In this document: in pieces, positions 1 through 64,000 of the stretch
Position numbering within the stretch: the stretch's first letter is position 1
Layout: the number at the start of each line of letters is the position of its first letter
Origin: Cyanophora paradoxa CCMP329
Lineage: Eukaryota; Plantae; Glaucophyta
Reading direction: 5' to 3'
Assembly (NCBI GenBank): GCA_004431415.1
Contig: QPMI01000038.1
Location: 248,001 to 312,000 of the forward strand
DNA length: 64,000 nt
Translations under genes and position numbers: made by a program
The notes under the pieces: model-generated
Database searches by the model: none
Told to the model about the DNA's origin: nothing
Seen by the model: only the letters and a program-made list of their open reading frames with translations

Positions 1-213
1 GGAATGAGGTTCGGAGGCCGGCGCTCGGGAGGTCATTCGGGGGCCCAGTTCGCAGCACCGGGAAACGCGACCGCAGGAAAACGCGCGCGCGGCATTTCGC
101 GCTCGCATTTTCCGGCTTCCCGCATGATCGCGCGTCACGGTGACGCGTCACCGTCGGTGACGGCGACGCGTCCGCCGGCCTTCGACCCGTGACGGATCGG
201 ATTCATCCCCATA

Positions 214-254
214 GCACGCTCGACGGTCGGCGCGCGTGGGGTCGGCGACGGGCC
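214..254. repeat. Second dispersed motif of the island (gcRcgctcgacgKtcggcgcgcgtSgggtcggcgacgggcc)
   Basis: 41 nt with 3 mismatches to 3012-3052. Variant at 3133-3182 and partial copy at about 738-762. Confidence 0.8.
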
Positions 255-286
255 GCGCGCGTTTTTTTCGAGCGCAATGAGTGACC

Positions 287-649
287 ATGGGCAACGCCGA
301 GTCACGACCGCCGGGCGCGCAGGCCTCGACGACGCAGCCGCAGCAGCAGGCCGCGGAGGATGACGGCGGCGAGCTCGAGCTCAAGCTGACACTCTACGCG
401 CTGGTGCTGCTGCTGGCCACGACGGCGCCGTACGGCCTGTACAAGGCCTTCCGCGGCCTCCACGGCCGCTTCGGCTGGAAGGGCAGCGCGCCGCTCGGCG
501 TGGTGATGCTGCTCCTCACGTTCATGGTCGGGCGCGTCGGCCCGGCAAAGCTCACGATGACGTCAGGGCTCGCGCTCACGTTCACTGGCGTCTCCATGGA
601 CAACGACCTGGCACTCGTGCTTCAGACCCTATGCAACTGCCGCAAGTAA
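287..649 (+). CDS. Small intronless membrane protein with predicted N-myristoylation (cassette gene 1)
   Basis: ATG at 287 gives MGNAES (Gly2, Ser6 myristoylation consensus). Hydrophobic segments LYALVLLLATTAPY and PLGVVMLLLTFMV. Stop at 647-649 lies just before the repeat A junction. Confidence 0.6.
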   Translation: MGNAESRPPGAQASTTQPQQQAAEDDGGELELKLTLYALVLLLATTAPYGLYKAFRGLHGRFGWKGSAPLGVVMLLLTFMVGRVGPAKLTMTSGLALTFTGVSMDNDLALVLQTLCNCRK

Positions 650-665
650 ATCACCGGACAGGGAC

Positions 666-723
666 TCGAACCCTTGATTCAACTCCGCAGGGTTTACCGT
701 CACCGTCACGGTGACGGCGCCTA
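666..723. repeat. 58-bp double-hairpin repeat, copy A
   Basis: tcgaacccttgattcaactccgcagggtttaccgtcaccgtcacggtgacggcgccta, with stems aaccct/agggtt and ccgtcaccg/cggtgacgg. Differs from copies B and C by 1-2 nt. Confidence 0.95.
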
Positions 724-776
724 GAGTCGGTTTATACAGCACGCTCGGCGCTCGGCACGTCGTATAATCGCATTCA

Positions 777-1394
777 TCACGGGTGGGGGAAGCCGGGCGG
801 CGGCGGCGACAGGGCCGCGAGGCGCGCGACGGTGTCGCGCGCGATCCGATACGCCGGCACGAGGACGTCGTACACGTAACCGCGGCCCGTGCCGTCGTGC
901 AGGTCGTAGTGGCCCGTGCGGCCGAAGAGCGACGGCTGGCCGACGTGCGGGCAGTGGTGCTTGAGCTCGTTGACGAGCGTGGCGAACGGCTTGCCGGCGA
1001 ACGCCAGCTCGCCGAGCCGCGCGCGGGCCTCCGCGACGAATCGGAAATCGCTCTGCGCGAACGGGTAGCTTGCGAAGTATATGTTGCCGTCGCGGCGGTA
1101 CGGGCCGCGCGGCTGCGCGCGCTCGCAGTAGTGCGCGACGCTGTCCAGCAGCGCCGCCAGGCTCACGGTGGCGGTGAACGCCAGCCCGTTCAGCTCGTCC
1201 GCCGCCGGCGCCCCGGCCCCGGCGCACAGCTCCTGGGCCTGGCAGACGAGCGCGCCGACCACGCACACCGCGGCCCGCACAGTGCCCAGGTGGCCGGCGG
1301 CGTTGAGGCCGCTGGCGGCCGGTTCCCGCGCGCCGCGCATCACCTGCCAGAAGCGCGAACCGTCAGACAGCAGCGGGAACGCGTCGTCCGCCAT
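777..1394 (-). CDS. HEPN-like (Cthe_2314-like) putative RNase, paralog 1
   Basis: Intronless; first ATG at 1394 (MADDAF). Motifs ALLDSVAHYC, NIYFASY and LVNELKHH (NxxKH, a HEPN-type variant). Aligns with ORF 2261-2914. Confidence 0.55.
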   Translation of the reverse strand: MADDAFPLLSDGSRFWQVMRGAREPAASGLNAAGHLGTVRAAVCVVGALVCQAQELCAGAGAPAADELNGLAFTATVSLAALLDSVAHYCERAQPRGPYRRDGNIYFASYPFAQSDFRFVAEARARLGELAFAGKPFATLVNELKHHCPHVGQPSLFGRTGHYDLHDGTGRGYVYDVLVPAYRIARDTVARLAALSPPPPGFPHP

Positions 1395-1480
1395 GGGCTC
1401 ACCGTCGACGTGCGAAAGAAGCGCCGGGCCAGCGAACACGGCGCCAATCGGGCCCGCGGGGGCTCGAACTAGGGTCTTTG

Positions 1481-2164
1481 ATGGAAAGCGCCGAGGCGGC
1501 GGCGGCTGCAGCGGCGCTCGGCGCGCTGCCGGCCGGGCTCCGACCAGTCACAGCCCTGCGCGGCGATGCGGCCAACATCGCGGACGTTCTTTCGGAGCTT
1601 CGGTTGATCCGGGTCAACGTGCCCGACAAGTCGCCGGAGCTCTCTGAGATCGACTCAGCGCTCGCGCCGCTCGCGCTCCTATTCAGAAGCATGCAGGCCG
1701 CCGGGCTCGTGGACGCGCACCCGGCGCTCGTGACGCCGAAGCAGTTCGACGTCCTGCTCACGGACATCCGTGACCGCAGCGACCTGGAGTCAATCGCTCA
1801 GCTGTTCGGCGTCGCTTACCTCGCAGAAGCCCCGCCGGACCGCCGCCCCGCGTTCCCCGTCGAGGGCCAGATCGCCGGCCCCAACAGCCGGCCGCTCGCA
1901 GTCCTGCCGGTCGCCGCGAGGCGCGGGCGCGCCGTGTTCGCCCCATTCATCATCGACACGGGCTCGCCGCACACCTACGTCTCGGGCGACGTCATCGAGG
2001 CGCTCGGCCTCTCGTCTGTCTCGGCGCTCGGCGCCACGCTCCTGGTCAACGGCCGACCGGCCACGGTGTACGAGTCGCACTCGCACTTCAGCAAGGCCTG
2101 CGTGCTCGGAGCCTCGTACTTCGTCGCAAACCGCCTGGCCTCACCGTCCGATACGCATCGCTGA
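1481..2164 (+). CDS. Retropepsin-like (clan AA) aspartyl protease
   Basis: Intronless ORF. FIIDTGSPHTYVS catalytic DTG motif, followed by SHSHF..CVLG (hydrophobic-hydrophobic-Gly motif). Confidence 0.75.
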   Translation: MESAEAAAAAAALGALPAGLRPVTALRGDAANIADVLSELRLIRVNVPDKSPELSEIDSALAPLALLFRSMQAAGLVDAHPALVTPKQFDVLLTDIRDRSDLESIAQLFGVAYLAEAPPDRRPAFPVEGQIAGPNSRPLAVLPVAARRGRAVFAPFIIDTGSPHTYVSGDVIEALGLSSVSALGATLLVNGRPATVYESHSHFSKACVLGASYFVANRLASPSDTHR

Positions 2165-2260
2165 GCCTCTCGATAGCCGAGGAGTCTGGTTTGACTGGTT
2201 AGGTAGTACTGTCGTATATATATTCGCATTCATCACGGGCCACGGCAGCGCGGACAATCG

Positions 2261-2914
2261 TCAGACCGCGGGCCACTCGCGGAGGCGCACGCCGCACTGG
2301 ACGGCGAGCGCGGCCACGCACTGGCAGAGCAGGCGATAGGCGGGCGCGACTGTGCCGGCGACCAGGCGGCGGCCGGCGGCGTCGCGGACGTCGAGCGCGC
2401 CGTCCGCGTCCGCGGACGCGACGCCGAACCACGGGAGCGTGTGCTTGGCGCGGTTGGCGACGGCGGCAAAGTCGCCGCCGTTGTAGAAGTCGGGCCGCCG
2501 GAGCGCCAGGCGCGCGCGCTCGACCGGCTCGAGCCACTGGTGCGCGAACCGGTAGCTGTCGAAGTAGAGCTTGTCTTCCCGCCGCTCGCCGCTCGGGAAG
2601 TGCCGGTCGCAGAAGCTCACGACGCCGTCCAGCGCCGATTGGACGCCGGCAACCGCCGCGACGAGCAGCGGGTTGTACACAAACGGGTCGCCGGCGCCCG
2701 CGCGCATCTCGTGCAGCGCGTCGTTCACGCAGTGCGCCACGTGCACGGCGGCGTTCGCCAGCACCACCACGTGGCCCTCGCGGTTCAAATCCTCGCCGAG
2801 CGCGCCGCCGGCCGCCGCCCGTCCGTTGAACTGCTCGCGCTGCCAATCATGCATCAGAGCGCCGCGACCGTACTGGCGGGCGCGAAAGGACCGCACCAGC
2901 GCCCGACGCGCCAT
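2261..2914 (-). CDS. HEPN-like (Cthe_2314-like) putative RNase, paralog 2
   Basis: Intronless 217 aa. Motifs LNREGH, SALDGVVSFC, KLYFDSY, VANRAKH and PAYRL are colinear with paralog 1. Confidence 0.55.
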   Translation of the reverse strand: MARRALVRSFRARQYGRGALMHDWQREQFNGRAAAGGALGEDLNREGHVVVLANAAVHVAHCVNDALHEMRAGAGDPFVYNPLLVAAVAGVQSALDGVVSFCDRHFPSGERREDKLYFDSYRFAHQWLEPVERARLALRRPDFYNGGDFAAVANRAKHTLPWFGVASADADGALDVRDAAGRRLVAGTVAPAYRLLCQCVAALAVQCGVRLREWPAV

Positions 2915-2938
2915 CGGCCAAACGGGACCCGCCGAGAT

Positions 2939-2996
2939 TCGAACCCTTGATTCAACTCCGCAGGGTTTACCGTCACCGTCAGAGTGACGGCGCCTA
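2939..2996. repeat. 58-bp double-hairpin repeat, copy B
   Basis: Same core as copy A with 2 substitutions in hairpin 2. Lies about 25 bp upstream of the HEPN-2 ATG. Confidence 0.95.
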
Positions 2997-3061
2997 TGCT
3001 CGCCTCTGGTGGCGCGCTCGACGTTCGGCGCGCGTCGGGTCGGCGACGGGCCCGCGGGGAG

Positions 3062-3119
3062 TCGAACCCTTGATTCAACTCCGCAGGGTTTACCGTCACC
3101 GTCATGGTGACGGCGCCTA
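3062..3119. repeat. 58-bp double-hairpin repeat, copy C
   Basis: Same core as copy A with 1 substitution. Similarity to A continues for about 20 bp (gagtcgg.ttatacagcacg). Confidence 0.95.
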
Positions 3120-3541
3120 GAGTCGGCTTATACAGCACGGCCGACGGTCGGCGCGCATCGGGTCGCGTCGGGTTGGCGACGGCTGAATCGGAACATTGTC
3201 CTTTCATGTAACATCAATGGCGAATCAGGCGCGAGCGCTGACGTCACCGTGACGTCATCCCGGACTCGCCGGTTCGCCGCCGGTCCGACCACCGCCCGCG
3301 TCACGGGTGCCACGGGAGTCACGGGAGTCACGCGTGGCGGTGGCGGGTCGGCGTACCCGTGGCGGGCCACGCCTGGCTCGACCCCCCCGCACGCCGGTCC
3401 CGGGGGGGTACCGCCGACCCACGAAATCCCCAGGGTTCCGAGTTGACAACGCTGCAGCCGCTGCTGTGCGCTGCAGCCGCCGCTTACAGCTTGCCAACGG
3501 GGTTTTCGGGATAGCGCGAGGTGGCGGATAACCGCACGGAA

Positions 3542-5626
3542 ATGCTCTCGCCCGGGGCGGCTGCAGAAGCTTTCGATGTGCTGCCCGACGTCGTCATAGC
3601 CGAAGTGTTCAAGCTCTTCGGGCTGCGGGCGGGCTGGCCCCTGCGCGGCGTATGCAGGTCGGCGCGACTGCGCCCGCCGTAGCTAATTAAGCATTACCGC
3701 CGTAGCTAAGCATTTCGCCGCAGGCGGTGGCGGCGGCTGGTCGAGGAGACGGAGTGGGCGAGCTTCGAACTAACCGGCGCGGCGGCGAGCGTCGAGCAGA
3801 GCCGCGAGAGCGCGTACGAGGCAGCAGCGGCGCTCTTTGAGAAGCGGAAGCTGCGGCTCGGCGGAGGCGGCAGCGTCACGCTCAGGCCGTGGGTAGCGAG
3901 CTGGAGCTTGATTCCGGATACTGGGTCAGCTGCAGTGGAAGCAGTGTGCAGCGTTCTCTCCGCCATCACGCACACCCACAGCGGCCCTGCGCAGCCGCGG
4001 GAGGTGATAGTCGAGCTGCAAGAGCTGTTCGATGTCAGTCGCTTTGACGAGGACTTCCTTCACGCCTTCCTGCTCGGCGTGCTGCGGGCGCTGCGGCCGG
4101 CGGAGGGGGCGGCCAGCGGGCTGGAGAGCCTCAGCGTCGGCCTCACTATGGAGGATGAGGGCGGGCAAGGGGACCACTGCCGAAGGGGATCGCTGCCGTG
4201 GCCGGAGTCCGCCGACCTGCGGGCCGCCCTCGCCCCCTTCGGCGGCGCGCTGCGCTCCCTCCACCTCTTCTTCGGGCCCCGAAACGCGGGCTTAGACGCC
4301 GCGTCCGCGGCGGCCATCGCTGCCGCCTGCCCCCTCCTCCGATCCGTCCTGCTTCCTTTTGACGAGGAGTCGCTCTCCGAATCGCTGGCGGCCCTCGCCC
4401 GCCTCGGGTGCCTCGAGGAGCTGGCCGCTGTCCTCACGCCTCTTTCTGAGGGCGGCGTGTCCGAGGGGCTGGCGGCGCTGGCGGACGGCGCCGCCGGGCG
4501 AAGCATCAGGAGGATCTCTTTCCTCGCCGAGGCGGAGATGTGCAGGTGCGCTTAAGCTTCCGATCCGCAGTCCGAGTCCCTTCGTGGCGCTCCTCGCTGA
4601 CGGATTTGTTCGACGCAGGAGGGGCGAGTTCCCGCGCCGGCCAGAGGCGGACTCGAGCTCCGGCGAGTGCCTGGGTCTCGTGCTCTACGACGCCGGCCTC
4701 CTCGCGCTCAGCCGCATGCCCCAACTCGAATCGATCGAGCCTCTGCGGGTGCTACCGCCTGCTCCGCTTGCTGCGTTGACCCCTCCGTCGGCTGCGTTGA
4801 CCCCCCGCGCGCCGCAGATCTATCCCGGCTATGTGCAGCCCGACGCCGTCCGGTCCCTCGGCCGCATCGCGGGCCTCCGCGAGGCCTCCCTGGAGTTCGT
4901 CTGCAGCTCGTCCCGTCAGGAGACGTCGGCTGCGCTGCGCGCGCTGGCGGAGGCGGTGGACGGCCTCCCGCGCCTGTCGCGGCTGCGGCTGCAGCTGCAG
5001 ACGAGCATACGCGAGGGCGCCGGCGCCGTGGCCGAGTTCCTCGGGAGCGCCGGCGCGCGGCGCGCCCTCACGGACCTCGAGCTCGAGGTGCACCCCACCT
5101 GGACCTCGGAGGAGGTGCGCGCCGTGGGGGAGGCGATGTCTGGCCTGCCCCGCCTCGCGAGGCTCAAGCTGGACCTGCGCGGTGCGTGTGGGCCGTGCGC
5201 TCCTCCGGCAGTGCATTCGCCCGCTCACCTCAATGTGCAGGCTTGGACCCGACCGCTGCGGACGTAGTGGCCCTCCTCGGGGGCGGGTGCCTGTCGATCA
5301 CGGCGCTCGAGCTTCTCCTGCACCGGCCCCTCTCCGAGGCGGAGGCCGAGGCGATTCTCGCCCTGCCGGCCCTCCGCCGCCTCCGCATCTCCTCCAAGCT
5401 CTTCCCCCTCCCTTCCCTCCGCCCCTTCGAGGTGTGCGGCTGTACCCCGAGGCCCCCGCGCCGGCCTCTCATCTCTTGCCCCGGCCCGGCGCGGCAGGTC
5501 CTGCGCGGCCTCCGGCCCGAGGTCGCTGTAAAGGTCGACCCTCACCTCCGGCGGCTGGGCCGGGAGCAGGTGCGAGCCTTGACCGAAGCTGTGAACAGCA
5601 TCTTCGCGGGGCGCCCTCCTATTTGA
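3542..5626 (+). CDS. F-box/LRR-like protein (spliced), family copy 1
   Basis: MLSPGAAAEAFDVLPDVVIAEVFKLFG...VCR|RWRRLVEETEW F-box split by a GT-AG intron. LxxLxL repeats (CPLLRSV, LPRLSRLRL, LPALRRLRI). Confidence 0.8.
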
Positions 5627-5785
5627 TCATGACAGCCCGGCGGTTTGAGCTCGTTCGAGTTCTGATCTTAGACTTTTGAAAGACCTGAGACTCTGTAACG
5701 GCCCCGCGAAAGTTTCCATGCTAGTTTCCTGCACAGCGGTGGAGAGGGTCTGGAGAAACATGCACATGATCGACAGCGGGTGCTA

Positions 5786-6140
5786 CCGTGTAATACTTAA
5801 TTACCGCGCTGACATAACTACTCTAAAGATCTACGGTGGGCGTGCCCACTCGTAGTACACAACGAGGATACAAGTCACGGTATCGGGAATCACAGGGATT
5901 CGAAGTACAACGTAGCGGAAACAGCAGGAACCGACATAACTACTGCGCTACCATATTACTGCGCTCTATATTTTTACAACGCAGTAATTTGGTAGCGCAG
6001 TAAAGCGCGCGCGCCTACCGCAGAGTACCGCGCCAGTACCCAGGACCGGCGCAGAAAGTTTAGAACGCAGTAATTTGGTGGCGCAGTAAAGCGCCTACCG
6101 TAGTTCCGGCGCAGAAATTTACCGTAGTACCGGCGCAGTA
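5786..6140. mobile_element. Truncated Tc1/pogo-like MITE fragment with internal repeats
   Basis: TA + CCGTGTAATACTTAATTA resembles the TIR at 36866. Internal repeats aacgcagtaatttggt.gcgcagtaaagcgc. No right TIR seen. Confidence 0.4.
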
Positions 6141-6584
6141 GCGGAGAGGGGGGCACGTCGGAGTCTCTTGGGCGGCTCCGGTTCGGCTCGCAGAAGCTAG
6201 CTACAAGCGGCGCCGGAGTGCTCGGCAATAGCAGCCGCGACGGCCGCGCGCGCGGGCGCGGGGTGTCCGGTTCAGCACGCTGGAGCCCAGCTCCGCACCC
6301 TCCGCCGGGCCGCGCCGCGAAGGGTACGGCGCCCGCCACGGGTCGGGGCGGCGTCGCGGCCACGTGCACGGGGCTGGCAAAGGGCCGAGCTCGAGCAGGC
6401 GCCGCGCCACGTCGAAGCGCCCGGCCCGCAGCGCCACTGCGCCCGCCGCTGCATCAGGCGCGCCCGGGCGCAGGGCGGGCGGGCGGGCTGCGGGGGAACA
6501 AGGACGAGCCTCTGAGGGCGGAGCGGCCCTTCGGCGTCGGGACCGTCGGACGTCGACTTGGCGCGGCCAGCGGAGCGCACTGCG

Positions 6585-6860
6585 GCAGCGTTCCTCCCCC
6601 AAAAATGGGCGGAGCGACTCCGAATCGCGCTGCGCGGGCGTCGGACCCGCGCAGACCGCGTCGCCGGCTTTCCAACGACCCCCATATCGCGTGGCCCCAC
6701 GAGGGGGGTACAGGCAACTTCGCACCTGACCCACGGCGTGACGGACATCGTTGGAACGGGCGCGACAAGGATATTCCGGCGGCGAAGTCCCCTTTGAGAG
6801 GCTGGCCCGAGGTGGAGGGGTACACCCAAAAAACTGCCCGGGGGCCTGTCAGAGCCCTGC
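6585..6860 (-). repeat. ~280-bp dispersed repeat (also about 18088-18325 and 26629-26890), possibly a hAT-type terminal fragment
   Basis: Three similar copies, each beginning CAGGG(C/G)TCTGAC, which resembles a hAT TIR start. No partner TIR found. Confidence 0.45.
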
Positions 6861-7809
6861 AGCATCGCAAGAGAGGGGGCCGGACCGTGCATAAGGAGTG
6901 ATATGCGCGCTGCGAAATCGGTGGTGAGCGCCGCATGGAGCAGTGAAGGGGCAGACCACCGGGCATCGAACGAAGACGAGATCGCCTTCGACAACGTCGA
7001 CTTCGATGGGTCGAAGTGGAACCTGCGTAGACGGATGCACAGCGCTAGCCGCGAGGACGCCGTCTGAAGCTCGCGCGGCCGCCGCGGAGCCCGAGCCCAA
7101 GCGTTCGAAGACGAAGCTGCCAAAACCGCCGCGCGCGCGCGAGCCACTACCAACACTCGCGCCGCCGCAAGTCCGAAACTCGCTGCGCAGTCTGCGGCAC
7201 GGCGCCGAGGTCCGAACAACCGCGGCGTCGACGTGAGATCAGACGACGCGAGGCCAGCGCGATCGAAAGCGATCGAAAGCGATCGAAAGCGCGGCTGAGA
7301 GAACTCTGAGTCCCGCTGCCTCCCGCTGCAGTTTCCGCTGCTAGCGCTGATTCCCGCTGATTCCCGCTGCTGAATCCCGCAGTCGCCGGGGGTACGACAC
7401 ACAAACCGAACTCGAAACGCCGCCCCCCGACAGGCGAGCGTCCGCGCGGCGCGTATGAGAGCGGGTATCGCCTACGAGGCGTATGCGGCGAGAGTCATTC
7501 AAGTCGAAGAGCACGCTGAAAATGGGGAGCGCGCTTGACAGGTGTGTCTCGCACGCGGGCCCGGGCCCATCCGAGCCAGCGCGCTGCACGGATATCGATT
7601 TTGGGATTACCTGACCTCCCCGCCCGCGCAGAAGCTTCTCCGCTTGCGTTTGCGCCTGCAGCTGCGTAGCTGCCGCCGCGGCTGCAGCGTGGTCATGGTC
7701 GTGGCCAGCTACAGCGTTCGCGGCATCTGCATGTGCATGCGCAGTTATAGCTACAGCTGCAGCTGCCCGTAAGGCGCTCGAGGGACCAGCTTCAGACCAA
7801 GACACGTTC

Positions 7810-9856
7810 ATGATATCGATCAATGCGCTGCCGGATGCAGTCATCGCCGACGTCTTCAAGCAGCTCGGGCTGCGGGCGAGCTGTCCCCTGCGCCGCGTGT
7901 GCAGGTCAGCGCGATATCCACGATTTCGCCCCGCGCGGCCGGCGCCGCAGCCACGACCCGGGCCATGATCTCCCGGCCGCGGCCCGCCATATGCATGGCC
8001 ACAGCTAAGTATAAGCATTTGGTGACATGTGCAGGCGGTGGCGTCGTGTGATCGAGGAGACGGAGTGGGCGAGCTTCGACCTGCGTGTACGTACAAAGCG
8101 CATCAAGCACGTCTCCGACGGCGTGTCAGCGCTGTTCAAGAAGAGGAAGCTCCGGCTCAGCGCCGGCGCGAGCGTCGCCTTGAGGCCGGAGCTCGAGGTC
8201 GGCGCGTCTCGCGACCTCGAGCTCTGGGACATCATCGGAGCCGTCGGCGATGTCCTCGCGGCCATCAGCGTCACCCACCGCGGTCATAATCAGGCGCAGC
8301 CTCGGGAAGTCGTTGTCGAATTTCTCGAAGGAGACGCCGACCTTTTCGACGAATACGCATGCGCCGTCGACGAGCTGTTCATGCAACTGTACGTGCTCGG
8401 CGTGTTGGCGGCCTACTCGTATCGGCTGCGCGACGTCGGCGGGACAGTCAGTGGCCTCCACAGCCTCAGCATCGGCCTCACCAGCAGGAGGGAGGCGCTG
8501 CCCGGCTCCGACCGCCAGATGCACTTCCCGTCGTCCGCCGACGGGGAGCTGGGTGCCGCCCTCGCGCCCTTCCGCGAGCTGCGCTCCCTCGACCTCTTCT
8601 TTCACAACTCCGCCGGCATCTCCCCGGAGACCGCCGCCGTCATCGCCGCCGCCTGCCCCCTCCTCCGCTCCGTCACCATCTGCCCCCTCATTATCGCCGC
8701 CAACGAGGTGCTCGGGGCCCTCGCGCCCCTGGCGCACCTCGAGGAGCTGGCCGTCGTGTGGCCGTCGAACTGCGGCCTGCACGACTTCAACCACGGCGTG
8801 GCCGCCCTCGCCTGCGGCGCCGCGGGCGCGAGCCTTCGCAAGATCGCGTTCGTCGCCGAGGCCGGCCTTCACAAGTGCGTTTCGCAATTCGAATTCATTT
8901 TGCGGATTTCGCGATATTGAAAACCGACAAAGAAACCGCGGCGTGCATGCAGGGACGGCGAATTCCCGAAACGATCTGCGGAGGCCCCTCCGGCGCACGC
9001 TGCGGTCTTCGCCTGCGGCCTCCGCGCCCTCAGCCTCATGCCGAATCTCGAATCCCTCGGGCCGCTGATGGTGCGCGGTCTTACTAGAATTCGCTCTGTA
9101 CATGTTGCGATCGCCCCTGCAGCTGAATCGAGCTCACTAATTCTATTCCGTGCGCACGCCTCGCAGTTCAAGGCGCGCGAGCTGGACCCCGAGGAAATCC
9201 TGGCCCTCGGCTGCGTCGCGAGCCTGCGGGAGGCGCACGTCTGCCTCTACAGCGCGCCCCAGGACCTCGAAGACGACCGCAGCGACCCGGACTTCGCCTC
9301 GGGGGCCCTGCGCGCCCTCGCGGGGGCGCTCACCCGCCTGCCCCGCCTCGAGCGCCTCCGCCTCGACCTCGTCGCCACCGGTGCGCTCTTCGACGCCGTG
9401 AGCTCATTGCGGCATAGAATGACGTCGGTGTCGACGCATGCGCAGGCAGCGGCCACGGGCCGGCGAGCTGCGCCGCGCGCCCCGCGGACGTCGTCGCCGT
9501 CTTCGCCAGCGCCGGGGCGCGCCGGGCCCTCACGGAGCTGCGCCTGGTCGTCTGCCGGCCCCTCTCCGAGGCGGAGGCCGAGGCGATCGTCGCGCTGCCC
9601 GCCCTCCGCCGCCTCAGCATCGCCGCCGCGTACAGGGCCCAGTCCGCCCCGCCCCTCCGCCCCTTCGAGGTGCCTGCACGGCCCTAGGCCCGTGCACGAG
9701 CGGCTCCCGCGGCCCGACCTCACCGTGCGGCAGGTTCTGCGCGGTCTTCGGGCCGGGGTGGTGGCGGAGGTGAGGGTGCAGAGCCCCTGGGGCGCCCCCT
9801 CCCCCGCCTTCGAGGGGGCGAGGGCCGCCATCCAGCGCCTCGTCCGGGGGCGCTAG
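7810..9856 (+). CDS. F-box/LRR-like protein (spliced), family copy 2
   Basis: MISINALPDAVIADVFKQLGLRASCPLRRVCR|RWRRVIEETEW, followed by LRR-like exons. Confidence 0.8.
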
Positions 9857-10249
9857 GCTGCCGGCCCCGCGCCAGGCGCCGCCGGGGCTAGACTGCGGGC
9901 TCCCGCGCCATAGCCAGGGGCCCTCATGATCAGTGCTAGCGCTGGCCTCCGATATCGATCCTCCTCCGCATCGCATGATCATATGCATGCCGTGATGATC
10001 ACGGCGCCGGCGCCCCCCGTCCCTGTCCGATCCCCCGCAACCATATGTGCATCACGTGCATAATAGATAAGCTCGTGTCTCCCGACAAGCTCGTGCCTCC
10101 CGACAGCTCTCCCGATAAGCTAGACATGTGCGAAGATCTAGGGGGCGGGGGGGGGGGGGGGGGGGGTGGGTGGTGAGGGGAGGGGGCAGAGAGGGGGGGG
10201 GAGGTGAGCTGGAACAGAACTAGACGATCCGCGGGGCCCTGCAGCTGCC

Positions 10250-11613
10250 GCGGGCCGCAGCGGTCGCGGGCCTGGCATCAGCCGCAGGCCCTGGCAGAAG
10301 AAGGGTGCAGCCACGGGCCGGCAAGGGCCCACCGCAAGCAGGCGCCGCGCCACGTCGAAGCGCGGGCCGCGGCGAAGGCCGCCACGTCCGACCGTTGCGA
10401 GGGGTTGCCCTGCGGGGTCGTGGGCGCCGGGCGGGCCGGGGGCGGCAGGGCGGGGCGGACCATGGCGAGGAGCGCGAGGCGCGCGCGGGCGTCGAGGAAG
10501 GCGGCCCGACACGCTTCGCAGCCCGACACGTCGAGCCCGTCCAGCGCCGGCAGCTTGCCGCCCGCTCGGGCTCGTGGGGCGCCCGCGAGCGGGGCGAGGG
10601 CCGCCGGGGCGCATGCGCCTCCTCGGGTCCAGGACGCTTGTGATGAGGGGGCGCCCGCTGCAGAGCAGGGCGCCCATGCCGCTCTCCGTCTCGAGGTACC
10701 TGCGGGGACGGCCGGCGGCCGCGTGGGCGGAGGCGGCGGGCGGGCGGCGCGGGGCGCGCACGCGAGGTAGAGGCGGCGCAGGGTCCCCTTGCACGACTCG
10801 AGGATGGCGGGGAGCACGCGTACGCGGCCGCTCGCCATCCGGCAGCCCGACAGGTCGAGCACCTCCAGCCTGGGCAGGCGGAGCGTGTACCCGTCCGAGA
10901 TATCCAGGGGTACGGTCTGCCGCGTTGGCGCGGAACTCCACGAAGGCCAGCGACAGGTGCGTCAGCCTCGGCTCCGCCGCCGCCTCCGCCTCGGCGAGCG
11001 CCCGGAGGACCTGCAGCGGCGCGGCCGCGTGAGCGTCGCGAGAGACGCGGGCGCCCGGGGCGCGCGGGGAGGCGAACGCCCGGGCGGCACCTTGTGCACG
11101 TGCTGCGGGCGCGTCTGCCTCAGCTGGCCGAGGTTGACGCGCGTGACCCTCGCGACCGAGCGCGCCGGGGCGAGCCGCAGGTGCCGGTGGAGCCTGTACG
11201 CCGCCGCGATGACCTTGCACTCGTGCGCCAGGGACCGCGGCTCCGGCCACGTGCACGCGCACTTGCGCTCGCACTGCGACGGGATCGCTCGAATGAGCAG
11301 AGCGCGCGTGGATGCAGCTGACGCGAGCGCGCACCTGGTAGTTGTCGTCGAGAGAAGCCGGGGTGTAGAACATCGCGAAGAACTTCGAGCATGCGATGCC
11401 CATGCGATGCGATGCATGTGGGGGCTTCTGGCGCGCACGTATTCGAAGGTCTTCTCCAGGATCTCATCTGTGCGCCGCCCGCAGCCGCGGGAGGTCAGCC
11501 TGCAGCTGTGCGCCGGCGCCGCGTTCCCGAGCGGCGCGGACGCGCGAACCGGGCAGAGCGAGGAGGCCAGTGGGCTCCGTGGTGGAGGCTATACCTACGT
11601 CGGATGTGGCCAT
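10250..11613 (-). pseudogene. F-box/LRR gene with an apparent 2-nt frameshift
   Basis: MATSDV...GLLALP|DEILEKTFEY F-box and LRRs (RLPRLEVLDLSGC, LPALDGLDVSGC). At about 10920 it reads aacgcggcag versus aactcgtggcag in the paralog at 27438. Confidence 0.6.
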
Positions 11614-12017
11614 GGCCGCGCTCCGGCTACAGCTGGATTGTTTGCGTGCTGTGCTTGACTGGCTTCGCTGCGAATTGGCTGGCTTTGCTTTGAATTGGCT
11701 GGCTGGAGCATTACGTGTCGCCCCGCGGCGGTCGCACGACTCGCCACTGAACGACCAGCAGAATTTGCCCTTGCGCGAACGTCCGCAGCAGTGTTCAAAC
11801 CGAGTGCCCGCGCCATGCGCCTTTCGAAAATTCGGCCTCGCGCCTTCGCGTCGCTGTACCCGCCACGCATCTCTACCCCACCATATTTGCCGCTCCCTTC
11901 TCAACCGGGCGACTCCGACGGGCGCGAGAGGCGCCGACGTTGCAGCACAGCTCGAACCAGCGTGCTTGTCGCTCCCGGACCAGACACTTTTGAGTGAGCT
12001 TCCTTCAGCCGCGCGCG

Positions 12018-14008
12018 ATGGAGCGACGTTCGGCGTTCGTTCTTCTTCCGGCCGCTGGGCCGCTCTCAGCTTCCGGAGAGCTCCGCACGCCGCCGCCGTT
12101 GACAGGTGCGGACGGCGCTTGCGTGTCGTACGCTTCTCCGGTCCGTCGCCGGTCGTCGGTCGGCCTAAGTCGGCGGTTGTTCTACCGTCAGGCTGCCAAG
12201 CGTCGTCGTCGCGCCAGGAGCGCCGGGCGGCGGCCGCGCGTACCACTTTCTTCAAGAGGCAGCTGTCCGCACACACGCACCTTGCGGCACCGAGCGCTCT
12301 CCGCTGGTCGCCTTCGGCATGTCCCCCGCAGGCGAGTTAGTCGCGGCTTCCGGAAGCTGCGCACCGTGGCCCTGACGCGTTTATCGCGCAGCCGTTTCCC
12401 GCCGGCGCGGTTGCGAGCTCGCAGTTCGAGGGCGCGAAGCGGAGCGGCGGTGCGGAGGACTCCGCACGACCGTCGCTTCTCGGGATCACGCACCCCGACA
12501 ACATGTCGCCGCCCCCGACGTGCGCGGCCCCGCCCCCGCCCCGCCGGCCGCCGGCGGCGCGCGTCTCTGCTGACCCGGCTCCGCGCGCACTGCGGCAGGC
12601 TCGAGAGGTGAGTCCCCGTCTTCCCACCGCGGCGCCGCCCCGCGAGCGTCGCGCTGACGCCGCCGCCCCCGCGGGAGCGCAGCCACCCCGACAACCACGA
12701 CCTGCCGGCGCCGCCGGTGGAGGCAGTCGCGAGCTTCGCCGCCCTCTACGGCGTCGTCGAGCGCCTCCTCGGGCCCGGTCCGCCGTACCCCTCCCCGGCC
12801 ACCTCCCCGCCGGCCCCAGCGTTTGTACCCCCAAAGGCTCCCGCTCCCCCTTCCCGGCCCCTAGCCGCCGTGCCGCATCCGCGCTGCCGCGCCCCCGGCC
12901 CTCCCTGCCCGCGCCCGTGCGCTGCCGGACGCCCTATCGGCCCCCGTAGCCCGTACCCCCTCTTGGGTTCTCCCTCCCCCTGCAGCTGCGCCTGACGGGC
13001 CGGCCGCGCGCGCGGGGCAGACGGGTGCCCGTGGGACCGATCCCAGACGGTGTCGAGCCTGCGGCCGTTCATCCTCGAGGAGGCCTACGAGCTCATCGAG
13101 GTGCCCGCCCCGCCCCCGTACCCCCCCCCCCCCCCTTGGCCACCTCCCCCCTAATCTCCCCCCAGGCGGTGGACCTGGGGCAGGCGGATAAAGTTTGCGA
13201 GGAGATCGGCGACCTCATCTTCAACCTGTGCGTACCCCCTGCACCCGCGGGGCGCATGTACCCCCCCCCCTGACTCTCCGCAGGCTCCTGATGGCCTCGC
13301 TTTCGCCTTTCCAAATCTCGGACTCGCTGGTGCGTGCCGCCAGGCCCAAGACCAGACCCAAGGCCCCCTGGGCGCGGGCCGAGCGGGCCGGGGGCGCAGT
13401 GGATCGCGTCGGAGAAGCTGATCCGGCGGCACCCGCACGTCTTCGGGGAGGAGGAGGACAGCAGCCACCAGGTCCGCGCGCCACGAAGTGCACGGGCCGC
13501 CTAGGACGCTGAGCCGAGCGGCGGGCAGGCGATCCGGGAGAACTGGGAGCGGATCAAGGCGGAGGAGGCGGGGCACGGGGACCGCACGTCGGCCATCGAC
13601 GGCATCCCCAAGGACCTCCCCGCCCTCGCCCGCGCCCAAAAAGCCGCCTCCAGGCCCGCCCCGCCCCCGCCCCCGTCCACGTTCTTAGGAAGGGCCTGAC
13701 CGTGGCGGGCAGGCTGGAGCGGGCGGGCTTCGAGGCGGGGCTGCTGGTGCCCGAGGGGGAGCCGGCGGACGCGGAGGAGCGCCTGGGGAGGGAGCTCCTC
13801 GAGCTCTGCCTCCGCGCCCGCGCCGAGAAGCTCTCCGCCGGTCAGCAAAGCGTGCCCGAGAAGCTCTCCGCCATCCGCCGTCCGCCGCTCACTTCGGGGC
13901 GGGCCAGAGCAAGCGCTGCTGAAGGTGCTGGCGAAGCAGGAGGCCGCCTTCCGCGCCCTCGAGCTCGAGGGGCGCCTCCCCCGCGGCAGGCCCGACGGCC
14001 CCGGCTAG
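12018..14008 (+). CDS. mazG: MazG-family nucleoside triphosphate pyrophosphohydrolase (spliced), possible plastid transit peptide
   Basis: Exons give [11 protein letters not shown]|[27 protein letters not shown]|[41 protein letters not shown] and [15 protein letters not shown]. Stop TAG at 14006-8. The 5' start (MERRSAFV) is less certain. Confidence 0.9.
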
Positions 14009-14149
14009 CCGCTGGCCGTGGGCGCTCTAGCCCCGCCCGGCGACTTCGCCGGGCCCCCGCACTCCACGTCCATCCCTTCTGTTGTACTCTACAGCGAGCG
14101 CGAGCGAGCGATGTTGTCCGCAGTAGTAGTGTTTCCCTCAAGGCCTAAC

Positions 14150-14625
14150 ATTACGTACATACATGGGCATGCGTATGCACGGTAGGCCAGGGGGCGCCAG
14201 AGCTCTGCGGCGGGCCATCACAAAGGGGGCCGCCCCGCGAAGATGCTGTGTACAGCTGCGGCCACGGCTTCCGCCGCTTTGGGGGGCAGCGGCCGGCCGT
14301 CAGGGAGCTCCGGCCGCGGGGAGACCTTCACGGCGACCTCGGGCCGAAGGCCGCGCAGGACCTGCCGCGCACGGCGCCGGGGCGGGGCGTCGGGCGGGCG
14401 GAGCTCGACTCGAGACCAGGGAAGGCGCAGGGCCCCGGGCCCTCACGGGCTCGACTGCGCACCTCGAAGGGGCGGAGGGAGTAGTCAAAGGGCAGAGGCG
14501 AGGAGATGCGGAGGCGGCGGAGGGCGGGCAGCGCGAGGATCGCCCTGGCCTCGGCCTCCTCGAGCGGCCGGTGCATAAGCAGCTCCAGCTCCGCGATCGG
14601 CAGGGCCCCGCCGCCGAGCCGCCCT
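14150..14625 (-). pseudogene. 3' fragment of an F-box/LRR family gene
   Basis: LELLMHRPLEEAEARAILALPALRRLRISS and VLRGLRPEVAVKV match the C-terminus of copy 1. No 5' exons. Confidence 0.65.
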
Positions 14626-15120
14626 GCCACCCTGACCCGTCGCCCCCCGCTAGGCCTTGGGCCTGCTGCGGATGCCATGGCCAGCTGTCAGGCCCGCGAT
14701 CGCTGCGGCCCGCGCGAGGGCCCCCTGTTCGAATTCCGTGCCCCAGGCCGGCGCCTTCCACCGCCGCGGCCCCCCGCCCCCCGCCCCCCCCCCCTTCGCT
14801 CCTCTCCCATTAATATTCCCGCCCCGCCCAACCCCACACACCCCCTCCCCGATAATATGCGCAAGCTGTCAGGAGCACGAGTTATATAATTATCATCAGC
14901 TTGCAATTGATCATGCATATGATTCAGTGCTTATCTATATATATATATAGCTAAGGTTGGGTGATGGGTCGGAGACGTTGACGGAGGCGGACGGAGGGCG
15001 CTGGCCATGGCGCCGCGATCACTACGGCATGACCATGGGATGCGGAGGGGGACCGGAGGCTGAGAAGGGTGCAGACGGACCCCCGACGACATACATATGG
15101 CGCGGGGGCCGGCAGCCTAG

Positions 15121-17137
15121 CTAGCGCCCCGGGAAGCGGAGGTGGATGGCGGCCCTCGCCCCCTCGAAGGCGGGGGAGGGGGCGCCCCAGGGGCTCTGCA
15201 GCCTCACCTCCGCCGCCACCTCGGCACGAAGACGGCGCAGAACCTGCCGCACGCGTACGGTCAGGTCGGGCGACGGTGGCCGCGCGGCCGCGGGCCAAGG
15301 CCTAGGGCCGTGCAGTCACCTCGAAGGGGCGGAGCGGCGGGGCGGACTGGGCCCTGTACGCGACGACGATGCGGAGGCGGCGGAGGGCGGGCAGCGCGAC
15401 GATCGCCTCGGCCTCCGCCTCGGAGAGGGGCCGGCAGACGACCAGGCGCAGCTCCGTGAGGGCCCGGCGCGCCCCGGCGCTGGCGAGGACGGCGACGACG
15501 TCCGCGGGGCGCGCGGCGCAGCTCGCCGGCCCGTGGCCGCTGCCTGCGCCGACATAGACGTCATGATACGCCGCAATGAGCTCACGGCGTCGAAGAGCGC
15601 ACCGGTGGCGACGAGGTCGAGGCGGAGGCGCTCGAGGCGGGGCAGGCGGGAGAGCGCCCCCGCGAGGGCGCGCAGGGCCCCCGAGGCGAAGTCCGGGTCG
15701 CTGCGGTCGTCTTCGAGGTCCTGAAGCGCGCTGTAGAGGCAGACGTGCGCCTCCCGCAGGCTCGCGACGCAGCCGAGGGCCAGGATTTCCTCGGGGTCCA
15801 GCTCGCGCGCCTTGAACTGCGAGGCGTGCGCACGGAATAGAATTAGTGAGCTCGATTCAGCTGCAGGGGCGATCGCAACATGTACAGAGCGAATTCTAGT
15901 ACGATCGCGCACTATCAGAGGCCCAATGGACTCGAGGTTCGGCATGAGACCGAGGGCGCGGAGTCCGCCGGCGAAGACCTCAGCTGGCGCCTCAACCGGC
16001 GGATCCGCGGATCGTTTCGGGAATCCGCCGTCCCTGCATACACGACCGGGTTTTATAGTTAGTTATTAATATCGCAAAATCAATTGCAAAACGCACTTGT
16101 GAAGGCCGGCCTCGGCGACGAACGCGATCTTGCGAAGGCTCGCGCCCGCAGCGCCGCAGGCGAGGGCGGCCACGCCGTGGTTGAAGTCGTGCAGGCCGCA
16201 GTTCGACGGCCACACGACGGCCAGCTCCTCCAGGTGCGCCAGGGGCGCCAGGGCCGCGAGCACCTCGTTGGCGGCGAAGATGAGGGGGCAGATGGTGATG
16301 GAGCGGAGGAGGGGGCAGGCGGCGGCGATGATGGCGGCGGTCTCCGGGGGGATGCCGGCGGAGTTGTGAAAGAAGAGGTCGAGGGAGCGCAGCTCGCGGA
16401 AGGGCGCGAGGGCGGCACCCAGCTCCCCGTCGGCGGACGACGGGAAGTGCATCCGCCGGTCGGAGCCGGGCAGCGCCTCCCTCCTGCTGGAGAGGCCGAT
16501 GCTGAGGCTGTGGAGGCCGCTGACTGTCCCGCCGACGTCGCGCAGCCGATACGAGTAGGCCGCCAGGACGCTGAGCACGTACAGTTGCATGAACAGGTCG
16601 TCGACGGCGCAGGCGTATTCGTCGAAAAGGTCGGCGTCTCCTTCGAGAAATTCGACAACGACTTCCCGAGGCTGCGCCTGATTATGCCCGCGGTGGGTGA
16701 CGCTGATGGCCGCGAGGACATCGCCGACGGCTCCGACGATGTCCCAGAGCTCGAGGTCGCGAGACGCGCCGACCTCGAGCTCCGGCCTCAAGGCGACGCT
16801 CGCGCCGGCGCTGAGCCGGAGCTTCCTCTTCTTGAACAGCGCTGACACGCCGTCGGAGACGTGCTTGATGCGCTTTGTACGTACACGCAGGTCGAAGCTC
16901 GCCCACTCCGTCTCCTCGACCACCCGTCGCCACCGCCTGCGGCCGAATGCTTAGCTACGGCGGATGATCATGGCCGGCGCAAGCGCAGCGGCTGCAGCTG
17001 GCGCGCGGGGCGGGGCGAGGTCGCGCAGACCTGCACACGCGGCGCAGGGGCCAGCTCGCCCGCAGCCCGAGCTGCTTGAAGACGTCGGCGATGACTGCGT
17101 CCGGCAACGCATCGAAGGCTGCGCGCGCCAGCTGCAT
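15121..17137 (-). CDS. F-box/LRR-like protein (spliced), family copy 3 (inverted duplicate of copy 2)
   Basis: MQLARAAFDALPDAVIADVFKQLG. Exon 16066-16923 is almost identical to 8027-8920. Confidence 0.8.
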
Positions 17138-19287
17138 GCGCAGCCCTTGTCCCTCGAGCGCATGCGCAGCTGACCATGACCGGCTTCTGCGCGGGCGGGG
17201 ATCTCACGATCAGCAAGGCTCGAGCACAGGGAATCCCAAGACCGATCAAGACGCAACATGCAAATGTACATGTGCACCTGTCAACTGCGCATGCGCATGC
17301 AAGCGCGCTCCCCATTTTCAGCGTGCTCTTCGAGAGGCCCATGTTAACACTGACTCTATCTTGAATCTTCGTCGACCTGCGTCGCGAATCGGCGGGCGTC
17401 GCGCGCGCGGGGGGGCACGCGGATCCCCGGATCGGCAAATCGAAGCGCCGCGCTTGGGACATGATGGTCGGTCTTAACTTCGAGCAGCGCACCTCGCAGT
17501 TCGTAGCCTCGTAGGCGATCCCCGCTCTCGTACGCACCGCCCGACCGCTCGTCGGGGAGTGGCGTTCCGAGGTAGGCGTGTATGTCGTACCCCTCGGCTG
17601 GCTGCGCAGCCTCAGCCCGCGGCCGCACGCTTGGCAGCCGGCGTTTTTGGGTTTGCCGCGCTTTCCATCGCTTCTAGCGAAGCGATCTGCGCCAGGGGAG
17701 AATATAGAGCTCTTAGGATGCCAGGCGAGTGGCGCCGCGAGTTTGGTGCTGGCGCGCGCGCAGCGGCTTTGGCAGCGTCATCTTCGAACGCTCGGGCTCG
17801 GGCTCCGCGGCGGCCGCGCGAGCTTCAGACGGCGTCCTCGCGGTTGCGCTGCAGCTGCTTGCGCATCGGTTCCGCAGGACGGTGTCCTCGTGGCTGCCAG
17901 ACGGTGTTCTCGCGGCTGCAGCTGTGCATCGTTCTCCGCAGGTTCCGGGATCCGCTTCGACCGATCGATCTCGTCCACGCATGACACACCACCGCGGCGC
18001 TTCCCACCGATTCCGCAGCGCGCACCTCTCCCAGCTCCGAGATGAACGGTGCGCCTCCGGTCCCCTCTCTCGCGAATCGCGATGCTGCAGGGCTCTGACA
18101 GGATCCCCCGGCAGCTTTTCGGGTGTACCCCTCCACCTCGGGCCATCAGCTACGAGGGGAAAGGTCTCCCAGAATGTCCTGGTCGCGCCCGTTACGTATA
18201 CGTGGGAAACGCCGCGGGGTACGTGGGAAAACTACCTGTACCCCCTCCCCGGACCCACGCGATATGGGGCTTGTCGGAAGCGCAGCGCGCAGCGCGGTTC
18301 GGAGTCGCTCCGCCCGTTTCGGGGGAGCTCGAGGAACGCTGTGCTCGCAGGCTGCACCATGGCCAGATCCCTCCCCCCCCGCCCCACCCCCCCTTCTCCC
18401 CCCCCCCCTCCCCCCCCCCCCCGCTTCCCTCCCCTCCGCCTTCTCGCCCGGCCCGGCCCGTCCGCCGTCTGACACAGCGTCCGCCGTCCCCCCGGCCCGG
18501 CCCCTTGGCCCGGGTCTGACCGCTGCAGCTGGCCTCCCGTGCGCCGCTCCGCCCTCAGAGGCTCGTCCTTGTTCCCCCGCAGCCCGCCCGCCCGCCCTGC
18601 GCCCGGGCGCGCCTGATGCAGCGGCGGGCGCAGTGGCGCTGCGGGCCGGGCGCTTCGACGTGGCGCGGCGTCCGACGGTCTGCTCGAACTGGGCGCCTCG
18701 CCGGCCCCGCGGCCGCGCCGACCTTCGATGGGCCGTACCCCTCGCGGCGCAGCGCGGCGAGACCTCTGCAAGAGCCCGCGCCTCTAGATCTGCATGCAGA
18801 GGGGGCAGCAGCTGCAGGCTCTTGCCTGGCAGCAGGCCCGGCGCAACTAAGCCTTGATCATGAAGACCTTCAATCTGTTTACGTTCCATTTGCAATATTA
18901 ATATTGATTACCAAATACATATGCCCTGCAGCTAAGGCCTAGGCCCGGCTGTCACGAAGATTCTAGATCTTCGAATCCATGATCATGACCAATACAATCG
19001 CCGCCGCCTGAACAGCAAACAGCAAATAACTACGTATACTGCTGCGCCGCCTGAACAGCGAAAATCCATCAATGGGCCGGGAGAGAAAGGCCGGGAGGGG
19101 GGGGGCGGGGGGGGAGGGCGGGGGGGGGGGGGGGGGGGCTGAGGAGGGCCTTTGGAAGGGGCGGGGTCCGCTCTGAGGACAGGGTGGAGAGGAAAGAGCG
19201 AAGAGACTGAAGCCGCCTACAATGTACGGGAGCATGGGGCCTTCACTGTACAATATCATTTACATGCACTGATCTAACTCGGAAAAA

Positions 19288-22200
19288 TTAAGAAGAGGTG
19301 GAGGAATCCGAGCCGTCCTCCCCGCCGCTCTCCTCCTCGTCGTCGCTGGACCCCCGCCGGCGGTTCCGTTCGCACATGTACCCGTCCCCCGCGCAACCGC
19401 AGTTGCACATGTACCCGTCGTCCTCTTCTTCCTCCTGCTCTTCGTCGCCCTCCTCCTCCTCCTCCTCATCTCCGTCCTCCTCGTCCTCCTCCTCTTCCGC
19501 GGGGGCCGGCTGCGGGGGCTCGGGGTGGACGATCGGCAGCGCGAGTCGCCCCTGCGCTGCCCGCGGCTCGCCCTCCTCGTCCGAGGAGATCTCGATGACC
19601 TGGGGTACAGTCAGCTTCGGCAGGAGACGCAGGGCGGGGGTACCCGCGCGGCCGCCCACCTCGGGCTCGGCGCGCCGGGGGGCCGGCGCCGGCGCTCGTT
19701 GAGGGGCGGGCGCCCCGCTCGACGGCCCCGCGACCGGAGCGCTGGGGCCAGCCTCCGGACCCCCGCGGCCGCTGGCCGTCGCCGTGCCGCCCGACACCAA
19801 GACCACTGCAGGGCAGGGCAGCGTGAGCCGACTTCTGCACCGGGGACGGAAGCTCGCCTAGCGCCTCCACGACACCCCGTTCCTAGCCGGGGACCTGGAT
19901 CCTTTGTTTCCCACCGGGACGGCCCGACCGCACCAAGGTCGTGGACCCGCCTCGCCGCCGCGACGGCGTCCCCCGCGCACTCCCGCGCGTTCTGCCGCCC
20001 GCGAGGCCTTAGCGGAGGTCGCCTCCTCGCGGACAGGGCGGGCGCGTGCGGACCGTGAGGGCCTTCGAGTTGACCGGCTGCTGCTCCCAGAGGCTCGCGA
20101 AGTACGGCTCGGCCGCCCGGACCGCCGCCCTTCCCGCCTGCAAAAGAGTCAAAGAGTCAAGAGAGTCAAGGGAAGGAGTGTGAACCCTCAGCGACTTGGC
20201 GCGGAACGCGGCGAGGACCTCTCCGAAGAGGAGGTCGAACTGCGGCGCCCGCCCGTGTCAAAAGAGCCGCAGGGCGGATCGAATTAGAAGGCGCCGGGAC
20301 GCTGCGAAGGAAGCTACCTTGTCCGAGGCGTCCTTGAAGGCCTCGGTGGGGCAGTGCCGGCACGCCCGCCCCTCGAAGGCCGCCCGCATGCGCGCGAAGA
20401 CGCCCGTGCCCCGGTCCGCCGCGGCCGCGCTGTACCTGCGCCCCGCCCCGCTGCTGCTCAGCTGCGCGGCGGGGAGAGAGAAGAGGAGGCGGCCGCGGAC
20501 GTGTCGGAGAGGTTGCTGCAGACGGCGTCCTGCGCGATGCCGGCGCCCCTGCCCTGCAGGTCGCGCACCTGCGCGCGCGCCCGCGCGCATCAGCCGCGAC
20601 GCCGGCGGCGACGGAGGTCGACATCGCACGTCGGCGGCCATCTCGTCGAGGGAGGCGCCGAGGGCCGTGCGTGCCGCCCGGAGCACCGCCTGCTCCTGCC
20701 CCGCCAGCCGCCCCGCGTCGAACTGCGGCGGCCGTCTCGGATCGAGTTCGAAGCGGGGGTGGGGGCAGAGTTCGAGTTCGGGCGACGCGGACGTTGCACT
20801 GGGCGGCGGCGGCCGCGACGCTCCGCACGAGGGCCGTCGCGTGCCTCAGGAGGTCAGCCTTGACGCCCTCGGCAGCCTGCGCCCTCGGGCGTCGACGCCG
20901 GGGAAGGGGCGAGGATCTCGGGTGCCTCGAGCTCACGAACCTGCGGCAGGGCGCGCTCGAAGAGCTCGCCCCAGACGCGCGCCACGGGCCCGCTGAACGG
21001 CTCGGAGAGCAGCTGCGGAGGCGTCAGCTCGCCTCGGAACGAACGCCCCAAAGCACAGCGGGGCACCTCGTTCACGTTCTGGCGCCACACGCCGTCCCGC
21101 CGCATCGTGGCACGGTAGCTCGCCCAGTGCGTGCACACGTTGCGGCTCCAGTCCGTCGCCTGCGCGAGTTGGCCGCTGAGCCGCTGAGCTGCGCAGCGGG
21201 TGACGTTCAAGGCCGCCCGTGGCCGCACCGCCCTAGGGCACTTGGCCGCCGCCTCCGCCCTTCCCTGCTCCACCGCCGGCCGCAGCCGCTCCTCCACGAC
21301 CTTCCGCAGGCCCGCGACGTGGCCCTGCATGCGCGCACTCAGAAAGCGCCCCTGAAGCAATCGCGACGCGTAAAAAGAGCGGCGCACGTCGACGGACTTC
21401 TCCATCTGGCCGCGCGAGATCGCCGCGAGCTCCTCGTAGGCCGCCTTCAGCTGCGCGCGCCCACTCGCGGAGGCCTCCCGCGCCGCTGGGTCCGCGAGGT
21501 AGCCCCGCAGCGCCTCGGCGAGGGCCGTGCAGCCCCACGTGAGGCGCAGCTGGGCCTGCACGCACTCAGCTCTGCTTTCGGAAGAATGTAAATCAAAGAA
21601 GGCGCCTTCTTACGGAGGAGGCCGGCGCGCTCGGCGACGAAAGCGCGCAGGGCGGGGATCTCCGTCTCCTCCAGCGCCGAGAAGGCCGTCGGCTTGCCCT
21701 GCGGGCCCGCTCAGACCCGCTCAGACGAGGGCGGAAGGCTCGCGGGGCCCGAGAAGACTCGCCCGCATGCGCCCCGTGAGCTTCGCGAAGTCGTGGGAGG
21801 CGACGGTGAAGACCGGCAGGGCCGCCGCGTCGCGCAGCGCCGCGGGGCGCGCCGCCCCCTCCGCCAACCTCAGAGAGCGAACGACAAGGAAGCCTAAGAG
21901 GGGTAGACAGACCTGGACGTCGCCGAAGAACTCGTCGAGGAACTCGCCGAAGCCGCGCTGGATCTCCCGCTTCACCGTCGCGTTCCGCTCCTGCCGCTCC
22001 CCTTTACTTTCGAGGGCGCTCTGGCGGCTCTGGGGGCGGACCTTGAAGACGGTCGAGTCGCGCGCTGCGGCCGCGTGCGATTCGGAGGGCCCCGCCCCGT
22101 CCTCCCCCCCGTCCCCTTCCGAGTCCAGGTCGATGGGGGCCTCCCCCTGCCCCGCCTCCCCCATCTCCTCGTCCCCGTCCTGCCCCTCCTCCTCCTCCTC

Positions 22201-25200
22201 CTCTCCTTCGGCCCCCTCGTCCTCTTCCTCCTCGCCGCCGCCGCCGCCGTCCATGCGCAGGTTGCGCCGCAGCTCCGAGGCCTCGCCCTGGTCCGCCCTG
22301 CGCCCGCTTCAGAGCCGTTCCGGGGTACGCACGAGAAGCAGGGGGGGTACTTGGTGCCGACGAAAGCGAGGCCGTCGCAGGCTCCGTCCATGAGGACCTG
22401 AGAGGCGTCAGAATTATAAGCTAATTCGGCGAGAGACGTGTGTGCGGACCTGCCGGCGGAAGGTCGAGCCCAGCACGTCCCACGCCGTCTACGCGCTCGC
22501 CGTCAGCCGAAGGATTACATTCCGGGGGGTACGCGGTCGGACCTTCTCGTCCGAGGCGCGGTGCAAGGCGGAGACGACGAGGAGCAGGCTGCACTTCTTC
22601 ATGAAGTCCAGCGTCACCTGGGTACGGCATTGGACCGGGGGTACAGCATTTCGGCGTCGCGATCGAAAGCCGTCGGACCTGGACGCGCGCGGCGTTCTGG
22701 TCCTCGACTCCGGGCAAATCCTGGAAGCGCGGGGTGAGTGAAGCCACGGAAAAGAGAGGGGTACAGCGCAGGAAAAGAGAGGGGTACAGCGCAGGAAAAG
22801 AGAGGGTTACAGCGCAGAAAAAGAGAGGGGTACGGCGCACGACAAGGCAGACGCCGGGGGCGAGGCCGCGGAAGGGGCCCGCGAGGTGCACCTCCTCCAC
22901 CAGGGGCCAGAGCTGCGGACCGGAAGGACAATCAGTCCGATTCGCCCTGTGACGAGTGTCGTCGCGGGAACGCGCCTGGGCGCCGCCGCGCTTGAGGCGC
23001 CCGGCGCGGTCGAGGGGCGCCTCGGTGTAGGACTGGACCCACGGCTGCAGCCTCGCGGCGAGCCGGGCCGTCGCCCGCTTCGGCTGGCGGATCTCCCGCT
23101 GCACTTTCCTGCAGGGCGGTGAGCGGAGCTCGAAGCAGAGCTGCGCGGAGCTGCGCGCCTCCAGGAGGGGAGTTTGCAGAGCTCGTCCCACTCGGCGATG
23201 CGCCCGTACACGGCGAGCACCGCCTGCCGCTCCTTCTTCACCTCCTGGCCGGCCCTGGGGTACGAGGTGAGGCGAGGTAGAAGAAGGGGGGGGGGGTACG
23301 GGACCCACCGCCTGACGTCGAGGCGCCCGGCCTCGTCGCGGAGCGCGTCGAGGAGGGCCAGTACCCGCTTCTTCCACTGCGGCCCGCTCCAGTCAGAGGG
23401 GTACGGGGAACGGCGGGAGGGGGTACGGCCGCACCTTCCCTTCGTCGATGAAGCGGACCTCAGCGCTGAAAGGGCACTGCTCGTTTGCCGCAGGCTCCGT
23501 GCGGGTCATGAAGATCTGCAGGAAATCAGCGCATCACTCTAGAAGAAAAGGGGGGCACGACGAACCTTGGACGCGGTGCAGGCATGTACCCCCGAAGTGG
23601 GGAGTACAGCGCCCTCCCCAAGCACCGCGTTCAGGCACGAACTCTTGCCTGCGTATCCTAGTGAGGGGGGTACGTGTAGCGAAAGGGGGTACGCGAACCG
23701 GCGCCGGAGATGCCGACGACGCCGGCGATGACGGGCTTGGCGGCGGCGTCGGCTAGAGCCCGCAGCTGCTCGGCCTGCATCCGGAATGCGTGGACACGGG
23801 CGTCGCCCATCGCCCCGGATCGCAGCGCCGCGTCGACGTGCTGGAGCACCCACGAGGCGCCCCGCGTCGCCTCCGTCCCAACCTCTGCCGCCCGGCGCGT
23901 GAGAGGGGTACGGCGACGGTCGGGCGGGGGCGCGCACCGGGAGGGAACCGCGGCTCGTCCGGCAGGAAGCCGGAAGCGGGCTGGGCGGGGGGCTCGGGCG
24001 CCTGCGCCGGCGCCTCCGGCGCGGGAGCGGCCGGGGGCACCTCCGCCACCGCCGGCCCCGGCGCTGCAGCTGAGACCTCCGCCGCTGGCGCTGCCGCTGC
24101 AGCCGGCGCGGCCGGCGCCGCCGGCGCCATGTCTGACGCCTCCACGTTCGCAGCAGGGTACGGGGGGACCTGCTGCTTCTCGGACTCGCTCGTCTTGGGC
24201 GGCCCCTGCGGGCTGGTCCCTTCTCGGTCCTCCTCGCGCAGGGGTACAAGGACGGGCGGAGACGCCGCCGCACGCCCCGCCGGCCCTCCGGCCGCCGGCG
24301 TGACCGCTTCGGGCGCATCGGCGGCCGGCGCGCGGGGCGGCGAGAAGAGGGGAGGGGGGCTCGGAGGGGGGAGGGAGAGGACGATGGGCGCTTGGGGAGC
24401 CTGGGAGAGAGAGGGTCCGGCGGCCGAAGCGGGAGGGGGAGGAGCGGGAAGGGCGAGGACGAGGGGTACGGACGCCTGGGAGGCCTCCTCGGGGCCGGGG
24501 AGGGCCAGGGTCTGGCTCTTGCTCTGGCCAGCCCCGCCCTGCGACGCCCTTGCGAGGGCGACGACGCCCTCGAAGGCGTCCTGCAGCTCCTCCCGCACGC
24601 CGAACTCGGGTACGTCGAGCGCCGCCAGGGCGCCCTCTACCCCCCTGCGGACCAGCGCCGTCACCCTGATGCACTGCTCGACGATGCGGCTGCACGTCCG
24701 CTCCCGCGCCGCTTCCTCGTCCGGTAGCGCCTCTGGGGGTGCGTAAGGAGAGATTGAGGGGGAGGGGGGTACAATGCGGTCGCACCGGCGAGCTTGACGT
24801 GGGTGTACCCGGCAAGTTCGACGGGCTTCCAATCAAGCGGAGCTTTCAGAGCCGCGCTCGCCGCAGCCGCCGCCCAGTCGTGTCTGCGCTCGATCCGTCA
24901 GGCGGGGCTTGCTGGGGACAGGCGCTGGCGCCCGCAACTAACACCTCGGGCGCTTGGGCTCGGGCTCCGCAGCCTGGCTCGAGGGCGCGGGCGCGGGCCG
25001 CTTGGAGGTCATTGGTGGCGGCGGTGCCATGGAAACAGGCCGGGCCGCGCTCTGCGCGAAGACGGGGGCGCGTAGAGGTCAGGGCCCGCAGAATTGATCC
25101 GCCGCAGCCCGGCCCGCGCGCGCACGATCGGCTGCGTCATCGACAGCGGCGGCGCCTCCGCCATCGGCTGCGTCACCGCAACGCCGGCTTGTGACGCGCC

Positions 25201-25878
25201 GCCCCAGCTCTGCGAGGCCTGCAGCTGCGCCGCCGATGCCAACGCCGCCGATGCCGACGCGGGCGCTCCGCTGTCCACCAAGACAGTGGCCGGGCGTTGC
25301 TTGGGCTCGGGAAAGACGTCGAGCTGCCACGTCGCTCTGCTCTCGACGTTCCAAGCTTCAGAGGCGGACTGCCGAAGCCGTTCTTCCAGGACCAGCGCGC
25401 CGCCGTGAGGGAGGAGCGCGCCTGCGAAGCGCGAGCGATCAGACTCGGTCTTCAGCATAATCGCGCAGCTGCTGCGAGCGCGAGCGACGCACTGTCGCCG
25501 GGGTTGTCGAGGACCCGCGTTCCCCCCTCGGCCTCGACCATCCACACCAGGTGATTGAGCGGCGTTCTCTGCGCGCAGACGACGTTAGCTGTCGATGCGC
25601 AGGCAACGTGGCGCGCAGCTAGGAGCAGCGGCAGAGCGTACCGTGGCGCTGCTCAGCCGCTCGATCTGCGCTCCGCTCGGCGCCTGAGCGATATGCAGGG
25701 ACCTCGCCGACACCTTCTTGAGGCTGTTGCTCAGCTGTGCTCCCGGTGCGGGCAGATGCAGCCTGCCGAGGCTACAGCCGTCGAAGATGTTGATCTCACT
25801 TGCAAGGACGTCATCATTCCCTTCTTGTCTGAGCAGCCGCGCGAAGCATAACTTCGACTCTCGGCGCGTCACCGCCAT
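19288..25878 (-). CDS. SLIP-GC/dynamin-like P-loop GTPase (multi-exon), possible N-terminal FHA-like domain, acidic C-terminus
   Basis: VIAGVVGISGAG|KSSCLNAVLG..LPTSGVHACTA (G1/G2), LWPLVEEV..GVCLV|DLPGVEDQNAAR (G3), HWASYRATMRRDGVW and DRGTGVFARMR. The 5' exons (GCSLGR...KVSARSLHI) are uncertain. Confidence 0.75.
22748..22839. repeat. Intronic minisatellite, 23-bp unit x4
   Basis: Tandem ggaaaagagaggggtacagcgca. Confidence 0.9.
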
Positions 25879-27099
25879 GGCGCGCTCGCCGCTGGAGCGC
25901 AAGCTGGCTCCTTAACTTTGAATGGCGGCGTTGCGGGAGACCGGTACCCCGGCCAAAGCTGCCCCGGCCTGCCCGGGCCTGCCCGCACCCTCAGCGGCGC
26001 CCTGCGCCAGCGGCTGGAAGCGTCACTTTATGCGAAACTGATGGTTGGCCGGGCTGGACTTGGGGTGCTCCTCCGCCACTGGATTTGATTCCTGCGGAGT
26101 TCTCGACCGGACCCGCACGCCCGGCAGCCGGCGCCGGCGCATGCGGCTCTTCCGCGGTTTCCATCGCTTCTAGCGCAGCGAGCTGCGCCGCGGCAGCCGG
26201 CTGAACTCTCTTCGTCCGATTTCACGTTGACGTCGCGGTCTCCGACCTCGGCGTTGTGCCGGACGAGCGGCGCCCCGGGCTGATTGGCGGGCGTCGGGGC
26301 GCCGAAGACTCGCGGCGGCGCGGTGTTGATCTGGGGCGCGCGCGGCGGCTTTGGCAGCTTCGTCTTCGAACGCTGAAGCTTGGGCTGGGCGGCGGCCGCG
26401 CGAGCGTCATACGGCGTCCTCACGGCTGTGCATTGTTCTCCGCAGGTTCCGTTCGGCCGATCAATCGCGCGATCTCGACTTTGTTCGATGGCCAGTGGTC
26501 TGCCCCTCCACTTCACCACTCAGCGCTCACCTCACCGCGCAGCACGACGCACCACCGAGCTTGTTCTGCAAGGTCGTTCACGCTCGAGGCGCACCCGTGA
26601 GGGTGCGCATGCCCTCTTTGTGGTGCCGCAGGGGTCTGACGGCTCCCCCGGCAGCTTTTCGGGTGTACCCCTCCACGGCAGGCCAGCCGCTCGGAGCGGA
26701 CTTCGCCGCCGGAATGTCCTTGTCGCGCCCGTTCCAACGATGTCCGTCACGCCGTGGGGTACGTGGGAAAACTACCTGTACCCCCCTCCCGGGCCCACGC
26801 GATATGGGGGTCGCTGGAAAGCCGGCGACGCGGTCCGCACGAGTCTGACGCCCGCGCAGCGCGATTCGGAGTCCCTCCGCCTTTTTTTTGGGGGGGGGGG
26901 GGGCATTGTGCTATAATGGCCGCGCCACGTCACTCCCCCCCGCCCCTTCCCCCCGCCATCTCATCTCGTCTCATCTCTCCCTCCTACTCCCTCCCGTCTC
27001 ATCTTCTCTCCCATGTAATGCCGCCGCCACCGCCGCAGTTCGAGGGAGCCCTCGAGCAAGGCGGCGCCCCCGCCCCGCCCCGCCCCGTTCCCAGCCCTG

Positions 27100-28063
27100 A
27101 CGCCACCGGGGACTCAGCTCGAGGAGGCCGGGCGCTCGATCACGCACGACTGCAAGATCATCGCGGCGGCGTACAGGCTGCACCTGCGGCTCGCCCCGGC
27201 GCGCCCGGTCGCGAGGGTCACGCGCGTCGACCTCGGCCAGCTGAGGCAGACGCGCCCGCAGCACGTGCACAAGGTGCCGCCCGGGCGTTCGCCTCCCCGC
27301 GCGCCCCGGGCCCCCGCGTCTCTCGCGACGCTCACGCGGCCGCGCCGCTGCAGGTCCTCCGGGCGCTCGCCGAGGCGGAGGCGGCGGCGGAGCCGAGGCT
27401 GACGCACCTATCGCTGGCCTTCGTGGAGTTCTGCGCCAACTCGTGGCAGACCGTACCCCTGGATATCTCGGACGGGTGCACGCTCCGCCTGCCCAGGCTG
27501 GAGGTCCTCGACCTGTTGGGCTGCCGGATGGCGAGCGGCCGCGTGCTCCCCGCCATCCTCGAGTCGTGCAAGGGGACCCTGCGCCGCCTCTACCTCGCGT
27601 GCGCGCCCCGCGCCGCCCGCCCGCCCGCCCGCCGCCTCCGCCCACGCGGCCGCCGGCCGCCGCCGCAGGTACCTGAAGACGGAGAGCAGCCTGGGCGCCC
27701 TGCTCTGCAGCGGGCGCCCCCTCGTCACGAGCGTTCTCGGCCCGATCGCGTGGAAGCTCAGGCGCGCGCGCCCCGGCGGCCCTCGCCGCGCTCGCGCCCG
27801 GCGAGCCCCGCGAGCGGGCGACAGGCTGCCGGCGCTGGACGCGCTCGACGTCTCGGGCTGCGACGCGAAGGAGGGCGCCCCCGCCGCCTTTCTCGACGCC
27901 ACGCGCGCCTCGCGTTCCTCGCCGCGGTCCGCCCCGGCCCCGCCGCCCCCGCCCCGCCCGGCGCCCACGGCCCCCGCAGGGCGACCCCTCGCAACGGTCG
28001 GACGTGGCGGCGTTCGCCGCGGCCCGCCGCGCGGCACGCCCAAGCCTCCTCGTCGCCCACTGA
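27100..28063 (+). pseudogene. 5'-truncated LRR gene, paralog of 10250-11613
   Basis: HDCKIIAAAYRLHLR..., RLPRLEVLDLLGCRMASGRVLPAILESCKGTLRRLYLA. Lacks the F-box exons. Confidence 0.6.
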
Positions 28064-28252
28064 TAGTAAAATCGTGGTGGTTTTAGATAAATATATTTTC
28101 TCGCCGCGAGCCTGTTCTAATATCATGCCAAGATATCGATTAATTTCGCTCGAAAAGCGATTTTTAGCCAGCGCCGATGGCAGTGCCTCACATACAATTA
28201 AATAAAAAAAATCACTGGCGCCGGGAATTCGAATCGAAGGCGCCGAAATCTA

Positions 28253-28740
28253 TTTTTTTTTTTGGTGAATTACCGGCCACAGTCTCTAGACACCAGCACT
28301 GCGGGGGCTGCCCAGGGGGCATAAAGACAAAAAAGCAAAATAACTAAGACAAGAGCACGAAGAAAGATAAGACAAAGAGCCAAAATCGACAATAAAAAAG
28401 AAAAGACACAGAGCTCGAGACAGAGCGAGAAGAGACGAGAAATCGAGCAGATCTAGGGACAGAGGATGACTGACACGAAGAAGAGCCAGAGCTAGAGATA
28501 CCATCAAGATCGGAAGGAATTACATCACTAAGAAGCGGAGGACGAAATTGAGAAAGATAAATAACAGGAAGCAGACAAGTAAGAGGAACAACAAGACGAC
28601 GCGGAGGCGGAGGCGAAGCAGGACGACGCGAAAGGGCAGAGCTACGGCACGAGGTCGAGGAGGACACAGGAGGCGGAGCAGGCGGATCAAGAGCAGGCAA
28701 AAGGACAGTCAAAGGAATCACTAAAGCCGGCCGGGGTCGA
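28253..28740 (-). mobile_element. Short 5'-truncated copy of the L1/Tx1-like non-LTR retrotransposon
   Basis: Reverse complement of about 41570-42062. Poly(T) at 28253-28263. TSD aggcgccgaaatcta at 28238-28252 and 28740-28754. Confidence 0.9.
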
Positions 28741-28813
28741 GGCGCCGAAATCTAGATCCTTCTGACGCTTTAGCTATGTATACGTATATAGTTATAGATC
28801 ATCGGTCTAGATC

Positions 28814-31800
28814 TTACGCATCGTGGATGTGACGGGCAGCTGCAGGAGCGAACATGTCGGTGACGATACCATGGCCAGATCTAGAATAATCCGCCGGCGC
28901 CCCGTCCTCGCCCTCATCGGCGTCGGAGCGCGAGAAGAATTCGAGGGAGCCAGGCCGGGAGTGCCGCAGGGGTACCCGCGGCCGACCCCCGGCCGCGTCT
29001 ATGCTGGCGCCACTTAAGCTTGAGCTTGCCGCGCGGCGAAGCTGCGTGTCGCACAATTCGTTAGAATTAGCTGCTCGAGCTCGCGCATTTTGACTCAGTG
29101 AATATGAACGCTCTAAGTACCTCGCGATCGTAGATAGGAGCGTCCAGCTGCATGAAGGGGTGGGCGAGCTCAACGGTAGTCGACTGATCGTACGCGTGGA
29201 CGTCGCCGTTGCGCTGCCCAGCCCCCTCCATGTGTACGTGAACGTGGACATGCAGGGGCGAGGACCCCTGCAGCTGCGGAGGCGCCTGCCAGGGCGCATA
29301 CGAGGGGGATATCGATGGCGACTGCGCTTGCGTAGAATCCCCTTTCCGCCGGCTTGTCCGGGACCGGAGCTGGTGTTCGATTGGCGTTGGCGCCTCGAGC
29401 TCCCCATTGTCGATCGTCGATTCGAAGCGCGCATCCGCATGCGCAGGATCCGGAGCTGGATCACGAGGGGACTCGCTCCCGATGTCGAGGTTGTGGATTG
29501 CAGGGGCTTCCGGCGCGAAGGCCCAGGGACGGTCCTCCGCGTCGGTCTGGCTGGGCCTTCTGGGCCCGTGGGCCCGCCAGGCCAGCGCCCCGCTGGAGCC
29601 CGCGCCCGAGTCGCCTCGAGCTTGAGCCCGCTTCGCCAGCCGAGCCCGCTCCTCCAGTTCCATCTCCAGCAACGTTGGCGTCTTCACCGCCCGCGTCCCT
29701 TTCAGACTCTTGCCTTCGCCGTTGGGCCGGTGGATCGCGATCGAAGCCTCTGGATCGGCGTGCTGTGCGCCGCGCTGCTCGCGATCGCCGTCGGGTGTGA
29801 GCGCGTCCGCCAGCGCCGCGGCAGCTGCCGCCATTCGGTAATCTCGGGCTGTGCCCGCAGCGCTCTTGTGCCTGCACGCGCTGCAGTCAGCGAATTCTGA
29901 TCACATGTACAAGCCTCGGGGGAGGTGCACGCCTGAGCATTCTGTAGACGGCTGCCTTTTGCGCTGCATTGTTCCGGAATAAGGGAATCTGTGAGGCGTG
30001 ATTAGGCCGGGAGCGCTGCAGTTAATGCCGTGCACTATAATTAACAGGACGAGCGTCCTCAGCGGGCTCGTCGGTTGTCCTATGTTGCTCTCATCAGAAC
30101 GCGCGCACCTTCCGGAAAGCCAAAATGATTACAGCCCTAAACAGGATCCCGGCGGCCTGAGTACAATTCGCGGTGAGAAGCCGTGCACGTGGAATAACTT
30201 GAAATGGGGGGCTCGCCATGGTGAGGAACACAATGTTTGCGAGGACCACAAAGACGGTTATTGTCGCCGTCTGATCATCCATATGAGTTCAGTCGGGTAC
30301 AGCTTAGAAATCAAAGGATGCCATAATATGAAAGCGCAGACGGACCGCCGACTCGCTGATGTGGATAAGGTTCCGGTAAATTAGACCGCAGTAGATTGTC
30401 AAAAGATTCACGCCCCAACTCGAAACAGCAAGAATATTGAGAAGCGTATCCTGTTAGCAAGAGGAGCGCAGCCTCAGTGTCGGTCCGCGATCCGCGAGCG
30501 CAGCCTCAATGCGCGCGCCTGTACGATGAACGCACACTGAAAGGTCTTACGTAGAGGTCCACGTACGCATTTATCATAAAGAAAGCAAGGGCGAAGAACG
30601 CCTGCAGGTATATCATATTAGAAGCTGCAGAGTCAACGTCATGAGGAAGCCATGGCCAGCTCGGCTCACCAGCTCGTCTGTCGCTTCCGCCAAGAAGACC
30701 GAGCCGAGAATGACAATTATCTGGACAGGGCCGGGGAGGCTGCATAAGAAAGCAGTGGAAACTGCAGGAAGAAAGGGGGTGGCGCATGCCTTCCTCCAGA
30801 TTTGGACCGCTTCCCACCCGTAGAATCGTTGCTGGTACCCCTGAAGCAGGAACCTAATTCGGCGTCAGAAGGTGCGATATCGATGATATTGCGATCGATC
30901 CCCAACTTGGCAATCGGTGTGCAGCGCGCACCCGAAGCGGAACGCGAATTGGGGGTCCTTCAGGCGGCCATGGCGGCCCGCGAAAACGATGGCAGTCGCC
31001 GCCAGGGGCACTCCCGCGACGACAAAGATGAGGCCCGGGGCTCCGACCTGAGAGAAGAAGCATAAATCAGGCGCCGCCGCGGAATGTGCGACTCGAAATG
31101 CATGGCGCACGGCGGCGAGCCACCTCTTGTGCTCCGCAGAGAGACACTGCGAGAAAATCGGTGTCCAGTCGCGATCGGTCGCCATAAGCTTTTTTAAAAA
31201 GCTGGAGAAAGCTTACTTCGACACTCATGCTCCCTCTTACAAAAGATTTCGTGATTCCACCGCCAGAGAGGCTCTTGCATCGGAAAATATCCAGCGCCTT
31301 CGCGGCCACCATTGGAAACACCTGCTCCCCTCATTATATATAATCAATATTAGATCTAGATGCATATGCGTGTGCAGGTATATGTATATGCTGGGGTCTC
31401 GCAAAAGGCTCAGATATCGTACCAAGAAAACAGAAACCTGAGCGGAAGAGGCGAGTGAGGGGGCGGTACTACGGTATCACGTGCATATTGGGGTCTATTT
31501 GCAGACGAACCATCGAGATGATCACATAGAAATCGGCCCAAGACGGGCGGTAGCTTGAAGATGTGACACCAGGCGACGTATAAGTAGCTTCAGTACTGCA
31601 CGCGCACGATTATAATCTCTTGTTCAAATAGCTGAGACGAGTGTGCGTACGCTAGCGCTGTGCTTTCGGGCCAGACCACGCTCGAAACCCGCTTGGCGAC
31701 GAAGACTAGCGCACTGTTCGAGCGCTGCAGCTGTACATGTTCTGGAGACTCAGCCTTCTTGATGAAACGATTGATATTCACGGAGGACGTCGATTTACCT

Positions 31801-34800
31801 TTCCAACTTTTGATTTCGGATTTGAGCTTTTTCCGCCATGAGCGACGGTGTCGATTTCCCGATTGTCTTCCTGGGCAGCATCCGAAGTCCGTTCAACGTC
31901 CTCGGTAATTGACATTGTACTCCTGGATCTAGAATTAGTACGAGACGACCAGATTCATGCCTCATGATCAGCAGGCGTGAAAGGCACTAGCTATAGGATA
32001 TATATAGAATTTCGAAAGCGCCAAGTGCACTCACGAGTTGCGGGAGAAGACCCGCGCTGGCCCGTCCTTTTTAGCCTTGAGCACGGAGAGCCATGCCATC
32101 ACCGACACCGCAGCCACAGGCTGTGCGTTCAATTCGTTGAGGGGTGTTGGCCTGGATTAGAAGCAAGAAATGCGAATGGTGAAGCGGACCAGCACGAAGC
32201 AGAAAAGCGGAAGGAACATGTACCCAGCGGCTGCGTCACCACGTCTTAACTTAAGGCGTATTCCAAAGTTTCCAATTGCAAGCGCAAGAAAATTACAGAA
32301 GCTTAAATACCCTTATAAAAATACACCAGCTCGCGCAGATACTGCGCAAAAGTCACTTCGTGCACATCAGAATCAACCGCAGCAAAGTACTAGTGCCGCG
32401 CACCGGACGCTCCGCCATTATGCAGTCGATTGAAATCCACGCGTCCATGGGGTCTGCAATGTTGAAAATGTCAGCTTTTCAAAAATGGCAGAGATCGATA
32501 TCACTACTGCGAACGACACGTGCGCACTGTTCGTAGAGCTACCAATGAGCAGAATGCGGGCGATAACCTCGGGCCAACGGAGAGGAATGGACTGGCGGCC
32601 ACGGAGATTAAATCAACAACGGTACGGTTTCTGATGCATCATTAAACAAGAGGAACCTGCACGAAGGAATTGAACCTGAAGAAGCGCTCAGTGCAAGCGA
32701 TCAGCATCATGATCAGGAGGTCGCTCACTGCAAATGGTTGATGAGGATGCGCAGGATCACAGAGACTTGTGAAGACGACCTAAGTACAGGTCAGCATACA
32801 TGCGGCCACGACAGTTGGTCGAAAGGGAAACTTGAAAGACATCGGCGCACTTGAACGCCGACCGGACAGCAAACCAAGACATAATGCCAGCACCCTGGTT
32901 TCCAGCGGGCTCAATGGACAGGGCAGCAATTAAAGCGATCCATATAATTATAACATGAAGATTGCTTACCGCGACGATGCCGAGCAAGCTAAGGAAAACG
33001 ATTGCCGCCGAGGCCTGCAGAAGCGCTGTGAGGCCTATAGCTAGGGCAATGCAAGATTGAATGCCGCATAATCAATTTCCGCGCACTTCCGGGTTGGCGC
33101 ATTTGACGCAGCTTGCCGCTTCGCTGCTGCCGCCGACGGAGCCGTACCCGTACTGATTCAGTGAGACCCAGCTGCAGGTCAGAAGAGCAAATTCAAACAC
33201 TTGAGGAGCCAAGGACGAACATCGCATGTGGCACAGAACGTGCCGACGAAGCCCTCACGGCACTGGTTGGCATAGGCGCCGCGGGCGGTCGTTGCGTTCC
33301 CAGATCCTCCCGCACAGCCTCCGTGTGTACACTTCACCAGAGAGGAGTAATCCCACGACAGGCGGTAAAAGTCCGGCTCGACTCCGAGAAGCGGGCCGCC
33401 CTCGCAGATGCCTCCGGGGCTCGGGCACTTGAGGCACCGGTCGTACGCGGCGCCGTCGAGCGGGGCAACGCTGTAGAATCCCCGAGAGCACGAGCACTCC
33501 GAGATGCTGGCCCCTCCAACTCGGTTTGTCATTGAATTCTCGGGGCATTTGGTGGCCTGCCTCGATTGTGAGCGGACCGGAAATTTTTCGAGCGTCTTTC
33601 GAATTCTCACCTTGACAGACGCGCTATCAGATACGAACTCGTCGAAATCCGCAGCCGTGCAGGCGACGCTACCCGCCCGGTTCTCCCAGAAGCCCTGAGT
33701 CACATCCTTAGTTCAGAGGATACGCGTACTGAAGCTACACATGTCTTTCCAAGCTTATCGTGAGCTCGTCTTCGCGGTCGTGATCGTGATCACCTTCGGG
33801 CAGGGCGAGCAAGACGTTGAATTGACTCCAGCAGCGAAGAAGCCGGGGTTACCTGCAAACGATCAGAGCTAAATGGGGCGCGAAAAGGGGGCGCAGCCTC
33901 GCAAAAGAGGAAGTCCTTTGACGCACATGGCTCGCAAATTTCAGCACCGGATTTCCGAGAAAAAGTACCCGGGGCGCACGGAATGCAGCGGTCGCTCCCG
34001 CTCACGCCCGCGAACGAGCCAGGCGGGCCTGCGAAACGTCATTTCGGTTCGGATCCGCCTGCCACTGGGCCGGGCGCGTCCAATCGAACCGCACTGACGC
34101 ACAGGGCTGGCACGACGCGAAACCGACCCGCGAGAAAGTGCCGCGCGGGCACGAAACGCAGAGCCTGCTCTGGCTCAGGGCCTGCCCGGCCGCGCAAGAG
34201 CCATCAAACGGTTTCTGCGGTCCCGGCCACGTTATTTGAGTTCCGGAGATCATCGTCAACACGCCGCTATTCTCCAGCTTGGCAACCTGCGCCGATCGCG
34301 ATAACCAAGTCAAATCATAAGTCGAGCTCGCGATCGATCAGAGCTACATGCGACGCTTGATTTGCATGCACGCACCGGCTTCCATTGTCCGTCGACATAA
34401 TTCACGAGCACGAACGTAGCGAGCCGATCTCCGTTCTTGTCCAGCTCGACGGGACCAGTGATGCCGGCAACTTTCTGGTTGATGATCGTGTCGAAGAGCT
34501 GCTTGCCAAACGGGTTGGTCCCGAAGAGCTCTCCAGGACGCGTGTAGCTCGAGTTTACGGCCACGCCCTGCTTGATGAGCGTGTCCAGCGCCGTCGCAAC
34601 GACTTGCGGAAAGGCGTCGGAGAGTGCGACGCGCGGGGCCCCCTCTCTCAAAGCGAATTCGAAGACTTACCCTGGACAGCGTCGGCCAGCAGAACCGCGT
34701 AGGGATCCGTGAATGGCACGCCAGCCTCCGGGTACGCGTCCGGACTCTGTCTGCTGAAGGACTCGATAAAGTGCTGCACTGCCGGCGTGTCCTGTACCCA

Positions 34801-36664
34801 GAGATCTCGAGTGAGCGCTCCAAGTCAGCATATATATAGCAATGAACTCATGATTATGGTCACCATCGCGCCGTCGGGTTGAAGGCCCAAGCTTCCCCTC
34901 GCGGCGTCCGCCACGCTATCGAGAACATAGCCCGTTGTGAGCCCGTCTCCTCCGAGGTAAACGTAATCGGGGCCTGATCATAAGAATGAATACAAACAGA
35001 TCTAGAGCAGAAGCGACGATTGATCGCGGATCGCCACAGAACTGCAGATTGCAGACCGATCATGCCAACAGCCTGAGCGCTCCTGTACATCGCTGAGTTG
35101 TCCTGATTATGCAGCCCCGTCCGACGGTCAGAAACAATGTTTCAGTCGACGTCTCGAAATGCATGCGCACAAGTCAAACGACGTACCGCAGAACTAAAGA
35201 TGACGATGACCCTGGCACCAGCATCCTTGAGTGTCAACAGCTGTCTGGTAATAAGCGCATCATCTGCAAGCGAGATTAGGTAACCTGCGGCGGATCTGGG
35301 ATCCGGAGTGTAAGAAGAGAGATATGAACCCGGAGAAAAGGACGCCCAAGCGAGGATCCGAAGCCCGATAATCTGTACAAGATGCGGTTGAAATTGGCAA
35401 ACAACACCATGTGATTGAGCTTGCGAGCACGAGGCAGAAATTATAATTAAAAGACCAAGTGCGACTCACCTGAGCTTCTTCCTGCATCTCTTTCGCCAAA
35501 GCTTGACCGTACGCCTGCAGAGGAAATTAGGATTCGAGGGACAACGGTTGCGCTGAGGATTTGGGGGGCGCCTCATCTGCGCTGAGCAGCCCGGCTGCCC
35601 GCCAGCCCAGAGCCAGAAGGAGCCTCGCCATCGCCCGCCCCTGCAGCGTGCTGCGCGCACGCAAGTACAGGTTAGGAGGCGGAAAACATGGAGTGTGCCG
35701 TCTGCAAGCTTTAAGCTTATAATTAGAGGAGGGGAAAAGAGAAAGAGCGCACTCCGATGGGGCCATCCGCGCGAACAGCCTGTACTGGTTCTGCGTGCAC
35801 AGGAATACGAAGGTTAATGTTTCGACCTTCAGCTTAAGCTTGTTTGCAGTGAGCTCGCGATCATGAACGGATGGATGGCGGACCTTGTCTGACAAGTCTG
35901 GGTTGGTCGCAGAGGGCGAGATGGAGACAACCTGATAATTCCCCAGAATAGTTGCGGTGGGTTTCGCCATTCGCGACGTGGAAGGGCCGAGAGCCGCGAT
36001 CGGGTCCGTCGAGAGAAGCTGAATTGCGGCCTGTGCGGCCGATGGACCTGTCGTTTCTGCAGCGACACGAAATGTGAGGAGGACGACTGCGATTGCAGAT
36101 GCTGGCCATGGGGAAGATTACCCGTGTCGTAGACCCGGTGTACGAGGCGGTGGTGGGGGAGGATATCGCTTCTGTTATTGATCAGGTCTGTACAGAACTG
36201 GAAGACACCCGCAAGCCGCGGGCCGAAGCCAGCAACATTCATAGGGAAAAGCCTGTTGCGGGTTGCGGAAGGGGTCAGAGATCCCTGGATTGAGGAAGCG
36301 CTAGCGGGCGGAGGTGATGCATTTAATAGGAGGGCAGGGCGCGCGGCTGCGGTCGGCAGGATGAGATAATATCGATATCGCACCCGCCAATGTTCAGCGT
36401 ATGTGGCCCTTTTGTAGTAGTAGGCTTTGGGTCGTATCTCGCCGCCGCTGCCGCCACTGCTGCTCCAAGAACCAATTGCAATGCAAGCGAACAGAAGAAA
36501 ACGGCCGCTGTCGTTGGCCGCTGTCGTCGGGGGCGCCGTCTGTGAATGCGAGCGCAAGTGACACCCTTGGTGAGCTGCAGCCGTCGAACTCGGTCATAAT
36601 CATGAGGTGCGCCCCGAGGCCTACGACTACGCGCGTGCGAGCGATCCACCGAGTCCATGCGCAT
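28814..36664 (-). CDS. Large receptor-like protein: ANF-receptor/Venus-flytrap domain + Cys-rich repeats + multi-pass membrane region
   Basis: Flytrap motifs INNRSDILP, ISPSATNPDLSDK, FARMAPSE and GITGPVELDKNGDR. Cys-rich CVSCPRGTFS, CIPCAPGTFS, CREGFVGTFCATC. Membrane-region motifs PLRWPE, FPMVAAKALDIFRC, GVP...RFG, GYQQRFYGWEAVQIWRK. Many short introns. Confidence 0.7.
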
Positions 36665-36865
36665 GATCGTCGTGCTGAGGCTGGAGAAGAAAGAGAGCTG
36701 GGAAAAGCTGTATTTGTTCTTACGAGGCGCGCGGTCGCGCGCGCCGGCGTTCTCCGCTGCAGCTCAGCGCGCTACAGCCGCTGAGCTAGCGCGCGGCACA
36801 GCGCGGCGACTTGCGGGGATATCGATTAGGCTGCAGCGCTACTAGGCTTGCTCGCTCAGCGGCTA

Positions 36866-37105
36866 CCGTGTAACACTAAATTAACAGCCCGATAATTAAC
36901 AGGCTATAAAATCTGGCCCGCCCTCAGGCGAAATAACAGAAAATTTAGACTTGTATGGGGCGATAATGCTGGGGGGTAGATTGTATGAGATGACTGAGCA
37001 GCAGCGAATTAGCAGAGTCACAAATTAACAGACTATGTCAAAATTTCGGTCTGTTAATTTGGGACTCTGCTAATTAAGTGAGTCCAGTACTTATGTGTTA
37101 CACGG
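36866..37105. mobile_element. Tc1/mariner-pogo type MITE (240 bp)
   Basis: TIR CCGTGTAACAC/GTGTTACACGG, flanked by TA at 36864-65 and 37106-07. AT-rich, non-coding. Confidence 0.85.
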
Positions 37106-38323
37106 TAGCGCTCCGCGGCTCGGCTGGCTGTACATGTGCGGCCGCGGCTGCGGCTGCTTAGCCTCCGAGGCTCTCTGCCGCAGTGCAGGCTGCAGGCTGC
37201 AGCTGCAGCCTGCATCATGGCATGCAGCCTGACTGTATGGCGACTTGACTCGGGAAAAGTTTGTATGGCGGAAATCGCGCCATAGAGCCGTAACTCGTAG
37301 CGCAGGTTGCAGGCTGCACTGCCCGGCCGCTGCAGCCGCTGAGCCTGCAGCTGCAGCCTGCATGCAGGCTGCAGCTGCCAGGCTGCTTACTAAGTACGTT
37401 ACTAGTACTACGGTTATAGCTCCTCGCCGCCGAGGGCCAGTGAGGCTCATCGCCACTCACTGGCAATATGTCGATCGCGATCGCGATCAGCGGGCTTGCC
37501 CACGGGCCACGTGCACCGTGGACCGTGGTCCGTGGGCCCGGTGGGCCGTGGCCCGTGGGCCCGTGGCACGTCACGGCGTACATGTACATGTACAGCGGCT
37601 CGTGCAGGCCCACTGCAGGCCCAGTGCAGCCTGGCAGGGGTGCCACCGTGGCCACGTGCACGGCCCGGCGGTGCCGCGCATGCCGCAGTGCGCACGGCGC
37701 GCAGTACGTATATATACAAGCAGGGGGGGCTCCGCCCCCCGCACCCCCCCCGCTTGCTAGCTGGCCAATCGGAATTGCTGGGTTTAATTGACCAATCACC
37801 AAGTCGCCCGAGTTTTAGACTGTAGCTTTTTGACTGGACTCGCCGTAGTAAGCGATTTCAACTCAACTGGGTACACTGTTACTTGAGCAGGTGTTCGGAC
37901 TTATATATATATACCATGCCCGGGTACACGAAAGCCCAATACTATGCAAGCTGGCAAAGCAGTGTTTTTTTCGACTGAATCTATCAGTCAGACAATTACA
38001 CCATTGGTGGGCAGTTTTGCTGGCAGGATTTTCCTTTTTTTTTCCTCTTCAAGCTCGCAGCTGCCGTAGTTCGGATGATCCCAAATGTGTTCAGAACTTA
38101 CCAGTGGCAGCCTCCGTTTTGCGAGTTTCAAATTCCCAGCCTGGGCCGGTAGTGAAGCGAACAGCTAGTAATATAAACTAGTTATACAGTTACAGGGCCA
38201 TATTACAGGCCCGCCGTACTTACGTACTACGTAGTACGTACTACGGTACTGCGCCGCCAGTCTGCGCGCCGTACCGCAGTACCAAATTAATTGGTCAAAA
38301 ACCGGCCGCGGATTTCAAAACCG

Positions 38324-41300
38324 GCGTCAAGGTGGTCTTAACTGCCCTGATATTCGTGCCTTTTCTCTGTCGCTAAAAATGAAGTGGGTGGCCTTGTTGG
38401 CCGACCCGTCCTGCTCGGCTCCTTGGAAGGAGTACCTCTTGAGCAAACTGGACGCTCAGCTGGCGCCCTTTTCCTACGGCCCCGCCCTTATCTCGCTTCG
38501 TCTCCCACTTGACGGTCTTGACTTGCCTTCTATTTGGAAGCAGACTTTCTCGGAGTGGTCTCAGCGCCAGGGCGTGTGTCAGCCTCATACCTCGCTCGAA
38601 GTTTTATCCCAACCTCTTTTCTTTAATCCCCTGTTCGATGCTCCGGGTGCCAAGGTCGACTGGAGTCGTTGTGCACGGTCTGGCTTGCTGCGAGTCTGCG
38701 ATATCTGGGATTGTACCACCCGGGGGTTCCGGGCTCCAGCAGCTGCCTCGTCCGCCCTCCATTCCTTTTTCCCTCGTCTGTGCTCCGCGCTCCCGGCAGC
38801 ATGGCGCCAGGTCCTTGAGGCCCCTGCCCGCCACCTCAGCATCTCTGGTGGTCTGGACCGGACGCCTCGGTTGCTCTCCTTCGGGCCCGAGCGGTACTTT
38901 TGTCGCCTTCCCCGTTCGCGATAACCAGATAATTCCACGGGTGCTGGATTACGTGCCGCGTGTTCCTTGCCGCCCTGCGGCTTCCCACCCTGTGGCCTAT
39001 CCTCTAATTCAATTCTATCTCGTTTGCTTCCGCTGCACGTTTGCTTTAGCGTTGTCTTTCTCTCTCTACGTCGCGGAACCCTGCCCGGTCTTTTTATTCT
39101 AGGAGCAGGCCCTCTGCCTTTCTTTCTCTTGATAATCTTGCGTTCACATTTGCTCGTATGCTCCCTCTCCGCCTCTCATCTGTTCGTCGCTTCTACTGCC
39201 TTGAGGTCCAGCGGCTTCGCGATGTGTCCAGCCACGCTCAGATGCCCGATGCTAAGTGGGGTTTCCCGGCGCCTTGTCTCCGTCCCGTCTTCCTCATCTT
39301 GTCGTCCTTCAGTGTTTCCCGATGCTTTGGATCGATGCTCTTTACCGTTTGCATTTCAAATTGTATCGTTTGGGCGAGCAACAGTCGCCTCGCCGTCGTT
39401 TCTGTCGGGTTTGTAATGACGGATCTGCTCGCTCTCACGCGCACGTTTTCTCTGAGTGCCCGCTTTCTCGTTCGTTCTGGGATTTCATTCGTGAGCGCCT
39501 GAATTTCTGGGCTTCTACTCTTCCACCGGAGGAGCGTGAAGAGGTCGCAGTGCCTGACCTCTCTCTCTTCCACATCCTCTCGGTTCCGGATTTATCTGGG
39601 CCCATTTTACGCAGTAAAGTTAACCCCGCCTTCTGCCTTCGCTCACTTGGAGCGATCCTTGCTGGCGTATTTTCCATCCAACAGGTTGCTCGCGCTCGGT
39701 GCGATCTTGAGGAGGCTGACATTGATGCACCTTCTTACAACCGCGCCGCGCTTGTTGCCGCCTGGGACAGAAATATGTCGTACCTAGAGTTCACCATCCC
39801 GCAGGCTTCGGCCTTGTTGGAGGAGCGGCGCGCTCGCTTGGCTGCTGCTGACGCTGATGATCAGGATGCCTCGGATGCTGACGCACATGATTCAGAGTCT
39901 GGTGCCGGTTCTCATCGTTCTAGTTCAAGCTCTGAATCTGACTCGCCCGACCCTCCTTCTTCGGGCGATGCTGACAACCTCGTCTCTTCGCGTGACATCG
40001 ATTCTGTCCTCCGGAATCCTGCGGAGTTTTCCGTTCGTGGGAATGTCCCGTTGGGGATCCCTGGTGGTCGCCCGCCTCCTGCGCCGTCCCCTCCTGCTCT
40101 GGCCCCTGTAGTGACCCTTGGGCCCGTTCCTATTCCTGCTCTCGCTGCCCCTCTCGACGCTCCTTTTCCCCCATTCCCTGCGGTCCCGATCCCTGTGCTC
40201 CTTGGCCCGCTGGCCCCGCCTCTACCTCCTCCCTCCTTACAACTTGCTGTCACGGGGCCTCTTCACTTGCCTGTTCCCCGGCAGGTCCCTGGTCATCTTG
40301 CAGCTCCGTACCCCTTCTTACCTCTTCCCCTTGCTCCTCCACTTCCGCCCCCGCGTGGCCCTCTTTCTGACGTCCTCCTGGTTCAGCCCCTCTTCAGCCC
40401 ATCCTTCTTGCCCCCGCTTCTGCAACTGTGACGCCGGGCGGCACTATCTTTTTGCATGCCCCTCCCGCCATTACGTCCCGGTCTCTTTGCGTCTGCATCC
40501 ACTTTCCCGGGTCCGCTTGCAGGCCCCTCGCCTCCAGAGCTCGCCATCACTTCGGCCTCCCTCGCCTCCGCTCTCGATTCTCCATACCCTTCGAATAGCC
40601 GCCTTCTCTCTCCTCCTCCGCCCTCCCTCCCCCCTCGAGCTCCGGTCCTCGGCCTCTGCTCCGCTTCCGAGTGTTGGCGAGACTGTCCTCTTTTCGGTCT
40701 CCCCGTCATTCCGGCTCCCTGCTCCCCTTCGGCGCCTCGGGTCCCATCTGCGGGTCCTCTCCCGCTTCCTGGCGCTCGTGAGATTCGCCGCCGGCGCCCT
40801 CGTCAGGCCCTTGCGCACTCGAGCTCGTCTCTCTCTGCGCCGCCCATGACCCCGTGTCATCTGATCCGGCGCCACCTGACCTTTCTCCTGCTTCGCTGCC
40901 CTCTCTTCGGCGCCGGCAGCGATCCCCGTCACCTGTTCGCGGCCCTTCCCCTGCCTCCGGATCCGACCCTTCCTCGGCTCCCTCCTCGCCTCTTCCGTCT
41001 CGTAGGCCTCCGCCGCGTTCCCGTCGGCGGATCTCTCGATCGACCCTGGACTCTCCGCCTGCCACTGTCTGCGGGGTACCTCCGCCACCGTGTTCGGCGC
41101 CGGCTGTCAGTACTTTGCTCGGTAGCTCCCCGTCGTGGCTCCTCGGGGCCTCTTCGTCGTCGTCGTTCGCTGGGTTCCGGCTCCGGGTCAGATTTCTCGC
41201 CGGGCTTACCTTCTAGATCTCCTGGCTCTGCTCCTGGGCCCTCAGCTCCGGGACCGGCTTCCCCGATCTCCTCCCGGACTCGTGGTCGTACCCGTCGCCG

Positions 41301-42062
41301 GCTTGCCGTGCCTGCGTCTCCTTCTACTTCCCTCCGGCGGTTTGCCGGGCCGGACCCTCCGGCCTTTGTTCTTGATACCGGACCGCCGCCTTTGCCTTCG
41401 TCTTCTGCTTCGCTGGTCGTATCCCGCCGGCGCCGGCGTACTTCGTCTTATAGTTTAGTTCGGTCTAGTTCGGATTCTGATCGTAGTGTTGATGCTAGAG
41501 TTAGTTTCAATACTAGCTATAGTCCTCGTGCTCGACCTGTTGTTCGCCGTCGTTTGCAGTTCGACTGCCCGCCTCGACCCGGCCGGCTTTAGTGATTCCT
41601 TTGACTGTCCTTTTGCCTGCTCTTGATCCGCCTGCTCCGCCTCCTGTGTCCTCCTCGACCTCGTGCCGTAGCTCTGCCCTTTCGCGTCGTCCTGCTTCGC
41701 CTCCGCCTCCGCGTCGTCTTGTTGTTCCTCTTACTTGTCTGCTTCCTGTTATTTATCTTTCTCAAATTTGTCCTCCGCTTCTTAGTGATGTAATTCCTTC
41801 CGATATTGATGGTATCTCTAGCTCTGGCTCTTCTTCGTGTCAGTCATCCTCTGTCCCTAGATCTGCTCGATTTATCGTCTCTTCTCGATCTGTCTCGCGC
41901 TCCGTGTCTTTTCTTTTTTATTGTCGATTTTGGCTCTTTGTCTTATCTTTCTTCGTGCTCTTGTCTTAGTTATTTTGCTTTTTTGTCTTCATGCCCCCTG
42001 GGCAGCCCCCGCAGTGCTGGTGTCTAGAGACTGTGGCCGGTAATTTACCAAAAAAAAAAAAA
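38324..42062 (+). mobile_element. 5'-truncated L1/Tx1-like non-LTR retrotransposon (ORF2 C-terminal part, disrupted)
   Basis: Begins RQGGLNCPDIRAFSLSLKMKW (post-RT motif). zf-RVT-like CRVC...HVFSECPLSRSFW. Poly(A) tail. TSD atttcaaaaccg at 38312-38323 and 42063-42074. Confidence 0.88.
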
Positions 42063-42436
42063 ATTTCAAAACCGAGGGGAAATTGGTCAAAAACCGGATT
42101 TCGGCCGTGTTCGGGAACTTCGGGTCGACCGGTAAAAAAAACGAGCTGTGCATGCGCATGCAGCGCTAGCGCGCGGCCAGTCAAAGCGGTAGCGATGATC
42201 GGCCAATGATCGGCGATGACCATCCGTGATTGGCCAATGACCTTCATAAAACATTTCGGCCAATTGCAATGCGCACTTTCGGGCAATATTTTCTGTACCC
42301 CTCAAGGCCAGGCGTACCCTCGAGGCTCGAGCTCCGAGCCTCCGTCGGCCCTCCGACCCTAAGCCTCGATCGATCCGCCGGCGGCGCGCGCCGCGGCCGG
42401 GCCGATTCCTCAATGCACATGAATCCATGGCCATTG

Positions 42437-42462
42437 TTTTTGGTGAATTACCGGCCACAGTC
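42437..42462 (-). repeat. Tiny 3'-terminal fragment of the same retrotransposon
   Basis: tttttggtgaattaccggccacagtc is identical to the element terminus at about 28259-28284. Confidence 0.6.
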
Positions 42463-43097
42463 GAGTCTGAGTCGACGTCTAATCCGATCCCCCAATTTTC
42501 TTTTTTTGGTGATTGTTTTCTTTTTCTTTTTTGCCAAATTTTTCTTTGTTTTGGTGATCATGAATTGCCGCCGAATTGCCGGCCTTAACTTGCCAAAGCC
42601 TAGGCTAGGCCTCCCGCGCGCGGGGGGGCGCCGGGCCGGGGGCGTACAAACATACAGTATGACAGAAGGCGTACTACGTATACGGTAGAATTCGAAGACA
42701 CGAGCTAATCATTGAATTATAATACGTGCACAAGAATATACTGAAGAAAACCAGAACACTCATGCAGCTGCAGAATTCGCGTTTGTCGCGATCGTCGGCC
42801 GCGGGTTCCCGTACGCGTCTTGACTTCTCGAACTTTTGAGCTCCTAGCTATATATACCGTACATCCGGAAGCAGATTCTGTCCTTGGATCTGCAAGAGAG
42901 TGGCAGCGAAATCTCGTTCGATCGGCTACACACCCTCAGCCTCGCGATCGAGCTCAACCGAGTTCCCCGACCGTCAGACCCTCCGATTCCCCCCGTCACA
43001 GCTGCAGGGCCCCGTGGCCGTGCACGTGGCCGTGGCTACAATATGCATAACGGACCCCCCCCCCAACCCCCCCCCCCCCCCACCCCCGGCCCCCCCC

Positions 43098-43130
<33 letters not shown>

Positions 43131-43901
43131 CCCGGCCGGCCCCCCCAATTGCAAGCGTACGGCCCCCTACTAGGCTACGCGTACGATCGCGAGCCCTTGG
43201 CCTAACTTAGCTATAGTAAAGATCTATAGCTCAGGCCCCGCTATAGCTAGCTATAGGGCAGCCAATTGCAAGGCAGGCTGCCTCGGTTCGAGTCCTGCTA
43301 GCGCTGGCGCCCGTCACGACGTTCCCTGCCACGGTCCTCGCGCATTGTAGCAAGTCACTAGCAACCTATTAGCTAGCAGCATGTTAGACTGATCATGAGC
43401 GCTAGCTGGGCGATGCTAGCTCAACTGGCGCCTTCCAACCCAGCGCGCGGCTATAGCTAGCGCCAGCTCGCACTATAGCTATAGCTAGCTATAGCTAGAG
43501 CTCGAGGTGCACAGAACACGTACATGGTGCGAGGCACCGGTACCCCCCCCCGGAGGGGGCCGGGGCCGGCGCGGGGGTCGCCGGATTCGGAGCATATCAA
43601 GCGGACTCTCCGGGAGACTCAAATCAGGCGGAGAAGTTCGCCCGTATGCGTTTCGCCTCTTTCTCCCCCCAAGCTTCAAGCTTAAGGCCCCTCCGGATCC
43701 ACGCCTCCCCCAGTCGCTGTCTTTCCCGTCGCCCCTCTCAATTAAGCTCGGGGGCCCGGGCTTGGGCAGCCCTTCCTCCTCCTTAACCGGGGGGGCGCAT
43801 GCCGGAGAGCATGGCGAGGAGGGCGGGGGGCACGGGCATCGCCCCGGGCGGGAAGGCCCTCCGCCGTTCCGGGATCTGCGTGCGCGCGCGGGACGGCGCT
43901 C

Positions 43902-46463
43902 TTAGTCCGGCCGGCGGGTGTGCGCCGAATTAAAGCCCAGCACCTGGACGAGCCAGCCCGGGAGCAGGGCGTAGAGCCGCTCGGCGGCCGCCGCGCTGGC
44001 CGCGCCCGCGGCCGCCGTGACGCAGAACTTGCGCCCCTTGGCGGCGAGGCGCCCCAGGGGCGCGAAGGCCTCGGCGTCCTCCGGCTTGAGGGGCCCGCAG
44101 GTGCGGCCGCCCGTCGTGAGCCGCACGAAGGCGAGGCGGGAGCAGCCGGCGAGGGCCGCCACCTCCGCGGCGCTCTGGCGCGGCTGCAGATCGCAGCGGT
44201 CGTAGTGGACGAGGGCGCGGCGGACGGCGTCGAGGGCGAGGAAGCGGGCGAGGGCGGCGGCGAGCGCCGCGGGGCCCGTCCCGTCGCTGCACGTCTCGCA
44301 GATGCACGACGTCGGCACCACCTGGATCGAATCTCAGCCCCGCCCGGATCAAATCTCGGCCTCGAGGGCGGCGGGCACCACAAGGGAGAGCTCGCGGAGG
44401 CCCCAGGGGGCGGCCAGCTGGTCGGCGAGGCGCCCGAAGAAGCCGGCCTGCTCGCGCCCCGCGCAGCCGTCCACGGTGAGGAAGAGAGTCTGGAGGCGCG
44501 GGAAGGCGGCGGGGTACGCCCAGCTGGCCGAGCAGCCGGCGACCCGCAGCCGCAGCGACAGGTGCTCCAGCTGCGAACATAGGAGCCGCGTCGGCCGCGG
44601 ACCGCGCGCGCAGAGCGCCGCGCGCCGCGCCGCGCGGCACCTGGCTGAGGCTGCCGAGGGCGGCCCAGGTGGCCGGCTCCCCGCTGTCCACCTCGACCTC
44701 CAGCCGCCGGAGCGAGGCCTGCCCCGCCGCCGATCGGTCTCAGCGGCGGCTAGCCGGGCCCGTGGGGGCGGGCGGGGGGCACCATCGCGCGGAGCGGCTC
44801 GAACTGCCCCTCGAAGTCGATGGAGCCCTCCTGCGGGCCCCGTGAGGAAGGGAGGAGGAGGGCAGGGGCTGGCGGGCGGGCGGGGGCGGACCGCCTCGCG
44901 GATCTCGAGGTGGGAGAGGGCCGAGTCGGGCCTCAGACCCCGCACGAGGCCCGCCAGGGCCCCCTCCGCCAGCTCCCGGCACCGCAGCGCTGCAGCTCGA
45001 GTCAGCTTTGTTTGTTTCTCCTCTTCGTCTCCTTCTGGGAGCACCGAGGACGCGGAGGGTGCGGATGCCGCCGACGGTCTCGAGGGGGTCGGCCTCCACG
45101 CTGTTCCCGCCCCACTCCACGTCCAGCTCCTGAGGCGCGAGGTGAGGCGAGGGGGGGTGGGCGGAAGGGGGGGGGGGTGGGGAAGGGGGGGGGACAGGGG
45201 GGGCGAGGGAGGAGAAAGAAAGGGGTGCAACGGGGGAATCAAAGCTTATAGAGGGGTAGGGGTGGGGAGGTGGGTGAGGGTGGGAGGGGGCGTGCCGCGG
45301 CGGCGCGAGGTGAGGCGAGGAGAGGGGAAGCTGAGCTTAGACTCTGAGAGAAGGGGGGTGGGGGGGGGGGGGGGGGGGGGGCACCTCGAGGTGGGGGAAG
45401 CCCTCAGCGAGGGCCTCCGCGATGGACTCCAGCGCCGGGCCCTCCGCCTCCTCCTCCTCGCCCTGCGCCCCCGGCCCGTGAGGCGCCCGCGGAGCGCGCG
45501 CCCTCTAATCTGAAATCTGCACCGAGCTCATCTGAACTGATCTGAATCTAGACGAGGCGGGGGCGCACGTCGGCGTCGTCGAAGGCCTCGCGGAAGTCGC
45601 CGGCGGAGGCGAACTTGAGGGAGGTGAGGTTCGGGGCGGCGCGGGCGATCCCCCGAACGAACTCCGGCTCCATCGAGCAGTAGTGCGCGAGGTTCAGGCG
45701 CCGCAGCGCCGGGAGCTTCCGTAGCTCCGCCAGGAACTCCCGCTCCAGGCGCCCCGCTGAGCGCGCGCGCGTTTGCCCCCGGTCAACTCGAGCTCGAGCT
45801 GAGGCGAGCAAGGGGCGGACTGGGCGGGGGCGTCTGGGCGACGGCGTCGTGCGCGTTGAGCGCGTCCACGTCGAGCATGAACTCGAAGGTCGCGAGCGTG
45901 GCGCCCGACGAGGCGGCGGCGGCCCGCAGCAGCGCCGCCGCGTACTGGTGCCGCCCCCGCAGCGCGCGCTCCGTCGGGCGCGGCGGGAAGCCGTCGGTGT
46001 AGCCGCCGGCGGAGACGTCGCCGTGGCGGATGGCGACGTGCTTGAGGCCCGGGAGGGCGGCGACGAGGGCGGGCACGAGGTCGCGCTTGGGGCAGAGCGC
46101 GGCCGCCTGCACGAAGAGGCTCTGCACGCGCACGTGGCCCCGCCGCGCCCGCTTCGTCCACCCGGCGATGTCCCGCACGACGTCCTCCCCCGTCTGGGCC
46201 CGCAGGCTCCCGCCGGGGAACGTGAGCCGCTCCCACTCGTTGGCGATGAGCATGGCCCGGATGCGCTTGCTGATGCCGCGGGCGCACTTCCACGAGTCGT
46301 GCAGGCCGACGAACGTGAGGATGCGCTGGATCACGTTGTCTGGCAAAAGTTCCAGTTGCGAGGCGCCCACGGCCGCGGCGAGCTGCGAGCCCGAGCCCGA
46401 GCTCTCCTCTTCATTCGCGGGCTTGGATCGCTTCGCCGGCTGATTGCCTTTCTTCGGGCCCAT
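43902..46463 (-). CDS. F-box/LRR-like protein (spliced)
   Basis: QLELLPDNVIQRILTFV F-box. LRRs LPALRRLNLAHYC, APNLTSLKF and FPRLQTLFL. Confidence 0.7.
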
Positions 46464-47126
46464 CGTCGAGTGCCGCTGCTTCGTTTGACAGGGGGGCGGT
46501 AACTGCCGGTAACCGCCGCCGGTACCGATAAGCTAACTGCCGCGCCAGTGCGACTGCGTACGCGCACCACCCGCGGCTGGGAAACGCGGCTTGAAGCTCC
46601 GCGAGTTCGCCGTACCCCAGCCCTTCCCGGCCGCGAAATTCGGCGGAAATTCGATCGGCCGCAAATTCCGCGACGGGCCGGGGTTGCAAACTTACAGTTG
46701 CAAGCTAGCTGAATTCACGTTTCTTTACGAGGTCCCCTAGCTAGGCTATAATGCACGCATGAAATTAAAGCGCGCAAAGTGCTCGACTGGCAAGGGGGCC
46801 AGGGGCTCTGGCTCAGGCCGCCGAGCACTGGCCATGGCCCCATACGCCGAGCTCGGGGCCGGCGGTGGCGGGGAGGACTCCAGCAGCTGGCCGAGGGTGT
46901 TGCGGCAGATCCGGGGCGGAAGACGCCGCCGGCGCCGTCGGAGGGCGGCGGCGGATGGAGCGCTGCCGACGCCTGTAGCTGCGGGGTGCTCGGTGCAGCC
47001 GCCGTTGATGACACCGAATTGCTGGCCACGGTCTCCGCGTCTGCGGACCAACGGGGATGCCGCGGCGGAGAGGCGTGGCCAAGGATCGTTCGCGCGGGCC
47101 GGCGCCGCGTGCGACCGCACTGAGGC

Positions 47127-47835
47127 TCAGCTGACGCGGCACTTCATCATTCGCTCGAAGTCCCGGTAGCCGACGCGCCCGTCCATGTCTGCGCGCCGCG
47201 CTTAGCCGGGCGAGGGGAGAGGACCGCGCGGCCCCCGACCCCGCGCACCCGTGTCGACCTCCGCGAAGGCCTCGGCGATGGCAGACTCGGGGATCGAGCT
47301 CGCGACGCTCTTGAAGACCCGCTTCAAATCCTCCGCTGTGATGAAGCCGCGGCCTGCAGAAGCCTGAGAGGCCGCGCCGAGCAGCGGGCGGCGCGCGGAG
47401 CTCGAGCGCACGGCCGACGTCCATCGCCTCGAAGATCTGCCGGATCTCGATGTCCCGGTCCTGCAGGGCGAGCCGGTCCGCCATGATCCGCTCGAACAGC
47501 TCCTGTGGCACGCCTACTGCTGCCGCCGAGAAGCGAGTCGGCTCTCGTTTCAAATTCTTGAGCGCGGCGCGTGTGCACCGCTCCTGCCGTCTTCGTTCTT
47601 TGGAAGGATGCGGTCCAGCTCTATCTTCGTGGGCTTGAAGCCCAGGAGCGCGATCATGGCGAGCTGCGCGGCGGTCAGCCGAGGTTCAGCGCGCTGAGCT
47701 GCGGGCGCCTCGGACCTTGAGCTCGGCCCTGATCAAGTATCCCTTGCCGCCCGTATCGTACGCCTTGAACGTGTCCACGATGTCGCGCCGCGTCTCATCG
47801 TCTACTACGAGCCGCGGGCCCCAGCCGCCGAGCAT
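47127..47835 (-). CDS. EFCAB11: EF-hand calcium-binding domain protein 11-like
   Basis: FKAYDTGGKGYL..ELK|LAMIALLGFKPTKIELD...EIRQIFEAMD..RGFITAEDLKRVF...EAFAEVD.DMDGRVGYRDFE matches the EFCAB11 pattern. Confidence 0.85.
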
Positions 47836-47999
47836 AGCCTTCAGAAGCCTGGAACGGATCGCCTGAAGAGCGCAAAGTGCCAATTTTGCGCTCAGCTGCT
47901 TCCGCGGTCCCGGGCTGAGGAGCGCTGACCTTTGCCGCGAAGTCGACGGGGGTACGGGTCAATCAAGACTCTGCTGGGCAGCCCAGCGCCCCTGCCAGC

Positions 48000-50900
48000 A
48001 TGCGGAGCGGCTCGTTCGCCTTGTTTGCGTGCGCGGCCTTCGCGCTGCTCCTGGCGGCGCTGGCGAGCGGGAGCGCCGGGGACCGCAAGATCGAGCGCAC
48101 CGATCCCCGCGTGCGCGTCTCGCGTGCGGCATCGTCAGTCGGCGGATTGCATCATGTAGTTCACGAACTGAAGATCGACGCCAGCTTGGACCGGGTGCGG
48201 TAGCTGCCGCCGGCGGTATACGCTTCGACGCTGATCCACACCGACGGCCGGCGCCGCGCGCAGGAGGCGCCGCTCGCGGGACTCCTGAAGCGCGTCGGCG
48301 CTATCCTGAAGCGTGGCACAGGCGGTTTGGCGACCGCGGACGACGCGGCGGGCGAGAACTGGCCGTGGCCCCGCCCGTGGGGGCCCAAGCGGAAGGAGCC
48401 AGACCCCGACTGCGCCATCACAGACAAGGATCGCTTCTACCGATTCGTCCCGAAGCTCGCGGCGTCCCTCTCGCTGAGCAACGGGAGCGTGGGCTCGGGC
48501 CAGGCCGCCAGCTGGCCCACGCGCTGCTTTCCCGCCACCACGGCGAGCGCCCGCGTCGAGGGCGCCGACCTCGTCGTCACGATCACAGCGCTCAGCGAGA
48601 AGCCGCCGCCGCCGCCGCCGCCACCTCCTGTCCTGGCATCGGCCTCCTCGAGCTCCCGTGCGCTCCGCTCCGCTCCGCCCGTCCCCTCGCCCTGAGAAGC
48701 CTGGCGCGTGCAGATCTGGAGGGCGCGGGCGCGCGGCTGCGCGGGAGTGCGCGCCCGGAGGAGGCGGGGTGGCCGTGGCCGTGGCCGGGCGGCTGCGAGG
48801 ATATGTATCTCGTGGCCACCACGCTCTTCTGGCACCCCGTCAAGGCCCGCCCTTGCGCACCTCAGCTCCAGCCTGAGATTTGATCCGCGCGCGATTTGAC
48901 CCGGATTCGATCCGGGCCCTAGATTTGATCCGCGCCGGCGCCCCAGCTCCAGCCCGAGATTTGATCCGCGCATAATTTGACCCGGATTCGATCCCGGCCC
49001 CGGCGGGCAGGTGGAGGGCCCCGGGACGCACGAGGTGCGGGTGGCCGGCGCGGCGGCGGCCGAGGTCGCGGGGGGTACCGACGCCGTCCACGTCTTCCGC
49101 TTCTGCGACGGCCAGCTCGGTGTGTACCCCTTCCGCTCAGCTCCTCTGCACCCTAAAGCTCTCGCCAGGGACCCTCATCGGCATCCTTGAGACGATTCGG
49201 GCGCGTGGGAGGGCCCCTGACTTTCAAGGTCCCCCCCCGTCCACTTTGTGCCCCTCTTACCTCTCACCGCAGCTGTTCAACGGCGGGCGGGGGGTCGGGG
49301 AGAAGGCGCACGTGACCCCCGACATGGTCCGGACAAACCTCGCCTTCCTGAGGCGCGTACCCCCGACTCCCCGCCCCTCTCCTCTCTCACCTTAGGCCAG
49401 GGACCACATGAACTGGGACCCGCTGCCGCGGGTGGCCCCCGCCGTGTCCGTGGACCCGGCGCTGGTGCGCAGCGGGGACGCCATCGTCGCCCTACGCCTC
49501 GACGGCCTCGACCCCCTCATCATGCTCGGCCCGCCCCTGCCCCGCCGCACACTTCCTGCGGCCCTTCGAGCTGAACCCCGTACCCCGCCGCAGGGACGGG
49601 GGCGTACACGGGCCACGCGGCGGCGGCCCTCTGGATCGACGGCGCCCTCCACGTCGTCGAGTCCCAGGCGCGCGCCGTACCCCGCTTCCTTCCCCGTACC
49701 CCCGCTGAACCGGTACCCCCCGGGCTGCGGGCAGGCGGCGTGGTACTGGCCGACCCCGCACGGCGTAATCGCGACGCCCTGGGACCAGGCGCGCCCCGTA
49801 ACCCGGCGCGCCTCGTCCCCTCCTCTCAGCCTCTCCTCGCCCGCAGTGGATGAGGCAGGCGGCGGACGCCGACTTCGCGGTGGCGCTCCTGCCCCTCTCC
49901 GAGGCCCGCGCCGCCGCCTTCGACGAGAAGGAGGCCCGTACCCCCCGCGCCCCTCCTCCCCCACCCTCTGAGAGGAAAGGCGGCAGGCGGTGGCGTGGTT
50001 CGAGTCGGTGCGGGGGGCGCCCTACGGGTACCGCAACTTCCTCTTCGGGTGGGCGCACGAGAGCCCAGCCCTCGAACTTCGTTCTAGAGCCAGAGCCTAA
50101 CAACTTCGTTCGCAGGTGGGTGGACACGGAGCGAGAGAACCTGCCGCGGCCGCTCTCCCCCGAGCTCCTCGCCGCCGCCTTCGCCCTCCTCGACCGCCTC
50201 CGCCCCGAGGTCGCCGACCTCATGTGGCTCCAGGCCCTCAACAAGCGTCCGCCCGCCCCGCGCCGCCACCCTCGCCCCCCCGGCCCCCCAACCCCTTGGG
50301 GCAGGGCTGGGGACCTCGGGCCTGCGGACGCACGAACTGTACGCGCTGGCGCGGGAGCGCGGCCTCTCCTTCGGCCAGCTCCTCGCCGGTCCGCCACGCG
50401 CCCCGCCCCGCCCCGCCAGAAGGAGGAGAAAAAGAGCACGCTTAGATCTACATCGAGTCCGGCCCGAATAATCCCCCCCGCCGCCTCCTCCTCCTCTACG
50501 ATCCCTCCCGCCCGGGTCCCCGACGCTCCCTCCCCCCGCCCCCGCCCCCGCAGTGCCGGAGCGGGACGAGTGGGCGTACAGCGACGGCCCCGCGATGGTC
50601 TGCAGCTCGCTCGTCGTCGCCCTCTGGAAGGCCGGCGGCCTCCTCGGGCCCCTCGCCGACTCCATCCAGGCCCGCCCGCCCTCGAGCCCCCGGGCGGGCG
50701 GGCGAACGGGCGGGCGAACGGTCGCCTTCGTGCGCAGGCGACCGAGTTCCACGACCGGGACCTCTACACCCTCGCCTTCTTCGACGGGGCGGGGGCGCGG
50801 CCCCTGCCCCCCGCCTGCCGCGCCGCCGGCCGCCCCTGGTGCCAGCTCTCCGGAGCGTGCGCCCGCCCCGCGGCCGCCCCGGCCCGCCGCCCCGCTGCCT

Positions 50901-51033
50901 CCTCGAGCTCCCCCGAACACACCGCAGGATCGAGATGGAGCTGCCGGGGTACAACACGATCGAGCCGTACGCGCGCATGGCCGAGCGCTGCCCCTCCGTC
51001 GGGCCCGAGTACCCCCGCCCCGCCGGCTGCTGA
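48000..51033 (+). CDS. Secreted conserved protein with permuted papain-like (YiiX/NlpC-P60-type) motifs
   Basis: Signal peptide. RSGD..RLDGLDPLIM, GHAAAAL..DGALHVVESQ, PYGYRNFLFGWVDT, DGPAMVCSSLV, IQ|ATEF and C-terminal YPRPAGC. Confidence 0.7.
48863..49000. repeat. Intronic tandem duplication with gatttgatccgcg subrepeats
   Basis: cagctccagccYgagatttgatccgcgc...atttgacccggattcgatcc occurs twice. Confidence 0.75.
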
Positions 51034-51264
51034 CCGCGAGGGATCGCATCCCCTGTACCATATGCACAGAGATAGCTCTAATGATGTAAATAAGTGTACT
51101 TCAGGGAAGGGCCGACCTTCGGAATGGAACTGCAACGCGTTCGAAACAGACTGGTGCGGGCGACTGCGACTACAATCTACGTGCGCGGGACCTATCTAAG
51201 CTATCTGTACACAGGGGGAGGGCGCCGGCGCGCCCCGCGAAGCCCGGCCCGGAGCCCTAGGGCA

Positions 51265-52238
51265 TCACTCGGGCTCCCAGTCCCGGGGCTCGTAGGGGGC
51301 GGGAGGGGCCGGCGCGCCCTTCCTGCGCCGCCGGCCCTTTGCGCCGGCGAAGCAGTCGCCCCGAAAGGCCGGCGGGGCGGCCCCTCGGGAGCCGCCCGAG
51401 AAGCCGGGCCGCAGGGCCGCGGCCGCCGCGTCCGCCTCCTCACCGTCCCCCGGGCGGAGGCTGCGCGAGAGGGTCGGCGGGGGCGGGGGCGGGGAGGGGC
51501 GGGGGGTACCGCATCACGGCGAGGGAGGGCCCGGAGCCGGTGGAGAAGAAGACGCGGGCGACGCCGTGGTTCCGCAGGACCAGGACGCACTCGGCGCACG
51601 GCCGCGAGTTCTTGTACACCGGCTCCGGCTCCTCCCCGCCCCCCGCCGCCGCCGTTGCTGCCGCCGCCGCCCTCCGGCCCCGCCGCTCGCACTCGGGGAC
51701 CCCCGGCACGGCCGCCCGCACGACTGGCGCCACCTCAGACGCGGCGGGCGGCCGGTGGGCGGCGGCGGGCGGCGCACCGAAGAGGTCGCAGCCGTGCGCG
51801 CTGCGGCGGGCGGCGCGGGAGAGAAGGGCAGCAGGTTCATAAAACCCGTGACGGGGCTGATGTTGAGCGTGATGAAAAACAGTACAGGGCGGACACCTCC
51901 GCATGCTGCGCCGGCTCCACATGAGGCACGACCGCGGGCACGTGGCGGGAGGGCGGCGACGCACGACGGAGCAGAGGTCCTTCCCCAGGAGGCGGTTGCG
52001 GGAGTGGTTGCAGCCACGGGCGAGGGCCTTGCCGCCGCGGACGAGGACGGCCCCGTGGCGGACCGGCATGTCGCCTGCGATCCCGCCGTCAGGCCGCCGG
52101 CAGCCAGGGAGCGGAAAGGAGCGGCGCACTGCGCATGGCCTCCTCAAGCGCGAGGCGCGAGAAGCGGGCGAGGCGGCCCGATGGCGCCTGGATCTCGGGC
52201 GGCGACGACGACGACGAGTACGAGTTGGGCGAGTACAT
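51265..52238 (-). CDS. Cytidine/dCMP deaminase-like zinc protein (spliced)
   Basis: RHGAVLVRGGKALARGCN, HAEVSAL, GCDLF|VVR and SRPCAECVLVL...VFFST. Confidence 0.8.
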
Positions 52239-52423
52239 CTCTGCTATATCGTTCTGGCGGTTTGGTGCTGTCTAGCTGGGCGGCTGTGGCTGGCCTCCTG
52301 TGATGACGGGTGCTTACGAAGTCAGTACCGAGTATCCCCCTAGGACCTTGCAGAGTGGCATCAGCCAAGGGCCGCGCGGTTCCCACGCGGCACAGGGCGG
52401 CACAGGCAGCACGGCCCGCATGA

Positions 52424-55400
52424 ATGGGTAACGTCGGATCGTGCGAGAGCTGCCTGGTGAAAGCCCTGGTCAGTATCAGCGGACAAGCGCCGGCGTCGAA
52501 GGAAGACAGGGACGACCTCAGCAGCAGCCTCGACACCCCGCTCGATCAGTCGCCTTCGTTCGACAAGAGCTCTGCCGACATCGTACTGCGGCTGCCAGCC
52601 AAGGGCCCTTCTCGATCGGCGTCCGGCCAGAACAAGGATCCCGGCGCGCCGGTTCTGCGGACATCCGCTCCCGCGGGCGAGTCTCCAGAGCAGCAGCGCG
52701 GCCGCCCGGCGTCGCGAGCCTCCTTCGACGACCGCACCGAGCGCTCGGAGGGTGGCACCTCGCGAAGCCCCTCGCCCTACCGCTCGCCCTCGCTCGCCTC
52801 GGCCTCGATGAACGACGACGAGGACGGGGATGGAGGCGATCTGGACCTGGAGCACGTCCCCTCCGCCTCCGTCGGGACCTACGCCAACCTCACGCACCAT
52901 GAGGTCGAGGTGGGCCCCAGCCCGCCCCGAAGGTGGTTCTCGACCGACCCGCCCCCCGCAGGAGCTCGTCGAGCGCTTCAAGAACATGGACTCGAACGGC
53001 GACGGGTGCGGCGCCGCGACGCCGCCGCCGCCGCCGCCGCCGCCCCGGCGGCGCGCCTGACCGGTCCCCCGGCAGGCGCCTCTCGAAGCTGGAGTTCATC
53101 GCGCACTTCGGCAACCAGCAGCTGGGATCCATCCTCTTCGAGGCGAGCGGCCGCCGCAGCGCGCCCGACGCCTCTCCGCCGCCGCTGAGGCCGCCCGCCC
53201 CCGCGCAGGCCTTCGACGCGGACCAGTCGGGCGACGTGGACGTGAACGAGGTGTGTACCTCAACCTCGCGTTTCCCCCCGCGCCGGCCAACGGCGGGGCG
53301 CGCGCGCAGTTCATCTCGGGGCTCGCCGTCCTCTCGAAGGGCTCCCTCGAGGAACGCCTCGAGTTCGCCTTTACCATGTTCGACGTCGACCGCGTGCGCC
53401 CCCGTACCCCCATCCTTCACCTCCCCTTCCCCCACTTCCTGTACCCCTCCGACGCGGCGGTACCCCGGGCGGGCAGGACGGGGAGGTCTCGAAGAGCGAG
53501 ATCCTGAACATGCTGACGAGCGTGACGTCCATCCTCTCGGTGCTGGACCCCCGCAAGCGCACCGACATCAAGAACATCAAGGTCATCGCCGACAAGGTCC
53601 GCCCGTACCCCCCGCCCCCCTCCGGCACCCCCTCGCCCCACCCCAACCTCCTCCCAACTCCCGACCCGCAGCTCTTCGCGATCCTGGACACGGACGGGAA
53701 CGGGTTCGTCTCGAAGCACGAGTTCGCGCACGGGCTCGCCAACAACATGGAGGCCGCCCAGCTCCTGAGTCAGCGCCCCCGCCCCCGCCCCCGCCCCCGG
53801 CGTTCCTTCGGGGGCCGTCTTCCCCGCGTTCTCTCCTCCTGACGGGGGCGCAGCGCTGGCCCCGGCGAACATGGTGGCGCAGGGGGCCAGCAACTCGCTC
53901 AAGGCGCACGGGGCGAAGCTCCCCGTCTCGTGGGGCCACCCCCAGTGGGCCCTCGTCCTCTCCATGATGCTCGGCATCCGCACCGCCGGCGAGAAGGAGG
54001 CAGAGCTGAGGCGCGAGTGGCGCGACGGCCAGCCGCCCCCGCCCGTCACCCTCGGCCGCGCCGCCCTCTCCCGCCGCATCCGCCTCAAGATCAACAAGAA
54101 CCCGATGCTGCAGTCGGCGAGCGATTACTCGTTCGTGGGGTACGCCCCCGAGGTCTTCACCGCCATGCGCGCCCTCCTCGGCGTCGACGAGGCCACCTAC
54201 CAGACCTCCATGGGGCCCTCCCAGGCGCGCCGCGCCGTACCCCCCTCTCCCTCCCCCTCCCCCCGCCCTGCCTGACGCGTACCCCCCCCCCAGATCTTCG
54301 CGCGGCTCCTCCTCGGTGACTTGGCATCCCTGACCGCCCACGGTGCGCCCTCCGGCCCGCCCGCGCTGTACCCCCCCCCTGGCCCGTGCCTCGCGAGCGC
54401 CGCCGGCGGCGCCGGGCGCAGTGTCGGCCGGCAAGTCGGGCTCCCTCTTCTTCCACTCGCCGGACGGCCGCTTCCTCGCCAAGACCATTCCTCGCCGCGA
54501 GAAGGTCCGAGAGAGAGGGAGAAACCGAAGCCGGCCGGGCGGGCCGACCGGGCGCCGAGCCGGGTCCGGGGGCGCGCAGGAGTCGCTGATGCAGTTCCTG
54601 CCGTCGCTCTACGAGTACGCGCACACGTACCGCAACGAGTCGCTCCTCATGCAGATCCTCGGCCTCTACAAGATTAACAAGTGCGCCCGCCCGCAGCTTC
54701 AGCTTCAGCTTCCTGCCCCTCCTCCCTCACCCCTCCCAGCTTCTTCTTCGTGGTGGTGAACAACGTGCTGAACACGCCGAACGAGATCGGGCGCCTCTGG
54801 GACCTCAAGGGCTCCTCCGCGGGGCGCACCTCCCAGCCCTCCGACTACCTCCAGAAGGCGAGCCCGCCCCGCCCCCAGACAACTTCAACGAAACTCTCCG
54901 CTGAGCCGTTCGGCCCGCCCCGCGCGCGCAGGACAACAACCTGACGGAGCCGTTCGACCTTGGGAACCAGTCCCAGCGTGCCTACGACATGGCGCGCCTC
55001 CCGCCCCCCTCCTCCCCCCTCCTCCCCCTGACCCCGCCCGGGCAGCTGGTGCGGGACACGGACCTGCTGGGGAAGCACGGCCTCATGGACTACTCCCTCC
55101 TCGTGGCGCGCCACGCTCCGCCCCGCCGCTCCCTCTCCCCCCCGCCGCCTCGCCCTGAGCGTGCCCCGGCCGCGCAGGGCGTGCACAACATCGTGCCGGG
55201 GCAGTCGGTGGTGCGGGAGACCGACTTCGTCTCCTCGGACGGCAAGACCGCCTACTACATCGGCGTCATCGGCGCGCCCCGCCCCCGCCCCCGCGCCTCC
55301 TCTTCTCGCGGGAAATCGAGTACTACCCCCGCAGACTACCTGACGTACTACGACTTCCGGAAGGGGATCGAGACGTTCGCGAAGGGGCTCTTCACGGACA

Positions 55401-55812
55401 AGAAGACCCTCTCCGCCGTCGAGCCGGGCTTCTACGCCCGCCGCTTCCAGGAGTTCATGGCCAGGTACCTCCCCCCCTCCCTCCCCCTTCTCCTCCTTCC
55501 CCCCTAGATTGCGAATTTCTTCGCCCCGGCCCCCTGGCCTCTCTCGGAGCGTCGCGGCGCTGACGGCCCCTTTCCCCCCCCGCGCGCAGCAAGTTCTACC
55601 CGTACCCGAAGGAGCGGGAGTTCACGCTGCAGCGCCCGAGCTCGGGGCGCTCCTCGCCGGCCCCGGGGCGCCTCTCCCCGGCCCCCTCCGCCATGACCCG
55701 CGCCTCCTCCGGAAACGTCCTCGCCGTGCCCCACTCGCCCTCCCTCGGCCCCCGCGGCTCCCGCGGGCCCTCCCCCTCCGTCTCCCCCTCCCGCCTCCGC
55801 GAGACCCGCTAG
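52424..55812 (+). CDS. PIP5K: Phosphatidylinositol-4-phosphate 5-kinase fused to an N-terminal NCS/calcineurin-B-like EF-hand domain
   Basis: MGNVGSC acylation motif. Four EF-hand loops (DSNGDG, DADQSG, FDVD..G, DTDGNG). Kinase motifs YAPEVF, GKSGSLFF, DLKGS, MDYSLL, YYIGVIDYL and SAVEPGFYARRF. Confidence 0.9.
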
Positions 55813-56144
55813 CAACCCGAGTCTCAGCGCCCGGCCCCCGCCCCTCCCCTCCCTCCTTCATTATGCTAATTGTTCTCGTGCTAATTATAATGCAACCGCT
55901 TCCGGAATGCTCGTGGATCGCCATACACGGGCCTTCTCCCCCTTCGAATGCTTCACATTCTCCCCTCGGTTTTTAAATCTTCCCTAGCTTCCCCCCTCGA
56001 GCTCCCCCCTCTTCCTCACCCCCTTCGAATTCTCCCCATTGCCACCCTCTAGCTCGAAGTCATCTGATTTCCCCTCTCCCCCTCGAGCTCCCTCGCCGCC
56101 CTCCAGTTCCTCCCTTGCAGTCCGCAGCGGCGTCGCGAACGACA

Positions 56145-58772
56145 ATGGCTCGCCGGCAGCTGCTCGCGCTCGTTCTGATCGCTCTTCTGGGCTCGGGCAT
56201 CGATGCCGGCCCAACGACGGCTCAGCGGACGGACCCCGTGTCCGCGGCGAGCGCGAACGCTTATTCCTCGGCGTCGGCGACGGGGGGGCAAGCGTATGCC
56301 GCAGCGTTGGCAGCAGCGTCCGTCATTGGTGCGCGCGGGCCAGTTCCCTTTTTCCGAGGAGCGGAAGCGGTGCGACATAGAGTCCGACCATTCTTCGCGC
56401 GCAGCCGGAGTTTCCCAGGCGCAAGCGCGCGCGGTCGCCTCGGCAGCGAGCACGGCGCTTGCGCCATCGGCAGCGTACGTCACATCCCGCGCGGCAGTGC
56501 GCCAGCGCCGTCGCTGCGAAATTTGATCCGCGCTCCCCGCACTGCGGCAGCCATGTCGCGGCGACGGCGAAGGCTGTGGCGTCGGCTTCTGCCCAAGGTG
56601 TGCATCTAGATCTGTCTTTAAATCGAAAGGATCTGTTTTCGCTGTGCTGATTCGAATTTTGAATTCAAGTGTACAAGTGCGGCGGGGAGTCGGCCGCGCG
56701 TGCTGTAGCGTTCGCGGCAGCCTACGCCCGGGCGGCTTCGGTGTACTCGACGGCTTATGCGAAGGCCTACGCCGCCGCCGTCGCCTCTGGTGAGAACTTC
56801 AGGCTTCATGCAAACACGATCCGAATTTGATCCCGGACATCTGACTCGCAATGCTTGCTGCAGGCGCGTCGCAGGCGCAGGCGTACGCCCTGGCCTACGC
56901 TTCGGCCAGCTCAGCCGTCTCCGGGATTGCCGCTGCCACTGCCACTGCAGCTGCGAGGGCCGTCGTGCAAGCCTACCGAGCCCCGACTCCGCCCCGCGCC
57001 CAGGTGAGATCGGCTCTAAATTTAATGATCATGATCAATTTTCGCACCCCGTGTCATCCGATTTTGCGCTAAACCGTGCCCCATGGCCAGGTCGCTGCGT
57101 CGGCCGAGGCTATCGCGAAGGCCGTCACCACGCCGGGCACCGGAGCGGCGTACGCTTCAGCCTTCGCGGCCGCCCAGGCCACCGGTGCGATCGCCTCGCA
57201 ATTTCTCATCTCTCTCAATGCTCGATTTCTGAGCCTGCGCACGCCCGCTCCAGGCGTCTCGACCGCTGTCGCCACCGCGACTGCTACCGCTGTTGCGAGT
57301 GAGCTCTCGATCGCCCTGGCGCCGGCGCCGGGCAGAGCGATTCGATTTCCCTGATCATGAGCGCCGTCGACGTCTCGCAGCGACGTACTCGGCGAACTCG
57401 CAGGCCATCGCGATAGCCATTGCCATCGCAGTCACGCAGACGTGCCCCGTCAACGGCCGGCGCGCCCTTGCTCTGCGCCCCACGACTCAGCTGCAGCTCT
57501 GCGCACTTGACTCGGCTTCCACGTCGCAGGTCGTACGCGTCGGCCCAGGCGTACGCGTCGGCGCAGGCGGCGGCCGGGCGCGTCCAGGCACAGGCCGCCG
57601 CGCAGGCCCGCGCCGCCGCCCTCGGCGCCGGAGCCACGTCGGTGCGCCCGCGCCCGCCCCGCTCCGCATGCGCCGCGCTTCGCCTGATGCCTCTCGCAGG
57701 CCCAGGCGGAGGCTGCCGCCACGGCCGCCGCCTCGTCCTGCGGGAACGCAGTCGCCGTCGCCACCGCGCAGGCCCGTACCCCTCCTGGCATGTCTAGCTC
57801 GACGCACCCCTCGTAACAGTCTCGCAGGCGGCCGCGACCTACTGCGCGATCCCCGACCCGCCGGCGCCGACGGCCGTGCCAACGCCGTTCGTGCCGACGC
57901 CGCTGCCGACGCAGTACATCCCGCCCACGCCCTGGATCCCCCCGACGCTGCCGCCGGGGGTGACCCTCACGCCGGAGCCCGTCCCCACGTGGGACCTGAC
58001 GGAGCCGACGCCGGCCCCCAGCGACCTCGTCATCATCCCCCTCCTCTTTGCGACGCCGGCCGTCCCCACCGAGGCGGCCGCGACCCCGGCCGTTCCAACG
58101 GAGCAGATCACGCCGGCCGTGCCCACCGAGCAGATCACGCCGGCGATCCCGACGGAGCAGATCACCCCAGCCATTCCAACGGAGCAGATCACGCCGCTGC
58201 CGACGGAGCAGGTCACGCCAGCGATCCCGACGGAGGCCGCCACGCCGGCCGTCGGCGTGTTCCCCACCCCGGAGGTCCCCACCTTCCTCCCCACGCCCGA
58301 GGCGCCCGTGGCGACGCCCGAGGTGCCGCCGGCGACGCCCTTCCCCTCGCCCTTCGAGGGGACCCCCTTCCCGGGGGTCGTCGCCACGCCCGGCCCGGTC
58401 CCCACCGAGGTCGCCCCCTTCGTCACGCCGCAGCCGACGCCCTTCGCCCCCGTCGCCCCCACCGAGTCGGTCCCGCCGGCCCCCACCGAAGCCATTGGCG
58501 CCCCGGCCCCCACCGAAGCGATCGGCGCCCCGGCGCCGACCGAAGTCATCGGGGCCCCCGCGCCGACCGAGGTGCTCCCTCCGCCGGCGCCGACCCAACT
58601 GGGGCCCACCGAAGTGCTCGCCCCGCCGGCGGCCCCGACGGAGGTCGCCCCCGCCGGCCCGGGCGGACCGCCCGTGCCGGTCCCGACCGGCGTCCTCTCG
58701 CCCGTCGGCCCCGCCGGGCCCGCCCCGACCGCCGCGTTCGGCCTCCGCGGCCGCCGCCGCCGCGCCGAGTAG
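56145..58772 (+). CDS. Secreted Ala/Ser-rich + Pro/Thr-repeat (mucin/HRGP-like) surface glycoprotein
   Basis: Signal peptide MARRQLLALVLIALLG. Spliced Ala-rich exons (AYASAFAAAQA). Last exon with PTEQITPA and APAPTE repeats. Confidence 0.75.
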
Positions 58773-59082
58773 GCCCGGATTCCGGACTGCTGGCATTCTA
58801 GATCTGCAGTTGCGACCCGCCGCGCCTTCATTTTCATATATATCAACTTTCTGTCACATTTTCAACTAGATCTAGAGCAGCGTCTCCAGGCCTAACCCAG
58901 AAGACCGCTCATCGGATGCTTGTCGATGGTCCATTCGTAAGTAACGTTTACAGAGCCCCGCTCGATAAATCTCGCAGCGCCCAGTGGCATCCCTGTAGCG
59001 GCCTGTGCATTTGTACAGCTCACAGCGAAATGCATATATCTATTGATGGGGACTCCAGCGCTCCGGATGGGGCGCCTTGGCC

Positions 59083-61142
59083 TCAGCGGCGCCGGCGGGG
59101 GGCAGGTACGGGGACGGGGGCGGGGGCCGGGGCGGGGGCGGGCGGCGCGGCGCGGTCGTGGAAGCGGCGGACGGCCTTCAGGCGCGCCCCGCGGGGCACG
59201 TTGAAGGGGCCAGCGGGGCCGGCGGCGGCGCCCCTCCACGGCCTGCCGGCCCCAGGGGCGGGCGATCAGGGCAAGGCGGGCCAGAGGGGGCCGAGGAGGG
59301 GAAGTACGCGCCATGACGTCGAAGGCGCAGAAGACGGCGGCGCAGGTGAGGGCGAGGAGGGCGCGGGCGCAGGCCTCGCCGGGGCAGGCCCCTGGCCCCA
59401 CGCCGAACGGCGAGACTGCGGGGGGCGGGGGCGTGAGAAGGGAAGGGGGCGGGGCGGGGAAGGGGGCGGGGCGCGCGGGGCGGGTCGAGGGCCTCGCCGG
59501 CGGCGGCGCGGCCGCGGAAGTCGCGCATTGCGGCGGGGAGGTCCGCCGCCGCGCGGGAGCCCGCGGGCAGGCCCCGCCCCGCAAGCTCCAACGGGGCCGC
59601 CAGCACCCGGTGCACCGCCCCTGATGCGCGTGAGCGGGGCGGGAGGGGACGGGCGGGGCGGGGCGGGGCGGGGCGGGGAGGGGCGGGGTCACGGAGGGGC
59701 GGCTGGACGCGCAGAGACTCCGAAATGGACTCTGAGGAGGGCGGTCAGGGGGAAGAGAGCGCGGAGGGTGGGGTACGGGGCCGCACCGGTGAGGAGGGGT
59801 AGGGCAGCCTCGTCCAGGAGCTGCTCTGCCTGCGGGGGTACCGGTTCCGGAGGGGGTACAGGGCCTTGCGAGGGGTACGGGGACCTTGATCGCGGAGAAG
59901 TCGAAGGCGAATCGCTCGGAGAACTCGTACGCCTCCGCGCCCACCGCGGCGGAGACCTGAGGGCGCGTCAGGGGATACGCAGCGGTGGCGATGGGGGGTA
60001 CGGGGCGGGCCTTTGGGTCCGAGCCGACGTGGAAGAGGAGCCACGCGAGGGACGCCGTGAGCTTCCGCTCCACCTACCCCCCCTCCTTGGCTCAGAAAGG
60101 GGGTACTTGGAAGAATGGTCGGGAGGGGGTACCGTGAAGAAGATGTACGTCGCTGCCCGGGCGACGGTGCGGACGGCGTCGGCTTCGCTTACCCCCTCCC
60201 AGTGCCCCTCCTGCCTGGGGTTCAGGTAGGGAGGGGGGATGGAGCGTGCGGGGGGTACGGACCAGGAGCAGGTCGTCGAGGAGGCAGCGGCGGCCGAAGG
60301 GGCGGCCGCCGGGCGAGGGCGGCGAGGCGGTGTCGGGCTGCTCCTGCGCGTACCGCAGGTGCTCCTTGCGGAGCCGCACGGCGCTCTCGACCCAGGCCCG
60401 CACGACGCGCGCCCGCGCCTCCTCGGCGCGGCGCGCGGAGGGCAAGCGCGGGCCGCCGCCGCCCCGCCCCGCCGCCCGCTCCTCGAAATCCTCCACCGCA
60501 GCGAGGTAGCTCTGCCCGCGCGTCGTTCCGCGCCGAAAATCAGCGCTCTCAGTCCAAAAGCGGATCGAGCTCGCACCTGGGCGAGCTTGTCGTCGGCGCG
60601 CGCGAGGAAGTCGTGCGCGCTGCCGAAGAGCGTCCGCCACGCGAGCTCCGCCGAGTACAGGTGCAGGATCTGCACGAGGTCCACGTCCAAATTCGAATCC
60701 GCGATCACCTGCGCCGGCAGAGCGTTCGAGTTCAATGCGCGACGGGATTCCACAGGGCGCGACGGGGCGTGGAGGCGGTACGCTCGCTCGCCTCGAGCTG
60801 CTGCAGCAGGGCCTCGACTGAGCGCCACGCCTCCGGAAGGAGCAGCTGGACGCGGGCGGGGAGGAAGGCGCGCTTGGACGCCGCTCGCAACGCCTCGAGG
60901 TCGCCCTCGGTGGGCGGGCTTAGCTGCAGCGGCTTGAACAACTTCGCCCACGGGCACGCCGGCTTCGCCTCCGCCCGCAGGACCGCCAGGGCGTCCTCGT
61001 ACGTCGATGCGCGTGCCCCGCTGGACAGCGTTCGCGGGCCGCGCAGCGACATCGCGTATGCCAGCGCGAAGCCCAGTGCCAGGAGCGTTCCGAGCGCCTG
61101 GACGAGCTGCATTGGCGAGACGGGCTGGGCCGTCGCGTCCAT
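59083..61142 (-). CDS. Divergent cytochrome P450 (spliced)
   Basis: N-terminal TM anchor. K-helix ISESLRVQPP (ExxR). Heme motif PFGVGPGACPGE. I-helix atypical. Confidence 0.75.
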
Positions 61143-61259
61143 CTCCTAACTTAGCTGCTCGGCCGACGAAATCCGAAGGCCCGATCCCGCCCGGAAGCCC
61201 CCAGAGAGCGGGCACGAAGATTTGCAGCGTACCCTTGCTAGCTTGCAAACCGCGGCCAA

Positions 61260-62280
61260 ATGTCCGCGCCCGTGCCCCCGGCCGCGATCGTCCACGCGGC
61301 GGAGCAGCGACGGCCGCTCTCATCGCAACTATCGCAGCGATTCAGGCTGCGCACGGCCAACGAGTGCGTACGCGCCTTCGCCGCAGCCGCCTGGCTCACT
61401 AGCGCCTGCACGCAGCATCGCTGCGGACTACATATTTCCCTCGAGCGGCTCGGTCGCGTTTCAGGTCCGCGTCGCTCGCCCGGCGCCGGCTCGCGCGCGC
61501 TTCCGTTCTCAGCCGCGTGGTTTGTGGCTGCGCGTGCCGCGACGGCACAGATCGCTCGAATTGGCCCGCAGGTAACCGCTTCGGACATCGACGGCGTGCT
61601 CGCTCGCGCCGTGCGGCTTGCGGCGGGATTCCGGATGTGCTTCGTCATTGCCGTCCTCTTGTCGGAGACTCAGGACCCTTACTCGCCAGTGCAATCCGCT
61701 TTCATGCATCTGCAGCTCCGCTTTCCGCACCGTCCGATCCTCATTCCAGTGGCGAGGTCCGTCGGCGCCGCCGGCGCCTATCCCTCAATTATTATTTTAT
61801 CCGATTTCGCGAATTTGGCTTGCAGCGAGCAGGCGGCCGCCGAGGTGCGCCGCCGTTCGATGCGATCCTCTCATTTCGAGCCGCGGCCGGCGGCCGCGCG
61901 CATGCGCAGACCATCCTGGAGGTCGTGGCCGCGACGACGCGAGAGAAGCGCGCCGAGGCACGCGCCGCCTTCGAGGCGCAGGTGCCCGCCCCGCGGCCCG
62001 CGGCCCCGCCCGCTCCGTACCAGCGCCAGCGTCCGCGGCGCAGATGGCAGCGCACATGCCGCCGCCGCGGGAAGCGGCGCAGGCGGCCCTCGCGGCGCTG
62101 CTGCCGGAGCAGTCGGCCCTCGAGCGGGCGCTCCTGCTCGACGGGATGGGCACGCTCGCCAGCGTCCTCACCGCCAGCCCCGACGAGCTGCGCGATCGCA
62201 CGGCGCTCGACGCCGCCGCCGCGCTGCGCATCCACAGCGCACTGAACGCAGCCCCCTTCGAATCTGAGCTCAGCGGTTGA
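61260..62280 (+). CDS. SPO16: SPO16/SCRE/PARTING DANCERS-like meiotic protein (inactive ERCC4 + HhH)
   Basis: DYIFPSSGSVAF and FMHLQLRF...LIPV..EQAAAE|TILEVVAATT resemble C1orf146/SCRE. C-terminal LLLDGMGTLASVLTASPDELRDRTALD is an HhH like that of PTD. Confidence 0.7.
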
Positions 62281-62621
62281 CAGAGGCACATTGTTGCATT
62301 GGACCAATAATACACACACACGACTGCGGAGGGCTGCGCTAGCGCTAGCGCTCTCGAATAAGGCATAGCTCCGGATCCATAGCATGATCACGATGGAGAA
62401 ATAGAACAAGCATAAAAGCATAGAATAAGCGATCCAACTAGAAATTGAGTCTAGAATGTCTCTGAGAGTGCTGCGGTGTCTCAGATCCTGAGCTAATGAA
62501 AAAGCATTCAGCGACGTAGGAAAAAAGCGGTTTGGGTGAGAAAAAGCGGAATCGCCGCCCGTGAAGAGCGGGAGGGGCGGAGGGGCGCTGGCCGCGCTGC
62601 AGGCCCTGACAAGGCCCCGGG

Positions 62622-63484
62622 CTACGCCTGGAAGAGGGCTACAATGGTCCCGCTGGCGCGGCGGCCGGAGCCGCGACCGATGAGCGCGTACGCGGGCAGA
62701 TCCATGCCGTCGTCGGGCAGGTCCGTCGGGCTCTCCGCCTCGGCCCGCGGCTCGAGCTGCTGCGCCGGCTGGGGCGCGGGAGGCGGGGCGGAAGGCCGGG
62801 GAGGTGGGGAGGGGGACGCCGACCGCGGCGACTCCGCCGGCTGGTGGCTCGCGATCCGCAGCAGCGTCTCCAGGACGTTGGGGCGCGGGGAGCTCCCCTT
62901 GGAGAGCGAGCCGGGGCGCGGGCGCGCCGGCGTGCTGGGCGCCACGGCCGCCTCGATGGCCTCGCGGGCGACGCGCGGCGGCTCGAAGAGGTGCGAGCGG
63001 TCCCCGCCGCTCGACTGCGCCTTGACGGTCGCCTGGATGGGCCCGTACTCGCCCACGAACTTGACGCCCCAGAGGCCGAGGTCGGCCCTGATCCCGTCCG
63101 TCGGATCCTCCTCAAACATGAGCTGCACAAGAAGACCGAAGGTCAGAAGTGCGCGAGGGAGAGCGCTTCGTATGCGTGGCGGTTAGATGCCGGCCGGGGG
63201 CGCTGCCGGTGCTCTGCACTCACATCCAAGCGCTTTGGGCGACGTTGTTTGCTGTTGCTGACCGGCGTCCGCCCCGGAGACTTGGATGCGGCGGGAGTGC
63301 TGTCGCCCTTTTGACCCGAGCGGCTGGACGAGGGCGGGTTGCTCTTCGCTAGAGTAGGCGAGGGAGTTCTTGCGCTCTCAAGCGGAGCGTGGGAAGCCGG
63401 GTGCACTGCCGATGCGCGGAGCACGCGGAGATCGAGGTCCAGCGACTTGCAGGCCGAGTAGTCAGAAGCGTCCGTTTCGTCCAT
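62622..63484 (-). CDS. Hypothetical protein (two or more exons)
   Basis: ORFs 63143-63523 and 62622-63128 can be joined by a GT-AG intron (KRLD|LMFEEDP). No recognisable family. Confidence 0.4.
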
Positions 63485-63872
63485 AACTGCTAGGCACTGC
63501 TGTGCCAAGGGCAAGCACGCCATTCCAATGCGTGCAGCTTGTCACACTGGCGACCGCAACTCCAAGCGGCGGGCAAGGGGAAGCGCTGCGCTGTCGAGCG
63601 GCTGCCAACTCGGCTACGATGCTCGTTTGTAAGCGTGCACGGCGACTGCACGGTGCACGCGCGTGCTCAACGCGTGCTGGCTGATGAGACCTGGCTCCGC
63701 GGGTGCTCCGTTGCTGGGGTAAGCGCGTCTTCCAAGCCGCAGAGCTCGCGATGTCGATCGAGGGCCGGGGGTACGTACGTATATATACGTACCCGGTGCT
63801 GCTTGAATTCAGAATTTTGGGCCAATTTTGACAGAAATTATAATTACCTAATAATACAAATGCATGCTTAAA

Positions 63873-63981
63873 TTCAGGCGAAGCCTCTTTCAGGCGAAGC
63901 CTCTTTCTCAAAACCAAAAACCGCCTCTTTCAGGCGAAGCCTCTTTCAGGCGAAGCCTCTTTCTCAAACCCAAAAACCGCC
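63873..63981. repeat. Tandem repeat, 16-bp subunit within a 56-bp period
   Basis: caggcgaagcctcttt at 63875, 63891, 63931 and 63947. Confidence 0.9.
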
Positions 63982-64000
63982 GATATAAATTCCTTTTTTA

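What the first reader, a model, noticed from the sequence alone, without database searches (positions are those of the whole stretch)
131..3182. Integron-like gene-cassette array: intronless cargo genes separated by conserved 58-bp double-hairpin repeats
Seen, reading the minus strand: repeat C, an empty ~65-bp unit, repeat B, HEPN-2, an inverted aspartyl protease, a degenerate site (1449-1475), HEPN-1, repeat A, an inverted membrane gene, then a partial hairpin (131-170). The repeat cores differ by only 1-2 nt, while the two HEPN paralogs have diverged heavily and the other genes are unrelated and in mixed orientation. Several units end in a shared second motif (214-254, about 738-762, 3012-3052, 3133-3182). 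All four genes lack introns in an otherwise intron-dense genome. Established: bacterial integrons use hairpin attC sites between single-gene cassettes. Inference: this is a eukaryotic or viral cassette-capture system on a mobile element or endogenous virus. No recombinase is visible in the window; it may lie upstream.
Basis: partly seen in the sequence, partly recalled or inferred. Interest (0 to 1): 0.9.

Follow-up and report, generated by a model that had tools for sequence, protein, structure and literature searches.

The report
Repeat-studded cargo arm of algal element
The repeats are real, but they lie in the fixed four-gene end of a multi-copy, likely mobile element in the alga Cyanophora, with the same gene order at other loci and introns in two genes, so they are more likely repeated regulatory or recombination modules than a working integron-like array.

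Summary
Three 58-bp cores (666-723, 2939-2996, 3062-3119; 1-2 nt apart), the second motif and the half-site at 1449-1469 are real. Two claims fail. (1) Both HEPN-like genes have a GT-AG intron spliced in contigs of a probable RNA run (one run, HEPN-1 weakly supported). (2) The host is Cyanophora paradoxa, and the same four genes stand in the same order on 4 other contigs, plus an error-ridden fifth. Contigs from 2 DNA runs showed no new sequence joined to the core. The block ends in a ~218-bp repeat (3232-3449) that has about twice the cargo depth and continues into other flanks, as an element end would. All 7 inverted GTCAC...GTGAC pairs in the window lie in this element, including its end repeat. 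Best reading (0.55): fixed cargo arm of a terminal-repeat transposon or Polinton-like virus, with duplicated cis-acting modules that probably allow swaps between copies. A frozen site-specific cassette platform remains possible (0.2): conservation breaks at one GTTCGA, and site C has palindromic arms. No recombinase was seen; the rest of the element was out of reach.

The parts
3232..3449 (.). Terminal repeat (~218 bp) of the element; probable right end at 3449; holds a GTCAC inverted pair (3243) and three further GTCAC copies
   Evidence: Depth 635 (X4) and 233.5 (X2) against cargo 395 and 104; 2 contigs join it from other sequence at 3232 and 2 run into other flanks after 3450. Inverted or direct orientation of the other copy not determined
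3124..3182 (-). Second motif (M2) plus TATA-like TGTATAA (3134) upstream of core C
3062..3119 (-). Core repeat C (58 bp); a variant with 6 differences over 3031-3132 is present in other copies
3047..3066 (-). Variable arm after the G of GTTCGA at C; pairs with the constant arm around a 7-nt spacer
   Evidence: p=0.008 against shuffles, 0.005 against random window sequence
2997..3061 (-). Empty 65-bp unit holding M2 (3012-3052)
2939..2996 (-). Core repeat B; covered by the spliced contig of HEPN-2, so likely in its 5' leader
   Evidence: record 5 spans 2257-3000
2261..2914 (-). HEPN-like gene 2 with a 57-nt intron at 2840-2896 (198 aa spliced)
2212..2242 (-). 3' motif shared by both HEPN-like genes (20 of 21 identical to 763-783)
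1481..2201 (+). Aspartyl-protease-like gene (240 aa in other copies; one-base gap after 2138 in the window, probably an assembly error)
1449..1469 (-). Half-site D: arm 18 of 20 identical to C's arm, no core; lies between the divergent HEPN-1 and protease starts
777..1402 (-). HEPN-like gene 1; likely 59-nt 5' intron at 1344-1402 that removes the annotated ATG, leaving a start at 1340 (187 aa)
   Evidence: family; fold
724..783 (-). HEPN 3' motif, partial M2 and TGTATAA (738); other copies carry a longer variant here
666..723 (-). Core repeat A
287..649 (+). Small hydrophobic (probably membrane) protein, 120 aa; other copies carry a different but related C-terminus
   Evidence: X2 depth halves after 578; no Pfam or atlas hit
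131..267 (.). M2 (214-254) and two overlapping GTCAC inverted pairs (134, 147) without the second hairpin

Best explanation
Positions 1-3449 are the end of a multi-copy, likely mobile element in Cyanophora paradoxa that carries four genes in a fixed order, and the repeats are probably duplicated cis-acting modules rather than attC sites. Shown: several copies, fixed order, introns in two genes, an end repeat that meets other flanks, and GTCAC inverted pairs confined to the element. Inferred: the element is a terminal-inverted-repeat transposon or Polinton-like virus. Each module (M2, TATA-like box, GTCAC pair, B-box-like GTTCGANYC) would bind a transcription factor or element protein and drive or insulate the next gene. 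The arm likely grew by tandem duplication of module plus gene, which explains the two HEPN paralogs with a shared 3' motif, and by later loss (empty unit, half-site D). The near-identical cores likely act as homology patches through which diverged copies exchange segments, as PeSLs do in T4-like phages. That would explain the alternative membrane-gene end and the alternative M2 on the two sides of core A.
For: Same order at 4 other loci with consecutive gene or accession numbers, and a fifth in broken models. In X4 all 8 partly fitting contigs over 2900-3480 are listed, and those at core or M2 lead to site E of the same element or to the longer M2 variant beside site A; X2's listed rows show sites A and E. 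By my arithmetic, core depth (about 880 in X4, 290 in X2) is roughly A+B+C; depth is only a rough guide. Spliced GT-AG introns. 7 of 7 GTCAC-N0-8-GTGAC pairs in 64 kb lie in 1-3449. Outside the cores GTCAC/GTGAC occurs 11 times in 871 bp against a shuffle mean of 2.5 (max 7 of 200) and 0.94 per kb elsewhere. Repeat B is inside a spliced contig. Variant segments flank core A. HEPN relatives occur on a giant-virus-like contig with no comparable repeats and on a 592-kb Chlamydomonas incerta contig, the same length as the contig reported to hold a giant endogenous virus (PMC9693826, passages). This genome holds 366 PLV/virophage capsid hits (PMC10120064, supplementary Table S4 row).
Against: No transposase, integrase, capsid or polymerase gene was seen, so the element class is untested. 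GC is 70%, the same as the host flank. Core B has no TGTATAA, and core A lies at converging 3' ends, so the modules are not uniformly placed as promoters. Conservation drops sharply at one GTTCGA and D has an arm without a core, which plain duplication explains less neatly than site-specific exchange. Splicing rests on one run whose RNA status is a guess. Some annotated loci could be assembly redundancy: cargo depth is only 2.6-4.1 times the adjacent flank, whose own copy number is unknown. 4 loose-end rows of X2 and 36 contig pieces were not shown.
Confidence: 0.55

Rival explanations
1. A true site-specific cassette platform, now frozen or rarely active in this strain. A tyrosine recombinase, presumably inside the element, would join units at G/TTCGA, using the constant left arm, a 7-nt spacer and a unit-specific right arm.
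For: All 4 junctions read GTTCGANYC and identity among A, B and C ends there. The right arm pairs with the constant arm at C (p=0.008 shuffle, 0.005 random) and marginally at B (0.059, 0.042). D looks like a hybrid half-site. There is an empty unit, and the cargo is small and toxin-like. PLVs commonly encode tyrosine recombinases (PMC12220804, passages).
Against: Same order at all loci examined. No new flank. No joint between repeats listed, although short-read contigs cannot resolve exchanges inside a 58-bp core. No pairing at A (p=0.53) or D (0.19). GTTRRRY is not met. Two genes have introns. No recombinase seen. The core was absent from viral and metagenome contigs.
Confidence: 0.2
2. The junctions are stacked scars of integration into tRNA genes at the T-loop: a constant element arm fused to displaced tRNA 3' ends, as in tandem bacterial islands.
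For: The arms resemble T-loop plus acceptor ends. A degenerate B pattern gave 11 matches in 10 viral loci, of which ARAGORN tRNA-Gln, 1 Ala and 1 undetermined. The A pattern gave 4 matches, 1 tRNA-Lys. The C/D pattern gave 10 matches, 2 tRNAs.
Against: The control failed. An unrelated GTTCGAGTC site from 43286 gave 28 matches, most at the 3' end of a called tRNA of mixed type (22 of 28 loci hold a tRNA), so tRNA hits do not discriminate. The degenerate positions of the A and B patterns were chosen from recalled tRNA variation. Arms B, C and D are 14-18 of 20 identical to one another and partly explained as complements of the constant arm. No tRNA gene or 5' half was found in the window, and no Rfam tRNA match in 1-6000.
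Confidence: 0.1
3. A host segmental duplication, or assembly redundancy, carrying remnants of small non-autonomous transposons (for example Helitron-like hairpin-plus-CTAG ends).
For: On the plus strand the hairpin is followed by CTAG at A and C. GC equals the host's. Two genes have introns.
Against: Depth drops sharply at 3449 and other flanks join there. Core depth leaves little room for dispersed copies. The cargo family is otherwise found in metagenomes and viral contexts. Only 3 nt separate hairpin and CTAG, and B reads CTAT (Helitron end rules recalled, not tested).
Confidence: 0.1

Closest known systems
PeSL regulatory cassettes of T4-like phages RB49/phi1 (PMC2839356; abstract and outline read)
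   Same: Short repeated promoter-plus-stem-loop modules between small non-essential genes; recombination between them shuffles modules and can make mini-circles.
   Different: Eukaryotic nuclear element with spliced genes; no sigma-70-like promoter (0 found); no gene gain or loss shown between copies here; regulatory activity untested.
Bacterial integron cassette arrays with attC sites (PMC8876359; passages read)
   Same: Short genes in mixed orientation between conserved palindromic sites; every junction has GTT; toxin-like cargo; an empty unit.
   Different: No IntI or attI seen; junction is GTTCGAN, not GTTRRRY; the variable part is a whole arm rather than 6 bp; order fixed across copies; two genes have introns and are apparently transcribed.
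Endogenous Polinton-like viruses and virophages of protists (PMC10120064 passages and supplement rows; PMC12220804 passages, section 16 and supplement rows)
   Same: Multi-copy, terminal repeats of about 200 bp, small accessory genes near the end, abundant in this host (366 capsid hits).
   Different: No capsid, ATPase, polymerase or integrase in the part seen; GC equal to host; PMC10120064 treats such elements as intron-free, whereas two genes here are spliced.
Cargo-carrying TIR DNA transposons with subterminal repeats (hAT, CACTA, Mutator, Ginger types; recalled)
   Same: Short binding motif repeated in the end and subterminal DNA; fixed cargo; end reading TGT inward if the boundary is 3448.
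   Different: No transposase or target-site duplication could be checked; repeats lie between genes up to 3.3 kb inside.
Cthe_2314-like HEPN domains (PF18730)
   Same: Predicted all-helical HEPN-like fold: the top four VIA-align rows are HEPN proteins (Csm6 Z 11.2, rmsd 3.0, 126 aligned; HepT Z 10.2); atlas score 0.93; near-invariant K-H motif.
   Different: 0 of 69 family members match a HEPN Pfam model; unrelated helical bundles reach Z 9.3; the motif is N-x-x-K-H rather than the recalled R-x4-6-H; RNase activity untested.

Membership tests
Integron / attC cassette array | Associated tyrosine integrase (IntI) and attI site | not testable with these tools
   None in 1-3449; no genome held; the element interior lies beyond position 1
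Integron / attC cassette array | Core site GTTRRRY at the junction | tested here: not met
   The four junctions read GTTCGAG, GTTCGAA, GTTCGAC and GTTCGAG; only GTT agrees with the consensus in PMC8876359
Integron / attC cassette array | Site folds into an imperfect stem-loop | tested here: inconclusive
   Core z about -2.8; arm pairing significant at C, marginal at B, absent at A and D
Integron / attC cassette array | Variable cassette content or order between copies | tested here: not met
   Same order at 4 intact and 1 broken other loci; no new flank among the listed contigs; one species only
Integron / attC cassette array | One intronless, usually promoterless ORF per cassette | tested here: not met
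   Introns in both HEPN-like genes; two genes between B and D
Integron / attC cassette array | Excised circular cassettes | not testable with these tools
   Only short-read contigs were available; exchanges inside the 58-bp core are not resolvable
Polinton-like virus / virophage | Capsid, packaging ATPase, polymerase or primase-helicase, integrase | not testable with these tools
   Interior not in the window; no related viral locus found for P0017 or P0019
Polinton-like virus / TIR transposon | Terminal repeat at both ends, multiple insertion sites | tested here: inconclusive
   218-bp segment at 1.6-2.2 times cargo depth in X4 and X2, with alternative joins at 3232 and 3450; orientation and far end unseen
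Polinton-like virus / TIR transposon | Target-site duplication | not testable with these tools
   Only one end is in the window
tRNA-targeted integrative island (att scars) | Junction sequence is a tRNA 3' fragment, with a restored tRNA at the other end | tested here: inconclusive
   tRNA hits for the arms are matched by a control site; no tRNA in the window
PeSL-like regulatory cassette | Promoter and terminator activity, and recombination between copies | not testable with these tools
   Only indirect signs: TATA-like box at A and C, repeat B inside a spliced contig, variants flanking A
HEPN domain | HEPN helical fold | tested here: met
   Model pLDDT 87.6; top four rows HEPN, Z 9.8-11.2, but near the helical-bundle background; atlas 0.93
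HEPN domain | R-x4-6-H catalytic motif (recalled) | tested here: inconclusive
   K145 and H146 at least 90% conserved in 69 sequences, with no conserved Arg in the invariant list

The most novel reading that the evidence does not exclude
A eukaryotic integron analogue: an algal virus or transposon carries next to its terminal repeat a platform where a recombinase stacks single genes, including antiviral HEPN-like RNases, at G/TTCGA sites that mimic the tRNA T-loop/B box, with a constant arm, a 7-nt spacer and a unit-specific arm. The Cyanophora copies would be one recently amplified array state, and other strains or viruses would carry other cargo.
Probability: 0.15. Interest if true: 0.9.

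Novelty: new variant of a known kind. Interest (0 to 1): 0.42.

Why it matters
On the best reading it is an apparently undescribed multi-copy algal element whose cargo arm is organised by PeSL-like repeated modules and carries apparently expressed HEPN-like genes from a family seen in giant-virus contexts, which are candidate antiviral effectors. That is useful for protist virology but not startling. If site-specific shuffling were shown, it would be a cassette-capture system in a eukaryote; my two literature searches on that theme listed no such case. The question is cheap to settle from the public assembly.

Tried and rejected
No genome held, so no genome-wide BLAST. Core pattern: 0 matches in viral contigs and metagenome contigs. 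No tRNA by ARAGORN in the window; 4 weak, unrelated Rfam matches in 1-6000. My first hairpin pattern had the wrong spacer length and found nothing; redone. Related-locus searches with P0101, P0020, P0017 and P0019 in viral contigs found none. Alignments A1 and A2 were too diverse for that tool. Foldseek gave no match at E<=0.001 in viral or PDB libraries. The PDB sequence profile search gave 0. PADLOC gave only weak hits. The wide structural search was busy five times and never ran. Profile search A1 returned only 3 proteins and no further Cyanophora paralog (word-limited). The membrane protein had no atlas hit. Earlier findings: nothing. No RNA holder is listed on record. The tRNA-3'-end idea was demoted after its control. 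An LTR retroelement with a primer-binding site was considered and rejected from the sequence: no TGG, and complementarity would run through the T-loop. Terminal-repeat folding is not unusual (z -1.3). The HEPN-1 translation was out of frame and was redone. Literature: searches listed no description of this element. The tig names were not found in the supplements of PMC12220804 or PMC12344493. Most subscription papers, bioRxiv supplements and the cut part of a PMC10120064 table were not seen.
Full report
Observation. The three 58-bp cores exist at 666-723 (A), 2939-2996 (B) and 3062-3119 (C) and differ by 1-2 nt. A 25-mer from them has 3 matches in the window and 0 in 100 shuffles. A and C agree further, 92% over 99 bp. 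The second motif M2 occurs at 214-254, 3012-3052, 3135-3175 and partly at 738-759. Site D (1449-1469) has only the arm that follows the core, 18 of 20 identical to C's. Folding of the core alone is modest (z about -2.8; 3 of 200 shuffles as good).

Host and copy number. The four proteins are in the database as Cyanophora paradoxa gene models. HEPN-2, protease, HEPN-1 and the membrane gene are g1732-g1735 on tig00000073, g278-g281 on tig00000403 and g1569-g1566 on tig00000492. On tig00000984 they are four consecutive accessions, two named and two inferred from accession order. tig00000249 has g22149 and a fused, error-ridden g22150 holding pieces of the membrane gene, the HEPN-1 region and the protease. 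With the window that makes 6 loci in one order. Some may be assembly redundancy: cargo depth is 2.6-4.1 times the adjacent flank in 3 runs, and the flank's own copy number is unknown. The genome is reported as likely haploid (PMC6704402, passages).

Element end. Over 3260-3449, contig depth is 635 in X4 and 233.5 in X2, against 395 and 104 for the cargo, and 95 and 39 beyond 3449. Two contigs enter at 3232 from other sequence, and two leave after 3450 into other flanks. One contig shares only the last 50 bp. This fits a ~218-bp terminal repeat present at both ends of an element with several insertion sites. In X7 the ratio to cargo is lower (78 against 58, for 3289-3449). The far end, the orientation and any target duplication could not be seen, and no genome was held.

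Are there other cassettes? Over 2900-3480, all 8 partly fitting X4 contigs are listed. Those at core or M2 lead to site E of this element or to a longer M2 variant that lies between A and HEPN-1 in other copies. X2's listed rows lead to sites A and E, and 4 rows were not shown. By my arithmetic on the 2940-2959 bin, the shared core has a depth near 880 (X4) and 290 (X2), about the sum of A, B and C. Depth is a rough guide only. No joint between repeats was listed, but short-read contigs cannot resolve an exchange inside a 58-bp core and they drop rare forms. The core was not found in viral or metagenome contigs.

Introns. Contigs of X15 (RNA by guess, one run) skip 2840-2896 and 1344-1402, both GT..AG on the minus strand. 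The first is well supported (depth 12.3, 104 letters on the short side, same intron in models P0002 and P0003). The second is weak (depth 3.4, 29 letters). The first intron is in frame and has no stop, which is why the gene looked intronless. The spliced HEPN-2 contig extends to 3000 and so covers repeat B. A one-base gap after 2138, filled in all 3 other runs, explains the short protease.

Cargo. HEPN-1 has 83 hits at E<=0.001 among 50%-identity representatives. Of 20 hit clusters looked up, 19 are unnamed or 'hypothetical' proteins from ENA, JGI, Logan or NCBI assemblies, and 1 is from Chlamydomonas incerta on a 592-kb contig. That is the length given for the contig with its giant endogenous virus (PMC9693826, passages). 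The one context fetched, L001, looks like a giant-virus contig by my reading of its ORFs (helicase, KilA-N-like, chitosanase-like; names recalled) and has no comparable intergenic repeats. The model (pLDDT 87.6) has HEPN proteins as its top four VIA-align rows, Z 9.8-11.2, close above unrelated bundles at 9.3. The atlas gives a Cthe-2314-like HEPN cluster at 0.93. Pfam matches 0 of 69 members to a HEPN model. HEPN-like is therefore likely, and its activity is untested.

What the repeat is. Hairpin 1 is an inverted GTCAC pair. All 7 such pairs in the 64-kb window lie in 1-3449: in the cores, at 134 and 147, and in the terminal repeat at 3243. GTCAC is also enriched outside the cores, with 11 in 871 bp against a shuffle mean of 2.5 and a maximum of 7. 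A motif shared with the element end and variably spaced suggests a protein-binding site on double-stranded DNA (inference). A and C have TGTATAA about 67 nt before the junction; B does not. All 4 junctions read GTTCGANYC, a B-box-like string (consensus recalled); 4 more such strings occur in the rest of the window. Beyond that G the arm varies, but B, C and D remain 14-18 of 20 alike. The arm pairs with the constant arm around a 7-nt spacer at C (p=0.008), marginally at B (0.059) and not at A or D. I tested whether the arms are tRNA 3' ends. They hit tRNA genes, but an unrelated control site did so more often, so that test does not discriminate.

Variation between copies. The membrane gene has two related C-termini (P0012/P0013 against P0014/P0015), with X2 depth halving after 578. 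The segment between A and HEPN-1 has a longer form, and C has a 6-difference variant. These are allelic swaps around the cores, not gains or losses of genes.

Mechanism. Most likely (0.55) this is a fixed cargo arm built by duplication of module plus gene. The modules would serve transcription or end recognition and, being near-identical, would act as patches for exchange between copies, as described for phage PeSLs (PMC2839356, abstract). A site-specific cassette platform frozen in this strain (0.2), stacked tRNA-integration scars (0.1), and segmental duplication with transposon remnants (0.1) are the rivals. It is not filed as an integron: GTTRRRY, variable content and intronless single genes were tested and not met, and the integrase could not be tested. 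It is not filed as a PLV either, since no hallmark gene was reachable, although this genome is rich in them (366 capsid hits, PMC10120064 Table S4 row).

Verdict. A real and apparently undescribed element with an unusual modular arm. The integron claim is weakened but not excluded. Interest 0.42; the novel case has probability 0.15.

Noticed in passing
window 28253-42060: 13.8-kb region of 57% GC bounded by 483-bp inverted repeats (98%) that begin in T and A runs; no capsid-like ORF was evident, and ORF fragments near 38400-40400 look like a decayed LINE (my reading). Probably a degenerate DNA transposon with nested inserts.
   Followed up: partly
window 3521-27700: Cluster of near-identical F-box/LRR-like genes (label from recall) in direct and inverted copies, e.g. 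8031-8889 against 16082-16940 at 97%; the element end lies about 70-90 bp before one of them.
   Followed up: partly
window 3400-3449: A contig shares only the last 50 bp of the terminal repeat and then differs, suggesting a related low-copy element with the same end.
   Followed up: no
window 5937-6000: AT-rich 26-bp inverted repeat with a short loop, possibly a small transposon end.
   Followed up: no
window 22725-22862: Five tandem copies of a 23-bp unit.
   Followed up: no
proteins P0039, P0104, P0105 (Chlamydomonas incerta): The HEPN-like domain is fused to a long protein whose C-terminal part looks TnpB/Fanzor-like (my recognition from recall, untested); 3 copies on a 592-kb contig.
   Followed up: no
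L001 3525-4193: HEPN-family relative on a 28.6-kb metagenome contig with giant-virus-like neighbours and no intergenic repeats.
   Followed up: partly
window 763-783 and 2219-2239: The two HEPN-like genes, 37% identical as proteins, share a 21-nt motif at their 3' ends, near where contigs of run X15 stop (766 and 2257); possible 3'-processing signal.
   Followed up: partly

Follow-up and report, generated by a model that had tools for sequence, protein, structure and literature searches.

Candidate joints of a small gene-module array, with tRNA-3'-end-like tails, near the end of a multi-copy element in Cyanophora paradoxa

Attachment sites built from tRNA fragments and arrays of gene cassettes are prokaryotic hallmarks, and integrons combine an IntI recombinase with attC sites whose core is GTTRRRY. 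Excerpts of work on prokaryotic islands describe an attP that holds a 3' fragment of the tRNA target, and describe tandem stacking (PMC4383910, PMC8371274). Eukaryotic tyrosine-recombinase elements are portrayed, again in excerpts, as having short cores and inverted repeats (PMC13236599, PMC11162782). The sections of PMC12220804 consulted on insertions of Polinton-like viruses in cryptophytes record no tRNA genes within 1 kb and describe no internal att array. For Cyanophora paradoxa, parts of three papers report Polinton-like viruses and giant-virus insertions (PMC8502044, PMC12220804, PMC12344493). Here, we describe a C. paradoxa locus in which a repeated core is joined to tails that resemble tRNA 3' ends.

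A repeated core and its tails

An earlier note singled out four sites on the minus strand of the window, the whole 64-kb stretch of DNA analysed here, and all four lie where it placed them. Three consist of a core followed by a tail, and the fourth (D) has a tail only:

666..725, minus strand, core copy A, with a palindromic GTCAC-N-GTGAC block, tandem TGACG, the arm GAGTTGA, and its end at TTCGA
2939..2998, minus strand, core copy B, inside a spliced contig that continues into gene H1
3062..3121, minus strand, core copy C
651..665, minus strand, tail A, tRNA-like only at positions 59–63, adjoining the stop codon of a plus-strand gene and read as the flank of the target
2924..2938, minus strand, tail B, of the C/D family up to position 72, with the H1 start codon 9 nt beyond
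3047..3061, minus strand, tail C, which pairs best with the core arm as its inverted copy and most closely matches real tRNA 3' ends
1449..1469, minus strand, site D, GTTCGA plus a tail without a core, with tRNA positions 53–73 in common with C (19/21) and a site variant in the reads

The 60-nt cores are identical at 56–59 of 60 positions in pairwise comparison, and the final 21 nt occur three times in 64 kb compared to zero times in 100 shuffles. The earlier note had the cores stopping exactly at TTCGA. Among A, B, and C, identity is indeed 30/30 over the 30 nt upstream of TTCGA and drops over the 15 nt downstream to 5/15 (A–B), 6/15 (A–C), and 10/15 (B–C), giving a sharp edge, but its exact place is less certain for A: a C variant in the reads (3061 G>C) has five more bases of A, and judged against this variant the true edge of A may therefore follow position 63, 5 nt beyond TTCGA. 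In 14 contig records from three read sets (region 560–700), the only flanks joined to the core at TTCGA were tails A, B, and C and the C variant; thus, the repeat is not a dispersed family that samples many tRNAs, and the proposed test for diverse tRNA flanks on its copies gave a negative result. A tRNA-derived SINE was rejected on similar grounds, since such elements have dispersed copies in diverse flanks and a tRNA 5' head, and the tRNA 5' part is absent. The core pattern had no matches in viral contigs or in metagenome contigs, and blastn against phages gave short chance matches only. Two words in the core are promoter-like: tandem TGACG, which within the 64 kb is confined to the cores, and GTCAC-N-GTGAC, which occurs there only at 134–144, 705–715, and 3243–3253. 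Loosely aligning, apparently decayed sites at ~180–275 and 3180–3195 were left out of the site count.

The tails were scored against a profile built from 125 distinct prokaryotic tRNA 3' ends (130 found, 5 of them without a usable T loop); a version with 122 ends had three more removed for matching the search pattern. The four tails rank 1, 4, 6, and 8 among the 264 TTCRA sites of the window (p 0.003–0.013 each), with scores within the lowest third of real tRNAs. The signal is concentrated in positions 59–63, with p values of 0.13–0.32 for positions 64–73; over positions 66–73, p was 0.03 for C and D, 0.19 for B, and 0.35 for A. The earlier description of the tails as tRNA-3'-end-like therefore holds by rank, mostly through positions 59–63, and fails for the acceptor strand of tail A, which appears tRNA-like only to position 63.

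Tails B, C, and D form one family, being identical to each other at 9–13 of 15 positions, whereas A matches them at 5–6/15 (the mean for pairs of real tRNA ends is 6.8). The block common to C and D starts at G53 and stops at position 73, and B follows to 72; D departs from the core just before G53 (8/30 upstream) and from C just after position 73 (13/15 downstream of TTCGA). This level of C–D identity was equalled by 7 of 1830 control pairs (at 12 or more of 14), some of which are duplicated genes. Similarity among B, C, and D beyond position 73 was not significant (p 0.21), and homology past that point was dropped. A tRNA 3' fragment running to the gene end, as used to recognise tRNA-targeting islands, is thus present in C and D (53–73), extends to 72 in B, and is lacking in A. 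To judge from these alignments and from the tRNA matches given below, the B/C/D family is probably tRNA-derived, and the earlier caveat that its members may be diverged copies proved apt.

A degenerate B/C/D pattern gave 128 matches at 125 loci in 3 of the 64 parts of a prokaryote collection. ARAGORN placed 109 of them at the 3' end of a tRNA (76 Arg, 18 Lys, 15 other); among the remaining 19, inspection by eye shows a tRNA 3' half in the majority. With at most two mismatches, C was found in 43 of 101 archaeal genomes, B in 5, and A in 1 (outside a T loop), compared to 0/101 for a B-box-like control site and none for any reversed control, in a comparison whose pattern and phylum were picked from the data (the phylum because it gave matches) and which had a single control pattern. 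Of the three matches in genome G001, two stop where an RF00005 match has its 3' end. These tRNA matches come from archaea, and likeness between GC-rich ends could also arise by convergence. In viral contigs, two of three tail-pattern matches were tRNA ends, and the pattern of tail A had no match. ARAGORN found no tRNA gene in the 64-kb window, and its relaxed output was discarded as noise; Rfam, run on 1–6000 and on the excised A site, gave no tRNA match, and all it returned was 13 nt of T-arm similarity to tmRNA (4.7 bits). Core and tail together were ruled out as one whole tRNA, because folding yields hairpins instead of a cloverleaf.

The core–tail site is an imperfect inverted repeat, in which the arm before AAG inverts the T-loop arm. 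With C, the core arm forms 11 contiguous pairs around AAG (9 Watson–Crick, 2 G–T), with A 9/10 pairs, and with B 8/10, and C alone among 65 GTTCRA sites has 4/4 pairs at positions 59–62. Shuffled tails folded as well as the real tail in 1.4% of cases for C, 12% for B, 27% for D, and 100% for A; z values for the core–tail hairpin range from −2.1 to −4.3. Reading the sites as att-like junctions with a tRNA-3'-end-like arm, as the earlier note did, agrees with this inverted repeat, with the C–D block at 53–73, and with the likeness of C and B to Arg/Lys ends. The arm heptamer GAGTTGA recurs at 3440–3446, 3 nt from the end of the element described below (chance ~0.3%, calculated post hoc), and is present eight times in the 60.5 kb that lie beyond the element. 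This 7-bp match extends the site-defining motif by one base only.

Genes, putative modules, and the surrounding element

The junctions lie among four genes, two copies of a 3' motif, several copies of a spacer (U), and a putative terminal repeat:

287..649, plus strand, predicted small membrane protein of 120 aa, without a Pfam family, its C-terminus existing in two versions among copies
777..1340, minus strand, gene H2, HEPN-like fold, with a GT-AG intron (1344–1402) upstream of the working start
1481..2164, plus strand, retropepsin-like aspartyl protease gene with a DTG motif and a Pfam score below cut-off
2261..2914, minus strand, gene H1, paralog of H2 (28% identity), with a GT-AG intron (2840–2896)
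671..1468, minus strand, putative loaded module: tail D, gene H2, 3' motif, partial U, core A
2939..3061, minus strand, empty module of 123 bp: tail C, spacer U, core B, without a gene
214..259, minus strand, spacer U copy, 42/46 identical to 3012–3056, with the final 6 nt of a C-type tail in front of it
724–759, 3012–3056, and 3134–3172, further spacer U copies
763..783, minus strand, 3' motif of H2, 20/21 identical with 2219–2239
2219..2239, minus strand, second copy of the 3' motif (H1)
3232..3449, no strand assigned, putative terminal repeat, with contig forks, ~2x interior depth, and GAGTTGA at 3440–3446

Proteins encoded here group with C. paradoxa entries in EukProt. Gene and accession numbers show one order, H1, protease, H2, 120-aa gene, on all four complete named copies of the block, namely tig00000073 (g1732–1735), tig00000403 (g278–281), tig00000492 (g1569–1566), and tig00000984, and H1 and the protease are also present on tig00000249. 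Among the four complete copies there was no change in gene order or content, and variation is confined to the 3' end of the 120-aa gene. Read depth over 1–3000 was 2.6–4.4 times that of the contig at 3421–3647 in three DNA runs (1.4 times for H2 in X11) and roughly doubled again over 3260–3449 in X1 and X3; depth by itself gives no copy number and was read together with the protein data. From both, we infer that the window begins within a multi-copy element with a terminal repeat ending at ~3449. Contigs fork at 3232 and 3449, and these forks and the doubled depth fit a terminal inverted repeat whose second end is outside the window. The element, which may be a Polinton-like virus or a cargo transposon, extends to the left of base 1, and no recombinase is among the four genes of the block. 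Because the core has only its known flanks and gene order is constant, the junctions are fixed parts of this multi-copy element.

Contigs that skip the GT-AG introns of H1 and H2 were found in one run (X15, guessed to be RNA) and were absent from three DNA runs, indicating that the two genes are probably nuclear and give rise to spliced transcripts; one of these contigs spans from 3000 through core B into H1. In the protease gene, the window is one base short at 2138 relative to three read sets. The family of H1 and H2 has at least 85 representatives, mostly unnamed metagenome proteins. Its relatives include one in a giant-virus-like metagenome contig (L004) that has neither tail nor repeats, and none was confirmed in viral contigs. 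A structure model (pLDDT 88) had HEPN domains as its best 4 of 48,161 chains (Z 9.4–11.2, rmsd 3.1–3.6, 129–138 aligned), at values that for helical bundles are indecisive below Z 13, and HEPN toxins are among the top structural neighbours. Foldseek gave no match to the model at E 0.001, and the Atlas lead, HEPN_Cthe2314, ranked 16 with 56% of members. The HEPN catalytic motif is R-x4-6-H; the family keeps N-x-x-K-H (N142, K145, H146) and lacks the HEPN arginine. H1 and H2 are thus predicted, from modelling, to be HEPN-fold proteins, and RNase activity is likewise a prediction. PADLOC found nothing notable in the region.

Both ends of the H2 module (671–1468) read GTTCGAG, and with this module taken out, the protease gene would start 33 nt after the 120-aa gene stops, both genes being on the plus strand. 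H1 and H2 have the 21-nt 3' motif in common although their proteins are only 28% identical. No empty site or excision joint was present among the listed contigs of 4 and 3 runs, which drop rare forms; a 670–1469 joint was likewise missing among the contigs listed, and contigs are unbroken across junction A in three runs.

Origin of the junctions

We read the repeats as joints of a small gene-module array near the end of the multi-copy mobile element, and tentatively propose that modules running from tail through cargo to core were inserted at GTTCGA by a site-specific recombinase, probably of the tyrosine type, with a tRNA-derived attachment arm. In full, a module would read tail, cargo, spacer U, core, and circularisation would restore the best site, core plus tail C, with two GAGTYGA arms around a 7–9-nt centre. 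Insertion into X-GTTCGA-Y would then join X to the tail, as at site D, and the core to Y, as at site A. Because A is a core with a foreign tail and D is a tail without a core, insertion of a circular module is the simplest account. The stretch from C to B would be an empty module, that from D to A a module bearing the HEPN-like H2 and dropped between two plus-strand genes, while B would open an older module that carries H1. As in prokaryotic islands, the tRNA fragment would be the part that restores the target gene, retained from an ancestor that targeted an Arg-like tRNA gene, and the array today would be carried passively within the larger element. Against this proposal stand the lack of a recombinase among the four genes and of an intact upstream tRNA in the window, the lack of an empty site or excision joint in the contigs, the absence of gene-order shuffling on four copies, the weakness of the profile signal past position 63, and the HEPN-like relative on a giant-virus contig without tail or repeat.

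Constant gene order is also what would be expected if the core were a promoter or 5'-UTR module that the element's genes share, dispersed or made uniform through ordinary duplication and gene conversion, a serious rival reading that we consider less likely. Its features would be tandem TGACG, the palindromes, a TATA-like box in U, and a B-box-like hairpin, and TTCGA, as the last conserved block, would set the tract ends. The restriction of tandem TGACG to the cores and of GTCAC-N-GTGAC to three sites in 64 kb fits such a module, as do the sense placement of H1 and H2 behind tails B and D, the spliced contig spanning core B and H1, and the G–U compatibility of both hairpin mismatches on that strand. 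It fails to account, however, for the C–D block at exactly tRNA positions 53–73, for the lack of the core at D from G53 on, and for what follows cores A and C, which is an oppositely oriented gene end and no gene, respectively.

The tails, which end at positions 72–73 and resemble Arg/Lys ends, could instead be relics of a decayed tandem tRNA cluster, viral or host, with the 5' parts overwritten and genes inserted later without a dedicated recombinase. Supplement rows of PMC12220804 include one C. paradoxa Polinton-like virus record, QPMI01_172, that contains tRNA-Pro. We regard this origin as improbable, as nothing 5' of G53 is tRNA-like, neither ARAGORN nor Rfam matched a tRNA, the 5' strand of the T-stem is unpaired with B, C, and D, and the edge of replacement is the same in three copies and forms an inverted repeat.

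Drawn out in full, the earlier note's reading would make every junction an independent event at its own host tRNA gene, with the DNA beyond it captured as well. Tail A does differ from B, C, and D about as much as unrelated tRNA ends do from one another, and the similarity of B, C, and D past position 73 is not significant. We nevertheless find this version hard to sustain: three read sets hold three tails and one variant only, B, C, and D are one family, positions 64–73 of A are not tRNA-like, no intact tRNA is upstream in the window, and the DNA behind B and D is a paralogous, virus-associated gene pair (H1 and H2), that is, cargo rather than host flank. Least probable of all is that the tRNA-like hairpin acts as RNA, as a decoy or self-cleavage site in the leader of an HEPN-like mRNA that limits a tRNA-cutting nuclease; leader position, spliced contigs, HEPN toxins among the structural neighbours, and the hairpin z values speak for such a role, whereas nuclease activity is only predicted, the HEPN arginine is absent, the B–D fold is unlike a T-arm, and two of four sites have no sense gene behind them.

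If recombinase-mediated insertion of modules is correct, it would be a route by which small algal viruses or transposons acquire defence genes singly, would imply a candidate eukaryotic tRNA-targeting recombinase, and would draw attention to at least 85 HEPN-like proteins, an unannotated family that giant viruses have as well; under the promoter reading, the core would be an ordinary repeated regulatory block. It is conceivable, though doubtful, that a virus-like eukaryotic element has an integron-like cassette array of its own, with a recombinase, tRNA-derived sites, and single defence genes beside the terminal repeat, and that host tRNA genes could be targeted too. The cargo named for such an array is HEPN-like RNases, a protease, and a small membrane protein. 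Searches of open-access literature returned neither a eukaryotic mobile element described with an array of this kind nor a Polinton-like virus with HEPN genes.

Comparison with known systems

Polinton-like viruses with a tyrosine recombinase and terminal inverted repeats, as described in parts of PMC12220804, PMC10120064, and 10.1101/2025.10.09.676808, are similar in being multi-copy and endogenous and in having a terminal repeat (here a putative one of ~220 bp) and accessory defence-like genes. Capsid, ATPase, and recombinase genes were not seen in the window, and the body of the element lies outside it. According to excerpts on Phaeovirus attP/attB (PMC13236599) and on Starships at 5S rDNA (PMC11162782), these systems likewise have a eukaryotic tyrosine recombinase, short cores, and inverted repeats, and some hit Pol III genes; their sites are element ends (a CC core; 5S rDNA), whereas the C. 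paradoxa sites are internal tRNA-fragment joints between cargo.

Integron cassette arrays resemble the locus in their single-gene, recombinase-free modules between imperfect palindromes, in defence-like cargo, and in neighbours of mixed orientation. Unlike in integrons, the joints read GTTCGA(G/A/C) rather than GTTRRRY, no IntI was seen, and order is unchanged among copies; by the joints and by the same order on 4/4 complete copies, the array is not an integron.

In tRNA-targeting islands and tandem island arrays, as far as the available parts of the Islander paper (PMC4383910) and of work on archaeal tyrosine recombinases (PMC8371274) describe them, a tRNA 3' fragment from T loop to discriminator likewise lies at the module ends, and orientation, tandem stacking, and inverted arms around a short centre are alike. 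The differences are that the present element is eukaryotic and probably nuclear with spliced genes, that its array has no intact heading tRNA and its modules no integrase, and that the modules measure 0.1–0.8 kb, compared to the 2-kb floor given for Islander. A genomic island in the strict sense is rejected, because the cognate intact tRNA is absent upstream, at higher coordinates (ARAGORN, 0 in 64 kb). The junction array is real, far exceeds chance expectation, and in its workings comes closest to a tRNA-fragment island or a cassette array.

Protease and 120-aa gene copies

Compared with the window sequence, three DNA runs carry an extra C at window position 2138, and the retropepsin-like protease (1481-2164, plus strand) is 227 aa long in the window versus 240 aa in other copies of the multi-copy C. 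paradoxa element. Together, these differences indicate that the window protease copy is frameshifted or mis-assembled. Copies of the element also carry two homologous versions of the 3' end of the gene for the 120-aa predicted small membrane protein (window 579-649, beside junction A, where a core copy meets its tail at TTCGA), and contigs of DNA read run X3 fork at 578.

Duplicated genes and repeats in the window

3560-5630, 7820-9860 and 14200-17120: intron-rich gene family, in inverted duplicates
5930-6140: AT-richer patch of hairpin-forming short gcgcagta repeats
22725-22862: 23-bp tandem repeat, ~5 copies

The start of the intron-rich family genes is presumably F-box-like; one inverted duplicate pairs 8031-8889 with 16082-16940 at 97%, and reads show many additional copies of the family in the genome. 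At 28253-42060, 12.8 kb of lower GC content (53-61%) is flanked by 483-nt inverted repeats that are 98% alike and have poly-T/poly-A at their outer ends; the first ~20 bases of this repeat recur near 42437. A C/T-rich stretch at 38.2-41.6 kb contains long frames, three of which were scanned against Pfam with 0 matches.

HEPN-like relatives of H1 and H2

L004 3525-4193: HEPN-like family member

Metagenome locus L004 (1-14190) is a giant-virus-like contig encoding a PIF1 helicase, KilA-N and a GH46 chitosanase. Chlamydomonas incerta has fusion proteins (P0024, P0106 and P0107) in which the HEPN-like domain is followed by a long C-terminal part; three copies of the fusion lie on one 592-kb contig. 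Pfam gave no TnpB/Fanzor-type match for these fusion proteins; by its motifs, the long C-terminal part looks TnpB/Fanzor-like.
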